This document shows positions 1 to 64,000 of a stretch of 64,000 nucleotides of DNA, piece by piece. The notes under the pieces were generated by a model that was not told the DNA's origin, searched no databases, and saw only the letters and a program-made list of their open reading frames with translations. Numbering within the stretch: position 1 is the stretch's first letter; every line of letters begins with the position of its first letter. The position numbers and the translations under genes are program-made. The stretch comes from Pristiophorus japonicus (taxonomy: Eukaryota), in contig NC_091984.1 of NCBI RefSeq assembly GCF_044704955.1, forward strand, positions 144,770,001 through 144,834,000, in the 5' to 3' direction.

Positions 1-137
1 GTCCAACTCGACTGACCAGTGATTGAAGGGCAAATGCTGACACTAGAGGAGAGCTCAGTGTCTCGAGCAATCTCTCATTTTACAGCGTCTTTCTGTGACA
101 GTGCTTACTTCACTTTCTTTCCCCATTTCCCCCTCAG

Positions 138-439
138 GTATCAGTGGGGACATCATCATGACCCAGTCACCCCCGGTGCTGTCAGTGAGTGAGGGACAGA
201 CTGCAACCATCACCTGTACCGCCAGTGCATCCGTTAGCAGCAATTATGTTGCTTGGTACCAGCAGAAAGCCGGGCAGAAACCCACTCTGCTGATCTATGC
301 AGCAACAACTCGTTTCACTGGAACCTCCGATCGCTTCACCGGCAGTTACCAGTCCAACACGTACACCCTGAGCATCAGCAAAGTGCAGAGCGAGGATGTC
401 GCAGACTATTACTGTCAGCAACATAGCAGCTCCCCTCTA
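138..439 (+). CDS. IGKV: Ig kappa (type III/NS4-like) V exon, cluster 1, germline (unrearranged)
   Basis: Pyrimidine tract and AG acceptor at 136-137. Reads (G)[51 protein letters not shown], with both Cys and the Trp conserved, and is followed directly by an RSS. By homology with cluster 2 the leader exon lies just outside the window. Confidence 0.97.
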
Positions 440-467
440 CACTGTGATACACAGCCGTACAAAAACC
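440..467 (+). other. V recombination signal, 12-bp spacer
   Basis: CACTGTG (440-446), 12-bp spacer ATACACAGCCGT, consensus nonamer ACAAAAACC (459-467). V12/J23 is the kappa-type arrangement. Confidence 0.97.
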
Positions 468-769
468 TCAATATACACAGCCCCACCTCCTGTACTGACT
501 CACCCCACAGTTATATATAATATATAATAATGGACACAAAGCCCCACCTCCTGTACGGTTTTACACATGACTGACACACAGCTCGATGGGAGTGACAGCA
601 GGAATATTCAGCTGGAAGCTGCAGTGAATTGGGAAAGGATGGAGTGGGTCAGAGAGGATTTGGGGCTGTGTCTTCATCACTGAGAATCTCACAGCTCTAC
701 TCTGTACATTCAGACAGCACGGAGACACTGGGTGTTCCCTGTGTCCTCAATACAAATAATCTCACAAAC

Positions 770-1330
770 CCCCCCACTATTGAGAGGGCCACAACTTATA
801 AAACCCAAAGCATAAACATGAAAGGATAGTGAACAAGTGAAATGGTCGTGCTCTTTCCCTGCCCACCCCACACTCCAGGCCCTGCGGTGCCCACCCGTCG
901 CAGAAGGCCTCAGGCCTACCTGGGCTCCGTCCCCAGGTCCACCCGGGTGTGGACAAAGCCCCCGAAGGGAGACAGGCAGGCAGTGCGACCACCCCATGGG
1001 CCCCGTCCAACTGCGACCTGTGGATGGTCACCTCCGACCTGCCCACTCCACCCGCAGCGGGTGACTAGGCCCAGGAGCAGGCCCACGGGGAGGCCCTCCG
1101 ACCTGCCTACTCCCCCGGCACTGGGTGGCCAGGCCCAGGAGCAGGCCCACGGGGAGGCCCTCCGACCTGCCCACTCCCCCCGCACCGGGTGACCAGGCCC
1201 AGGAGCGTGGGACTGAAGTGGAGCCAGAAATCGAGGAGCAGCCCCTTCAAATAGTGGAAGAGGGGCTGCATCCTCTCACACTCCACGTACACACGGGTCA
1301 CGGACTGAGGAAACAGGTTTCTAAAGCCCC
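770..1330 (-). mobile_element. Tx1-clade non-LTR retrotransposon 3' fragment in the V-J interval, with internal ~60-bp tandem duplications
   Basis: Minus-strand peptides ECERMQPLFHYLKGLLLDFWLHFSP and GRSEGLPVGLLLG match the C-terminus of ORF 7661-8473. An orthologous copy lies at ~55430-55810. Confidence 0.8.
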
Positions 1331-1579
1331 TAAAACTCGTTATTTTATAATGATCCGCGAGGAAGGCCTGTGTCAGCAACACAAACATCTCACTTGCAGA
1401 CGGAGCCCGTTGTTCAAGGGGCACAAAGAGATGAGCCCTGTGTGACGGGGACTTTCATTCTCCAGCAATTCCGTGGCCCCAGGGTTACCGTCTGATGGGG
1501 CGGGAAGGGCAGCTGGGAGATTTGTCCCAAACACGTTGGATCTCCAACTCTCCCGGGCACTGCCACAGACAGCTCGGAC

Positions 1580-1860
1580 ACAGAGAGAGGGAGGGAGGGA
1601 GGGAGAGTGTAAGTGAAGGAGTGAGAGAAAGAGAGTGAGAGGGAGGGAAAGAGAGACTGAGGGAGAGAGAGAGATCGAGGGAATAAGTGAGAGAGGGAGT
1701 GAATGAGGGGAAGATGCAGAGAGAGAGTGAAGGAGAAAGGGTGAGAGAGAGAGAGAGAGAAAAAATGAAGGAGAGTGAGAGAGAAACCGAGAGAGCAACA
1801 GATAGAGTGAGACACTGAGAAAGAGACAGAGGGAGACCCCCACACACACACACAGACTGA
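1580..1860. repeat. GA-rich polypurine tract with a short (CA)n, upstream of J
   Basis: Visible directly. A diverged counterpart lies at ~56070-56305. Confidence 0.9.
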
Positions 1861-1876
1861 GTGAGCCAGGGACGGA

Positions 1877-1915
1877 GGATATTGTACAGCCGCTGCACTG
1901 GAAGCTGTCACTGTG
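1877..1915 (-). other. J recombination signal, 23-bp spacer
   Basis: Nonamer GGATATTGT (1877-1885; 7/9 match to GGTTTTTGT), 23-bp spacer, consensus heptamer CACTGTG (1909-1915). Confidence 0.95.
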
Positions 1916-1950
1916 GCTCACGTTCGGTAAAGGAACCAAGCTCAGACTGA
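1916..1950 (+). CDS. IGKJ: Ig kappa J segment, cluster 1 (LTFGKGTKLRL)
   Basis: FGXG motif. Phase-1 donor A|GTAAGT at 1951 splices in frame to the C exon (A+GC = Ser). Confidence 0.97.
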
Positions 1951-2069
1951 GTAAGTAAACCCCAATGCTCCGTTATTAACACTTTAAATACTGAATCTTT
2001 CTAAGACACAAATGCTGAATATGCGAAGGTGTTAGTTTACATATGATTACATTTGATCCTTCCATCTTT

Positions 2070-2475
2070 CCTCATCTAAATCTATCAGCATAACCCTCTA
2101 TTCCCTTCTCCCTCATATCCCTGTCTAGCCTCCCCTTAAATATATCGATACTATTCACTTCAATCACTCCCTGTGGTAGCCAGTTCCACATTCTCACCAC
2201 TCGCTGGGTAAAGAATTTTCTCCTGAATTCCCGATTGGATTTCTTGCTGACTATCTTATATTGATGGCCTCTAGTTCTGCTCTTCCCCACAAGTGGAAAC
2301 ACTCTCTCTGTATCCACTCTATCAAAACCTTTCCTAATGTTAAAGACCTCCATCAGGTCACCCCTCAGCCTCAAGAGAAAAGAGCCCCAGCCTGTTCATC
2401 CTTTCCTGATATGTACACCCTCGCATTTCTGGTCCCATCCTTGTAAACCTTCTCTGCACCCTCTCCAGTGCCTGT
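2070..2475 (-). mobile_element. CR1-clade LINE 3' fragment
   Basis: RLRGDLMEVF...TRGH...FFTQRVV.WN.LP, the typical CR1 ORF2 C-terminus. Paralog at ~56517-56920. Confidence 0.9.
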
Positions 2476-3039
2476 GTATGGGTTATATAATATGGTGGGG
2501 AGCTGCGGTGAATGAAAGGGTTAATTGAAGAGTGCTGTGTATGACAGGGAGCCCGGCTGTATTCCTTTACCCACACTCCCCATTCACCCAGAAAAGTATA
2601 AGTAACGAACTGTTACCCACCGTGTGGAGGAGATCTGGACGTTGGCACACTGCGGTCCCATCCCTGCACCATCCCCGGAAATCGCTCCCGAGCCTCCTGC
2701 CTGTCTCAGTGTGACAGACACCATGTGTGAGACACGGTCAGAGTGTGGGTGTGAGTGAGTGAGCTCGCTGGGGGCAGTCTGTGCTCCTGTCACAGTCTCT
2801 GATATAACTGAGCTCAGCCTCAGCACACTGACACTCCCGAGGTCCCGCCTCCCCCAGCTCCAACTCTGATCTGTCCAGCCCCCGCTCACCTCCTGTCCAA
2901 CTTCTGATCACAAACAGGGGCAGCAGGCCTCGCAATCCGGCGGCTGCAGTGCTCCAGGGTTGTGGGGAGACTCTCAGTTGCTGTTTCTGTGGCTCGAGTT
3001 CAGGCCGATATTTATCCCGCAACCTACATCGCTTAAACG

Positions 3040-4970
3040 TAAAAACATGGAAAATAGGAGCAGTAGTAGGCCATTCGGCCCTTCGAGTCTGCACCGACAT
3101 TCAATATGATCATGTCTGATCCCCTGTCTCAACACCATATTCCCGCTTTTTCCCTTTGCCCCTTGATGCCTTTTGTAAGCCAAGGGGTAAGCCATTTAGG
3201 ACCGAGATGAGGAGAAACTTCTTCACCCAGAGAGTGGTGAACCTGTGGAATTCTCTACCACAGAAAGTTGTTGAGGCCAATTCACTAAATATATTCAAAA
3301 AGGAGTTAGATGAAGTCCTTACTACTAGGGGGATCAAGGGGTATGGCAAGAAAGCAGGAATGGGGTACTGAAGTTGCATGTTCAGCCATGAACTCATTGA
3401 ATGGTGGTGCAGGCTAGAAGGGCCGAATTGCCTACTCCTGCACCTATTTTCTATGTTTCTAGAAATCCATCTATCTGCCTCTTAAATATATTCAGTGATT
3501 TGGCCTCCACAGCCTTCTGTGGTGGAGAATTCCACAGGTTCTCCACCCTCTGAGTGAAAACATTTCTCCTCATCTCGGTCCTAAATTTCCTACCTCGTAT
3601 CCTGAGATTGTGACCACTTATTCTAAACTTCCCAGCCCGGGAAAGCATCCTCCCCAGATCCAGTCTATCCAACCCAGTCAGAATTTTATACGTTTCAATG
3701 AGATCCCCTCATTCTTCTAAACTCTAGTGACTGCAGGCCCAGTCGACCCAATCTCTTTTTATACGACAGTCCTGCCATCCCAGGAATCAGTCTGGTGAAC
3801 CTTCGCTGCACTCCCTCTATGGCAAGGATATCCTTTCTTAGGTAAGGAGACCAAAGCTGCACATAATACTCCAGGTGCGGTCTCACCAAGGCCCTGTAGT
3901 CAGACCTCGTTGCTCAAATCCTCTTGCAATGAAGGCCAACGTACCATTTGCTTTCCTAACTGCTTGCTGCACCTGTATGTTTGCTTTCACTGACTGGTGT
4001 ACAAGGACACCCAGGTCCCTCTGTACATCGACACTTCACAAACCATCACCATTTAAATAATACTTTGTCCTTATGTTTTTCCTACCAAAGTGAGTAACTT
4101 CACATTTATCCACAATATGTTACATCTGTCATGTGTTTGCTCACTCACTCAACCTATCTAAGTTTCATTGCATCCTCCTCACAACTCATAATCCCATCTA
4201 ATTTTGTGCTGTCAGCAAACTTGGAAATATTACATTTGGTTCCCTCATTCAAATCATTTATTTATACATTGTGAATATCTGGGGCCCAAGCACTGATCCC
4301 TGTGGTACCCCACTCGTCACTGCCCGCCACCCTGAAACACACCCATTTATTCCGACTGTTTCCTCTCAGTTAACCAATTTTCAATCCATGCCAATACATT
4401 ACCCACAATCCTATGTGCTTTAATTTTGCACACTAACCTCTTTTGTGGGATTTTTATCGAAAGCCTTCTGAAAATCCAAATACACTACACCCACTGGTTC
4501 TCCATTATCTATTCTATCAGTTAGATCCTCAAAAAACTCCAGTAGGTTACTTTCATAAATCCACGTGACTGTCTTTAACCCCGTTGATGTTATCTAAGTG
4601 CGCCGTTATCACATCCTTTATAATAGACTCCAGTATTTTCCCTATTAATGACCGGTCTGTAGTTCCCCGTTCTCTCTCCCTCCTTTTTTAAATAGTGGGG
4701 TTACATTTGCCACCCTCCAATCTGCAGGAACTGTTCCATAATCTATAGAATTTTGGAAAATGACAACCAATGGATCTACTATTTCCATGGCTACCTCTTT
4801 TAATACTCTGGGATGCAGATCATCAGACCCTGGGGATTTATCGGCCTTCAGGCCCATTAGTTTCTCCAGCACTATTTTCTTACTAATAATCATTTCCTTT
4901 AATTCCTCTTGTTCACTAGATCCATGTTTCCCGAGCATTTCTGGGAAGTTATTTGTATCCTCTTCCGTGA
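3040..4970 (-). mobile_element. CR1 LINE (degraded RT to 3' end) with an opposite-strand CR1 3' fragment nested at ~3178-3455
   Basis: VRPHLEY, DKSPGSDDLHPRVLKE and WRVANVTPLFKKG motifs. The nested piece is absent from the paralog at ~57485-59205. Confidence 0.9.
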
Positions 4971-5239
4971 AGAGATCATTTACCTCAGTGCTGTGTGTGG
5001 GAGCTTGCTGTGCACATATTGGTTCCCGTGTTGGCCACATTACAACAGTGACGACACTTCAAAATGTACTTCATTGGCTGTGAAGCACTTTGGGACATCC
5101 TGAGGTGTGAAAGGTGCAATATAAATGCAGGTCTTTCTTTAATTTCTCTTTTCTTTTTATTAACTGGGACTTGCACAATTTCCCTCTGATTAAACCTGGA
5201 CCCAGCAGAAAATCCCCAGATCACGGACTAACGTTCCAT

Positions 5240-5695
5240 AAGAACATGGGAATTAGGAGCAGGAGGAGGCCATTTGGCCTCTCGAGCCTGCTCCACCATT
5301 CAATGAGATCATGGCTGATCTTCTACCTCAACTCCACTTTCCTGCACTGTCCCCATATCCATCGATCCCTTAATATCCAAAAATCTATCGATCTCCGGAA
5401 TATACTCAAGGACTGAGCCTCCACAGCCCTCTGGGGTAGAGAATTCCAGAGATTCACCACCCTCTGAGTGAAGAGGTTTCTCCTCATCTCAGTCCTAAAT
5501 GGCCGACCCCTTATTCTGAGACTGTGACCCCTGGTTCTAGACTTCCCAGCCAGAGGAAACATCCTCCCTGCATCTACACTGTCAAGCCCTGTCAAAATAT
5601 TGTATGTTTCAATGAGATCCCCTCTCATTCTTCTAAACACTAGAGAATATCGGCCTAGTCTATTCAATCTCTCCATAGGACAATCCCCCCATCCC
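5240..5695 (-). mobile_element. CR1 3' fragment
   Basis: RRMRGDLIETY...TRGHSLRIRG...WNSLPQ. Confidence 0.9.
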
Positions 5696-5779
5696 AGTTG
5701 TCCGTCTGATGTGTCTGTGTGTTTGTCACACATGACGGAGCAGACAGCAGGAGTTCCACCAGCAACACAGGACGTTACC

Positions 5780-5945
5780 TCAGTGCCCGGCCCACTTTCC
5801 CCATCCACTTACCATATTCTTACAGGTAAACGGGCTCAGCACCTGCCCTCGGCCGGTGAAATGTCTCCCCTCTACACCACAGGCTGCCCGTCATCTGCTC
5901 CCCCCATCTCACTCCTGAAGGCACTTCCTCTGGCTGGGGCTCAGC
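5780..5945. promoter_or_regulatory. Candidate J-C intronic enhancer (E-box, RUNX and PU.1 motifs)
   Basis: Non-TE island with CACCTG (5840-5845), ACCACA (5876-5881), CATCTG (5892-5897) and CACTTCCTCT (5922-5931). Function is inferred only. Confidence 0.45.
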
Positions 5946-5949
5946 TCCT

Positions 5950-6084
5950 CTCCCCAAGTGGGCTCACTGTCCCAGTGTGAGCCCAGAGACTGAGCTCCCC
6001 AAGTGGGCTCACTGTCCCAGTGTGAGCCCAGAGACTGAGCTCCCCAAGTGGCCTCATTGTCCCAGTGTGAGTCCAGAGAGTGAG
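5950..6084. repeat. 45-bp tandem repeat, three copies
   Basis: Unit CTCCCCAAGTGGGCTCACTGTCCCAGTGTGAGCCCAGAGACTGAG. Two copies at ~17537-17626. Confidence 0.95.
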
Positions 6085-6149
6085 CGTGTCAGGCTAATCG
6101 ACCGTGAGGTGTCAGCCGTGGCTCAGTCGCTAGCATGCTCGGCTCTGAG

Positions 6150-6440
6150 AAAAGGAAGATTTGCATTTATATAGCGCCTTTCACGGCCACCAGACATCCC
6201 AAAGTGCTTTACAGCCAATGAAGTACTTTTTGAAGTGTACTCACTGTTGTAATGTGGGAAACTCAGCAGCCAATTTGTGCACAGCAAGCTCCCACAAACA
6301 GCAATGTGCTGATAACCAAATAACCTGTTTTGTTATGTTGATTGTTGGATAAATATTGGCCAGGACACCGGAGTTTGATTTGAACCCACAATCTCTGACT
6401 CAGAAGCGAGGGTGGTTCCAACTGAGCCACTGGCTGACAC
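6150..6440 (-). mobile_element. tRNA-derived DeuSINE-type SINE (SacSINE1/AmnSINE-like tail), internally deleted
   Basis: Reverse complement of ...GGCTGTAAAGCACTTTGGGA...GGCGCTATATAAATGCAA, plus a GTTCAAATC B-box. Confidence 0.75.
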
Positions 6441-9400
6441 CATTCGGCCCATCATGTCCGTGCCGGCTGACAAAGATCTATCCAGCCTCATCCCACTTTC
6501 CAGCTCTGGGTCCGTAGCTCTGTAGGTTACGGCACTTCAAGTGCACATCCAAGTACTTCTTAAATGTAGTGAGGGTTTCTGCCCCTACCACCCTTTCAGG
6601 TAGTGAGTTCCAGACCCCCACCACCCTCTGGGTGAAAAGGATTCTCCTCAACTACCCTCTAATCCTTCTATCAATTACTTTAAATCTGTGACACCTGGTT
6701 AGTGACCCTACTGCTGAGGAAAATAGGTCTCGGCCGCATCCTCCGCCAGGATCAACTGAGAAATGTTCCGCACTCCTGGTGGGTCAGTGGCAGGTGGACT
6801 CCCTGCCGGAGGAGCTCAGGCCTTTTGCCTAGAGCATGACCCATCTCCTCTATCTGGGAGTCTACCTTAGCACTGCCGAGGAAGCCTGGCCGGCGAACTG
6901 CCAGGAGCTGGAGGCCAAAGTCGCCGCTCACCGAGGGCGCTGGACAGGACTGCTCTGAGTGCTGTCCGACAGGGGTCCAGTGCTAGTCATAAACCAGCTG
7001 GTGGCCTCTATGCTGTGGTACCGGCTGGTCACTTTGACCCCTCCCCCTGCGTTTGTCGCCAAGATACAGAAGAAGCTGGTGGACTTCTTCTGGAACAACA
7101 GGAAACATTGGGTCTTTGCTGCGGTTTTAAGTCTCCCGCTCAGGGAGGGCGGTCAGGCGTTGGCATGCATCAGTACCCAGCATGCGACTTTCCGTCTTCA
7201 GACCCTACAGAGATACCTGTACGTCGAGCCCCCTCCTACGTGCATTGGGGACGTATTTCTTCCGCCAGCAGTACTGCCTCAATTATGACACGCAGCTCCT
7301 GTTTGTGAGCCTGGGGGGCATCAGGACCCCCATACGGGGGCTTCCTGTCTTTTACCAGGAATTCATCAGAGTCTGGAACAGTGTCGCCACCAATCGCAGG
7401 TCTCCCCCGTCTGGAGTGGCAGCTGTCCTGCAGGAGCCGCTGCTCAGGAATCTGTACCTCCATGACCGCGGTTTTAGGTGACAGGCAGACGAGAGTGCTG
7501 TGGCTGGCGAGGTGACCAGGGTCAGGGATCTGCTCGATGACGGAGGAGCGGGCTGGATGGTGCCAGACAAGGTAGCATGTTGCCTAAACTGGGCCGACGT
7601 CCAGCACGCGGCCAATGCCATCGAGTCGCTAAAAACAGCACTGGTCCCTGACTCCGTTAGGTGTGCCGAGGAGGCTCAAGCACGTGGGCCGATCCCCTCC
7701 GAAATGACGCCCGTCCAGACAGAATTCCTCATCGCACCAAGCCCCGAAACCTCCTTTGGGAGCCGGCGCCTCCCAACTTGAGCCTCCTCGGGGAAATCCC
7801 CTCCGTGCATTTCAGTTCTGCGCTGAGGGGTTTCCTGTACGGGCTGCTCCTGCACACTATCCACCTTTCCACCCTCGTCTGCCGTCCAGACATGCCATGG
7901 CATACCATCTTGTCGTCCGGAGGAGGCGGGTGTCCCCAGTGGATTGCACTCTTCACGCGAGTCCTCCCTCTATTTATTGGGGACTTGGCCTGGAGGGTGT
8001 TGCACGGAGCAGTCCCGTGCAATAAGTTTTTAAGTCGGTTCACGGGCTCCCAGGCCGCCTGCAATTTCTGCTGTCTGGAAGAGTCCGTGTTCCTTGTTTT
8101 TATGGAGTGTGTGAGGTTGCAGTCCCTCTTCTGTTATTTGAAGGGGCTGCTCCTCAAATTCTGGTTGCACTTCAGTCCCATACTCCTGATCTTTGGGCAC
8201 ACTGTGCGGAGAGGAGCGGGCAGATCAGAAGGCCTCCCCGTAGGACTGCTCCTGGGCATGGCCAAGGGGGCCATCAGCCGGTCCAGGCAGCGGGCGGTCG
8301 AAGGGGTCGTTCATCCTGACTGCCTGCCTCTCTTCCGCGGTTACATCCGAGCCAGGGTGTCCCTGGAGCTGGAGCACGCGGTGTCCACCGGTACGCTCGC
8401 GGCCTTCCGCGAGAGGTGGGCGCCGGAGGGACTGAAGTGCATCATCACCACCGGCAACCAAATTTTAATTTAATCATTTAAGTTTAAAGTTTAATTTGTT
8501 TAATTTGCCAGTTTTAGTGCCCCCCCTTTTTCGCCCAGGGGACACTTGTATAATTTGTGTGTTGGTGCCCTCAAAAAAAAACGGGCACTGGAAAAATGTA
8601 TCTTGGTGTATGACCCTCCCCCCGCCCCCCTTCAGGGGGCATTTGTTTAAAGTGCACAAATAAAATAGTTGTGGGAAATAGATCCTTCCTACCCACTCTA
8701 TCTCAGCCCCTCATAATTTTATACACCTCAATTAAATCTCCCCTCAGCCTCCTCTGCTCCAAAGAAAATAACCCAGCCTATCCAATCTTTCATCTTAACT
8801 AAAATGTTCCAGTCCTGGTAACATCCTTGTAAATCTCCTTTGTACTCTAGCTGTGGCCGAACTAGTATTTTAAACAGTTATAGCATAACCTTTCTGTGCT
8901 TACATTCACTGCCACGACTAATAAAGGCAAGTATCCCATATGCCTACTTAGCCACCTTATCTACCTGGCCTGCTATCTTCAGGGATCTGTGGACCTGCAC
9001 TCCAAGGTCCTCTACACTTCTCAGGGTGCTACCATTTAATGTGTCTTCCCTTGCCTTGTTAGCCTTCCTCAAATGCATTACCTCACAGTTCTCTGGATTG
9101 AAATCCATTTGCCACTGTTCTGCCCACCTGACCAGTCCATTGATACCTTCCTGCAACAACAGCTCTCTTCCTCACTATCATCTGCAAACTTCTGAATCAT
9201 GTTCCCGATATTGAAGTCTAAATCATTGATGCATATTACAAAGAGCAAGGGACTTAGTACTGAGCCCTGTGGAACCCTATTCGAAACATCCTTCCAGTCA
9301 CAAAAACACCCGTTGACCATTACCCTTGGCTTCCTGCCACTGAACCAATTTTGGATCCAACTTGCTACTTTCCCTTGGATCCCATGGGCTTTTACTTTTC

Positions 9401-10915
9401 TGCCACGTGAGACTTTGCCAAATGCCTTGCAAAAATCCATGTAGACTACATCAAAGGTGCAACACTCATCGACCCTCCTTGTTATCTCCGCAAAAAATTC
9501 ACTCAAGTTAGTCAGGCACGACCTTCCCTTAACAATTCCATGCTGACTATCCTTGATTAATCTGTCCCTCAGAATTGTTTCCAATAATTTTCCCACCACC
9601 GAGGTTAGGCTGACTGGCCTGTAATTACTCGGTCTATCCCTTTCTCACTTTTTAAACAAAGGTACACGTTAGCAGTCCTCCAGTCCTCCGACACCACACC
9701 TGGAGCCAGAGAGGATTGGAAAATGATGGTCAGAGCCTCTGCTATTTCCTCCCTTGCTTCTCTTAACAACCTGGGATACATTTGATCTGGGCCTGGTGAT
9801 TTATCCACTTTCAAAGCTGCTAAGCCCCTCAATACTTCCTCTCTCACTATGTTTATCTCATCTCATATTTCACACTTCTCCTCCTTAATTACAATGTCTG
9901 CATCGTCCCTCTCTTCTGTGAAGACAGGTGCAAATTATTCACAAAGAACCATACCCACGTTTCCGTCTCCACACAGGTTATCTTTTTGGTCTCCAATAGG
10001 CCCCACTCTTACCTTGCTCTTTATGTATTTATAAAACATCTTTGGGTTTTCCTTGATATTACTTGCTCTTTATGTATTTATAAAACATCTTTGGGTTTTC
10101 CTTGATATTACTTGCCAATATGTTTTCATGCCCTCTCTTTGCATTCCTAATTTCCTTTTTAATTTCACCCCTGCACTTTCTATACTTTTCTGGGCTTTCT
10201 GCAGTATTTAGCTCTGGGTATCTGACATCAGCTTCCCTTTTTTGCCTTATCCTACCCTGTATGACCTGTGCCATCCAGGGGGCTCTAGATTTGGGAGTGC
10301 CACCCTTTTCCTTTGTGGGAACATACTTGCTCTGAACCCTCACTATCTCCCCGTTGAATACCTCCCACTGCTCTGACACTGATTTACCTTCAAGTAGCTG
10401 TTTCCAGCCCACTTTTGCTAAATCACCTCTCAGCTTAGTAAAATGGGCCTTTCCCCAATTGAGAACCTTTATTCCTGCTCCATCTTTGTCCTTTTCCATA
10501 ACTACACTAAATCTAACTGAATTATAATCACTGGCACCAAAATGCTCTCCCACTGATACCCCTTCCACCTGCCCAGCTTCATTCCCTAAAACTAAGCCCA
10601 GAAACGTCCCCTCCCTTGTTGGGCTTGCTACGTACTGGCTATAAAAGTTCTCCTGAATGCATTTTAAGAATTCTGCGACCTCTATACCTTTGACACTGAT
10701 TCCATCCCAGTTAATGTGAGGGGAGTTGAAATCCCCGACTATTGCTGCCCGATTGTTTTTGACATTCTCAGCAATTTGCCGACATATTTTCTTTTCTATC
10801 TCCCTCTGACTGTTTAGGGGTCGATAGTACACTCCCAGCAGTGTGATCGCCCCTTTTATGTTCATCAGTTTAACCCATATGGACTCATTTGATGATCCTT
10901 CGAACATATCATCCC
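6440..10915 (-). mobile_element. Long degraded CR1 LINE (AP endonuclease and RT), interrupted by a Tx1 element
   Basis: ORF 10059-10907 has GVYYRP, VGDFN and SDYNSV endonuclease motifs; PQGSVL and KFADD RT motifs follow. The host sequence resumes at ~8672. Confidence 0.9.
6730..8670 (+). mobile_element. Tx1-clade (L1-like) retrotransposon, 3' part of ORF2, 5'-truncated and frameshifted
   Basis: LVINQLVASMLWY, LPLREGG, DLAWRVLHGAV and CNFC..EESV..VFMEC zf-RVT-like motifs. Ends in AAATAAAATAGTT. Confidence 0.85.
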
Positions 10916-12139
10916 TCTGTCAGAGGTGCTGTCTTTCAGATAAGACGTTAAACTGAAGTCCCGTCTGCCCTCTCAGGTGGACATGAAAGATCCCATAATC
11001 ACTACTGGAAGTGCAAGGGGGTTCTTCCCAGTGTCCTGGCCAATATTTATCCCACAACCAACATAGTTAAAACTGATGATCTGGTCATGATCTCATTGCA
11101 GTCTGGGAGCTTCATAGAATCAGAGAAATTTACAGCATGAAAGGAGGCCATTTGGCCCATCGTGTCCGCGCCGGCCGACAAAGATCTATCCAGCCTAATC
11201 CCACTTTCCAGCTCATGGTCCGTAGTCCTGTGGGTTACGGCACTTCAAGTGTACATCCAAGTATTTCTTAAATGTGGTGAGGATTTCTGCCTCTACCATC
11301 CTTTCAGGCAGTGAGTTCCAGACCCCCACCACCCTCTGGGTGATGACATTTCCCCTCAAATCCCCAGTAAATCTCCTACCAATCACTTAAAATCTATGCC
11401 CTGGTTATTGATCCCGATTCTAAGGGAAATATGTCCGTCCTATCCATGCTATCTAGGGCCCTCATAATTTTATAAACCTCAATAAGGTCTCCCCTCAGCC
11501 TCCTCTGTTCCAAAGAAAACAACCCCAGCCTATCCAATCTTTCCTCATAGCTAAAATTTTGCAGTCCAGGCAACATCCTCGTAAACCTTCCTGTGTGCAA
11601 TTGGTTGGAAAGCAACTTCGGAAGTCCTGAGGTTGTGAAAGGCGCTATATAAATTCAAGGCTTTCTTTCATTGAAGTGGGTGGGCCCTGATCCTGACCCT
11701 CAGCCATTGTCCGCACACTCTGACTCCCAGGAGGTCACGGGATCATTGGGAGCAGTGACCCTGCCTGACCCCGGTACACTGAGGCTAATTGTAGCCTCAC
11801 CATTGACCTCACCCCGGTGCTGGGCAGCAAGCTTTTAAATGCAATCTAGAAGCTTCTGCACCGACACCCAACATGAAGCCTTGCTGAAGTGTGTTTATAC
11901 AAGTGTGTCGCAATGTTCCCGGATAAAGTTCTCCCGATCTGTGTGTGATCTGAGCTTTCTCACTGCTGAGCCTGTTTCCCCTGTATCCACCCATCTACAG
12001 TTCGAGCTTCCTGCCAGTGAACAGTGTCTTAATGGGACACTCAGTCTTTACCGACTCTTACTGTTAACCATTTCAGTGCTGAGTGTGTGCCAACCCTGCA
12101 CTGTAGATGTTTATACAACGGTCCAATATGATTTTGCGT

Positions 12140-12605
12140 ATCAGCTGTGGCTCAATGCGTTGCACTCTTGCCTCGGAGTCAGACGGTTGTGGGTTCAAGT
12201 CCCACTCTACGGACTTGAGCACAAAAATCTAGGCTGACACTCCAGTGCAGTGCTGAGGGAGCGCCGCACTGTCGGAGAGGCCGTCTTTCGGATGAGACGT
12301 TAAACCGAGGCCCCGTCTGCCCTCTCAGGTGGATGTTAAAGATCCCATGCCACTATTTTGAAGAAGAGCAGGGGAGTTCTCCCCGGTGTCCTGGTCAATA
12401 TTTATCCCTCAACCAACATGACAAAAGAACAGATTATCAGGTCGTCATCACATCGCTGTTTGTGGGAGCTTGCTGTGCACAATTTTGCTGCCGTGTTTCC
12501 CACATTGCCACAGTGACTACACTCCAAAAGTACTTCATTGGCTGTAAAACGCTTTGAGATGTCCGGTGGTTGTGAAAGATGTAATATAAATGCAAGATTT
12601 TCTTT
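12140..12605 (+). mobile_element. Near full-length DeuSINE-type SINE
   Basis: tRNA-like head (TGGCTCAATG...GGTTCAAGTCC), central domain and ATATAAATGCAAG-(TTTC) tail. Related copies at ~21365, ~25185 and ~27390. Confidence 0.8.
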
Positions 12606-12826
12606 TTTTTTAATCACCTTAACATCAAACGCATTTATATTTAGATTAAACTGATCAAGCGAGGCAAAGAAGATGAAGAATTAATGTTGCTCGCCTCTAA
12701 TGGTTAATCACCAGCCAGGAGTTCATTAACCCAGCTCTCTGTTATCAGATGTGAATTATCCCCACAGTGACACACACACACACACACTAATTTTCACCTA
12801 TTAAAAACCCTTCTCCTCCCTTTCAG

Positions 12827-13155
12827 GCCGAGGGAAGACACCACCCACACTGACCCTGCTGCCTCCCTCCCCGGAGGAGCTCACGACCAAGGGCACTGCC
12901 ACCTTGGTGTGCCTCGCTGATCACTTCTACCCCGATGCGGTGGAGGTGGAGTGGAAGAAGGACGGGGCGAGCATTTCGGCCGGGGTCCAGACCAGCGACT
13001 ACCTGCGAGCTTCGGACAACACCTACAGTGTCAGCAGCCTGCTGACCCTCTCTGGCTCCGACTGGGAGTCCAACGCCAGCTTCTCCTGCAGCCTCACCCA
13101 CGAGAGCCTCTCCTCTCCCCTCAGCAAGGGGGTCAGGAGAGCAGAATGTGCGTAG
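12827..13155 (+). CDS. IGKC: Ig kappa (type III/NS4-like) constant exon, cluster 1
   Basis: Acceptor TTCTCCTCCCTTTCAG. Reads (S)RGKTPPTLTLLPPSPEELTTKGTATLVCLADHFYPDAVEVEWKKDG...YSVSSLLTL...FSCSLTHESLSSPLSKGVRRAECA*: C1-set domain with an inter-chain Cys and an open frame. Confidence 0.98.
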
Positions 13156-13312
13156 TGTGTCAGGGACAGACCGCGGGGGAGACGCAACTTTAAATAGAAC
13201 AGGGGGTGAGCCGGGAGGGCAAAGGTCATTGTCAGCACTGCATTTCTACTCTCTTCCTTCTCGGGACTGGGTCAGGGAAAGCATCTGAGGGTCAGGGGGC
13301 AAGGCAAGTTAT

Positions 13313-13460
13313 TGGGGCAGTGTCGAGGGAGCTTTACTCTGTATCTAACCCGTCCTGTCCCTGCCCTGAGAGTGTTTGATTGGACAGTGTTGAGGGAGCT
13401 TTACTATGTATCTAACCCATGTTGTACCTGCCCTGCGAGGGTTTGATGGAACAGTGTTGA
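13313..13460. repeat. ~65-bp minisatellite, about two units, in the 3' UTR
   Basis: CAGTGT.GAGGGAGCTTTACT.TGTATCTAACCC...CCTGCCCTG.GAG.GTTTGAT repeated. Confidence 0.85.
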
Positions 13461-13652
13461 CTCGTGCTGCCAAGTAAAATCTCTCGAAGATGCTGAAGAC
13501 TGTCAGCAGAGTAAAACTAATGTTAAACTGCAAAGTGCCGCTTCAGTAAGCAGACCCCCTCCCTGCTCACTCTGCTGTTACAATTCAAGGTTTAGTCCCC
13601 GTTTAAAGGGACAGGATTCTCACGGTGTGGAGAAAATCCCCACAACTGTTTT

Positions 13653-13753
13653 AATAAAGCTGCATTCTCCCTGTGAATGTCTCTAGCTCGCTCTCGCTGG
13701 GCTGTTTATTCAAGTTTTGTTTCTCTAAATGTGAATCTGTAAAAGACAATAAA
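13653..13753 (+). terminator. Candidate polyadenylation signals of the kappa transcript
   Basis: AATAAA at 13653-13658 and 13748-13753, each followed by GT/T-rich sequence. Confidence 0.7.
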
Positions 13754-14246
13754 CGTGAAGAATATTCTGTCTGTATCTGGCGAGTGCTTTGGAAATGTCC
13801 CACCTCCCCCTCAGCTGGATTGGCTGCATTTCAGTAAGTGTCTGTTCTGATTGGCTGGGTGGGCTGTCAATCAATGGCACGTCAGCAGGAGATTTGTTTC
13901 AAAGCCAATTATCAACCATTTTAAAATGATCAATTTTACCTCGAACCCCTGGAGTGCACAAGATTAAACACAGAGACACTAAAAGCTGCTGGGATTAAAC
14001 CCTCCCAGTCTGAGCATTGGCTCTCACTCTGCACACTGGGGGTGTTGGGGCAGCCCCCGATGGTGGGATCGCACTGTGCACTCTGTGCTGACATCTGGGG
14101 GCAGGAGGCCACAGTCACAACGTTGCATTCTCTCTCCTTAACGTGTGGCTCGTGGCAGCAGCACAAAACTGTACCGAGTGAGGCCTCAGCTTAGGGAGAG
14201 GAGCAGTCAGTGTATCACCGTGTGCATGTCCCTGAGTGTTAGTGTG

Positions 14247-14415
14247 GCTTACCCAGCACCGCCTGTAGGTGTGTGTGTATGTGTGATTGTTACCCAGCAC
14301 CGCCTGTCGGTGTGTGTGTGTGTTACCCAGCACCCTCTGTAGGTGTGTGTGTGTGTGTGAGTGTTACCCAGCACCCTCTGTAGGTGTATGTGTGTGTGTG
14401 AGTGTTACCCAGCAC
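14247..14415. repeat. Compound minisatellite TTACCCAGCACC..TGTAG(GT)n, about five units
   Basis: Visible directly. Confidence 0.9.
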
Positions 14416-14594
14416 TGTTATGTCGGCCTGAGGAGTGCTCCGCAGTGATGCTCCAGCTCCAGGGGGTGTCGGAAGTCTTTAGGGGACTGTGGGGGAGGAG
14501 GGGAGTGGAGGGGTGACCAGGGCGATGATCAGGGGCTGACCTTGTGTGGAACGGTGGGGACCAGGGCGATCAAGGGGGGGGGTGTTCTCAGGGA

Positions 14595-16140
14595 ATCTCA
14601 CCAATATCCTGTAAAGATGTAGCAGGACTTCTCTGCTTTTATACTCCATCCCCCTGACAATAAAGGGCAACATTCCATTGGCTTTCCTGATCACTTGCTG
14701 TACCTGCATACTAACTTTTTGTGTTCCATGCACCAGGAACCCCAGGTCCCTCTGTAGTGCAGCAGTTTGTAAGTTTTCTCCTTTTAAAAAATAAATTGCT
14801 TTCCTATTTCTGCCAAATGGATAACCTCACATTTTCCCACATTATACTCCATCTGCCAACGTTTTGCCCACTCACTGAGCCTGTCTATATCCCTTTGCAG
14901 ATTTTTAGTGTCCTCCTCACAATGTGCTTTCCCAGCCACCATCATAGGCAGTCCCTCGGAATCGGGGAAGACTTGCTTCCAATCTTAGAATGAGTCGTTA
15001 GGTGACTGAACAGTCCAATACGAGAACCACAGTCCCTGCCACAGGTGGGACAGACAGTCACTGAGGGTAAGGGAGGGTGGGACAGGTTTGCTGCACGTTC
15101 CTTCCGCTGCCTGCACTTGATTTCTGCATGCACCACGGCGATGAGATGCGAAGTGCTCAGCGCCATCCCAGATACACTTCCTCCACTTCGGGAAGTCTTT
15201 GGCCAGGCACTCCCAGGTGTCAGTGGGGATTTTGTATTTCATCAGGGAGGCTTTGAGGGTGTCCTTGTAACGTTCCTCTGCCCACCTTTGGCTAGTTTGC
15301 CGTGAAAGAGTTCCGAGTAGAGCGAGTATTCAAAAAGGAGTTAGATGTAGTCCTTACTACTAGGGGGATCAAGGGGTATGGCGAGAAAGCAGGAATGGGG
15401 CACTGAAGTTGCATGTTCAGCCATGAACTCATTGAATGGTGGTGCAGGCTTGAAGGGCCGAATGGCCTACTCCTGCACCTAGTTTCTATGTTTCTATGTT
15501 TGGGTGTCTTGTATCTGGCATGTGGACAATGTGGCCTGCCCATGGAGCTGATCAAGTGTGGTCATGCTTCAATGCTGGGGATGTTGACCTGGTCGAGGAC
15601 ACTAATGTTGGTGCCTCTGTCCTCCCAGCAAATTTTGCTACTTTACACTCAGTCCCTTCGTCATTAATAGAGATTGGAAATAATTGAGGCCCCAGCACTG
15701 ATCCCTGTGGCACCTCACTAGTTACTGTTTGCCAAAGGGAAAATGACCCATTTATCCTGACTCTGTGTTTTCTGTGAGTGAGCCAATCTTCTATCCATGC
15801 TAATATATTACCCCCAACCCCGTGAACTTTTATCTTGTGCCTTTTATGTGGCACCTTATCGAATGCCTTCTGGAAATCCAAATACACCACATCCACTGGT
15901 TCCCCTTTATCCACCCTGTTCTTTAAATCCTCAAAGAATTCCAGCAAATTTGTCAAACATGATTTCCCTTTCATAAAACCATGCTGACTCTGCTTGATTG
16001 AACTATGCTTTTCCAAATGTCCTGCTACTGCTTCCTTAATAATGGACTCCAGCATTTTCCCAACGACAGATGTTAGGCTAACTGGTCTATAGTTTCCTGC
16101 TTTCTGTCTGCCTCCTTTTTTAAATAGGGACGTTACATTT
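14595..16140 (-). mobile_element. CR1 fragment interrupted by an RTE-clade 3' fragment (~14940-15615), which itself carries a + strand CR1 tail (~15325-15495)
   Basis: CR1 motifs [14 protein letters not shown] and [12 protein letters not shown]-type C-terminus TWECLA..R..W...CPTCGRDCGSRIGLFSHL. Confidence 0.85.
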
Positions 16141-16204
16141 GCTGTGCTTTGCAGAGGGTGTTAAAAGGAGCGACGACATCCAGAATACCAGATTTTGCTT
16201 CAAT

Positions 16205-16615
16205 TCAACAACAACTTGTATTTATATAGCGCCTTTAACGTAGTGAAACGTCCCAAGGCACTTCCCAGGAGTATTATGAGATACAAAATTTGACACCGAG
16301 TCACATAAGAAGAAATTAGTGTCGGTGACCAAAAAGGTATGTTTTAAGGAGCGTCTTGAAGGAGGAAACAGAGGCAAAGAGGCGGCGAGGTTTAGGGAGA
16401 GAGTTCCAGAGCTTGGGGTCTGGGCAACAGAAGGCACGGCCACCAATGGTTGAGCGATTATAATCAGGGATGCTCAGGAGGGCAGAATTGGAGGAGCACA
16501 GACATCTCGGGGGCTTGTGGGGCTGGAGGAGATTACAGAGATAGGGAGGGGCGAGGTCATGGAGGGATTTGAAAACATTGATGAGAATTTTAAAAATCGA
16601 GGCATTGCTTAACCG
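16205..16615 (-). mobile_element. L2-clade LINE 3' end
   Basis: FKILINVFKSLHDLAPPYL...GGRAF....PKLWNSLP...FKTLLKTYLF, with a (TTG)n tail. Confidence 0.85.
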
Positions 16616-16849
16616 GAAGCTGATGACGGCCTCTACCCTCCCCTTTCCCCCGTCCCCCCGAGCTGCTCCCAAGCCTCGCTCTCTCCCCTCCCTCACTCCT
16701 GCCCTCCTCACACCCCATCCCTCCTTCTCCCTCCCCCCAATCCCAACCCTCCCATCCATCACCCTGCACTCCCTCCCCACCTCCGTGCCCCCCTACCTCA
16801 CATGCCTCTCCTCCCCCCCCCCCATCCCCTCTGTCCCTCCCAAACTGGA

Positions 16850-19800
16850 GTAGCCCATTCGACCCCTCGAGCCTGCTCCACCATTCAATGAGATCATGGC
16901 TGATCATCTATTACAACTTCATTTTCCTGCACTGTCCCCATATCCCTCGATTCCCTGAATATCCAAAAATCTATCGATCTCCGTCTTAAATATACTCAAC
17001 GACTGAGCCTCCACAGCCCTCTGGGGTAAAGAATTCCAACGATTCACTGCCCTCTGAGTGAAGAACTTTCACCTCATCTCAGTCCTAAATGGCCGACCCC
17101 TTATTCTGAGACTGTGACCCCTGGTTCTAGACTCCCCAGCCAGAGGAAACATCCTCCCTGCATCTATCCTGTCAAGCCCCGTCAGAATCTTGTACGTTTC
17201 AATGAGATCCCCTCTCATTCTTCGAAACACTAGAGAGTATGGGTCTCGTCTACACAGTCTCTCAATAGGACAATGCCCCATCCCAGATGTCCGTCTGATG
17301 TGTCAGCGTGTTTGTCACACGTGACGGAGCAGACAGCAGGAGTTCCACCAGCAACACAGGACGTTACCTCAGTGCCCGGCCCACTTTCCCCATCCACTTA
17401 CCACATTCTTACAGGTAAACGGGCTCAGCACCTGCCCTCAGCCGGTGAAATGTCTCCCCTCTACACCACAGGCTGCTCGTCATCTGTTCCCCATCTCACT
17501 CCTGAAAGAACTAACTCTGGCTGGGGCATAGCTCCCCTCCCCAAGTGGGCTCACTGTCCCAGTGTGAGCCCAGAGACTGAGCTCCCCAAGTGGGCTCACT
17601 GTCCCAGTGTGAGCCCAGAGACTGAGCGTGTCAGGCTAATCGACCGTGAGGTGTCAGCTGTGGCTCAGTCACTAGCACGCTCGGCTCTGAGAAAAGGAAG
17701 AAAGACTTGCATTTATATAGCGCCTTTCACAACCGCCAGACATCCCAAAATGCTTTACAGCCAATGAAGTAATTTTTGAAGTGTACTCACTGTCGTAATG
17801 TCGGATATGCAGGAGCCAATTTGTGCACAGCAAGCTCCCACAAACTGCAATGTGATGATGACCAAATAACCTGTTTTTGTTATGTTGATTGAAGCATAAA
17901 TATTGGCCAGGACACCGCAGTGGGTTTTGAACCCTCAAATTCTGACTCAGAGACTAGGGTGCTACCAACTGAGCCACTGGCTGACTCCATTTGGCCCATC
18001 TTGTCCGCGCTGGCCGACAAAGGGCTATCCAGCCTAATCCCACTTTCCAGTTCTGGGTCCGTAGCCCTGTAGGTTACGGCACTTCAAGTGCATATCCAAG
18101 TACTTCTTAAATGTGGAGATTGTTTCTGCCTCTACCACCCTTTCAGGCAGTGAGTTCCAGACCCCCCACCATCCTCTGGTGAAGGCATTTCATAAGAACA
18201 TAACAACATAAGAATTAGGAACAGGAGTAAGCCATCTAGCCCCTCGAGCCTGCTCCGCCATTCAACAAGATCATGGCTGATCTGGCCGTGGACTCAGCTC
18301 CACTTACCCACCCGCTTCCCAGAACCCTTAATTGCCTTATTGGTTAAAAATCTATCTATCTGTGATTTGAATACATTCAATGAGCTAGCCTCAACTGCTT
18401 CCTTGGGCAGAGAATTCCACAGATTCACAACCCTCTGGGAGAAGAAATTCCTTCTCAACTTGGTTTTAAATTGGCTCCCCCATATTTTGAGGCTGTGCCC
18501 CCTAGTTCTCGTCTCCCCGACCAGTGGAAACAACCTCTCTGCCTCTATCTTGTCTATCCCTTTCATTATTTTAAATGTTTCTACAATATCACCCCTCATC
18601 CTTCTGAACTCCAACGAGTAAAGACCCAGTCTACTCAATCTATCATCATAAGGTAACCCCCTCATCTCTGGAATCAGCCTCGTGAATCGTCTCTGTACCC
18701 CCTCCAAAGCTAGTATATCCTTCCTTAAGTAAGGTGACCAAAACTGCACACAGTATTCCAGGTGCGGCCTCACCAATACCCTGTACATTTGCAGCAGGAC
18801 CTCCCTGCTTTTGTACTCCATCCCTCTCGCAATGAAGGCGAACATTCCATTCGCCTTCCTGATTACCTGCTGCACCTGCAAACTAACTTTTTGGGATTCA
18901 TGTACAAGGACCCTCAGGTCCCTCTGCACCACAGCATGTTGTAATTTCTCCACATTCAAATAATATTTCCTTTTACTGTTTTTTTTTCCAAGGTGGATAT
19001 CCTCATATTTTCCGACATTGTATTCCATCTGCCAAACCTTAGCCCATTCGCTTAATCTATCTAAATCTCTTTGCAGCCTCTCTGTGTCCTCTGCACAACC
19101 CGCTTTCCCACTAATCTTTTTTGTCATCTGCAAATTTTGTTACGTTACACTCTGTCCCCTCTTCCAGGTCATCTATGTATATTGTAAACAGTTGTGGTCC
19201 CAGCACCGATCCCTGTGGCACACCACTAACCACTGATTCCATCCCGAAAAGGAACCATTTATCCCGAATCTCTGCTTTCTGTTAGCCAGCCAATTCTCTA
19301 TCCATGCTAATACATTTCCTCTGACCCCGCGTACCTTTATCTTCTGCAGTAACCTTTCGTGTGGCACCTTATTGAATGCCTTTTGGAAATCTAAATACAC
19401 CACATCCATCGGTACACCTCTATCCACCATGCTCGTTATATCCTCAAAGAATTCCAGTAAATTAGTTAAACATGATTTCCCCTTCATGAATCCATGCTGC
19501 GTCTGCTTGATTGCACTATTCCTATCTAGATGACCCGCTATTTCTTCCTTAATGATAGCTTCAAGCATTTTCCCACTACAGATGTTAAACTAACCGGTCT
19601 ATAGTTACCTGCCTTTTGTCTGCCTCCTTTTTAAAACAGAGGCGTTACATTAGCTGCTTTCCAATCCGCTGGTACCTCCCCAGAGTCCAGAGAATTTTGG
19701 TAGATTATAACGAATGCATCTGCTATAACTTCCGCCATCTCTTTTAATACCCTGGGATGCATTTCATCAGGACCAGGGGACTTGTCTACCTTGAGTCCCA

Positions 19801-21655
19801 TTAGCCTGTCCAGCACTACCCACCGAGTGATAGTGATTGTCTCAAGGTCCTCCGTTCCCACATTCACGTGACCAGCAATTTTTGGCATGGTTTTTGTGTC
19901 TTCCACTATGAAGACCGAAGCAAAATAATTGTTTAAGGTCTCAGCCATTTCCACATTTCCCATTATTAAATCCCCCTTCTCATCTTCTAAGGGACCAACA
20001 TTTACTTTAGTCACTCTTTTCCGTTTTATATATCTGTAAAAGCTTTTACTATCTGTTTTTATGTTTTGAGCAAGTTTACTTTCGTAATCTATCTTTCCTT
20101 TCTTTATTGCTTTCTTCATCATCTTTGCTGTTGTTTAAAATTTTCCCAATCTTCTAGTTTCCCACTAACCTTGGCAACCTTATACCCATTGGTTTTTAAT
20201 TTGATACTCTCCTTTATTCCTTGGTTATCCACGGCTGGTTATCCCTTCTCGTCCCGTCCTTCTTTTCACTGGAATATATTTTTGTTGAGCACTATGAAAG
20301 AGCTCCTTCAAGTCCTCCACTGTTCCTCAATTGTGCCACCGTTTAGTCTGTGTTTCCAGTCTACTTTAGCCAACTCTGCCCTCATCCCACTGTCGTCCCC
20401 TTTGTTGAAGCATAGTATGCTCGTTTGAGACACTACTTCCTCACCCTCAATCTGTATTACAAACTCAACCATACTGTGATCACTCATTCCGAGAGGATCT
20501 TTTACTTGGAGATCGTTTATTATTCCTATCTCATTACACAGGACCAGATCTAAGATAGCTTGCTCCCTGCTCCCTTCCCCTCACATACCCTCGAAACTTC
20601 CTACCAATTACTTTAAATCTATGCCCCCTGGTTGTTGACCCCTCTGCTAAGGGAAATAGATCCATCCTTTCCACTCTATCTTAGCCTATCATAATTTTAT
20701 ACACCTCAGTAAGGTCTCCCCTCAGCCTCCTCTGTTCCACGGAAAACACCCCCAGCCTATCCAATCTTTCCTCATGGCTAAAATTTTCCAGTCCAGGCAA
20801 CATCCTCGTAAATCCTTTGTGCAATTGGTTGTAAAGCACCTTGGGACGCCCTGAGGTTGTGAAAGGCGCCATATAAATTCAAGGCTTTCTTTCATTGAAG
20901 TGGGAGGGCCCTGATCCTGACTCTCACCCATTGTCCGCGCACTCTGACTCCCAGGAGGTCACGGGATCATTGGGAGCAGTGACCCTGCCTGACCCCGGTA
21001 CTTTGAGGCTAATTGTCGCCTCACCCTTGACCTCACCCCGGTGCTGGGCAGCAAGCTTTTAAATACAATCTAGAAGCTTCTACACCGTCACCCAACATGA
21101 AGCCTTGCTGAAGTGTGTTTATACAAGTGTGTCGCAATGTTCCCGGATAAAGTTCTCCGAATCTGTGTGTGATCTGAGCTTTCTCACTGCTGAGCCTGTT
21201 TCCCCTGTATCCACCCATCTACAGTTCGAGCTTCCTGCCAGTGAACAACGTCTTAACGGGACACTCAGTCTTTACCGACTCTTACTGTTAACCATTTCAG
21301 TGCTGAGTGTGTGCCAACCCTGCACTGCAGATGTTTATACAACAATCCAAGATGATTTTGAGTATCAGCCGTGGCTCAGTGCATTGCACTCTCGCCTCTG
21401 AGTCAAAAGGTTTGTGGGTTCAAGTCCCACTCCAGGGACTTGAGCACAAAAATCTAGGCTGACACTCCAGTGCAGTGCTGAGGGAGAGCTGCACTGTTGG
21501 AGGTGCCGTCTTTCGGATGAGATGTTAAACCGAGGCCCTGTCTGTACTCTCAGGTGGATGTAAAAGATCCCAGGACACTATTTTGAAAAAGAGCAGGGGA
21601 GTTCCCCCCAGTGTCCTGGTCAATATTTATCTGTTAAGCAACATGACAGAAGGAC
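16850..21655 (+). repeat. Direct segmental duplicate of cluster-1 J-C intron pieces, without exons
   Basis: ~16850-18190 matches ~5270-6640 and ~20580-21655 matches ~11350-12435, including non-TE sequence. ORF-track peptides recur (VTSVPGPLSPSTYHILTGKRAQH; LLKCVYTSVSQCSRIKFS). Confidence 0.92.
18190..20570 (-). mobile_element. Relatively young 5'-truncated CR1 LINE
   Basis: Long ORF2 pieces (279, 131 and 163 aa) and a tandem TAAGAACA-type tail. It splits the duplicated segment. Confidence 0.92.
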
Positions 21656-22139
21656 ACATTATCACCACCCTCTGAGTGAAGACGTTTATCCTCATCTCAG
21701 TTCTAAATGGCTGACCCCTTATTCGGAGACTGTGACCCCTGGTTCTAGACTCCCCAGCCAGAGGAAACATCCTGCCTGCATCGACCCTGTCAAGCCCTGT
21801 CAGAATTGTATATGTTTCAATGGGATCCCTTCTCATTCTTCTAAACTCTCGAGAGTATAGGCCTTGGAACTTGCGGAACCAAGGCGGGTAGATGGAGTTC
21901 TGATACAGATGAGCAATGATCTGATTGAATGGGGGAACAGGCTCGAGGGGCTGAATGGCCTCCTTCTGTTCATTGTGTCCAGCAGCAGCTGTATACCTCT
22001 CCGCAACCTCATCTTAACTTTTATCAGTCGCATCAGAGCCTTGATTCCCTCACCATGGGGCTGGTGTTTCCAGATCAATGTCCAGCCATGAGTCAGACTC
22101 AGTGAGCGCTGTCAGAGGATGGAAAGGCTGCTCTAACTG

Positions 22140-25070
22140 CATTGATTAATCACTCTATCTGAATGAAGATTTAACCTGTCTCTCAGGAGTTTTTTCCAAT
22201 AATTTTCCCACCACTGAGGTTAGGCTGACTGGTGTGTAATTACTCGGTCTATCCCTTTCTCCCTTTTTAAACAAAGATACAATGTTAGCAGTCCTCCAGT
22301 CCTCCTGCACCACACCTGTAGCCAGAGAGGATTGGAAAATTATGGTTAGAGCCTCTGCTATTTCCTCTTTTGATTCTCTTAATAGCCTGCGATACATTTC
22401 ATCCGGGCCAGGGGATTTATCCACTCTCAAAGCTGCTAAGCTCCTTAATACTTCCTCTCTCACTATGTTTATTTCATCTCACATTTCCCACTCCTCCTCC
22501 CTGATTGCAATGTCTACATCGCTTCTCTCTTTTTGAAAACAGACGCAAAATGTTCATTAAGAACCAGACCCACGTTTTACGCCTCCACACACAGATTACC
22601 TTTATGGTCTCTAATAGGCCCTACTCTTTCTTTAATTATCCTCCTGCTCTTAATGTATTTATAAAACATCTTTGGGTTTTCCTTGATTTTACTTGCCAAA
22701 ATGTTTTCCTGCTCTCTCTTTGCTTTCCTAATTTCCTTTTTAATTGCACCCCTGCACTTTCTATACCCCTCTAAAGTTCCTGCAGTATTGAGCCCTCGGT
22801 ATCTGTCATAAGCCTCCCTTTTTTAATTTATCCTACACTGTATTTCCCTTGACATCCAGAGGCCTCGAGATTTGTTAGTCCCACCCTTTTTCTTTAAGGG
22901 AACAGACTTACTCTGAAACCACAGGATTTCCTCCTTGAATGCCTCCCACTGCTCTGACACTGATTTACCTTCAAGTAGCCGTTACCAGTCCACTTTGGCC
23001 AAATCTCATCTCAGCTCAGCAAAATTGGCTTTTCCCCAACTGAGAACTTTTATTCCTGGTCTATCTTTGTCCTTTTCCATAACTACCCTAAATCTAACTG
23101 AATTATGATCACTGGCACCAAAATGCTCTCCCACTGATACCCATTCCACCTGCCCCTCTTCATCCTCCAAAACCAAGTCCAGAACCGTCCCCTCCCTTGT
23201 TGGGCTTGTTACAAACTGGCTAAAAAAGTTCTCCTGAATGCATTTTAGGAATTCCGCACCCTGTATACCTTTCACACTAATTTTATCCCAGTTAATATTA
23301 GGGTAGTTGAAATCCCCTGCTATAACTGCCCTATAGTTTTTGCACTTGTCAGAAATGGGCCCACGTATTTGATCTTCTCTCTCCCTCTGACTGTTTGGGG
23401 GTCTATAGTACACTCCCAGCAGTGTGATTACCCCTTTTTCGTTCTTCAATTTGACCTATATGGCCTCATTTGATGATCCTTCCGACATATCATCCCTCCT
23501 CACAGCTGTAATTGTTTCTTTCAATTGTTTCAGAACAGCGACCCCCTCCTTTTTTATCCCCCTCTCTATCCCGTCTGAAATCCTGTAACCAGGAATGTTG
23601 AGCTGCCATACCTGCCCTTCTTTCAGCCATGTCTCAGTAATAGCTATAATATCGTACTCCCGAGTGTCTATCTGTGCTCTCAGCTCATCTGCCTTATTCC
23701 CGAGACTCCATGCATTGAAGTATGTACCATTTAGCACTGCCAAACTGCCTTGTTGTCTATTTTCCAAGCTTTGTTTCCTCTGTCTTCCAAAATCACTTTC
23801 TATTTTTCTGCTTTCCAATTCCAGCTTTGCTTCTCTTCCCACTGAATCCATTCTCAGGATCCCATCCCCTGGCAAGCAAGTTTAAACCCTCCCCAAAGGC
23901 AATAGCAAATCCCCCCACAACGATATTCGTCCCGGCTCTGTTGAGGTGCAACCCATCCGGCTTGTACAGGTCCCACCTGCCCCAGAAATGGTCCCAATGC
24001 CTCAGGAAACTAAAGCCCTCTCTCCTGCAACATCTCTCTAGCCATGTAGTCATCTGCTCTACCCTCCTATTTCTGTAGTCACTATTGTGAGCTCAAAATA
24101 AAGTGTGACGTTAGTCTTTTTTGCAGGTCTCCAGAGTGCCCCCGCATCCTGTGAAGCCTCCTTAAATACCTGTACTCCCAAGGGATTATGGGATTCCTTG
24201 GGACTCCAGGGGATGAGCCCTTTGGTGGCTGTCCATAGTAAATACAAGTCCACATATATAACAACTAGCACGTGGCACTGGCAGTAATACGGAGATTACT
24301 ACCTTTTGATGTCTTGCTTTTTTATCTCTCTCCTTGGTCCCTACTCTCCCCCTGTAGGATCTCATCCCTCTTTCTACCTGTGTCATTGGTACAGATATGG
24401 ACCACAACCTCTGGCTGTTCACCCTCCCCCCTCAGAATGTACTGCAGCCACTCAGTGACATCCTTGACCCTGGCACCAGGCAGGCAACATACCATCCTGG
24501 AGTCACGTCTGCGGCCGCAGAAATACCTGTCTGTTCCCCTAACTATCGAATCCCCTACCACTATTGCTCTTCCACTCTTCTTCCTCCCCCCTGTGCAGCT
24601 GAACCACCCATGGTGCCGTGGACTTGGCTCTGGCTGCACTTCCTAGAGGAACCATCGCCCCCACCAGTACTCAGAACACAATACTGGTTGGAGAGCGAGA
24701 TGGACTCAGGGGACTCCTGCACTACTTGCCTGGACCTCCTCTTCTGTCTGGTGGTCACCCATTCCCTCTCTGCCTGCACACTCTTAAGCTGCGGGGTGAC
24801 CACCTCTAGAAACGTGCTATCCACGAATTTCTCAGCCTCGCGGATGCACCGCAGTGACTCCAGCCGCCGCTCAATCTCCGAAACGCGGAGCTCGAGTTGC
24901 TGTAGCTGGTGACACTTCCTGCACATGTGGTCGTCCAGGCCACGAGAAGCATCCAGGACTTCCCACATGGCACAGGATGTGCTCTCCACGGGACAGAACT
25001 GCCCTGCCATGTCTCTATTTAATAGACTGAGAATTGACTGAGCAGAAATAAACTTAAAACTATAAAAAAA
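22140..25070 (-). mobile_element. CR1 LINE 5' half: ORF1 (Cys-rich N-terminus, coiled coil, SGNH esterase) and ORF2 endonuclease
   Basis: CAMWEV..HMCRKC, IVVGDSIVRG..CCLPGARV and DGLHLNRAG in ORF1; IIAITETWL and YYRPPN in ORF2. An unrelated ~210-bp insert sits at ~24078-24290. Confidence 0.9.
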
Positions 25071-25184
25071 AACAAATAATAGCCTGGCCTACATCAGTTA
25101 GGCCATAATTTGTGGATTCTTTCACCCCACTGAGGGCGAACACCATCGATGGGCCATTAATGGTCTTAAATTTTCAACTCAGTC

Positions 25185-26112
25185 AGCTGCGGCTCAATGG
25201 GCAGCACACTTGTCTCTGAGTCCAAAAGTTGTCGGTTCAAGTCCCACTCCAGAGACTAAGCTCAGAAATCTAGACTGACAGTCCCAGTGCAGTACTGAGG
25301 TAGTGACACACTGTTGGAGGAGCCGTCTTTCAGGTGAGAGATTAAACCGAGGCCTCGCCTGCCCTCTAAGGTGGGTGTTAACGATCCCATGCCACGATTT
25401 GAAGAAGAGCAGGGGAGTTCTCCCCGGTGTCCTGGTCAATATTTATCCCTCAATCAACATCACAAAATCAGACTGGGGATGAAATTGCCCTGCTGTGCAC
25501 CTACCATTAGTGCCTCCAGGGGCCGCGAAGGGAATGTGACAGTGTTTTCCCCGGGGAGGTGGGGGTGGCTACCAGCTCCCGCGAGATTATGCGGGATTTA
25601 GCAGAGACACGCAACGGAGAGCGTCTCGTGAGCCGTGTCCGCGCCAGTCCTGAGGGTCACGAACCGGTCCGCACTTCGCTGGCGAGGTGAAGCTTACTGC
25701 GATGTGCGCGTCGCCATTTGTTTTTGCCGAATTACCGGTCGGGCCTTTCTGTGCCAATGTGGTGGGGTTGGTGCTGCGATGGTGCAGCCCAACACTCGCC
25801 CCTCCGAGCCCACCCCCAGGGAAAGTGCAGTGCACCACATTGCGCTCCACTTCCTGACAGGGGCCGTGACCCCAATTTCGCTTCAGGGGCGGGACTTCGG
25901 CGTGGGAAAAGTTACTGCACCATCCGGGGCAATACGCAATTTGGGTCCATTATCTGGTCATAGTCACATGTGGGAGCTTGCTATGCACAAACTGTCTGTC
26001 GTGTCTCCTCCATTACCGCAGTGACTACACTTCAAAAATACTTAATTGGTTGTAAAGCACTTTGGGACATCCTGAGGTGGTGAAAGGCGCTATATAAATG
26101 CAAGTCTTTCTT
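25185..26112 (+). mobile_element. DeuSINE-type SINE split by a GC-rich MITE-like insert (~25473-25950)
   Basis: The SINE halves are colinear with 12140-12605. The insert has imperfect inverted ends GGGGATGAAATTGCCC ... GGGGCAAT..CAATTTGGGTCC. Confidence 0.7.
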
Positions 26113-27519
26113 TCCAATTCAGCTCAACATCTTTGAAACCCAAACCCGCGGACAGTGACGGACAGGTAAAGACCCTGTGGTCCATCCAGCCCGTCCCACA
26201 CAATTGCAATACCTTGTGTATCACAGTATAGACTCTCCACCCCATCCAAAACTACCTGATCTCCTGGGAGAGGCGAAAAACCAGGGAAAAAACCCATTGG
26301 GGGAAATAAATCTGGGAAACTCCTCTTCGACCCCCCCCGCTCCCCCCGGGTGATGGAAACTAGTCCAGGAGGTCACTGTGGCCCTGAATTCCCTGCAGTA
26401 ACTACCTTCTTTAAGTGGTGATCTCCGCACCGGCCACAAACAGGTCCTGCTCTCGCTTATGTGCAGCTCATGGATTCAAATTACAAGCTTTCCCCACAGT
26501 GTCAAGTGCTGCAAATACTGTGTTACATTATCAGGGTTATATTCTCACTGTCTGTCATTGTCACAACACTCGCTATATAAATGCAAGTTGTTGTTGTGTT
26601 TAGGGGCTGCTGTATCTGGCTTAGGCTTCTTATCCATCCCCCCTTCCCTTCCCCCTTCATTGGGGGCCGTGCCTTCAGCTGCCTGGGCCCTAACTCCCTG
26701 CTCCCTAAACCTCTCTGCCACTCCACCCCTCTCCTCTTTTAAGATCTCCCTTCAAACCCAATCTGTGACTCCCCCTCCCAGCCCCTCCCCCTTTGGCTCA
26801 GCACCACTTTGACCAGATTACGCCTCTGTCAGCTGCCTCGGGATGTTGTTCTAATGTTGCAGTTGCTATAGCAATGCAGGTTGTTGCTGCTGTACCTGGT
26901 GCAGAGCGTCTCTGTGTGGATATACCCCGTGCACTGAGCTCCGCGGTGAGGCCTCCCACAGTGGAATGACCTGCCGATGCTCGCTGCAGTGCGGAGTGGC
27001 TACTGACCCGCCAATCGGTCTGAGACACCACCTCACGAGCGGACGAGGAGATACACGCTGAGATCCATCATCAAATGACACGTGGGGAACTGGAAATGAT
27101 TCTGAAAACCTGACTGAAGGTTTGGTACAAACGGGTTTTACAAACCAATCAATTGAGTGATACAGAAATTGTCCAAAAATGTGGTCTTTTCAGAACCAAC
27201 ATCGCTTCCTTTTGGTATGAAGACAGCACTGCCAATTTCCCTCACAATTTGACTGAGCTGCAATTTTCAATGTCTCCTTACGTGGCTCGCTGTCAACCTT
27301 TATTCTATAACGCTCCTGTGAAGCGCTCGGGGAGTTTTACTGTGTTAAAGGTGCTGTATAAAAGTTGCTGTTGTTGTTTGTTCTGAGTTAGCTGTTCCAA
27401 CTGAGGTCGGGATGTGACTCACAGCTCAGACTTTGCGGCATCCAGTGATGCAATGTTGTATCGTGGGTTCAAGCCCCACTCCAGGGACCTGAGTGTAAAA
27501 GAAAGACATACACTACTGT

Positions 27520-27850
27520 GCAGTCCTGAGGGAGTGCTGCACTGTCAGAGGGGCAGTACTGAGGGAGTGCTGCACTGTCAGAGGGGCAGTACTGAGGGAG
27601 TGCCGCACTGTCAGATGGGCAGTACTGTCGGAGGGGCGGTACTGAGGGAGTGCCGCACTGTCGGAGGGGCGGTACTGAGGGAGTGCCGCACTGTCGGAGG
27701 GGCAGTACTGAGGGAGTGCTGCACTGTCGGAGGGGCAGTACTGAGGGAGTGCCGCACTGTCAGAGGGGCAGTACTGTCGGAGGGGCGGTACTGAGGGAGT
27801 GCCGCACTGTCGGATGGGTGGTACTGAGGGAGTGCCGCACTGTCGGAGGG
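27520..27850. repeat. 33-bp minisatellite expanded from a SINE internal segment
   Basis: Unit CAGTACTGAGGGAGTGCCGCACTGTCGGAGGGG. The same motif occurs once in the SINEs at ~12248 and ~21473. Confidence 0.92.
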
Positions 27851-28267
27851 TGTGCGTGTGTGCATTGGGAAAGTTCAGTCCTAGTCACGCAGCAATTGTT
27901 GGCAATGGTCTCTGATGAAGTCCATGTAGCCTCTGTTGGGTTCCCCTGGATCATTCTCAGTTACTGAGGAAGTCTCGGCAAATCCAATACATGGGAATAC
28001 CGAGCGCAGTGTTGGCCGACTTGACCTGGTGACCTGCTCACTGTTTCGATCCAGGTGCAGCAACACCTGGAACCTCCGATTCCCCCCTTGGCCAAGTTTC
28101 CCAGCACACTGAGCGCTTCAGTCCTCACTTTATCGCACGGCATCGCAGAGCGGTTGAATCCTTGCGTGAGATTTGTCTGCAAACAGTTGGATGGTGTCTG
28201 CTCTCAACTGGATTATGTTCTTGCAGAGGCTCGACAGCGCCTCCTTCTGGTTCTCCTTGTTCCCCCA

Positions 28268-28955
28268 CAACAACAACAACAACTTGTATTTATATAGCGC
28301 CTTTAATGGAGTGAAACGTCCCAAGGCGCTTCACAGGAGTATTATGGGATACAAATTTGAAACTTAGCCGCATAAGTAGAAATTAGTGCTGGTCAAACAG
28401 GTCGGTTTTAAGGGGCGTCTTGAAGGAGGAAAGAGAGGTAAAGAGGCAGAGAGGTTTAGGGAGGGAGTTCCAGAGCTTGGGGCTCAAGCAACAGAAGGCA
28501 CGGCCACCAATGGTTGAGCGATTATAATCAGGGATGCTCAGGAGGGCAGAATTAGAGGAGCGCAGACATCTTGGTTGGTTGTGGGGCTGGAGGAGATTAC
28601 AGAGATCGGGAGGGGTGAGGCCATGGAGGGTTTTGAAAATAAGGATGAGAATTTTGAAATCAAAGGCGTTGCTTAACCGGGAGCCAATGTAGGTCAGCGA
28701 GCACAGGGGTGATGGGTGAACAGGACTTGGTGCGAGTTAGGACACAGGCAGCTGAGTTTTGGGTCACCTCGAGTTTACGTAGGGTAGAATGTGGGAGACC
28801 AGCCAGGATTGCATTGGAATAGTCGAATCTAGAGGTAACAAAGCATGGATGAGGGTTTCAGCAGCGGATGAGCTGAGGCAAGTGCGGGGACACGTGATGT
28901 TGTGGAGATGGAAATAGACGGTCTTAGTTATGCTGCGGATGTGTGGTCGAAAGCT
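28268..28955 (-). mobile_element. L2-clade LINE 3' part
   Basis: LSFRPHIRSITKTVYFHLHNI...AETLIHA. Same family as 16205-16615. Confidence 0.88.
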
Positions 28956-30202
28956 CAGACTAATCAACGTGACCGTCACTTTATGAGACCAGTAATGGGC
29001 TCCAATTGTAATGTTGCCCAGGCCCGTGACACACAGAAACTGGACAAGTGTAGAGCAAACACCCCAACAATCTGCTCACCAGCGTGTCTGTGAGCTGCAG
29101 CTGTGAAACCTGTGGAGATTTGAACAACTCTCCGAAGGAGGAAGCCCCGGTGATTGGCTGACAGTCTGGGGCGGTAAGGATCGGAGCTGCCTGCCCTTCC
29201 ACAATGCCCGGCAGGCTGAGGCCAGAGTATTTCACCATTGCTCTGACCGGCAGGACAGCCTCCTTGTCGGACTTGCCCAGGTCCATCATCTGGTCCCATC
29301 CCCCCCTTTTCACCGTGTCCTTACCTACTGTTTTATTATTGGTCGGAGCCAGTGGGTCCTTTAGTGCCCCCACACAGTCCATGCCCATCTCTGCTTCTCC
29401 ATGTTTCACACCCAGCTGAGAAATCTCTCTGGTTGGATTTGCCGTGGGGAGCAGTACCATTGAGCAGAGAAACATTAACACAGGGGTTGAGATGAATGAG
29501 CAGGGTGCAGAATAACAGCGGGAATAATGTAGTCACTGCCTCTGCCAACTCGGGCTTAGTTTTCAGACGGCGGTCAGGGATTGAAGAGTTAAATAGATTG
29601 AAGCTCTCTCCTCGTTGCTCTCTCAGGCACAAATACACAGTCTGTAGCACTTTGCTGTGATTGGTCCACTCCTGCGGTTTCTGTGTTGCCATGGTTTCCA
29701 TTGTGAGGCCAGGGGACATGTGCCCTCAGTGGTGATGTGTCCCGCGGGGGTCATGTGCCCATATAAGTCCTGCCCGCTGTGTGCATCAGTTTAAGGTGAG
29801 TGTTGGGGGTGAAGGGCCAGACCTGAGATACAGGCGAGACGGACAAGGCAACATTCACAATCCTGGGCAGCCATGTTGGATTGAGCAGCTGGTTGTTCCT
29901 AATAGACAACCCTCCGCACCACAGACTCTCAAAGTCCTTGTGGCAAAAGGTGTAGAAATAGGAGTGTCCCACAGACATTTCCAACAGCATTGACCCAAAT
30001 TGTGATTTTCATGTGTCGGGGATTGAAACTGTTTAATGACGTCATGAGGAAGTAGTTGTGACATCAGAGCATTTTGTTGTGACATCAGAGCGGGCCATTG
30101 TGACATGTGTTCCAGTCTTCGCCCCTTAAAATGGCCGTTTATTGCCGACCAGCCCAGGTTTCTCCCCCAGATATCCTCCCTGCTTTCCTCCTTTGGCCTC
30201 GA

Positions 30203-33200
30203 GAGAGAAATCTCAGATCACACACAGATCGGGAGAACTTTATCCGGGAACATTGCGGCACTCTTGTATAAACACACTTCAGCAAGGCTTCATGTTGGGT
30301 GTCGGTGTAGAAGCTTCTAGATTGCATTTAAAAGCTTGCTGCCCAGCACCGGGGTGAGGTCAAGGGTGAGGCTACAATTAGCCTCAGTGTACCGGGGTCA
30401 GGCAGGGTCACTGCTCCCAATGATCCCGTGACCTCCTGGAAGGTCAGAGTGCGTGGACAATGGGCGAGGGTCAGGACCAGGGACCTCTCACTTCAATGAA
30501 AGAAAGCCTTAAATTTATATTGCGCCTTTCACCACCTCAGGACGTCCCAAGCTGCTTTACAACCAATTGCACACAGGAAGGTTTACGAGGATGTTGCGAA
30601 GACTGGAAAATTTTAGATATGAGGAGAGATTGGATAGGCTGGGTTTGTTTTCTTTGGCACAGAGGAGGCTGAGGGGAGATTTAATTGAGGTGTATAAAAT
30701 TATGAAGGGCCTAGATAGAGTGGATAGGATGGAACTATTTTCCTCAGCAGACTGGTCAACAACCAGGGCATAGATTTAAAGTAGGTGGTGGGAGGTTTAG
30801 AGGGGATTTGAGGGGAAATGTCTTCACCCAGAGGGTGGTGGGGGTCTGGAACTCACTGCCTAAAAGGGTGGTAGAGGCAGAAACCCTCACCACTTTTAAA
30901 AAGTACTTGGATGTGCACTTGAATTGCCGTAACCCACAGGGTTACGGACCCAAAGCTGGAAAGTGGGATTAGGCTGGATAGTTCTTTGTCGGCTGGCGTG
31001 GACAAGATGGGCCGAATGGCCTCCTTTCATGCTGTAAATTTCTCTGATTCAATGAGATCATGACCAGATCATCGGTTTTAACTATGTTAGTTGTGGGATA
31101 AATATTGGCCAGGACACTGGGAAGAACCTCCTTGTCCTTCCAATCATGATTATATGAGCTTTCATGCCCACTTGAGTTAGATTTAGCGTAGTTATGTAAA
31201 AGGACAAAGATAGAGCAGGAATAAAGGTTCTCAATTGCGGAAAGGTCCATTTTACTAAGCTGAGAGGTGATTTAGCAAAAGTGGGCTGGAAACAGCTGCT
31301 TGAAGGTAAATCAGTGTCAGAGCAGTGGGAGGTATTCAAGGGGGAGATAGTGAGGGTTCAGAGCAAGTATGTTCCACAAAGGAAAAGGGTGGCACTCCCA
31401 AATCTAGTGCCCCTTGGATGGCAAAGGGCAAACAGGGTAGGATAAGGCAAAAAAGGGAAGCTTATGTCAGATACCCAGAGCTAAATACTGCAGAAAGCCC
31501 AGAGGCATATAGAAAGTGCAGGGGTGAAATTAAAAAGGAAACTAGGAATACAAAGAAAGGGCATGAAAAAATATTGGCAAGTAAAATCAAGGAAAACCCA
31601 AAGATGCTTTGTAAATACATAAAGAGCAAGAGGATAACTCAGGAAAGAGTTGGGCCGATTAGAGACCAAAAAGGTAACCTGTGTGTGGAGGTGGAAGACG
31701 TGGGTATGGTTGTAAGTGAATACTTTGCATCTGTCTTCACAGAAGAGAGGAACAATGCAGACATTGTAATGAAGGAGAAGTATGAAATATTAGATGTGAT
31801 AAACATAGTGAGAGAGGAAGTATTAAGGGGTTTAGCTTCTTGGAAAGTGGATAAATCCCCAGGCCCAGTTGAAATATATCCCAAGGGAGGAAATAGCGGA
31901 GGTTCTGACCATCATTTTCCAATCATCCCTGGCTACAGGTGTAGTGTCGGAGGACTGGAGGACTGCTAACATGGTACCTTTGTTTAAAAAGTGAGAAAGG
32001 GATAGCCCAAGTAATTACAGGCCAGTCAGCCTAACCTCGGTGGTGGGAAAATTATTGGAAACAAATCTGAGGGAGAGGATAAATTGTCATATAGAAAGGG
32101 ACGGATTAATCAAGGACAGTCAGCAAGGATTTGTTAGTGGAAGGTCGCGCCTGACTAACTTGAGTGAATTTTTTGCGGAGATAACAAGGAGGGTCGATGA
32201 ATGTTGCACCTTTGATGTTGTCTACATGGATTTTTGCAAGGCATTTGGTAAAGTCTCACATGGCAGAAAAGTAAAAAGCCCAGGGATCCAAGGGAAAGTG
32301 GCAAGTGGGATCCAAAATTGGCTGAGTGGCAGTCTCTCACTCTGTCTCCATCTCTCACTCTCCCTTCCCCACAGACTCCCAGGTGCAGCACACTGAAATG
32401 CAGAGTAAACCTCCCTGTGCCCTGCCCCACCAATTAACCCTTGACCCCAGAGCATGCCTTCTCCTGGAGTAAGGCCCCATTCCCCACAGTGGCCATCCCT
32501 TTGCCTCTCTCAGTACACTGGCTGTTTATTGCCCAATTAAGGGTCGTTCTGTGCTGTGGGCCTATTCTCAGTGGGGACCGGTTTGGACAGAAATCTCATT
32601 TCATGAAGGCTCAACAGAGGGAGGAGATCCTCACCCCATCAATGTGAGCTGGAGCGACAGGACAGGGTCTGACCCACTGCCCCATCCTGTCTGCTCAGAA
32701 CATCTTCGAATCCCTTCCCCTCTCCTTCCCCTTCCATGGCCCGGCTCCAGGTCAGGGTGTGCCAATGATCCCAAATTTGCACCAGGAAGGGTCCGCACTC
32801 TACGTCTACCATGGACTCCATATCCCACTGGTCCTCCAATCGAGCCCAGGCAACATGGTTCCTTCCTTGGTCCCCCAGTAGGGACCAGGAAACATGGCTC
32901 CTTCCTATTGGTCCCACAATAGGGACCAAGAAATATGGATCCTTCCTATTGGTCCCCCAATAGGGACCAGGCAACATTTCTCCTTCCTATTGGACCACAC
33001 TGACCTACTGCCCCTGACATCCCTGCCCTCTGAGAGTCTGTGCTGAGGGTGAGGTGCCCTGCGGTCAGTTATCCTGTTGGCAAGCATCTTGAGAATGTTG
33101 GCACGTTAAAGGCACCAGATCAATGCAGACTGTGTGTGGATTTCGGGTGTGGATAGTGCTGGACACAATGGTGAGGCCTCCTGCAGTCGGATATCCTGCT

Positions 33201-33415
33201 GAGAGAGTCCAGGCTTACACACGTGGAATGGGGAAGTGGGTGAGGTTGGAACATGCTGTCAGGGCCCATGGAACTGGACCCCAGCATGAAGCCTTCCTCA
33301 GGAGAGGAGAGGGAATGTTCAGAGCCCTGGGCTCCATTTTCCACACCAGGCATTTCCTGTCCCAGTGAATGAATGAGATGCCAATTTTGTGCCCAGGTTA
33401 GGGGCAGTCTAGTGC
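30203..33415 (-). pseudogene. Inverted relic of a kappa cluster lacking promoter, L, V, J and C
   Basis: ~30203-32332 is the reverse complement of ~9334-11963 (J-C intron). ~32340-33000 is the reverse complement of ~53570-54280 (V upstream). ~33090-33415 is the reverse complement of ~47705-48020. Confidence 0.88.
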
Positions 33416-33429
33416 TGTGGAAAACTAGA

Positions 33430-36240
33430 TTTAAGTAATGCCCCTCTTTAGAAAAGAAGGCAGTCAAAAAGCAGGAAACTCTAGACCAGTTAGGCTAACA
33501 TCTGTAGTTGGGAAAATGTTGGAGTCCATTGTTAAAGAAGCAGTGGCAGGAGATTTGGGAAAGCATAATTCAGTCCGGCAGAGTCAGCATGGATTTATGA
33601 AGGGGAAGTCATGCTTGACAAATTTGCTGGAATTCTTTGAGGTTGTAAAGAACAGGGTGGATAAAGGGGAACCAGTGGATGTGGTGTATTTGGACTTCCA
33701 GAAGGCATTTGAGAAGGTGCCACGTAAAAGATTACTGCGCAAGATAAAAGTTCATGGGGTTGGGGGTAATATATTAGCATGGTTAGAGGATTGGCTAACT
33801 AACAGAAAACAGAGAGTCGGGATAAATGGTTCATTCTCAGGTTGGCAATCAGGAACTAGTGGGGTGCCATAGGGATCAGTGCTGGGACGTCAATATTTAC
33901 AATCTATATTAACGACTTGGATGAAGGGACTGAGTGTAATGTTGCCAAATTTGCTGATGATACAAAGATGGGAGGAAAAGCAATGTGTGAGGAGCACACA
34001 CAAAATCTGCAAAAAGACATAGACAAGCTAAGTGAGTGGGCAAACATTTGGTAGGTGGTGTATAATGTTGGAAAGTGTGAGGTTATGCCCTTTGCCACAA
34101 ATAATCGTCGAGCAAGTTATTATTTAAATGGAAACAAATTACCAAGTGCTTCAGTACAGCAGGACCTGGGGGTCCTGGTGCATGAAACACAACAGGATAG
34201 TATGCAGGTATAGCAATTGATCAGGAAGACAAATGGAATCTTGGCCTTTATTGCAAAGGGGATGGAGTACAAAAGCAGGGAAGTCTTGATACAATTATAC
34301 AGGGTATTGGTGAGGCCACACCTGGAAAATTGCATGCAGTTTTGCTTTCCATATTTACGAAAGGCTAAACTTTCAAGCAGTTCAGAGAAGGTTCATAGAA
34401 ACATACAAACAAAGAAAATAGGTGTTGGAGTAGGCCATTCGGCCCTTCGAGCCTGCACCACCATTCAATATGATCATGGCTGATCATGTAACTTCAGTAC
34501 CCCAATCCTGCTTTCTCTCTATACCCCTTGATCCCTTTAGCTATAAGGGCCATATCTAACTCCCTTTTGAATATATCTAACAAAGTGGCCTCAACAACTT
34601 TCTGTGGCAGAAAATTCCACATGCTCACAACTCTCTGACTGAAGAAGTTTCTCCTCATCTCAGTTCTAAATGGCTTACCCCTTATCCTCAGACTGTGATC
34701 CTTGGTTCTGGACTTCCCCAACATCGCAAACATTCTTCCTGCATCTAATCTGTCCAATCCCGTCTGAATTTTATATGTTTCTATGAGATCCTCTCTCATT
34801 CTTCTAAATTCCATTGAATATAAGCCTGAATCATTGGTGTATATTACAAAGAACAAGGGACTTAGTACTGAGCCCTGTGGCACCCCACTCGAAACAGCCT
34901 TCCAGTCACAAAAACACCTATTGACCATTACCCTTTGCTTCCTGCCACTGAGCCAATTTTGGATCCAACTTGCCACTTTCCCTTGGATCCCATGGGCTTT
35001 TACCTTCGTGACCAGTCTGCAATGTGGCACCTTATCAAAAGTCTTGGTAAAATCCATATACACTACATCAAATGCACTGCCCTCATCGACCCTCCTTATT
35101 ACTTCTTCGGTGAATTCAATTAAGTTCGTCGTCCAGGTTTTGTTGCATGTGGGCATGTGCCAGTTCATTGGATATATTCAAGAGGGAGTTAGATATGGCC
35201 CTTACGGCTAAGAGGATCAAGGGATATGGAGAGAAAGCAGGAAAGGGGTACTGAGGGAATGATCAGCCATGAACTTATTGAATGGTGGTGCAGGCTTGAA
35301 GGGCCAAATGGCCAACTCCTGCACCTATTTTCTATGTTTCTATGCTTCATTATCTGAGGAATATTAATTAAGGAAAGCCAACATAGATTTGTTGAAGGTA
35401 AATTGTGTTTAGCCAATTTGATTGAGTTTTTTGATGAGGTAACAGAGAGGGTTGATGAGGATAATGTGGTTGACGTATTCCAAAAGACATTTGATAAATT
35501 GCCACATAATAGGCTTGCCAGCAAATTTGGAGCCCATGGAATGGGGAATGGTAGCATAGTGGTAATGCTACTAAACTCGTAATCCAGAGACCTGAACCAA
35601 TGATCCACAGACATGAGTTCAAATCCCATCACAACAGCTGGAAAATTTAGATTTAGTTAATTAAATAAATCTGGAATAAAAAAGCGAGTGTTAGTAATGG
35701 TGACCATAGAAACATAGAAAATAGGTGCAGGAGTCGGCCATTCGGCCCTTCGAGCCTGCACCGCAATTCAATAAGATCATGGCTGATCATTCCTTCAGTA
35801 CCCCTTTCCTGCTTTCTCTCCATACCCCTTGATCCCTTAACCGTAAGGGCCATATCTAACTCCCTCTTGAATATATCCAGTGAACTGACATCAACAACTC
35901 TCTGCGGCAGGAAATTCCACAGGTTAACAACTCTCTGAGTGAAGATGTTTCTCGTCATCTCAGTCCTAAATGGCCGACCCCTTATCCTAAGACTATGTCC
36001 CCTGGTTTTGGACTTCCCCAACATCGGGAACATTCTTCCCACATCTATCCTGTCCAGTCCCGTCAGAATCTTATATGTTTCTATGAGATCCTCTCTCATC
36101 CTTCTAAACTCCAGTGAATAAAGGCCCGGTTGAGCCAGTCTCTCCTCATATGAGAGCCCAGCCATCCCTGGCATCAGTCTGGTGAACCTTTGCTGCACTC
36201 ACTCAATAGCAAGAACGTCCTTCTTCAGACTAGATGACCA
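33430..36240. mobile_element. Nest of CR1 fragments on both strands plus a tRNA-derived SINE head (~35548-35705)
   Basis: Repeated RT and C-terminal CR1 motifs in ORFs 33438-33872(+), 34494-35168(-) and 35653-36198(-). Confidence 0.88.
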
Positions 36241-36244
36241 AAAA

Positions 36245-36618
36245 TTAACTCAAGATTTGATAGAGAATTCAAACTGGCTGCATTCAGACAGGCTGTGAAA
36301 ATTCACAGACACCAAGTCAGAGCTGCTATGTGAGTGGGAGCATGTTGCATTAAGTCATCAATCAACTTGACATTTTAGGATTTTGGGTGGCGAGCCAATT
36401 AAAAGGTTAAAAGACTATAAATTAAGCCAATAAGGTCAAAGAAGGCGAGTTCTTTTCTATAACTTGATCCAGGTATAAGTACAGCCATTTTGACTATGTG
36501 ATATCAGAAGGACAAAGACCTGGCTTAAAGCCAAGAGCTTCTTACTGCTGCCAAAAATAAAGTGACATTAAAGCTACAATCGGAGTTCGTATTTCATTGG
36601 AAATTAAGAGATCTAACA
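36245..36618 (+). mobile_element. 5' LTR of an endogenous retrovirus, left end cut by CR1
   Basis: TATAAG near 36474 and AATAAA at 36556-36561. Ends ...TAACA at 36618, just before a primer-binding site. Confidence 0.75.
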
Positions 36619-36622
36619 ATTT

Positions 36623-36640
36623 TGGCGTCACGAACACGAT
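36623..36640 (+). promoter_or_regulatory. Primer-binding site, tRNA-Ser(CGA)
   Basis: TGGCGTCACGAACACGAT. It differs at one base from TGGCGTCACGAACAGGAT, the complement of a vertebrate tRNA-Ser(CGA) 3' end as I recall it. A splice donor GAG|GTAAGG follows at 36688. Confidence 0.8.
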
Positions 36641-36904
36641 CGCTGAGGGAAGAAACTGAATTTTGGACATCGGACCTACATACTGAGGTAAGGACTCCTC
36701 TATAAAAGTCCTCGGTCAAAAGTCTAAATTCGCCTCTCCTTCTTCGTGATTCCAAAAGCCTCCGGTTTGCGAACCCTCCAGTTGGTAGTCGGTTCGAGGT
36801 CCCATAGATGTCTAAACTTCGGCGGTGTGTTAGTTAATTAATCACCGACCTATTGATCGGCTAGAAAGCCTACGACTCGAGACTCCAGTAAAAAAATCAG
36901 TATT

Positions 36905-38465
36905 ATGGCAGCAGGAGATAAGAGCAAAGAATTGCCTACAACTGTTAAAGGTGGGCAAGCGCCACTTGAGATTTCGCTAGATGAAATTCTCGAACAGTTG
37001 AAAGAATACATAGAGCAACAATTCAATTTAACTAAAACCTATATTAAGATCGAACAAAAGTACGGAACCTCCAAAGGACAATGGTCCTTGGACGAGATTA
37101 AAAAGGTCTGGGGAAAAACGATCCGTGTGAAAAATAAAGAGCGAACTAGATGGTCCCTAGCCATTATGGGAACGATCCGAAACTGGAATGAAATTATAAC
37201 GCGTTCCCAACCTGATCGAGAACTGACCAGTACAAAGGATCAATTGCAAGCTGTTTGTGCACAGCTGCGACAGAAAAAGCTTGAACTTGAAAAGCTGGAA
37301 GCGGAAGTTAAAGATCTTAAAGGTGAAATTACAGAATGGAAAAAATCATTCGGTCAAGAGACAGTAATAGGAAAAGGAAAATGTATCGGTCAATTCCCAG
37401 GGTACCCATGTTTGGATAAATTAAAAGCGCAAACCTGAAGACACGACCGAGGAATAGATACGAATTCTGAATCCTCCGACGATACAGTGTCGGAGGATGA
37501 AGAATTAGGGGTGCGCTTTGCCCCATTTAAAAAAAGACCAGTTGTAGTCAAATCAGAAGAGACTGCGGATGAGGGCGGAACCAAAAAAACAAGGAAAAGG
37601 GTGTACGAAAAATACTTGGTTCATGATACGGCAGACCCAGAGAAAATTGATAAATGGTCCAAGGAATTGACCAATCCAAAGAAAGGGGGAGTGAAAACGT
37701 GGGACCAATTGGACCGCTTAAGAAATATATATCAACTTCATCCCTGGGACGGAGTGCAAATTTTGACCATAATGGTGCCAAAAACACAGGGAAGAAAATT
37801 GCACGACAAGATAGAAGAAGCTTTGGGGCAGGATGAGCAAGAATTAGACTCAGGGTGGGAGGCGATTAAACACTGGCTGCAAGCCTTCAGTCCAGCTAAG
37901 ACAGACTGGGGAAAATTGCAGCCTGCCAACAGAAAGGAACAGAGGAGGTCCTGGAGTATGACGAACGGTTTAGATGCACGTGGCTGGAACATTCAGGTAT
38001 GAATAATACGGATGAGGAAATGGATGAACAAGTGTTTGGACCCCTGAAAGCAGCTTTCGTGGCAGGTCAAAAGCCAGAACTGTCCAAAATGCTTAAGGTA
38101 GTGTTACCGGACTGGGAAGGTAGAGGAACTACCTTTGCAGCATTGGTGGATCGATGTAACCAATTAGATCGGGATATGGGAGCTAAAGTCCGAGCTGTAC
38201 AGGCTATGGGATGGAAATCCCAGGATTCCGATAAACAGTCAATTGGAAAATTACCCGGAAAATGTCATTATTGTGGGAAAGAAGGTCACTGGGCCAAGAC
38301 GTGCAGGGCAAAACAGAAAGGTCGTGGCTGGGGAAGAGGACGCAGCCAGGGATACATTCAGCCAACAAACCAGGCTTGTCACAAGCTAACGACCTCATAG
38401 AAGCGTTTAAGCAACTGACAATACAACAACAGAAGGAGTTACTTGGGATAGCAAAAAACAATTAG
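36905..38465 (+). pseudogene. gag: ERV gag (several frameshifts)
   Basis: Consecutive ORF pieces from ATG 36905, a heptad-rich segment and a single zinc knuckle CHYCGKEGHWAKTC. Ends at TAG 38463-38465. Confidence 0.88.
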
Positions 38466-39942
38466 AGCCCACCCTGGCCCCTCTCCTCGCACTAATACAA
38501 CAGAGGGGAGATGGGCTATATATAACTGTGAGGGTGGGCGATAAGGATGTGGACTGTCTTTTAGACACAGGGGCGGAATTAACATGCTTACCCCTACAAT
38601 ATGGAGACTTTTTGCCGTTGGATGGTAGGGCACGTACAGCCTATGGAGTTGGAGGCCATAAAATGGAAATTAAAAGGACAACACTGGTACTTATAGGGCT
38701 GGGTCCACATGAACTAACCACGCTGGTCTGGATAGGCCCAGTAGATCAACCCCTTTTGGGAATGGACATTCAAATCCAAATAGTTTCATCGTTGCATTTT
38801 GAGGATGGTCGGGTGACATGGTCAATTAGAACTTTGAAGAAAGAAAAATTGAAGGAACACCCAATATGGGCTAAAGATAAGAACGATCGTGGCCTACTCC
38901 AGATGGAGCCTGCGTCATTTACCGGGAGCAAGCCTCCATGCACTAAACAGTATCCCATCAGTCCAACTGCCATCGCGGGAATCTTACCGGTTATTCAGCA
39001 ATTGGAGAAACAAGGGGTGCTTATTAAAATGCATAGCTCCTCCAATAGCCCCGTGTGGCCGATACAGAAATCTAATGAGACATGGCGTTTGACTGTCGAT
39101 TATAGGAAAACTAACCAGTGTATTGATCAAAAAGCTCCTTTGGTTGCAGATCCCTCCACCATTTTTAATGCCCTCAAACCGGAACATTAATATTTCTCGG
39201 TTATAGATATGGCCAACGGATTTTGGTCGGTGCCTCTGGCACCGGAGGTTCGAAAGTGGTTTGCTTTCACGGTCCAAGGACAACAGTATACTTGGACCCA
39301 GTTACCGCAGAGTTTCCACAACAGCCCTACGGTATTCCACATGGCTTTACAAAGCCATTTGCGAGAATTACCTCCCCTGTCATCCACAGTCATCCAATAT
39401 GTAGACGATATCCTGCTAGCTTCAAACACGGAAGACCAGCATGAACAAGATTTACGAGCTTTGCTAGACCACCTTTGGCTGAAAGGACATAAAGCCAGCA
39501 TCGACAAAGCACAAATATCCCAAGAAGAGGTTGTATACCTGGGACAAAAGATTTCACAAGGAAAGAGAGAACTTAACCGGGATAGAACTGCAGCCAATCG
39601 GGCTGCTAAAAAACCCACCACTATTCAGCAACGAAGGTCTTTTTTGGGATTGTGTAACTTTAACAGAAATTGGAATGACTCCTTCACACAGCTTGTTCAG
39701 CCACTGAATGATATTTTAAGGAGGAAACGTGCCTCTAAAGAAGCCATCACCGTCACTAAGGAACAGCAAGAGGCCTTCCTGAGTTTGAAAAAGGCTTTGT
39801 ATTCGGCACCGGCTCTAGGAATCCCCGACAGTGGTAAGCCATTTGTCTGTTTGTCCATCACAAAGAAGGATATATGACAGCGAAACTGACACAAGCACAT
39901 GGGGATCGGCAAAGACCTATTGGCTATTATTCGGCAAAACTG
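38453..39942 (+). pseudogene. pol: ERV pro-pol (protease, RT, connection domain), truncated by CR1
   Basis: LLDTGA; NSPVWP..K..WRLTVDYR; DMANGFW; QYTWTQLPQSFHNSP; YVDD; RSFLGLCNF; RPIGYYSAKL. In-frame TAA at 39188-39190. Confidence 0.95.
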
Positions 39943-40413
39943 TACTGCATCTACCATGCATTTGCCCACTCACCTAACCTGTCCAAGTCACCCTGCTGCC
40001 TCTTAGAGTCCTCCTCACAGCTCACAATGCCACCCAGTTTAGTGTCATCCGCAAACTTGGACATATTACACCCAATTCCTTCATCTAAATCATTAATGTA
40101 CATTGTAAAGAGCTGGGGTCCCAGCACTGAGCCCTGCGGCACTCCACTAGTCACTGCCTGCCATTCTGAAAAGGACCCGTTTATCCCGACTCTCTGCTTT
40201 CTGTCTGCCAACCAGTTCCCTATCCACATCAGTAGATTACCCCCAATACCGTGTGCTTTGATTTTGCACACCAATCTCTTGTGCGGGACCTTGTCAAAAG
40301 ACTTTTGAAAGTCCAAATACACCACATCCACTGGTTCTCCCTTCTCCACTCTGCTAGTTACATCCTCAAGTGGTTGACATTTAACTGCCCTGTGAAATGG
40401 CCCAGTGAGTCAC

Positions 40414-41045
40414 TGTAAGATGTGTGGATTTACCTCTCACCCATCCAACAGTTTAGAGAGTTCGGACCCATGGAACAGACAGCTTAAGACAAAGGTTTCT
40501 GGAATAAGTTCTCTTTACTTAAAATCAACAAGAGGTTACAAGTAAGCCTCTAATAGTACTGTTACACACAGTAATCCCGGATTATAAATAAGCCTCTAAT
40601 AGTACTGTTACAAACTTTCGCAGCTTTTTTTATACCCCAAAACTGGGCAGTCCCTCAGTGTGTCCGTGTCCCATTCGATGGGAGTAATGGGCAGTCCCTC
40701 AGTATGTGCATGTCCCATTCGATGGGAGTAATGGCCGTAGATGTTCTTCTCCTCTCCTGATCAACCAACTAGACAGTTAATCAGTGGGCCTCAAAACTGG
40801 AGACTTCATGTGTGCTGATGTTCCTGTTTCTGGGTCTGTTCTCGCAAAGCTCTCACGGTCTGAAGGCCACTATTTCCCTTACCTGTGAAACACAGCTTTC
40901 GAAGTAGCTCAACCACAGGACAGATTGCAGCGTTCAGCAGCTTTAATGGACATTTGTGCAGCAGAAAGTCCTGTTGGCCTCGCGAGGCATGCTGGTACAT
41001 AAAATCTGGTCAAGTTACAGCAAACTTGTACAAAATCTTTCCCCA
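40414..41045 (-). mobile_element. Probable solo LTR of a different family
   Basis: TG...CA ends. On the minus strand GGGGTATAAAA (~40638-40628) precedes AGTAAA (~40519-40514). Two short internal duplications; no clean TSD seen. Confidence 0.55.
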
Positions 41046-41159
41046 CTCAGTTGTACAAACCACTATTAAAAAAAGGAACTGCGGTTCTTCTCAAGGGCAA
41101 TTAGGGATGGACAATAAATACTGCCTTACTGGCGACACCCACATCCCAGGAACTAATAA

Positions 41160-42590
41160 AACAAATTAAAGGGACAGTGGCAGCATGGATACGAAATTGG
41201 CTAAGGGACAGGAAACGGAGAGTAGTGGTGAACGGTTGTTTTTCGGACTGGAGGAAGGTATACAGTGGTGTTCCCCAGGGGTCGGTACTGGGACCACTGC
41301 TTTTCTTGGTGAATATCAATGATTTGGATGTGAGTACACAGGGCACAATTTTAAAATTTGCAGATGAAACAAAACTTGGAAGTACAGGTTGTACCTTCCT
41401 TATCGAGAATTCCCTTATCCGGAATCACTCCTCGACCAGAACCATTTCCGGCCACTCCGACGTGAACAAATTGAAGAAATGAAAGTCCTTCCTCACTGCC
41501 GACTCTCACAATCGCTGGCCTGACCCCGTGATCCACCGCCTCTCCTAATGATCTCTCTACCACACTCCCAGCCCCAAGCCAGCCAGCCCCGATAACCCCT
41601 TGCTCAGTACCTGTACCATCCAATTTAACATGACCATCCCTCGTCTGGAAAAATCCCTTATCCAGAACAGGCCAGGTCCCGAGGGTTCCGGATAATGGAG
41701 GTTTAATCTGTACAGTGATCAATGAGGAGGATGCTGATAGGCTTCAAAACATAGACAGGTTGGTGGAATGGGCGTAGACGTGGCAGATGAAATTTAACGC
41801 AAAAAAGTGTAAAGTGATACATTTCAGCAGAAAGAATGATGAGAGGAAATATAAACTAAAGATTACAATCATAAAGGGGGTAGCATGAACATAGAGACCT
41901 GGGGGTATATGTGCACAAATCGGTTTAGGTGGCAGGGCAGGTTGACAAAACGATTTCAAGAAAGCATACGGGATCCTGGGCTTCATAAATAGAGGCATAG
42001 AGTACAAAAGCGTGGAAATTATGATGAACCTGTATAAAACACTGGTTTGGCCTCAACTGGAGTATTGTGTCCAAGGAGGTGAAAGCCTTGGAGAGGGTGC
42101 AGAGGGGATTTACAGGAATGGTTCCAGGGATGAGGGACTTCAGTTACGTGGATAGACTGGAGAAGCTGAAGTTGTTCTCCTTGGAGCAGAGAAGGTTGAG
42201 AGGACATTTGCTGGAGGTGTTCAAAATCATGAGGGGTCTGGACAGAGTAGATAGAGAGAAACTGTTCCCATTGGCTGAATGGTCGAGAACCAGAGGACAC
42301 AGATTTAAGGTTTTTGGCAGAAGAACCAAAGGCGACATGAGGGAAAACTTTTTTACGCAGCGATTTTTACGCAACGTGGTTAGGATCTGGAATGCGCTGC
42401 CTGAAAGGGTGGTGGAGACAGACTCAATCGTGGCTTTCAAAAGGGAATTGGATAAGTACCTGAAAGTAAACAATTTGCAGGGCTACGGGGAAGGGGGAGT
42501 GGGACTTGCTGAAGTGCTCTTGCAGAGAGCTGGCACATGCTTGATGGGCCGAATGGCCTCCTCCTGTGCTGCAACCATTCTATGATTCAG
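41160..42590 (+). mobile_element. CR1 RT to 3' end, interrupted by a MITE
   Basis: [31 protein letters not shown]. Confidence 0.88.
41385..41710. mobile_element. Tc1/mariner (Tigger-like) MITE
   Basis: TA on both flanks (41383-41384, 41711-41712). Imperfect TIRs: CAGGTTGTACCT..TTATCCGGAA versus CAGATTAAACCTCCATTATCCGGAA on the other strand. Confidence 0.8.
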
Positions 42591-43400
42591 TGAGATGCGA
42601 ATGGAACTGAACACTGTGCAGTCATCAGTGAACATCCCCACTTCTGACCTTATGGTGGAGGGAAGGTCATTGGTGAAGCAGCTGAAGATGGTTGGGCCTA
42701 GGACACTGCCCTGAGGAACTCCTGCAGCGATGTCCTGGGGCTAAGATGATTGACCTCCAACAACTACCACCATCTTCCTTTGTGCTCGGTATGACTCCAG
42801 CCAGCGGAGAGTTTTCCCCCTGATTCTCAATGACTTCAGGTTTAATGGGCCCCTTGATGCCACACTCGGTCAAATGCTGGCTTGATGTCAAGGGCAGTCA
42901 CTCTCACCTCACCTCTGGAATTCAGCTCTTTTGTCCATGCTTAGACCAATGCTGTAATGAGGTCTGGGGCCAAGTGGTCGTCGCAGAACCCAAACTGAGC
43001 ATCTGTGAGCAGGTTATTAGTGAGTAAGTGCCGTTTGATAGCACTGTTGATGACAACTTCCTGCACTTTGCTGATGATTGGGAGTAGACTGATGGGGCGG
43101 TAATTGGCCGGATTGGATTTGTCCTGCTTTTTGTGGACAGGACATACCTGGGCAGTTTTACACATTGTCGGATAGATGTCAGTGTTGTAGCTGTACTGGA
43201 ACAGCTTGGCTAGAGGCGCGGATAGTTCTGGAGCACAAGATTTTAGCATGACAGCCAGGATGTTGCCGGGGCCCATAGCCTTTGCTGTATCCAGTGTGCT
43301 CAGCCATTTCTTGATATCACGTGGAGTGAATTGAATTGGCTGAAGACTGGCTTCTGAGATGGTAGGAACATCAGGAGGAGGCCAATATGGATCATCCACT
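42590..43400 (-). mobile_element. Non-LTR RT fragment of a distinct CR1/L2-group family
   Basis: KAMGPGNI..LKSCAPEL..PVHKK.DKSNPANYRPISLL..QFGF. An endonuclease-like piece (LLTESDL) lies at ~46880-47320. Confidence 0.8.
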
Positions 43401-43404
43401 CGGC

Positions 43405-44980
43405 ACTTCTGCCTGAATGCTAGGAGAGACATTAAAAAGCAGCACCTCAAAGGTAGTAATCCCCGGATTACTCCCGGAGGCACCTGCTAGTGAGTACTGA
43501 AACAGGAGGATAGAGAAGGTGAATGCGTGTCTGGAGAGATGGTGCAGGAGGAAGGGCTTTAGATTCCTGACGCATTGGGACCATTTCTGTTGGACCTGTA
43601 CAAACTGGACGGGTTGCACCTCAACAGAGCCGGGACCAATATCCTCGCGGGGGGGGATTTGCTCGTGCAGTTGGGGAGGGTTTAAACTAGCTTGGAAGGG
43701 GGATGGGAACCGGAGAATAGATTCAGTGGGGAGAGAAGTAAAGCTGAAATTGGGCAGCAGAGAAGTAGAAAGTGTATTTGGAAGACAGAGTAAACAAGGG
43801 CTGGAAAATAGACAACAGGCAGTTTGGCAGTGCTAAATGGTATATACTTCAATGCAAGGAGTATAGGGAATAAGGCTGAGATGACCTGAGAGCACAGATA
43901 GACACTTGGGAGTACGATATTATAGCTATTACTGAGACATGGCTAAAAGAAGGGCAGGTATGGCAGCTCAACATTCCTGGTTACAGGGTTTTCAGACGGG
44001 ATAGAGAGGGGAATAAATGGCAGCTCAACATTCCTGGTTGCAGGGTTTTCAGACGGGATAGAGAGGGGGATAAAAAAGGAGGGGGGTCACAGTATTAATT
44101 AAAGAAACAATTGCAGCTGTGAGAAGGGATGATATGTTAGAGGGGTCATCAAACGAGGCCATATGGGTTGAATAGAAGAACAAAAAAAGGGGCGATCACA
44201 CTACTGGGACTGTACTGTAGACCCCCAAACAATCGGAGGGAGATAGAAGAACAAATATTTGGGCAAATTGCTGCGAAGTGCAAAAACTATAGAGCTGTAA
44301 TAGTGGGGAATTTCAACGACCCGAATATTAACTGGGAAAAAAGTAGTGTGAATGGTGCAGAAATTGCTAAAATGCATTCCGGAGAATTTCTTTAGCCAGT
44401 ATGTAACAAGTGTACCAGATGGCGGGCGGTCGAGGGGGTCGTTCAGCCCGAATGCCTGCCTCTTTTCTGCGGGTACATTCGAGCCACGGTGTCCCTGGAG
44501 ATGGAGCACGCGGTGTCCAGCGGTACGCTCGCAGCCTTCCGCGAAACGTGGGCACCGGAGGGACTGGAGTGTGTCATCACCCCCGGCAACCAAGTTTTAA
44601 TTTGATCCTTTAAATGTCAAAAGTTTAATTTGTTTAATGTGTCGGTTTTAGTGCACCTTTAAGAATGGGGCACTTTATTCATCGTTTCATCAAAATAGTT
44701 GTAACAAGTCCAACAAGGGAAGGGGCAGTTCTGGACTTGGTTTTGGGGAGTGAAGAGGGGCAGGTGGAAAGGGTATCAGTGGGAGAGCATTTTGGTGTTA
44801 GTGATCATAATTCAGTTAGATTTAGTGAAGTTATGGAAAAGGACAAAGGTGGACCTGGAATAAAAGTTTTCAATTGGGGAAAAGCCAATTTTGCTGAGCT
44901 AAGATGGGATTTGGCCAAAGTGGACTGGAAACGGCTACTTGATGGTAAATCAGTGTCAGAGCAGTGGGAGGCGTTCACGG
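43405..44980 (+). mobile_element. CR1 ORF1 end plus endonuclease, with a Tx1 3' fragment inserted at 44412-44699
   Basis: Colinear with the 23-24 kb CR1. The Tx1 piece is flanked by direct repeat TGTAACAAGT (44402-44411 and 44700-44709). Confidence 0.85.
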
Positions 44981-47900
44981 AGGATACCTCTACCACCCTT
45001 TCAAGCAGTGAGTTCCAGACCCCCACCATCTTCTGGGTGAAGTAATTTCCCCTCAAATCTCCTCTATACCTCCCCCAAATTACTTTAAATCTATGCCCCC
45101 TGGTTTTTGACCCCTCTACCAAGGAAACCAGGTCCGTCCTATCCACTCTATCCAAGCCCCTCATAATTTTATACACCTCAATCAGGTCTCCCCTCAGCCT
45201 CCTCTGTACCAAAGAAAACAACCCCAGCCTATCCAATCTTTCCTCATAGTTAAAATTCTCCAGTCCAGGCAACATCCTCGTAAATCTGCTCTGTACCCTC
45301 GGTTTAACGTCTCATCCGAAGAAATCGTACTGTTAATTAAACACTGAAGGCAAGAACTTTGAAGTGTTGGGAATACTCAATGTATCAAGACAGGAACATT
45401 GTAAACATTGATTGTGACATCATGCACTCACAACCTCCCCATAGTATGCACAATGTGAGCACCAGACCCGAGGACAGAACCCAAGGAGATGTGCCCAGCA
45501 CCAATCCAGGACAATGATCAATGTAAAGCCAAAGCTGAATGTTATCAGGGCTGCTTTGCCGATGATTGCCCTGTGATCGCGGGCACCAGCAGCACACACA
45601 CCTCTTGTGGGTACAGTCGTGTTGTGGTTATGTTGCTGCAGAGCACTCCACAGGCCTGCACTAATAATCCCCACAATCTCACCATGGCCCTTTGACTATT
45701 TCAATTCAGCTCTTTTTTAAATTCTAGAAACAAAAATCTGGTCTCAGTAAAAGTGACCAGAAAGCTGTCAAATTGTCACAAAAGCCCAATTGGTTCACTG
45801 ACATCCTTTAGGGAAGGAAACCTGCCGTCCTTGCCACATAAAAGGTTACTGCCCAAGATAAGAGCTCACGGGGTTGGGGGTAATATATTAGCATGGATAG
45901 AGGATTGGCGAATGAACAGGAAACAGAGAGTCGGGATAAATGGGTCATTTTCAGGTTGGCAAACTGTAATTAATGGGGTGCCGCAGGGATCAGTGCTGGG
46001 GCCTCAACTATTTACAATCTATATAAATGACTTGGATGAAGGGACCGAGTGTAATGTAACCAAATTTGCTGATGTACAAAGATAGGTGGGAAAGCAAGTT
46101 GTGAGGAGGACGCAACGATTCTGCAAATGGATATAGACAGGCGAAATAAAAGGGCAAAGATTTGTCAGATGGAGTATAATGTGGGAAAATGTGAGGTTAT
46201 CCACTTTGGTAGGAAAAACAAAAAAGCAGATTATTATTTAAATGGGGCGAGATTACAAAATGCTGCGATACAGTTCATTGATATCTTCCTGCAGTCTACA
46301 GCTTTCTTCTTCATTATCAACCACACAGCCGATTTTAGTATCATCTGCAATCTTCTGAATCATACTCACTACATTGAAGTCTAAATCACTGATATATACC
46401 ACAAAAAGCAAGGGACCCGGCACTGAGCCCTGCAGAACCCCACTGGAAACAGCCTTCCAATCAACCCATCAACCATTACCCTCTGCTTCCTGCCTCTGAA
46501 CCAATTTTGGATCCAACTTGTCACTTTGCCCTCGATCCCTGGGCTTTTACTTTCATGACAAGTCTGCCATGTGGGACCTTATCAAAAGCCTTGTTAAAAT
46601 TCATACACACGATATCTTATGCACTGCCTTCATCGATCCTCCTGGTTACCCCCGCAAAAAATTCAATCAAGTTATTCAGACATGACCTTCCCTTAACAAA
46701 TCCATGCTGACTGTCCTTGATTAATCCGTGTTTTGTTCAATGAAGATTCCTCCTATCCCGCCCCCGAGGTTAGGCTGACTGACCTTTAGTGACTTGAACT
46801 ATCCCTTTCTACCTTTTTAAACAAAGGTACCACGTTTGCAGTCCTCCAGTACCTGGGATTGCAATGTCAGCATCGCCCCTCTCGGCCAGCTCGGTCAGTA
46901 GTGGTGCTACCGAGACACTCTTGGTGATGGACAGTGAAGTCCCCCACCCAGAGTACATTCTGTGCCCTTGCTACTCTCAGTGCTTCTTCCAAGTGGTGTT
47001 CAACATGGAGGAGTATTGATTCATCAGCTGAGGGAGGGCGGGAGGTGGTAATCAGCAGGAGGTTTCATTGCTCGTGTTTGACCTGATGCCATGAGACTTC
47101 ATGGGGTCCGGAGTCAATGTTGAGGACTCCCAGGGCCACTCCCTCCCGACTGTATACCACTGAGCTGCCACCTCGGGTGATGGAGGAGTCTGGGACATTG
47201 GCTGAAAGGTCTGATTCTGTGAGTAGGACTGTGTCAGGCTGGTGCTTGACTAGTCTGTGGGGCAGCTCTCCCACTTTTGACACAAGTCCCCAGATGTTGG
47301 TGAGGAGGACGTTGCAAGGTCAGCACTGAGCCTGGGTCCGCTGTCCGAGCCGGTCCGAGCTGCTGTTATTCTGCCTGATTGAACGGTTATTATTAGAGAT
47401 TCAGACCACAGCAGAAATCCCCCATGCAAAAAATAACTGAAGAGACTGTCAGATCGGAAGAATGAAACTTCACCCACAGAGGAAGTGAAAGAGGGAGGTT
47501 GTCACAGCTGTACGTTTGTTAATGGCACGGGAGAAAACTGTGAACCGCGCTCACAGCCTCGAATCTTACAGCACAGAAGGAGGCCATTCGGCCCATCGTG
47601 CCTGTGCCGGCTCTTTGAAAGAATTACCCAATTAGTCCCACCCTCCTTCTCTTTCCCCGTAACCCAGCAAATTGTTCCTTTTCAAGTATATATCCAATTC
47701 CCTCAGCATTAGACTGCCCCTAACCTGGGCACAACATTGGCATCTCATTCATTCACTGGGACAGGAAATGGCTGTTGTGGAAAATGGAGCCCAGGGCTCT
47801 GAACATTCCCCCTCCTCTCCGGAGGAAGGCTTCATGCTGGGGTCCAGTTCCATGGGCCCCGACAGCAAGTTCCGACCTCACCCACTTCCCCATTCCAAGT

Positions 47901-48149
47901 GTGTAAGCCTGGACCCTCTCAGCACGATATCCGACTGCTGGAGGCCTCACTACTGTGTCCAGTACTGTCCTCACCCGAAACCCACACATTGATCTGGGGC
48001 CTTTAACGTGCCAAAGGTCTCAAGACACTTCACATCGCTGCTGTAAAAGCGGGGAGAGTGGGGGTTCAGGGGGCTTTCGGAAGGATGATTGAAGGCCTGG
48101 GTGAAAGAATGGTTTTTGATGAAGGAGAGAGAGCTGGAGAGGGGGAGGG

Positions 48150-50610
48150 ATTAGAACATAAGGAATAAGAGCAGGAGTAGGCCATACGGCCCCTCGAGCC
48201 TGCTCCGCCATTTAATATGATCATGGCTGATCCAATAATGGACTCAATTCCACTTCCCTGCCCGTTCCCCATTACCCCTTATTCCCTTATCGGTTAAAAA
48301 ACTGTCTAATTCTGTCTTAAATTTATTCAATGACCCAGCTTCCACAGCTCTCTGAGGCAGCGAATTCCACAAATTTATAACCCTCTGAGAGAAGAAATTC
48401 CACCTCATCTCAGTTTTAAATGGGCGGCCCCTTATTCTAAGATTATGCCCTCTCGTTCTAGTCTCCCCTATCATTAAAAACATCCTCTCTGTATCCACCT
48501 TGTCAAACCCCCTCATAATCTTATATGTTTTGATAAGATCACCTCTCATTCTTCTAATTTCCAATGAGTAGAGGCCCAACCTACTCAACCTTTCCTCATA
48601 AATCAATCCCCTTATCCCTGGAATCGACCTAGTGAACCTTCTCTGAATTGCCTCCAAAGCAAGTATGTCCTTTCTTAAATATGGAAACCAAAACTTTATG
48701 CAGTGTTCCAGTTGTGGCCTCACCAATACTCTGTATAACTGTAGCAAACACTTCCCTGCTTTTATACTCCATCCCCTTTGCAATAAAGGCCAAGATTCCA
48801 TTGGCCTTCCTGATCACTTGCTATACCTGCACACTAACCTTTTGTGTGTCATGTACCAGGACCCCCAGGTCCCACTGTACTGCAACACTTTGTTATTTTT
48901 CTCCACATAAATAATAACTTGCTCTTCGATTTTTTTCTGCCAAAGTGTATAACCTCACACTTTCCAACATTATACTCAATCTGCCAAATGTTTGCCCACT
49001 CACTTAGCCTGTCTATATCCTTTTGCAGCATTTTTGTTTCCTCCTCATACCTTGTTTTTACTCCTATCTTTGTAGCATCAGCAAACTTGGCTACATTACA
49101 CTCGGTCCCGTCTTCCAAGTTGTTAATATAGATTGTAAATAATTGGGGTCGCAGCACTGATCCCTGTAGCACCCCACTAGTTACTGATTGCCAACCCAAG
49201 AATGAACCATTTATCCCAACTCTGATTTCTGTGAGTTAGCCAATCCTCTATCCAAGCTAATATATTTCCCCCCAACCTCATTAACTTCTATCTTGTGCTT
49301 TTTATGTGGCACCTTATCGAGTGCCTTCTGGAAATCCAAATACACCACATCCACTGGTTCCCCTTTATCCACCCTGCTCGTTAAATCCTCAAAGAATTCC
49401 AGCAAATTTGTCAAACATGACTTCCCCTTCATAAATCCATTCTGACTCTACCTGACTGAATTATGTTTTTCCAAATGGCCTGCTACTGTTTCTTTAATAA
49501 TGAACTGCAACATTTTCCCAACCAGAGATATTAGGCTAACTGATCTATAATTTTCTGCTTTTTGTCTGCATCCTTTTTTTAATAGGGCATTACTTTGCAG
49601 TTTTACAATCTGCTGGGATCTCCCCAGAATCCAGGGAATTTTAGTAAATTACAATCAATGCATCCACTATCCCTGTCACTACTTCTCTTAAGACCCCAGG
49701 ATGTAAGCCATCAGGTCCAGTGGATTTATCCGCCTTTAGTCCCATTATCTTACTGAGTACCACCTCCTTCGTGATTGTGATTGTGTGAAGTTCCTCCCCC
49801 CCACTATAAACCCCTGACTATGCATTATTGGGATATTTTTAGTGTCTTCTACCGTAAAGACTGCTTCAAAATATTTGTTCAGAGTTTCTGTCATCTCCAT
49901 GTTCCCCATCACTAATTCTCCGGTCTCGTCCTCGAAGGGACCAACATTGACTTTAGCCACTCTTTTCTTTTAGTGTACCGGTAGAAACTCTTGCTATCTG
50001 TTTTTATATTTTGTGCTAGTTTACTTTTCATTTTCCCTTTCTTAATCATTCTTTAGTCATTCTTTGCTGGATTTTAAAAGCTTCCCAATCTTCTGCCCTC
50101 CCACATTGTATGCCCTTTTTAAAAAAAAATTGGATACCGTCCTTTATTTCTTTAGTTAGCCATGGATGGCTATCTTTTCTTTTACACCCTTTTCTCCTCA
50201 CTGGAATATATTTTTCTTGAGAGTTATTAAATATCTCCTTAAATATACGCCACTGTTCATTAACCGTCCTACATTTTAATCTATTTTCCCAGTCCACTTT
50301 AGCCAACTCTGCCCTCATACTTTGTAGTCTCCTTTATTCAAGCTTAGTACGCTTTCTCACCCTCCATCTGAATTTGAAATTCAACCATGCTATGATCACT
50401 CATTGCAAGGGAATCGTTGACTGGGAGATTGTTTATTAATCCTGTCTCATTACACAGGACCAGATCTAAGATAGCCTGTCCCCTTGTTGGTTCTGTTACA
50501 TACTACTCAAGGAACCCATCCCTTATGCACTCTATGAACTCTTCTTCAACGCTTCCCTGACCAATTTGATTTATCCCATCAATATGGAGGTTAAAATCAC
50601 CCATTACAAG
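48150..50610 (-). mobile_element. CR1 LINE, 5'-truncated
   Basis: Serial ORF2 motif fragments from endonuclease end to C-terminus. Confidence 0.9.
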
Positions 50611-51280
50611 TCATACCACGACAACTTCCAGCGCGAGCTGCTCCACGTGAGCAACGGCTTCGAGGTGGGCGATTGGGTGATGTCATCAGAACCCAGGTCG
50701 CCATTTGGAGCGTGGGCAGGAGCATCGGCTGGGCCCAGGTAAAGCAGAGAAGCTGGAAGGTCGCGGCGGAGGTGTGGTGAGTGATCGAGGTGGAGGAGCG
50801 ATGAGGGATCGTGGCTGAGATTCGGTGTGTGATCGTGGCAGAGGTCCGGCAAATGTTTAGTGCGGCGGTGCAGCGGGAGATTGTGGCAGAGGTCCGGCAA
50901 ATGTTTAGTGCTGAGGAGCGGCGAGAGATCGTGGCAGAGGTGTGACTAATGAGGGTTCGGAGCCCAAAAGAGCCGAGGGCCCAGGGGCAGCACGGGCCAG
51001 CCCACACTGTGATATGTATGCGCACTAGGTCCGTGCAGCAGAGCAGGTCTCCAGTCGTCCTGGTTTACCCTTGTCACTGGATAAAGGCGTAGCTCTTTCA
51101 AGCCCGTGTGGTGGCTGATGTGCAACAGTCACCACATGTTAAAAAAAATCTACACACAGGCATCTTCCACCCCCTCAATTGGCGTTCAGGTCTAGAATAT
51201 CGGGTTCTTCATTGAGACATCTCTGAACTCATTTGGAAGCAAGTCATCCTCGTTCGAGGGATCACCGAAGATGATGATGA

Positions 51281-51460
51281 GTAGGTCAGTGAGGTCAGGG
51301 GCAGTAGGTCAGTGAGGTCAGGGGCAGTAGGTCAGTGAGGTCAGGGGCAGTAGGTCAGTGAGGTCATGGGCAGTAGGTCAGTGAGGTCAGGGGCAGTAGG
51401 TCAGTGAGGTCAGGGGCAGTAGGTCAGTGAGGTCAGGGGCAGCAGGTCAGTGAGGTCTGG
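51281..51460. repeat. 23-bp tandem repeat, eight units
   Basis: Unit GTAGGTCAGTGAGGTCAGGGGCA. Confidence 0.97.
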
Positions 51461-51679
51461 GGCCAATACGTGAGTGAGGGCGTGGGGAGAGAGGAGGGGA
51501 AGTGAGGGGGAGGGGGGGGAGAGAGGAGGGGGAGTGAGGGGTGGGGGGTGAGAGAGGAGGGGGGGAGGAGATGGGGGAGAGACGAGGGGGAGAGAGGCGG
51601 GGGAGGGAGGGAAGGGAGGGAGTGGAGGGGGGATGGGAAGTGGGGAAGGGGAGGAGGAGGGGGGAGAGAGGAGGGGGGA

Positions 51680-51847
51680 NNNNNNNNNNNNNNNNNNNNN
51701 NNNNNNNNNNNNNNNNNNNNNNNNNNNNNNNNNNNNNNNNNNNNNNNNNNNNNNNNNNNNNNNNNNNNNNNNNNNNNNNNNNNNNNNNNNNNNNNNNNNN
51801 NNNNNNNNNNNNNNNNNNNNNNNNNNNNNNNNNNNNNNNNNNNNNNN
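51680..51847. other. Assembly gap inside a G/A-rich tract
   Basis: Run of N flanked by G-rich low-complexity sequence. Confidence 1.
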
Positions 51848-52249
51848 GGGAGAGCGGGGGGAAGCGGGGGAGAGGGCGGGCCGAGCGTCGGCGGAGGGAG
51901 GGAGGGTGGCATGAGCGTCTCCGGGGGGAGGGAGGGTAGGAGGGCCGAGCGTCGGCGGGGGTAGGGAGGCACGAACGTCACCAGGAGGAGGCCTGTACGT
52001 AAGGGCGAGGCGTGAAGTTCGGGCCCAAACCTGTGGATGGAGGGGGTTGAGGCTCACAGCCGTTGAGATCACCGGGGATTGGTCGGAGAAGCTGAGTCGG
52101 CCAATGGGGAGTGAGAAATGAGAAGCGAGGGTCCAGCTGGATGGACATGGCAGCAGGCAGGTCGACCTGGAAGGTAGGCTGAGTATGGGGGTTGGGCAGT
52201 GGGACCTTGCGCACGGGGTTTTAGGGCTTTTGGGGTAGGTAAAATACTT

Positions 52250-53565
52250 TCACCGCAGTCAAGTCCACCAAAGGCCCAAGGCCCCACCCAACTGCTGGCC
52301 AAGAACAGGGAGACACTCACCAAGGACACCAAGGCAGTCAGGACTCACTGGAAGGAGAACTTTGAAGATCTCCTTAATTGAGACTCAGCCTTAGACACGA
52401 GTGTCCTCGACTCCATTCGCAGCATGCTACCCGCGACCTTCTCAGTAAAACCCCAGCCCTGCACAAGGTTGAAACATAGAAACATTGAAAATAGGTGCAG
52501 TCGTAGGCAATTTGGCCCTTTGAGCCTGCACCACCATTCAATAAGATCATGGCTGATCATTCACCTCAGTACCCCTTTCCTGCTTTCTCTCCATACCCAT
52601 TGATCCCTTTGGCTGTAAGGGCCACATCTAACACCCTCTTGAATATATCCAGTGAACTGGTATCAACAACTCTCTGCGGCAGGGTATTCCACAGGTTAAC
52701 AACTCTCTGAGTGAAGAAGTTTCTCCTCATCTCCGTCCTAAATGGCCTACCCGCTATCCTGACTGTGTCCCCTGGTTCTGGACTTCCCTAACATTGGGAA
52801 CATTCTTCCCTGTCCCGTCCCGTCAGAATCTTAAATGTTTCTATGAAATCCCCTCTCATCCTTCTAAACTCCAGTGTATAAAGTCCCAGTTGATCCAGTC
52901 TCCCCTCATATGTCATTTGTCAGCTCAAGAACAACAATGCATCGGGAGCGGATGGAATCGCTGCTGAGGCATTAAAGTATGGCAGAGAGGCACTATTGGC
53001 ACGAATGCATAACCTCACCTCTCTCATCTGGAGGGAGGAGAGCATGCCGGGAGATATCCGAGATGCAGTAATCCTGATCCATCTTTGAAAAAGGGGACAA
53101 GTCCGACTGCGGCATCCGCAGAGGAATCTCCCTGTTATCAGCCATTGGAAAAGTCATCGCTAGAATCCTCCTCAACCGTCTTCTCCCTGTGGTTGAGGAG
53201 CTCCTGTCGGAGTCACAATGCGGATTCCGTCCACTACGGGGTACAACGTACATGTTATTTACGACGCGACAACTGCAAGAGAAAAGCAGGGAACAGCACC
53301 AACCCTTGTCCATGGCCTTCTTTGACCTTATAATGGCCTTTGACACTGTTAACCACAAGGGTCTGCGGAGCGTCGTCCTCCGTTTCGGCTGCCCCCAAAA
53401 GTTTGTCGCCATTCTCAGTCTGCTCCACGATGACATGCAGGCTGTGATCCTGACCAATGGATCCATCATAGACCCAATCCACGTCCAGACCTGGATCAAG
53501 CATGGCTGCGTCATCGCGCAAATTCTCTTCTCGATCTTCCTCACTGCAATGCTCCACCTCACACT
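52250..53565 (+). mobile_element. RTE-clade LINE RT fragment with a nested minus-strand CR1 tail (~52472-52915)
   Basis: ESQCGFRP.RGT..M.F..RQLQEK.REQ..FFDL..AFDTV...GCP.KFV. Confidence 0.88.
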
Positions 53566-53790
53566 ATTGGAGGACCAATAGGAAGGAGCCATGTTTCCTG
53601 GTCCCTATTGGGGGACCAATAGGAAGGGGCCATGTTTCGTGGTCCCTACAGGAAGGCCAATACAGGAATGAGCCATGTTTCTTGGTCCATATTGGGGAAC
53701 CAATAGGAAGGATCTATGGTTCCTGGTCCCTATTGGGGGACCAATCGGAAGGAGCCATTTTTCCTGGTCCCTATTGGAGGACCAGTGGGA
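53566..53790. repeat. ~41-bp degenerate minisatellite, about five units, upstream of V
   Basis: Unit GGACCAATAGGAAGGAGCCATGTTTCCTGGTCCCTATTGGG. Inverted copy at ~32825-33000. Confidence 0.85.
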
Positions 53791-54409
53791 CATGGAGTCC
53801 ATGGTCGACGTTGAGTGCGGACCCTTCCTGTTGTAAATGTGGGATCGTTGGCACCTGATCCCAGTAAAAACACCCTGACCCGGAGCGGGGCCATGGAAGG
53901 AGAAGCAGAGGGGAAGGGATTCGAAGATGTTCTGAGCGGACAGGTTGGGGCAGTGGGTCAGACCCTGTCCAGTCGCTTCAGCTCACACTGATGGGGTGAG
54001 GATCTCCTTGCTCTGCTGGGCCTTCATGAAATGTGCTTTCTGTCCAAACTGGTCCCCACTGAGAAGAGGCCCACAGCACAGAACGGCTCTTAATTGGGCA
54101 ATAAGCAGCCAGTGTAATGAGAGAGGCCAAGGGATGGCCATTGTGGGGAATAGGCCCTGACTCCAGGAGAAGGCATGGTCTGGGGTCAAGGGTTAATTGG
54201 TGGGGCAGGGCAAAGGGAGGTTTACTCTGCAGTTCAGTGTGCTGCACCTGGGAGTTTGTGGGGGAGGGACAGGGAGCGAGAGAGAGGCTGTGAATCAGAG
54301 TCAGAGAGGTGTAGAGGGAAGCTGTGAGACAGAGGGCGATGAAGGCTGAGACAGACAGACAGACAGAGAGACAGAGAAAGGGAGAGGGACTGCGGGAGGG
54401 AGAGAAGAG

Positions 54410-54506
54410 GAGGAAGTGAAATGTGCTGACGTTGCTTTCTCTGGGTGAAGACATTTACATACTGAGGGATGGGCAGTGAGGCTCTCACAGGCTGCAGGTT
54501 TATAAA
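54410..54506 (+). promoter_or_regulatory. V-kappa promoter, cluster 2
   Basis: GGAAGTGAAA (54412-54421), TGCTGACGT (54424-54432), octamer variant ATTTACAT (54453-54460) and TATAAA (54501-54506), about 60 bp before the ATG. Confidence 0.75.
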
Positions 54507-54565
54507 GCAGAGCCCAGTGAAGGGCAGTTTATCAGTAAGCAGGCACAGGGACAGGAGCAGACACC

Positions 54566-54614
54566 ATGATTTCACCCATCCAGCTGATCTGGCCTCTGGC
54601 ATTCTGTGTCGCAG
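54566..54614 (+). CDS. IGKV: Leader exon, cluster 2 (MISPIQLIWPLAFCVA-G)
   Basis: ACCATG context, hydrophobic signal peptide, phase-1 donor G|GTACCA matching the V exon phase. Confidence 0.95.
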
Positions 54615-54794
54615 GTACCAATCTCTCTCCTTCCACGTTTAATATCTCCCTGCTGTCGATTCTTTCCAACTCTACTGACCAGTGATTGAAGGGCAAATGC
54701 TGACACTAGAGGAGAGCTCAGTGTCTCGAGCAATCTCTCATTTTACAGCGTCTTTCTGTGACAGTGCTTACTTCACTTTTTTTCCCCATTTCAG

Positions 54795-55092
54795 GTATCA
54801 GTGGGGACATCATCATGACCCAGTCTCCCCCGGTGCTGTCAGTGAGTGAGGGACAGACTGCAAAGATCACCTGTACCGCCAGTGCATACATTGGTGCTGC
54901 CCTTGCTTGGTACCAGCAGAAAGCCGGGCAGAAACCCTCTCTGCTGATCGATGCGGCAACATCTCGTTTCACTGGAACCTCCAATCGCTTCACCGGCAGT
55001 TACCAGTCCAACACGTTCACCCTGAGCATCAGCAACGTGCAGAGCGAGGATGTCGCAGTCTATTACTGTCAGCAAGGGGAAAGCTCCCTCTG
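54795..55092 (+). CDS. IGKV: Ig kappa V exon, cluster 2, germline
   Basis: [39 protein letters not shown]...EDVAVYYCQQGESSL; open frame. Confidence 0.96.
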
Positions 55093-55120
55093 CACTGTGA
55101 TACACAGCCGTACAAAAACC
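55093..55120 (+). other. V 12-RSS, cluster 2
   Basis: CACTGTG-ATACACAGCCGT-ACAAAAACC, identical to cluster 1. Confidence 0.97.
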
Positions 55121-56323
55121 TCAATATACACAGCCCCACCTCCTGTATTGACTCACCCCACAGTTATATATAATATATAATAATGGACACACAGCCCCAC
55201 CTCCTGTACGGTTTTACACATGACTGAAACATAGATCGATGGGAGTGATGGCAGGAATATTCAGCTGGAAGCTGCAGTGAATTGCGAAAGGATGGAGTGG
55301 GTCAGAGAGGAGTTGGGGCTGTGTCTTCATCACTGAGAATCTCACAGCTCTACTCTGTACATTCAGATAGCACGGAGACACTGGGTGGTCCTGTGTGCTC
55401 AATCCAAATAATCTCACAAACCCCCCACAAGTGAAATGGTCGTGCTCTTTCCCTGCCCACCCCACACTCCAGGCCCTGCGGTGCCCAGCCGTCGCAGAGG
55501 CCTCAGGCCTACCCTAGGCTCTGTCCCCACAGCCAGCTGGATGTGGACAAAGCATCTGAAGGGAGGGAGACAGGTAGACAGTGCAATCACCCCATGGGCC
55601 CTGTGGATGGCCACCTTGGCCCGATCCAGGAGCAGGCCCACGGGGAGGCCCTTCGACCTGTCCGATTCCCCTACACCGGGTGACCAGGCCCAGGAGCGTG
55701 GGACTGAAGTGGAACCAGAAATCGAGGAGCAGCCCCTTCAAATAGTGGAAGAGGGGCTGCATCCGCTCACACTCCACGTACACACGGGTCACGGACTGAG
55801 GAAACAGGTTTCTAAAGCCCCTGAAACTCGTTATTTTATAATGATCCCGAGGAAGGCCTGTGTCAGCAACACAAACATCTCGCTTGCAGACGGAGCCCGT
55901 TGTTCAAGGGGCACAAAGAGGTGAGCCCTATGTGATGGGGACTTTCATTCTCCAGCAATTCCGTGGCCCCAGGGTTACCATCTGATGGGGCGGGAAGGGC
56001 AGCTGGGAGATTTGTCCCAAACACGTCGGATCCCCAACTCTCCCGGGCACTGCCACAGGCAACTCGGACACAGAGAGAGAGGGAGGTAGAGAGTGAGGGA
56101 CAGGGAAAGAGAGTGAGTGAGGGACGGAGTGAGGCAGAGTGAGTGAGTGAGTGAGGGAGGTGGAGGGGGAGAGGGAGGGAGTGAGAGAGGCAATCAGAGA
56201 GAGAAACAGATGAGAGAGAGAGAGAAAAAGTGAGGGAGAGTGAGACGCTGAAAAAGACACAGACACACACACACAGACACAGACAGAAAGAGGGGGAGAG
56301 AGACTGAGTGAGCCAGGGACGGA

Positions 56324-56362
56324 GGATATTGTACAGCAACTGCACTGGAAGCTGTCACTGTG
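56324..56362 (-). other. J 23-RSS, cluster 2
   Basis: GGATATTGT (56324-56332), 23-bp spacer, CACTGTG (56356-56362). Confidence 0.95.
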
Positions 56363-56397
56363 GCTCACTTTCAGTAAAGGAACCAAGATCAGACTGA
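56363..56397 (+). CDS. IGKJ: Ig kappa J segment, cluster 2 (LTFSKGTKIRL; non-canonical)
   Basis: Paralog of J1 with an intact A|GTAAGT donor; FGXG is changed to FSKG. Confidence 0.9.
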
Positions 56398-56516
56398 GTA
56401 AGTAAACCCCAATGCTCCGTTATTAACACTTTAAATACTGAATCTTTCTAAGACACAGATGCTGAATATGCGAAGGTGTTAGTTTACAAATGATTACACT
56501 CGATCCTCCCGTCTTT

Positions 56517-59500
56517 CCTCATCTAAATCTATCAGCATAACCCTCTATTCCCTTCTCCCTCATATCCCTGTCTAGCCTCCCCTTAAATACATCGATACTA
56601 TTCACTTCAATCACTCCCTGTGATAGCCAGTTCCACATTCTCACCACTCGCTGGGTAAAGAATTTTCTCCTGAATTCCCGATTGGATTTCTTGCTGACTA
56701 TCTCATATTGATGGCCTCTAGTTCTGCTCTTCCCCACAAGTGGAAACACTCTCTCTGTATCCACTCTATCAAAACCTTTCCGAATGTTAAAGACCTCGAT
56801 CAGGTCACCCCTCAGCCTCAAGAGAAAAGAGCCCCAGCCTGTTCATCCTTTCCTGATATGTACACCCTCGCCTTTCTGGTCCCATCCTTGTAAACCTTCT
56901 CTGCACCCTCTCCAGTGCCTGTGTATGGGTTATATAATATGGTGGGGAGCTGCGGTGAATGAAAGGGTTAATTGAAGAGTGCTGTGTATGACAGGGAGCC
57001 CGGCTGTATTCCTTTACCCACACTCCCCCTTCACCCAGCAAAGTATAAGTAACGAACTGTTACCCACCGTGTGGAGGAGATCTGGACGTTGGCACACTGC
57101 GGTCCCATCCCTGCACCATCCCCGGAAATCGCTCCCGAGCCTCCTGCCTGTCTCAGTGTGACAGACACGGTGTGTGAGACACGGGCAGAGTGTGGGTGTG
57201 AGTGAGTGAGCTCGCTGGGGGCAGTCTGTGCTCCTGTCACAGTCTCTGATATAACTGAGCTCAGCCTCAGCACACTGACACTCCCGAGTTCCTGCCTCCC
57301 CCAGCTCCAACTCTGATCTGTCCAGCCCCCGCTCACCTCCTGTCCAACTTCTGATCACAAACAGGGGCAGCAGGGCTCGCAATCCGGCGGCTGCAGTGCT
57401 CCAGGGTTGTGGGGAGACTCTCAGTTGCGGTTTCTGTGGCTCGAGTTCAGGCCGATATTTATCCCTCAACCTACATCGCTTAAACATAGAAACATAGAAA
57501 ATAGGAGCAGTAGTAGGCCATTCGGCCCTTCGAGTCTGCACCACCATTCAATATAATCATGGCTGTTCCTCTATCTCAACACCATATTCCCGCTTTTTCC
57601 CCATACCCCTTGATGCCTTTTTGTTTCTAGAAATCCATCTATCTGCCTCTTAAATATATTCAGTGACTTGGCCTCCTCAGCCTTCTGTGGTAGAGAATTT
57701 CACAGGTTCACCACCCTCTGAGTGAAGACATTTCTCCTCATCTCATTTGTAAATTTCCTACCTCGTATCCTGAGATTGTGACTCCTTGTTCTAGACTTCC
57801 CAGCCCGGGAAAACATCCTCCCCACATCCAGTCTGTCCAAACCAGTCAGAATTTTATACGTTTCAATGAGATCATCTCTCACTCTTCTAAACTCTAGTGT
57901 GTACAGACCTAATCGACCCAATCTCTCGTCATACGACAGTCCTGCCCATCTCAGGAATCAGTCTGGTGAACCTTCGCTGCACTCCGTCTATGGCAAGTAT
58001 ATCCTTTCTTAGGTAAGTAGACCAAAACTGCACACAATACACCAGGTGCGGTCTCACCAAGGCCCTGTATTAAGACATCCTTGCTCCTGTACTCAAATCC
58101 TCTTGCAATGAAGGCCAACATACTATTTGCCTTCTTATCTGCTTGCTGCACCTGTATGTTTGCTTTCAATGACTGGAGTACAAGGACGCCTAGGTCCCTC
58201 TGTCCATCGACACTTCCCAAGCTATCACCATTTAAATAATACTTTGTCCTTATGTTTTTCCTACCAAAGTGAGTAACTTCACATTTATCCACAATATGTT
58301 ACATCTGCCATGTGTTTGCTCACTCACTCAACCTATCTAAATCGTCTTGCAGTGTCTTTGCATCCTCCACACAACTCACAATCCCACCTAATTTTGTGTT
58401 GTCAGCAGACTTGGAAATATAACATTTGGTTCCCTCATCCAAATCATTTATTTATATATATATATATATATATTGTGAATATCTGGGGCCCAAGCACTGA
58501 TCCCTGTGGTACCCCACTCGTCACTGCCCGCCACCCTGAAACACACCCATTTATTCCGACTGTTTCCTGTCAGTTAACCAATTTTCAATCCATGCCAATA
58601 CATTACCCCCAATCCGATGTGCTTTAATTTTGCACACTAACCTCTTATGTGGGATTTTTATCAAAGGGCTTCTGAAAATCCAAATACACTACATCCACTG
58701 GTTATCCCTTATCTATTCTGTCAGTTGCATCCTCCAAAAACTCCAATAGATTTGTCAAACGTGAATTTCCTTTCATAAATCCATGTTGATTTTGTTTAAT
58801 CCCGTTGATATTATCTAAGTGTGCCGTTATCACATCCTTTATAATAGACTCTAGCATCTTCCCTACTACTGATGTCAGGATAACCGGTCTGTAATTCCCC
58901 GTTTTCTCTCTCTCTCCTTTTTTTAAGTAGTGGGGTTACATTTGCCACCCTACAATCTGCAGGAACTGTTCCATAATCTATAGAATTTTGAAAGATGACA
59001 ACCAATGCATCTACTATTTCCATGGCTACCTCTTTTTTAGTAGTCTGGGATGCAGATCATCAGGTCCTGGGGATTTATCGGCCTTCAGTCCCATTAGTTT
59101 CTCCAGCTCTATTTTGTTACGAACAATCGTTTCCTTTAATTCCTCTTGCTCACTGGACCTTAGGTTCCCTCGCATTTCTTGGACGTTATTTGTGTCCTCT
59201 TCCATGAAGAGGTCATTCAACCCATTGCTGTGTGTGAGAGCTTGCTGTGCACAAATTGGTTGCCGTGTTTCCCACATTACAACAGTGACTACACTTAAAA
59301 ATGTACTTCATTGGCTGTGAAGCACTTTGGGACCTCCTCAGGTGTGAAAGGTGCAATATAATTGCAGGTCTTTCTTTAATTTGGCTTTTCTTTTTATTAA
59401 CTGGGACTCGCACAATTCCCCTGCTGATTAAACCTGGACCCAGCAGAAAATCCCCAGAACACGGACTAATGTTCCATAAGAACATTAGGAGCAGGAGGAG

Positions 59501-61170
59501 GCCATTCGGCCCCTTGAGCCTGCTCCGCCATTCAATAAGATCATGGCTGATCATTCCCTCAGTACCCCTTTCCTGCTTTCTCTCCATACCCCTTGATCCC
59601 CTTAGCCATAAGGGCCATATCTAACTCCCTCTTGAATATGTCCAATGAACTGGCATCAACAAATCTCTGCGGCAGGGAATTCCACAGGTTAACAACTCTC
59701 TGAATGAAGAAGTTTCTCCTCAGCGCAGTCCTAAATGGCCTACCCCTTATCCTAAGACTGTGTCCCCTTGTTCTGGACTTCCCCAACATCAGGAACATTC
59801 TTCCTGCATCTATCCTGTCCAGTCCCATCAGAATTTTACATGTTTTTGTGAGATTCCCTCTTATCCTTCTAAACTCCAGTGAATAAAAGCCCAGTTGATC
59901 CAGTCTCTCCTCATATGACAGCCCAGCCATCCCTTGAATCAGTCTGGTGAACCTTCGCTGCACTCTGTCAATAGCAAAAACATCCTTCCTCAGTCTAGGA
60001 GACCAAGACTGAACACAATATTCCAGGTGAGGTCTCACTAAGGCCCTGTACAGCTGCATTAAGACCTCTCTGCTTCTATATTCAAATCCCCAAACTATGA
60101 AGGCCAACATACCACTTGCCTTCTTTACCGCCTGCTGTACTCGCATGCCGACTTTCAGTGACTGATGAACCATGACACCCAGGTCTCATTGCAACTCACC
60201 TTTTCCTAGTTTGCTGCCATTCAGATAATATTCCGACTTCATGTTTTTGCCTCCAAATTGGATAACCTCACATTTATCCACATTATACTGCATCTGCCAT
60301 GTATTTGCCCACTCACCTAACCTGTCCAAGTCACCCTGCTGCCTTTTAGCGTCCTCCTCACAGCTCACACCGCCACCCAGTTTAGTGTCATCCACAAACT
60401 TGGAGATATTACACTCTATTCCTTCATATCATTCGTTAATGTACATTGTAAAGAGCTGGGGTCCCAGCACTGAGCCCTGCGGCACTCCACTAGTCACTGC
60501 CTGCCATTCTGAAAAGGACCCGTTTATCCTGACTCCCTGCTTCCTGTCTGCCAACCAGTTCCCTATCCACGTCAGTATATTACCCCCAATACCATGTGCT
60601 TTGATTTTGCACACCAATCCCTTGTGTGGGACCTTGTCAAAAGACTTTTGAAAGTCCAAATACACCACATCCACTGGTTCTCCCTTGTCCACTCTGCTAG
60701 TTACATCCTTGAAAAATTACAGAAGATTCGTCAAGCATGATTTCCCTTTCATAAATCCATGCTGACTTGGTCTGATCCTGTCACTGCTTTCCAAATGTGC
60801 TGCGATTTGATCCTTAATGATTGATTCCAACATTTTCCCCACGGCTGATGTAGGGCTAATGGGTCTATAATTACCAATTTTCTCTTTCCCTCCTTTTTAA
60901 AAAAAGTGGTGTTACATTAGCTACCCTCCAGTCCATAGGAACTGATCCAGAGTTGATAGACTGTTGGAAAATGATCACCAATGCATCCACTATTTCTAGG
61001 GCCACTTCCTTGAGTACTCTGGGATGCAGACTATCAGGCCCCTGGAATTTATCGGCCTTCAATCCCATCAATTTCCCTAATACAATTTCCCACCTAATAA
61101 GGATATCCTTCAGTTCCTCCTTCTCACTAGACCCAGTGTCTCCTAGGACCTTCGGAAGGTTATTTGTATA
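56517..61170 (-). mobile_element. CR1 fragments and SINE tail in the cluster-2 intron; the CR1 at ~59480-61170 has no counterpart of that length in cluster 1
   Basis: Colinear with ~2070-5290 up to ~59530, then a different and longer CR1 (ORF 59559-60173). Confidence 0.88.
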
Positions 61171-61399
61171 TTTCTTCATGAAGACAGTACGCGGAGGGGA
61201 GGGTTCTCAGGGGACCAGGGTGGGGGGTGGCGGTCGGTGAGTGGGCTCGGGGACCAGGGGACCAGCCAGTCGCCACTCTGCACACACTCTGTTCCCTCTG
61301 TGTCTCAGTCCAGTGTTGCAGTGAGGAGTTTAGGATCTGAGGCTCAGGCTGGTTCTCCGGCACCAACAGCGCCCTGTTGGGTAAGGGTATTAAGGGTTA

Positions 61400-64000
61400 A
61401 GAACATAAGAAATAGGAGCAGGAGTCGGCCACCTGGGACCTCGAGTCTGCCCCGCCATTTAATAAGATCATGGCTGATCTGATCTTGGACACAGCTCCAC
61501 TTCCCTGCCCGCTTCCCATAACCCTTTATTCCCTTATCGCTCAAAAATATGTCTATCTCCACCTTAAATATAATCAATGACCCAGCCTACACAGCTCTCT
61601 AGGGCAGAGATTTCCACAGATTTACAAGCCTCTGAGAGAAGAAATTCCTCCTCAACTCAGTTTTAAATGGACGGCCCCTTATTCTGAGACTATGATCCCT
61701 AGTACTAGTTTCCCCTATGTGTGTAAATATCCTCACTGCATCCAACTTGTCGCCCCCTCATTATCTTATATGTTTCGATAAAATCACCTCTCATTCTTCT
61801 GAACTCCAATGATTATAGGCCTAACCTATTCAACCTATCCTCATAAGTCAATCCTCTCATCTTCAGAATCAATCCAGTGAAACTTCTCTGAACTGCTGCC
61901 AATACAAGTATATCCTTTCTGAAGTATGGATACCAAAACTGTACACAGTACTCCAGGTGTGGCCTCACCAATACCCTGTATAGATGTAGCAGGATTTCTC
62001 TGCTTTTATACTCTATCCCCCTTGCAATTAAGGCCAACATTTCATTTGCCTTCCTGATTATTGCTGTAACCGCATACTAACTTTTTGTGTTTCATGCACA
62101 AGGTCCCCTTTGCAATTTTTCTCCATTTGAAAATTAATTTGCTTTCCTCTTCATTCTGCCAAAGCGGAAAACCTCACATTTTCCCACATTACACTCCATC
62201 TGCCAAATTTGTGCCCATTCACTTAGCTGGTCTCTATCCCTTTGCAGACTATTTGTGTCCTCCTCACAATTTGCTTTCCCACCCATCTTTGTCTTATAGG
62301 GTGATTATTTTTCATTCTACTCTGATACTTAGAAATTGGCTGAAGACATACAATCGCCCTTCCTGGCTGTATCTATTGTAGGTTTGTGGTCGTTGGTTCT
62401 GTGACCAGTTGATCTTCTTTTGGCCATTTTCTGCAGTGTTGTTCCCTCCATGTACGTTCTGTACTACATGTCCTTCTGTCCATTCATCTGTTTGTTCTTT
62501 CGACCTGTGTCCATCTGTACACGTGTCCTTCTATTTTTTCTGTGTGCTTCTTCTTCCGTCTGTTCCTGTCCTTCTTCCGTATTCTGCAGAGCTGCTTCTA
62601 GCTCGCATATTTATATCCAGGTTATGACTGATCTCCCGCCACTGCGGTTTCTGATAAAGTGTTTGCATCGATATATTGTTTTGTGGTCTACTCGGTTGAT
62701 TGACTGCAATAATGGACTCATCCGTTTTCCCATTTGCACACTGAGTCTGCAAGGCTCAAGTTGATTTCTCATCTTCACACCTCATCACAAAAGATGTGCA
62801 CCTAGTGTGGTTCCTTTGTTGTCTGGTCTTTTTACAGACTTGATGTCTCCAGTGAGCTTGTTTTCCCCACCCTGGTCAATCAAGTTCAGGGCCTCATGTA
62901 ACAACTCCATTCTTGTTATGCATGGAGTCAGTTTTGTTCCCTGACCAAGAATGCCCTTAATTGTCCAGCTTAATTCCAAAAGTTTGTATTAATCTTTAGT
63001 TCATGGTCTCCTTCTGTGCTTTTCTGAAGATTAGTAACCTTACACTCCCTCCTTTAATGTTTCGCTAATATAAAACTAGAGACATTACTTGTGGAGTTAT
63101 TTTTCCATGAGCTCTATTTGGGTGTATTGCAGTCTCAGTCAAAAACTTCAGATTACATTCCTGTTTTACATCAAAAAACAGTACTTTTTCCTGACAAACC
63201 AACACTTGTACAACAAAAATGTTCGGCCTTGATCTGACTTCAGTTTTATATACAAACACTTTGGCTTTGGTTCATCTAAACAACCCTTCAACATTCCCTT
63301 CCTTTGTATTCTGTTTTAACTTACAGGATAAGATAAATAGTTACACCAAAGAACCAACGATACACTGGCTAGTGCATGAGACACGATTAGAACCCAGGAG
63401 AGAATCTGAATATTGAATCCCAAATCCCATTTTGGAGCGGCCATTATTTCCTCAATTTCCTCCCTTACTTTTTCATTTGTTTGGTGTAATGTGTAATAGT
63501 CTTTGTTGGATAGCTCAATGTCCTTCTTTGTATCATCAGCAAATTTGACGACATTACACTCGGTCCCTTCATCTAAGTCATTAATGTAGATTGTAAATAA
63601 TTGAGGCCCCAGCACCGATCCCTGCGGCACCCCATTAGTTACCGTTTGCCAATGTAAAAGTGAACCATTTATCCTGACTCTCTGTTTTTTGTTAGTTAGC
63701 CAATCTTCTATCCATGCTAATATATTACCCCCAACCCCATGAACTTTTATCTTGTGCTTTTGATGTGGCACCTTATCGAATGCCTTCTGGAAATCCAAAT
63801 ACACCACATCTACTGGTTCCCCTTTATCCACCCTGCTCGTTACATCCTCAAAGAATTCCAGCAAATTTGTCAAACATGATTTCCCTTTCATAAAACCGTG
63901 CTGACTCTGCTTGATTGAACATATATGCTTTTCCAAATGTCCTGCTACTGCTTCCTTAATAATGGACTCCAGCATTTCCCAAACACAGATGTTAGGCTAA
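61400..64000 (-). mobile_element. CR1 LINE split by a 1.23-kb unrelated insert (62293-63524)
   Basis: The CR1 sequence ...CCCATCTTTGT|ATCATCAGCAAATT is continuous once the insert is removed. Confidence 0.88.

Follow-up and report, generated by a model that had tools for sequence, protein, structure and literature searches.

A shortened endogenous retrovirus of the shark Pristiophorus japonicus, probably from a frameshifting fish and shark lineage adjoining the gamma- and epsilonretroviruses

The stretch of Pristiophorus japonicus DNA analysed here (64,000 nucleotides of contig NC_091984.1, hereafter the window) contains a broken, shortened member of an endogenous retrovirus family that is common in this shark. 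Overall, the data are best explained if this copy belongs to a lineage of fish and shark retroviruses that adjoins the gamma- and epsilonretroviruses and reaches its pro-pol frame by frameshifting, a reading that we regard as probable.

Structure of the window copy

The copy and its surroundings are laid out as follows.

36258..36618, + strand: 5′ LTR, TG...CA, 361 bp, with AATAAA at 36556; ends fixed from 15 copies
36623..36640, + strand: primer-binding site (PBS) for tRNA-Ser(CGA), 4-nt spacer after the LTR
36685..36693, + strand: putative splice donor with GT at 36688, consensus GAG/GTAAG; a spliced env mRNA is likely
36905..38465, + strand: gag, broken; helical N-terminal region, predicted to form a long coiled coil; capsid fold of retroviral type; CCHC; C-terminal helix
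38263-38304, + strand: single CCHC knuckle (Pfam zf-CCHC)
38453..38459, + strand: candidate slippery heptamer A AAA AAC, in phase with gag, which ends with a stop at 38463-38465
38462..39942, + strand: pro-pol in the -1 frame; protease DTG at 38564-38572, reverse transcriptase (RT) YVDD at 39398-39409, start of the tether
39942..39943, no strand: deletion breakpoint, from comparison with duplicated copies of the same insertion
39943..40409, - strand: flanking fragment of a non-LTR retrotransposon (LINE-type RT, Pfam RVT_1), outside the provirus

The copy in the window is defunct. It has stop codons at 37436-38 and 39188-90 and frame breaks near 37910-37940, 38310-38360 and 39850, and a deletion of ~4.24 kb at 39942 has removed the rest of pol, env, the 3′ LTR and some flank. 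All four paralogous loci carrying duplicated copies of the same insertion (L139-L142) retain the missing 3′ part, and no other family sequence was found in the window. A preliminary description of this DNA had placed the element at 36245..39942; its end coincides with the breakpoint, but its start was set 13 nt before the LTR. The LINE-type fragment next to the provirus recurs elsewhere in the window.

The other features named in that description stand. The LTR that it reported is also the 3′ LTR in all 20 fetched family copies, and the PBS, described as tRNA-Ser-type, pairs at 17 of 18 positions with the 3′ end, CCA included, of the tRNA-Ser(CGA) encoded by a host gene (L109); for a second PBS type, no exact tRNA gene match was found. 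The proposed splice donor at 36688 holds as a consensus motif, GAG/GTAAG being kept in 14 of the 15 copies whose 5′ LTR was included, and no donor-to-env spliced joint was seen in four runs of unspecified kind (contigs covering 29/30 bins). Target-site duplications (TSDs) are exact 5-bp repeats in 10/15 copies and 4 bp in 1/15, with no exact repeat in 4/15. In this the family differs from class I retroviruses, in which 4 bp is usual, TSD length varying within classes (PMC4299795).

The heptad-rich Gag stretch noted earlier lies within the ORF at 36857-37438. For the Gag of a natural family copy, in which one heptad position is hydrophobic in 7/8 places, AlphaFold2 predicts a 72-residue helix (model pLDDT 82). 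The best fold match of the Gag model is the MLV capsid (Z 11.8 and 11.3), suggesting a retroviral capsid fold, and the N-terminal domain within the full model matched generic helices only. The single CCHC knuckle was likewise recognized correctly. Gag begins with MAAG, gives no match to Pfam Gag_p30 and matches Retrotrans_gag weakly, under the cut-off (E 0.002-0.09).

The family in the shark genome

A genome search returned 1428 family candidates, 40 of which were scored and, besides the self hit, share 96-98% identity. Among the 20 fetched copies, seven keep at least 435 of the 457 Env residues, 11 keep fewer than 100 and two are partial. Searches with P0264, P0313 and P0270 recovered mostly the same family, a second family accounting for 3 of the 24 loci returned. 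Early spread of the family may have been with env, env-deleted copies joining in later; the window insertion would then have been multiplied by tandem segmental duplication before the window copy lost its 3′ half.

The gag-pol junction

As described previously, the reading frame of pro-pol is offset by -1 from the end of gag. Judging from the junction sequences, the shark family likely makes its enzymes by -1 ribosomal frameshifting and not by stop read-through. The heptamer A AAA AAC stands at the end of gag in 44/49 family junctions, a gag stop lies within two codons in 46/49, and the -1 frame is open up to the protease motif in 41/49, the motif being in frame 0 in a single junction; these 49 are not independent, as up to eight (L002-L006, L008-L010) may be duplicates of the window insertion. 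In the second family, at ~70% nucleotide identity, the heptamer is in phase before TAG in 3/3 copies and pol is in the -1 frame in 2/3. By contrast, gag and pol are in frame in all six class I contigs of the comparison set. According to a 2026 review, read-through is used by gamma- and epsilonretroviruses, SnRV, SSSV and ZFERV and frameshifting by alpha-, beta-, delta- and lentiviruses (PMC13517186). The same review contradicts the view that SSSV frameshifts, listing it under read-through.

Protein ends, rather than junction DNA, point the same way in teleosts. Among knuckle-bearing Gag homologues, 12 of the 20 top-scoring ones terminate in GN, KN or LN, which slippery heptamers of this kind encode; of the 40 hits with weaker scores, 3 do so (Fisher p 2e-5). 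The pattern was spotted before it was counted, and the groups compared were split by score rank. This split replaced one by helix pattern (11/11 vs 5/50), the pattern having been chosen after the data were seen. Furthermore, a zebrafish Gag-Pol model reads EKKL, the -1 reading, where a related Gag ends in EKN-stop.

Alternatively, the -1 offset might not be programmed: pol could have a spliced RNA of its own, as foamy virus pol does, or a defective master copy could have passed on an indel. The splice donor upstream of gag is compatible with this, and so is the RNA: no stimulatory structure conserved across copies was found in the window copy and five others that were folded. Pseudoknot-free folding of the junction gave z of -2.1 to -2.3 for the window copy; two further copies gave -1.0 and -1.4, and the second family ranged from -0.4 to +0.4. 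The predicted hairpin starts ~15 nt from the heptamer, compared with the 5-9 nt downstream expected of a stimulatory structure. However, just 2/49 junctions have an ATG ahead of the protease motif, the second family shares both the heptamer and its phase, and the fish Gag ends fit three different heptamer types, which is not expected from an inherited indel. We therefore regard a non-programmed offset as improbable. In the favoured reading, genomic RNA would be primed by tRNA-Ser, most ribosomes would halt at the end of gag, a fraction would slip back one base into pro-pol, and env would be made from an mRNA spliced at the 36688 donor.

Phylogenetic position

The element contains both RT motifs reported earlier, QYTWTQLPQSF and YVDD. 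In Pol it is closest to endogenous retroviruses (ERVs) of teleosts, with 52-66% RT identity, and the lineage is thus not shark-specific. In trees that contain no loki, SnRV, WDSV, SSSV, CGIN1 or class II sequence, and in which the labels 'gamma' and 'epsilon-like' are our own (anchored only by one MLV-like contig and Gag_p30 domains), the shark and teleost sequences form a clade (100/99 in the RT tree of 57 rows) sister to gamma+epsilon, with support of 93/95 for RT and 99/97 for RT plus integrase (28 rows). Gamma+epsilon without the shark element is supported at 100/99 in the RT and RT plus integrase trees. The RNase H tree also groups the clade with gamma+epsilon (support 93), and the integrase tree groups it with class I (support 81), one further row joining. 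A group of the clade with the epsilon-like rows was rejected (p 0.0002). In the AU test, placing the clade outside every other retrovirus sampled was not rejected, with p 0.246 for RT and 0.089 for RT plus integrase. Foamy (SFV) and ERV-L/S-like rows fall outside the shark and teleost clade.

Matches of RNase H and of the integrase tail agree with an affinity to class I. RNase H matches MLV/XMRV at 1e-45, the first non-MLV entry following at 2e-9 and a foamy-type protease-RT-RNase H chain at 4e-8; the integrase tail matches MLVIN_C (GPY/F-type, E 7e-12). The best PDB match of the integrase is foamy integrase. A BFVD search gave WDSV at 34% and others lower over long alignments, identities that are rough because the Pol structure model is weak (pLDDT 56). 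Entry Q88285, which we take to be SnRV, aligns with the same model at 23-32%. An IMG/VR scan with the Pol alignment gave no named reference viruses, since none of its 44 pattern matches was confirmed, and a metagenome scan returned one long clade member (L031), which lacks RT and a normal junction.

Collectively, the earlier view of a deep lineage is supported: the element fits no classical genus, because it lies outside gamma+epsilon, foamy viruses, ERV-L/S-like rows and Ty3/Gypsy and combines traits that class tables keep apart. Of the RT tree that had been proposed as a check, placement outside Ty3/Gypsy and gamma+epsilon was obtained, beside teleost ERVs, in a tree without loki and SnRV rows.

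Env and the lokiretrovirus and Ty3/Gypsy readings

All three Env ORFs tested match TLV_coat (E 5e-17 to 7e-18) and none matches PF00523 (Fusion_gly, paramyxovirus F) at E 0.1; Env of the duplicated copies of the window insertion gives no PF00523 match either. Env carries CWVC (CXXC), RPKR, LQNRLALD (ISD) and CX6CC, and its nearest named relatives are from sharks and rays.

These features bear on the candidate assignment in the preliminary description, a lokiretrovirus, which would extend that group to cartilaginous fishes. Lokiretroviruses (PMC7947760) likewise have fish hosts, a tether with RNase H, and YVDD in RT, and the coiled-coil Gag resembles that described for loki-related Bhikhari-1 (PMC12067270). 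The group is further marked by an RT that branches as sister to the rest of the retroviruses and by an integrase related to CGIN1. Moreover, the AU values for a position outside other retroviruses are compatible with such a placement, and a loki survey scores 0 in the five chondrichthyan genomes listed, therefore leaving room for a chondrichthyan member. However, lokiretroviruses have a paramyxovirus-F-like Env and a foamy-type RNase H that groups with foamy viruses, whereas the shark family has a gamma-type Env, down to the copies of the window insertion, an MLV-like RNase H that groups with gamma+epsilon, and an integrase with an MLV-type C-terminal domain; it is thus not a lokiretrovirus in these respects. 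The RT motif is of the LPQG type, compared with CPFG/TPFG in two loki sequences from that paper's supplement, and the best trees put the clade beside class I (99/97). Searches of the shark's own genome gave 0 matches both for a loki-type RT motif pattern and for PF00523, the latter in a stricter first pass in which controls were silent as well, and neither zero shows absence. Overall, a lokiretrovirus is very unlikely. For a Ty3/Gypsy retrotransposon one could cite the weak, sub-cut-off Retrotrans_gag match. Gypsy elements also commonly use -1 frameshifts and 5-bp TSDs. Against this reading, the element has a gamma-type Env and a tether plus a separate RNase H, instead of the single RNase H of Ty3/Gypsy, the Gypsy rows split off at 100/100 in the RT and RT plus integrase trees, and RT identity is 25-30% to Gypsy versus 35-46% to other retroviruses, which leaves it a negligible probability.

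Zebrafish znfl1 and wider implications

Zebrafish znfl1 ('zinc finger-like gene 1') is among the closest named teleost Gag relatives, with 32% identity over 505 aligned residues (E 2e-81). It shares the single knuckle and the C-terminal helix with the shark Gag and ends in QGN-stop; unlike the proviral shark Gag, the znfl1 family is annotated as host genes. An equation of znfl1 with Bhikhari-2 found no support, since znfl is not mentioned in PMC12067270, where Bhikhari is described as loki-related. The Gag proteins of Bhikhari act in zebrafish development (PMC12067270).

A broader proposal, which we advance tentatively and to which we give not quite an even chance, is that sharks, chimaeras and teleosts harbour simple retroviruses forming an unnamed lineage at the level of a genus, which is sister to all class I, made its own switch to -1 frameshifting between read-through relatives, and supplied the Gag genes known in zebrafish as znfl1. 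If so, a frameshifting lineage beside class I would mean that the mode of Gag-Pol expression switched near the class I base, and gamma and epsilon Pol would gain a close outgroup whose integration stagger is 5 bp. Should znfl1 prove to be a retroviral Gag, studies treating it as a host zinc-finger factor need re-reading.

Comparison with known retroviruses

Earlier RT trees probably include members of this lineage already, with these traits left unremarked. The lineage may even be already drawn in published RT/Pol trees or Repbase, only the frameshift and TSD details being new, a possibility that is serious though somewhat doubtful. In the accessible passages of the respective papers, most zebrafish class I ERVs are described as resembling an ancestral type of epsilon and gamma (PMC8672886), clades Pol-LGE.1, LE.1 and LE.2 are named in a screen that covered cartilaginous fishes (bioRxiv 2021.11.23.469661), and extra epsilon-like zebrafish families are noted (PMC4977317); a frameshifting sister group of class I is absent from these passages, figures and supplements aside. 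The SnRV-like CmiERV lineage I of the elephant shark (Han 2015, PMC4422223) shares, by eye, the tRNA-Ser site, the CTAACA LTR end, one knuckle, a repeat-rich helical Gag and closely similar Env motifs. It differs in using another Ser isoacceptor site and in an LTR about twice as long; moreover, its junction looks by eye like an in-frame stop, and its RT motifs resemble those of P0027, P0028 and P0032, a separate tree branch with 41-46% RT identity.

Other groups share single traits with the shark family. XtERV-S (PMC8278194) has a serine tRNA primer and a gamma-like TM, but differs in TGA read-through, a dUTPase region and the lack of a Gag zinc knuckle. ERV3/ERV4 (PMC4299795) share the 5-bp TSD, whereas they lack the Gag zinc knuckle and GPY/F integrase tail that the shark family has. 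Spumaretrovirinae have no CCHC and a pol with its own start codon, unlike the shark family with its CCHC and rare ATG, and SFV falls outside the clade.

Class I is the nearest sister group in every tree built, the shark RT lying outside gamma+epsilon. The two share a gamma-type Env, an MLV-like RNase H, the MLVIN_C tail, one CCHC knuckle, within the 1-2 usual for class I, YVDD and a capsid fold predicted to be closest to MLV. By contrast, the shark Gag, which begins with MAAG, gives no Gag_p30 match and includes a long predicted coiled coil, and where gammaretroviruses, WDSV, SSSV and ZFERV have an in-frame gag-pol stop (PMC13517186), the shark family has a -1 offset with a candidate slippery heptamer.

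Organization of the window copy

The endogenous retrovirus at 36258-39942 is a genuine provirus, decayed and deleted, with the following features:

36258-36618: 5' LTR, 361 bp, TG...CA ends
4 nt after the LTR: primer site of 18 nt, 17/18 positions matching a host tRNA-Ser(CGA) gene (its 3' end with CCA added)
GT at 36688: candidate splice donor, consensus match
36905-38465: gag, with a single CCHC knuckle
38453-38459: slippery heptamer A AAA AAC near the gag end, its phase fitting a -1 slip
After gag, -1 frame: protease and RT

The LTR, tRNA-Ser primer site and donor consensus at 36688 reported in the preliminary description were all located in the window, and its single CCHC knuckle and -1-frame pro-pol were confirmed in the sequence. 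Stop codons at 37436-38 and 39188-90 interrupt the copy, as do frame breaks near 37910-37940, 38310-38360 and 39850; no family sequence was found within the window beyond 39942. The LTR-primer spacer is usually 2 nt; here it is 4 nt (36619-36622), as in 15/15 copies and in a second family.

The window holds other repeats. One at 40420-41040 contains short duplications and a TATA-like stretch in reverse; it recurs at several loci on other contigs and may be another element's LTR. Minisatellites of 33/17, 23 and 41 bp occupy 27487-27900, 51246-51498, 32828-32996 and 53565-53825, and the regions 32071-33423 and 47698-54285 have long inverted repeats in common (78-93%).

Family copies, deletion and age

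The genome contains 1428 RT-region candidates, and the 40 scored are 96-98% alike, self hit aside. The search for fuller copies proposed at the outset was successful: a 3' LTR is present in all 20 dispersed copies examined. Copies range in length from 7.1 to 8.7 kb where env is present, mostly ~7.7 kb, and from 6.4 to 6.6 kb where it is deleted; out of 457 Env residues, at least 435 are retained in 7/20 copies and fewer than 100 in 11/20, the remaining two being partial. Seven env-deleted copies (loci L016, L018, L019, L021, L023, L024 and L029) have a Ser-type primer site different from that of env-bearing copies, for which no exact tRNA gene match was found.

A tandem segmental duplication (contigs G000:C8, ~143-148.6 Mb, and C1231; window 35985-41500) contains the window insertion, whose 3' flank has at least seven other occurrences at 96-99%. 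Since all four paralogues of the insertion examined have the same 5' flank and a further 4.24 kb comprising the remaining pol, env and 3' LTR, the 3' half of the window copy was lost by deletion. Of 15 copies, 10 are flanked by target duplications of exactly 5 bp and one by a duplication of 4 bp; in four the duplication is inexact. LTR-LTR distances of 0.018-0.076 (15 copies; LTR ends set 2 nt long) would correspond, at the mammalian rate, to ~4-17 million years, and to tenfold more at the rate that PMC4422223 assumes for elephant shark; the age therefore depends on the rate chosen.

Gag-pol junction

The gag 3' end reads ...GCA AAA AAC NNN TAG, and A AAA AAC heptamers are known at the gag-pro junctions of MMTV and HTLV. 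We examined 52 junction stretches, three of which belong to another family, leaving 49, up to eight of them possibly duplicates of one insertion. The heptamer is present in 44/49, the gag stop lies at most two codons away in 46/49, the -1 frame is open up to the protease motif in 41/49, and an ATG precedes that motif in two. In the second family (~70% DNA identity to the element, 50-63% in Gag), A AAA AAC stands in phase directly before TAG in 3/3 copies, with pol in the -1 frame in two. Furthermore, Gag ends in GN, KN or LN, with at most one residue after, in 12 of the 20 best knuckle-bearing homologues versus 3 among the 40 weaker homologues (p 2e-5); the heptamers G GGA AAC, A AAA AAC and U UUA AAC encode these dipeptides. 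At the point where a related Gag terminates in EKN, a Gag-Pol model from zebrafish has EKKL. Gag and pol are in frame in all six class I (gamma+epsilon) contigs compared.

One point counts against this reading: a downstream hairpin, starting ~15 nt from the heptamer, is predicted with z of -2.1 and -2.3 in the window copy but -1.4 to +0.4 in others. Because it is significant in the window copy alone, we infer the frameshift from the site and its conservation, which make it likely that Pol would be produced by a -1 slip at A AAA AAC near the gag end.

The second family (L118, L126, L127; L134-L136) has the element's primer type; in two of three copies RNase H and integrase are missing, and RT or tether joins env directly.

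Protein domains

RNase H, integrase and env, whose reconstruction had been suggested, were all recovered from natural single copies of the family, on which the domain analysis was performed. Pol comprises protease, RT, tether, RNase H, integrase and MLVIN_C. For RNase H, the match to MLV/XMRV scores 1e-45, versus 4e-8 for a foamy-type chain. The best PDB match of the integrase is foamy integrase (2e-27), in a match list from which the gammaretroviral core is absent. All three Envs tested match TLV_coat (E 5e-17 to 7e-18) and none PF00523; Env has CWVC, a furin site, ISD and CX6CC, and among named proteins it is closest to the Envs of sharks and rays. In the Gag model (pLDDT 82, built on 100 rows), a helical N-terminal region that includes a helix of 72 residues is followed by a capsid fold, a single knuckle and a pair of helices at the C-terminus; the predicted capsid is nearest to MLV (Z 11.8 and 11.3; Foldseek E 1e-5). 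The element functions like a simple orthoretrovirus carrying a gamma-type envelope.

The second-best fold match of the Gag model in BFVD, a viral protein structure set, is V5NX06, "ICP4c" of Chelonid alphaherpesvirus 5 (E 2e-9). Since a gamma-type env is reported from that virus, it may also hold a captured retroviral gag.

Relatives and phylogenetic position

The nearest Pol proteins are teleost ERVs (clusters named Cyprinus, Coilia, Alosa, Astyanax, Danio and Gadus), 52-66% identical over RT, and the next relatives fall to ~45%. A first RT tree (FastTree) used 105 of 118 rows, 13 chimeric or near-duplicate rows being removed. The main RT tree held 57 chosen rows, with five Gypsy contigs as outgroup; here and in the other trees, all built without lokiretrovirus, SnRV, WDSV, SSSV or class II sequences, "gamma" is anchored on Gag_p30 domains and an MLV-like contig, and "epsilon-like" is our own label for unnamed class I rows from fish, reptiles and marsupials. 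The shark-plus-teleost clade has support of 100/99 and is sister to gamma+epsilon at 93/95. In the RT+IN tree (28 rows, left from 29 after a Gypsy row dropped out) the sister position has 99/97 and gamma+epsilon 100/99. Quick trees agree for RNase H (48/57 rows; 93) and integrase (45/57 rows; 81, with protein row P0028 joining the clade). Forcing the clade together with epsilon-like rows was rejected (p 0.0002); placing it outside all other retroviruses was not (p 0.246 and 0.089, two tests). Against BFVD, the Pol model is about equidistant from WDSV (34%), Q2VF30 (31%), presumably SSSV, and Q88285 (23-32%), which we take to be SnRV.

A Gag word search gave four matches, including a cluster of zebrafish znfl1 ("zinc finger-like gene 1"), and a profile search 387, with Pimephales, Esox, Scyliorhinus and Callorhinchus named among the 150 listed. 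Danio rerio znfl1 proteins (P0126, P0192-P0205; NP_001139173.1 and others) are homologous to Gag across nearly their full length; among the titles of 14 znfl1 papers listed, no retroviral one was found. Callorhinchus milii V9L759 (P0313), named "RNA-binding protein 4", ends in KNA and has 44% identity with the C-terminal part of Gag, so the lineage is likely also present in elephant shark. In a metagenome relative (L031:1586-7676), a Gag-like region is fused with tether, RNase H and integrase, and protease and RT are missing; this relative carries a TLV_coat env, and its primer site differs from the element's.

Comparison with known systems

The defining traits of lokiretroviruses in PMC7947760 are RT position, an Env resembling F, RNase H of foamy type and an integrase like CGIN1; for the chondrichthyan orders listed, that survey scored 0. 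The lokiretrovirus-like candidacy initially raised fails on Env (TLV_coat, not PF00523) and on the MLV-like RNase H, which make that identity very unlikely. Class I membership in turn fails on RT position, gag-pol junction and target duplication, and the original view of a deep lineage outside the classical genera holds in that the element falls outside gamma+epsilon on these three features. For class I and its neighbours, the sections compared describe read-through in gamma, WDSV, SSSV, ZFERV and SnRV (PMC13517186) and a Ser primer with read-through in XtERV-S (PMC8278194); PMC4299795 tabulates target duplications, knuckles and GPY/F by class and leaves unclassified the SnRV- and Ovex1-related ERVs, a knuckle or GPY/F being present in some of them. 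We consider it probable that the element belongs to a lineage of sharks and teleosts that is sister to class I and likely uses frameshifting.

This lineage may be among the basal class I fish clades mentioned in PMC8672886 and bioRxiv 2021.11.23.469661; that it already stands in published trees, unnamed or under another name, is quite possible, though somewhat less likely than not. Bhikhari is treated as loki-related in PMC12067270, where the text seen does not name znfl1. Among the titles listed in literature searches, and within the portions compared of these sources and of PMC6001957, PMC4977317, PMC11089739, PMC10435555, PMC12690878 and PMC11512509, most subscription journals and Repbase being outside scope, we found neither a frameshifting fish lineage beside class I nor an account of znfl1 as Gag. 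What is most likely to be new is the frameshift, together with the 5-bp stagger and the link to znfl1. From elephant shark, one SnRV-like and two epsilon-like lineages are reported in the part consulted of PMC4422223; compared by eye, its lineage I has a tRNA-Ser primer, a single knuckle, an LTR end and a type of Env like those of the element, whereas it differs in RT group and gag-pol junction.
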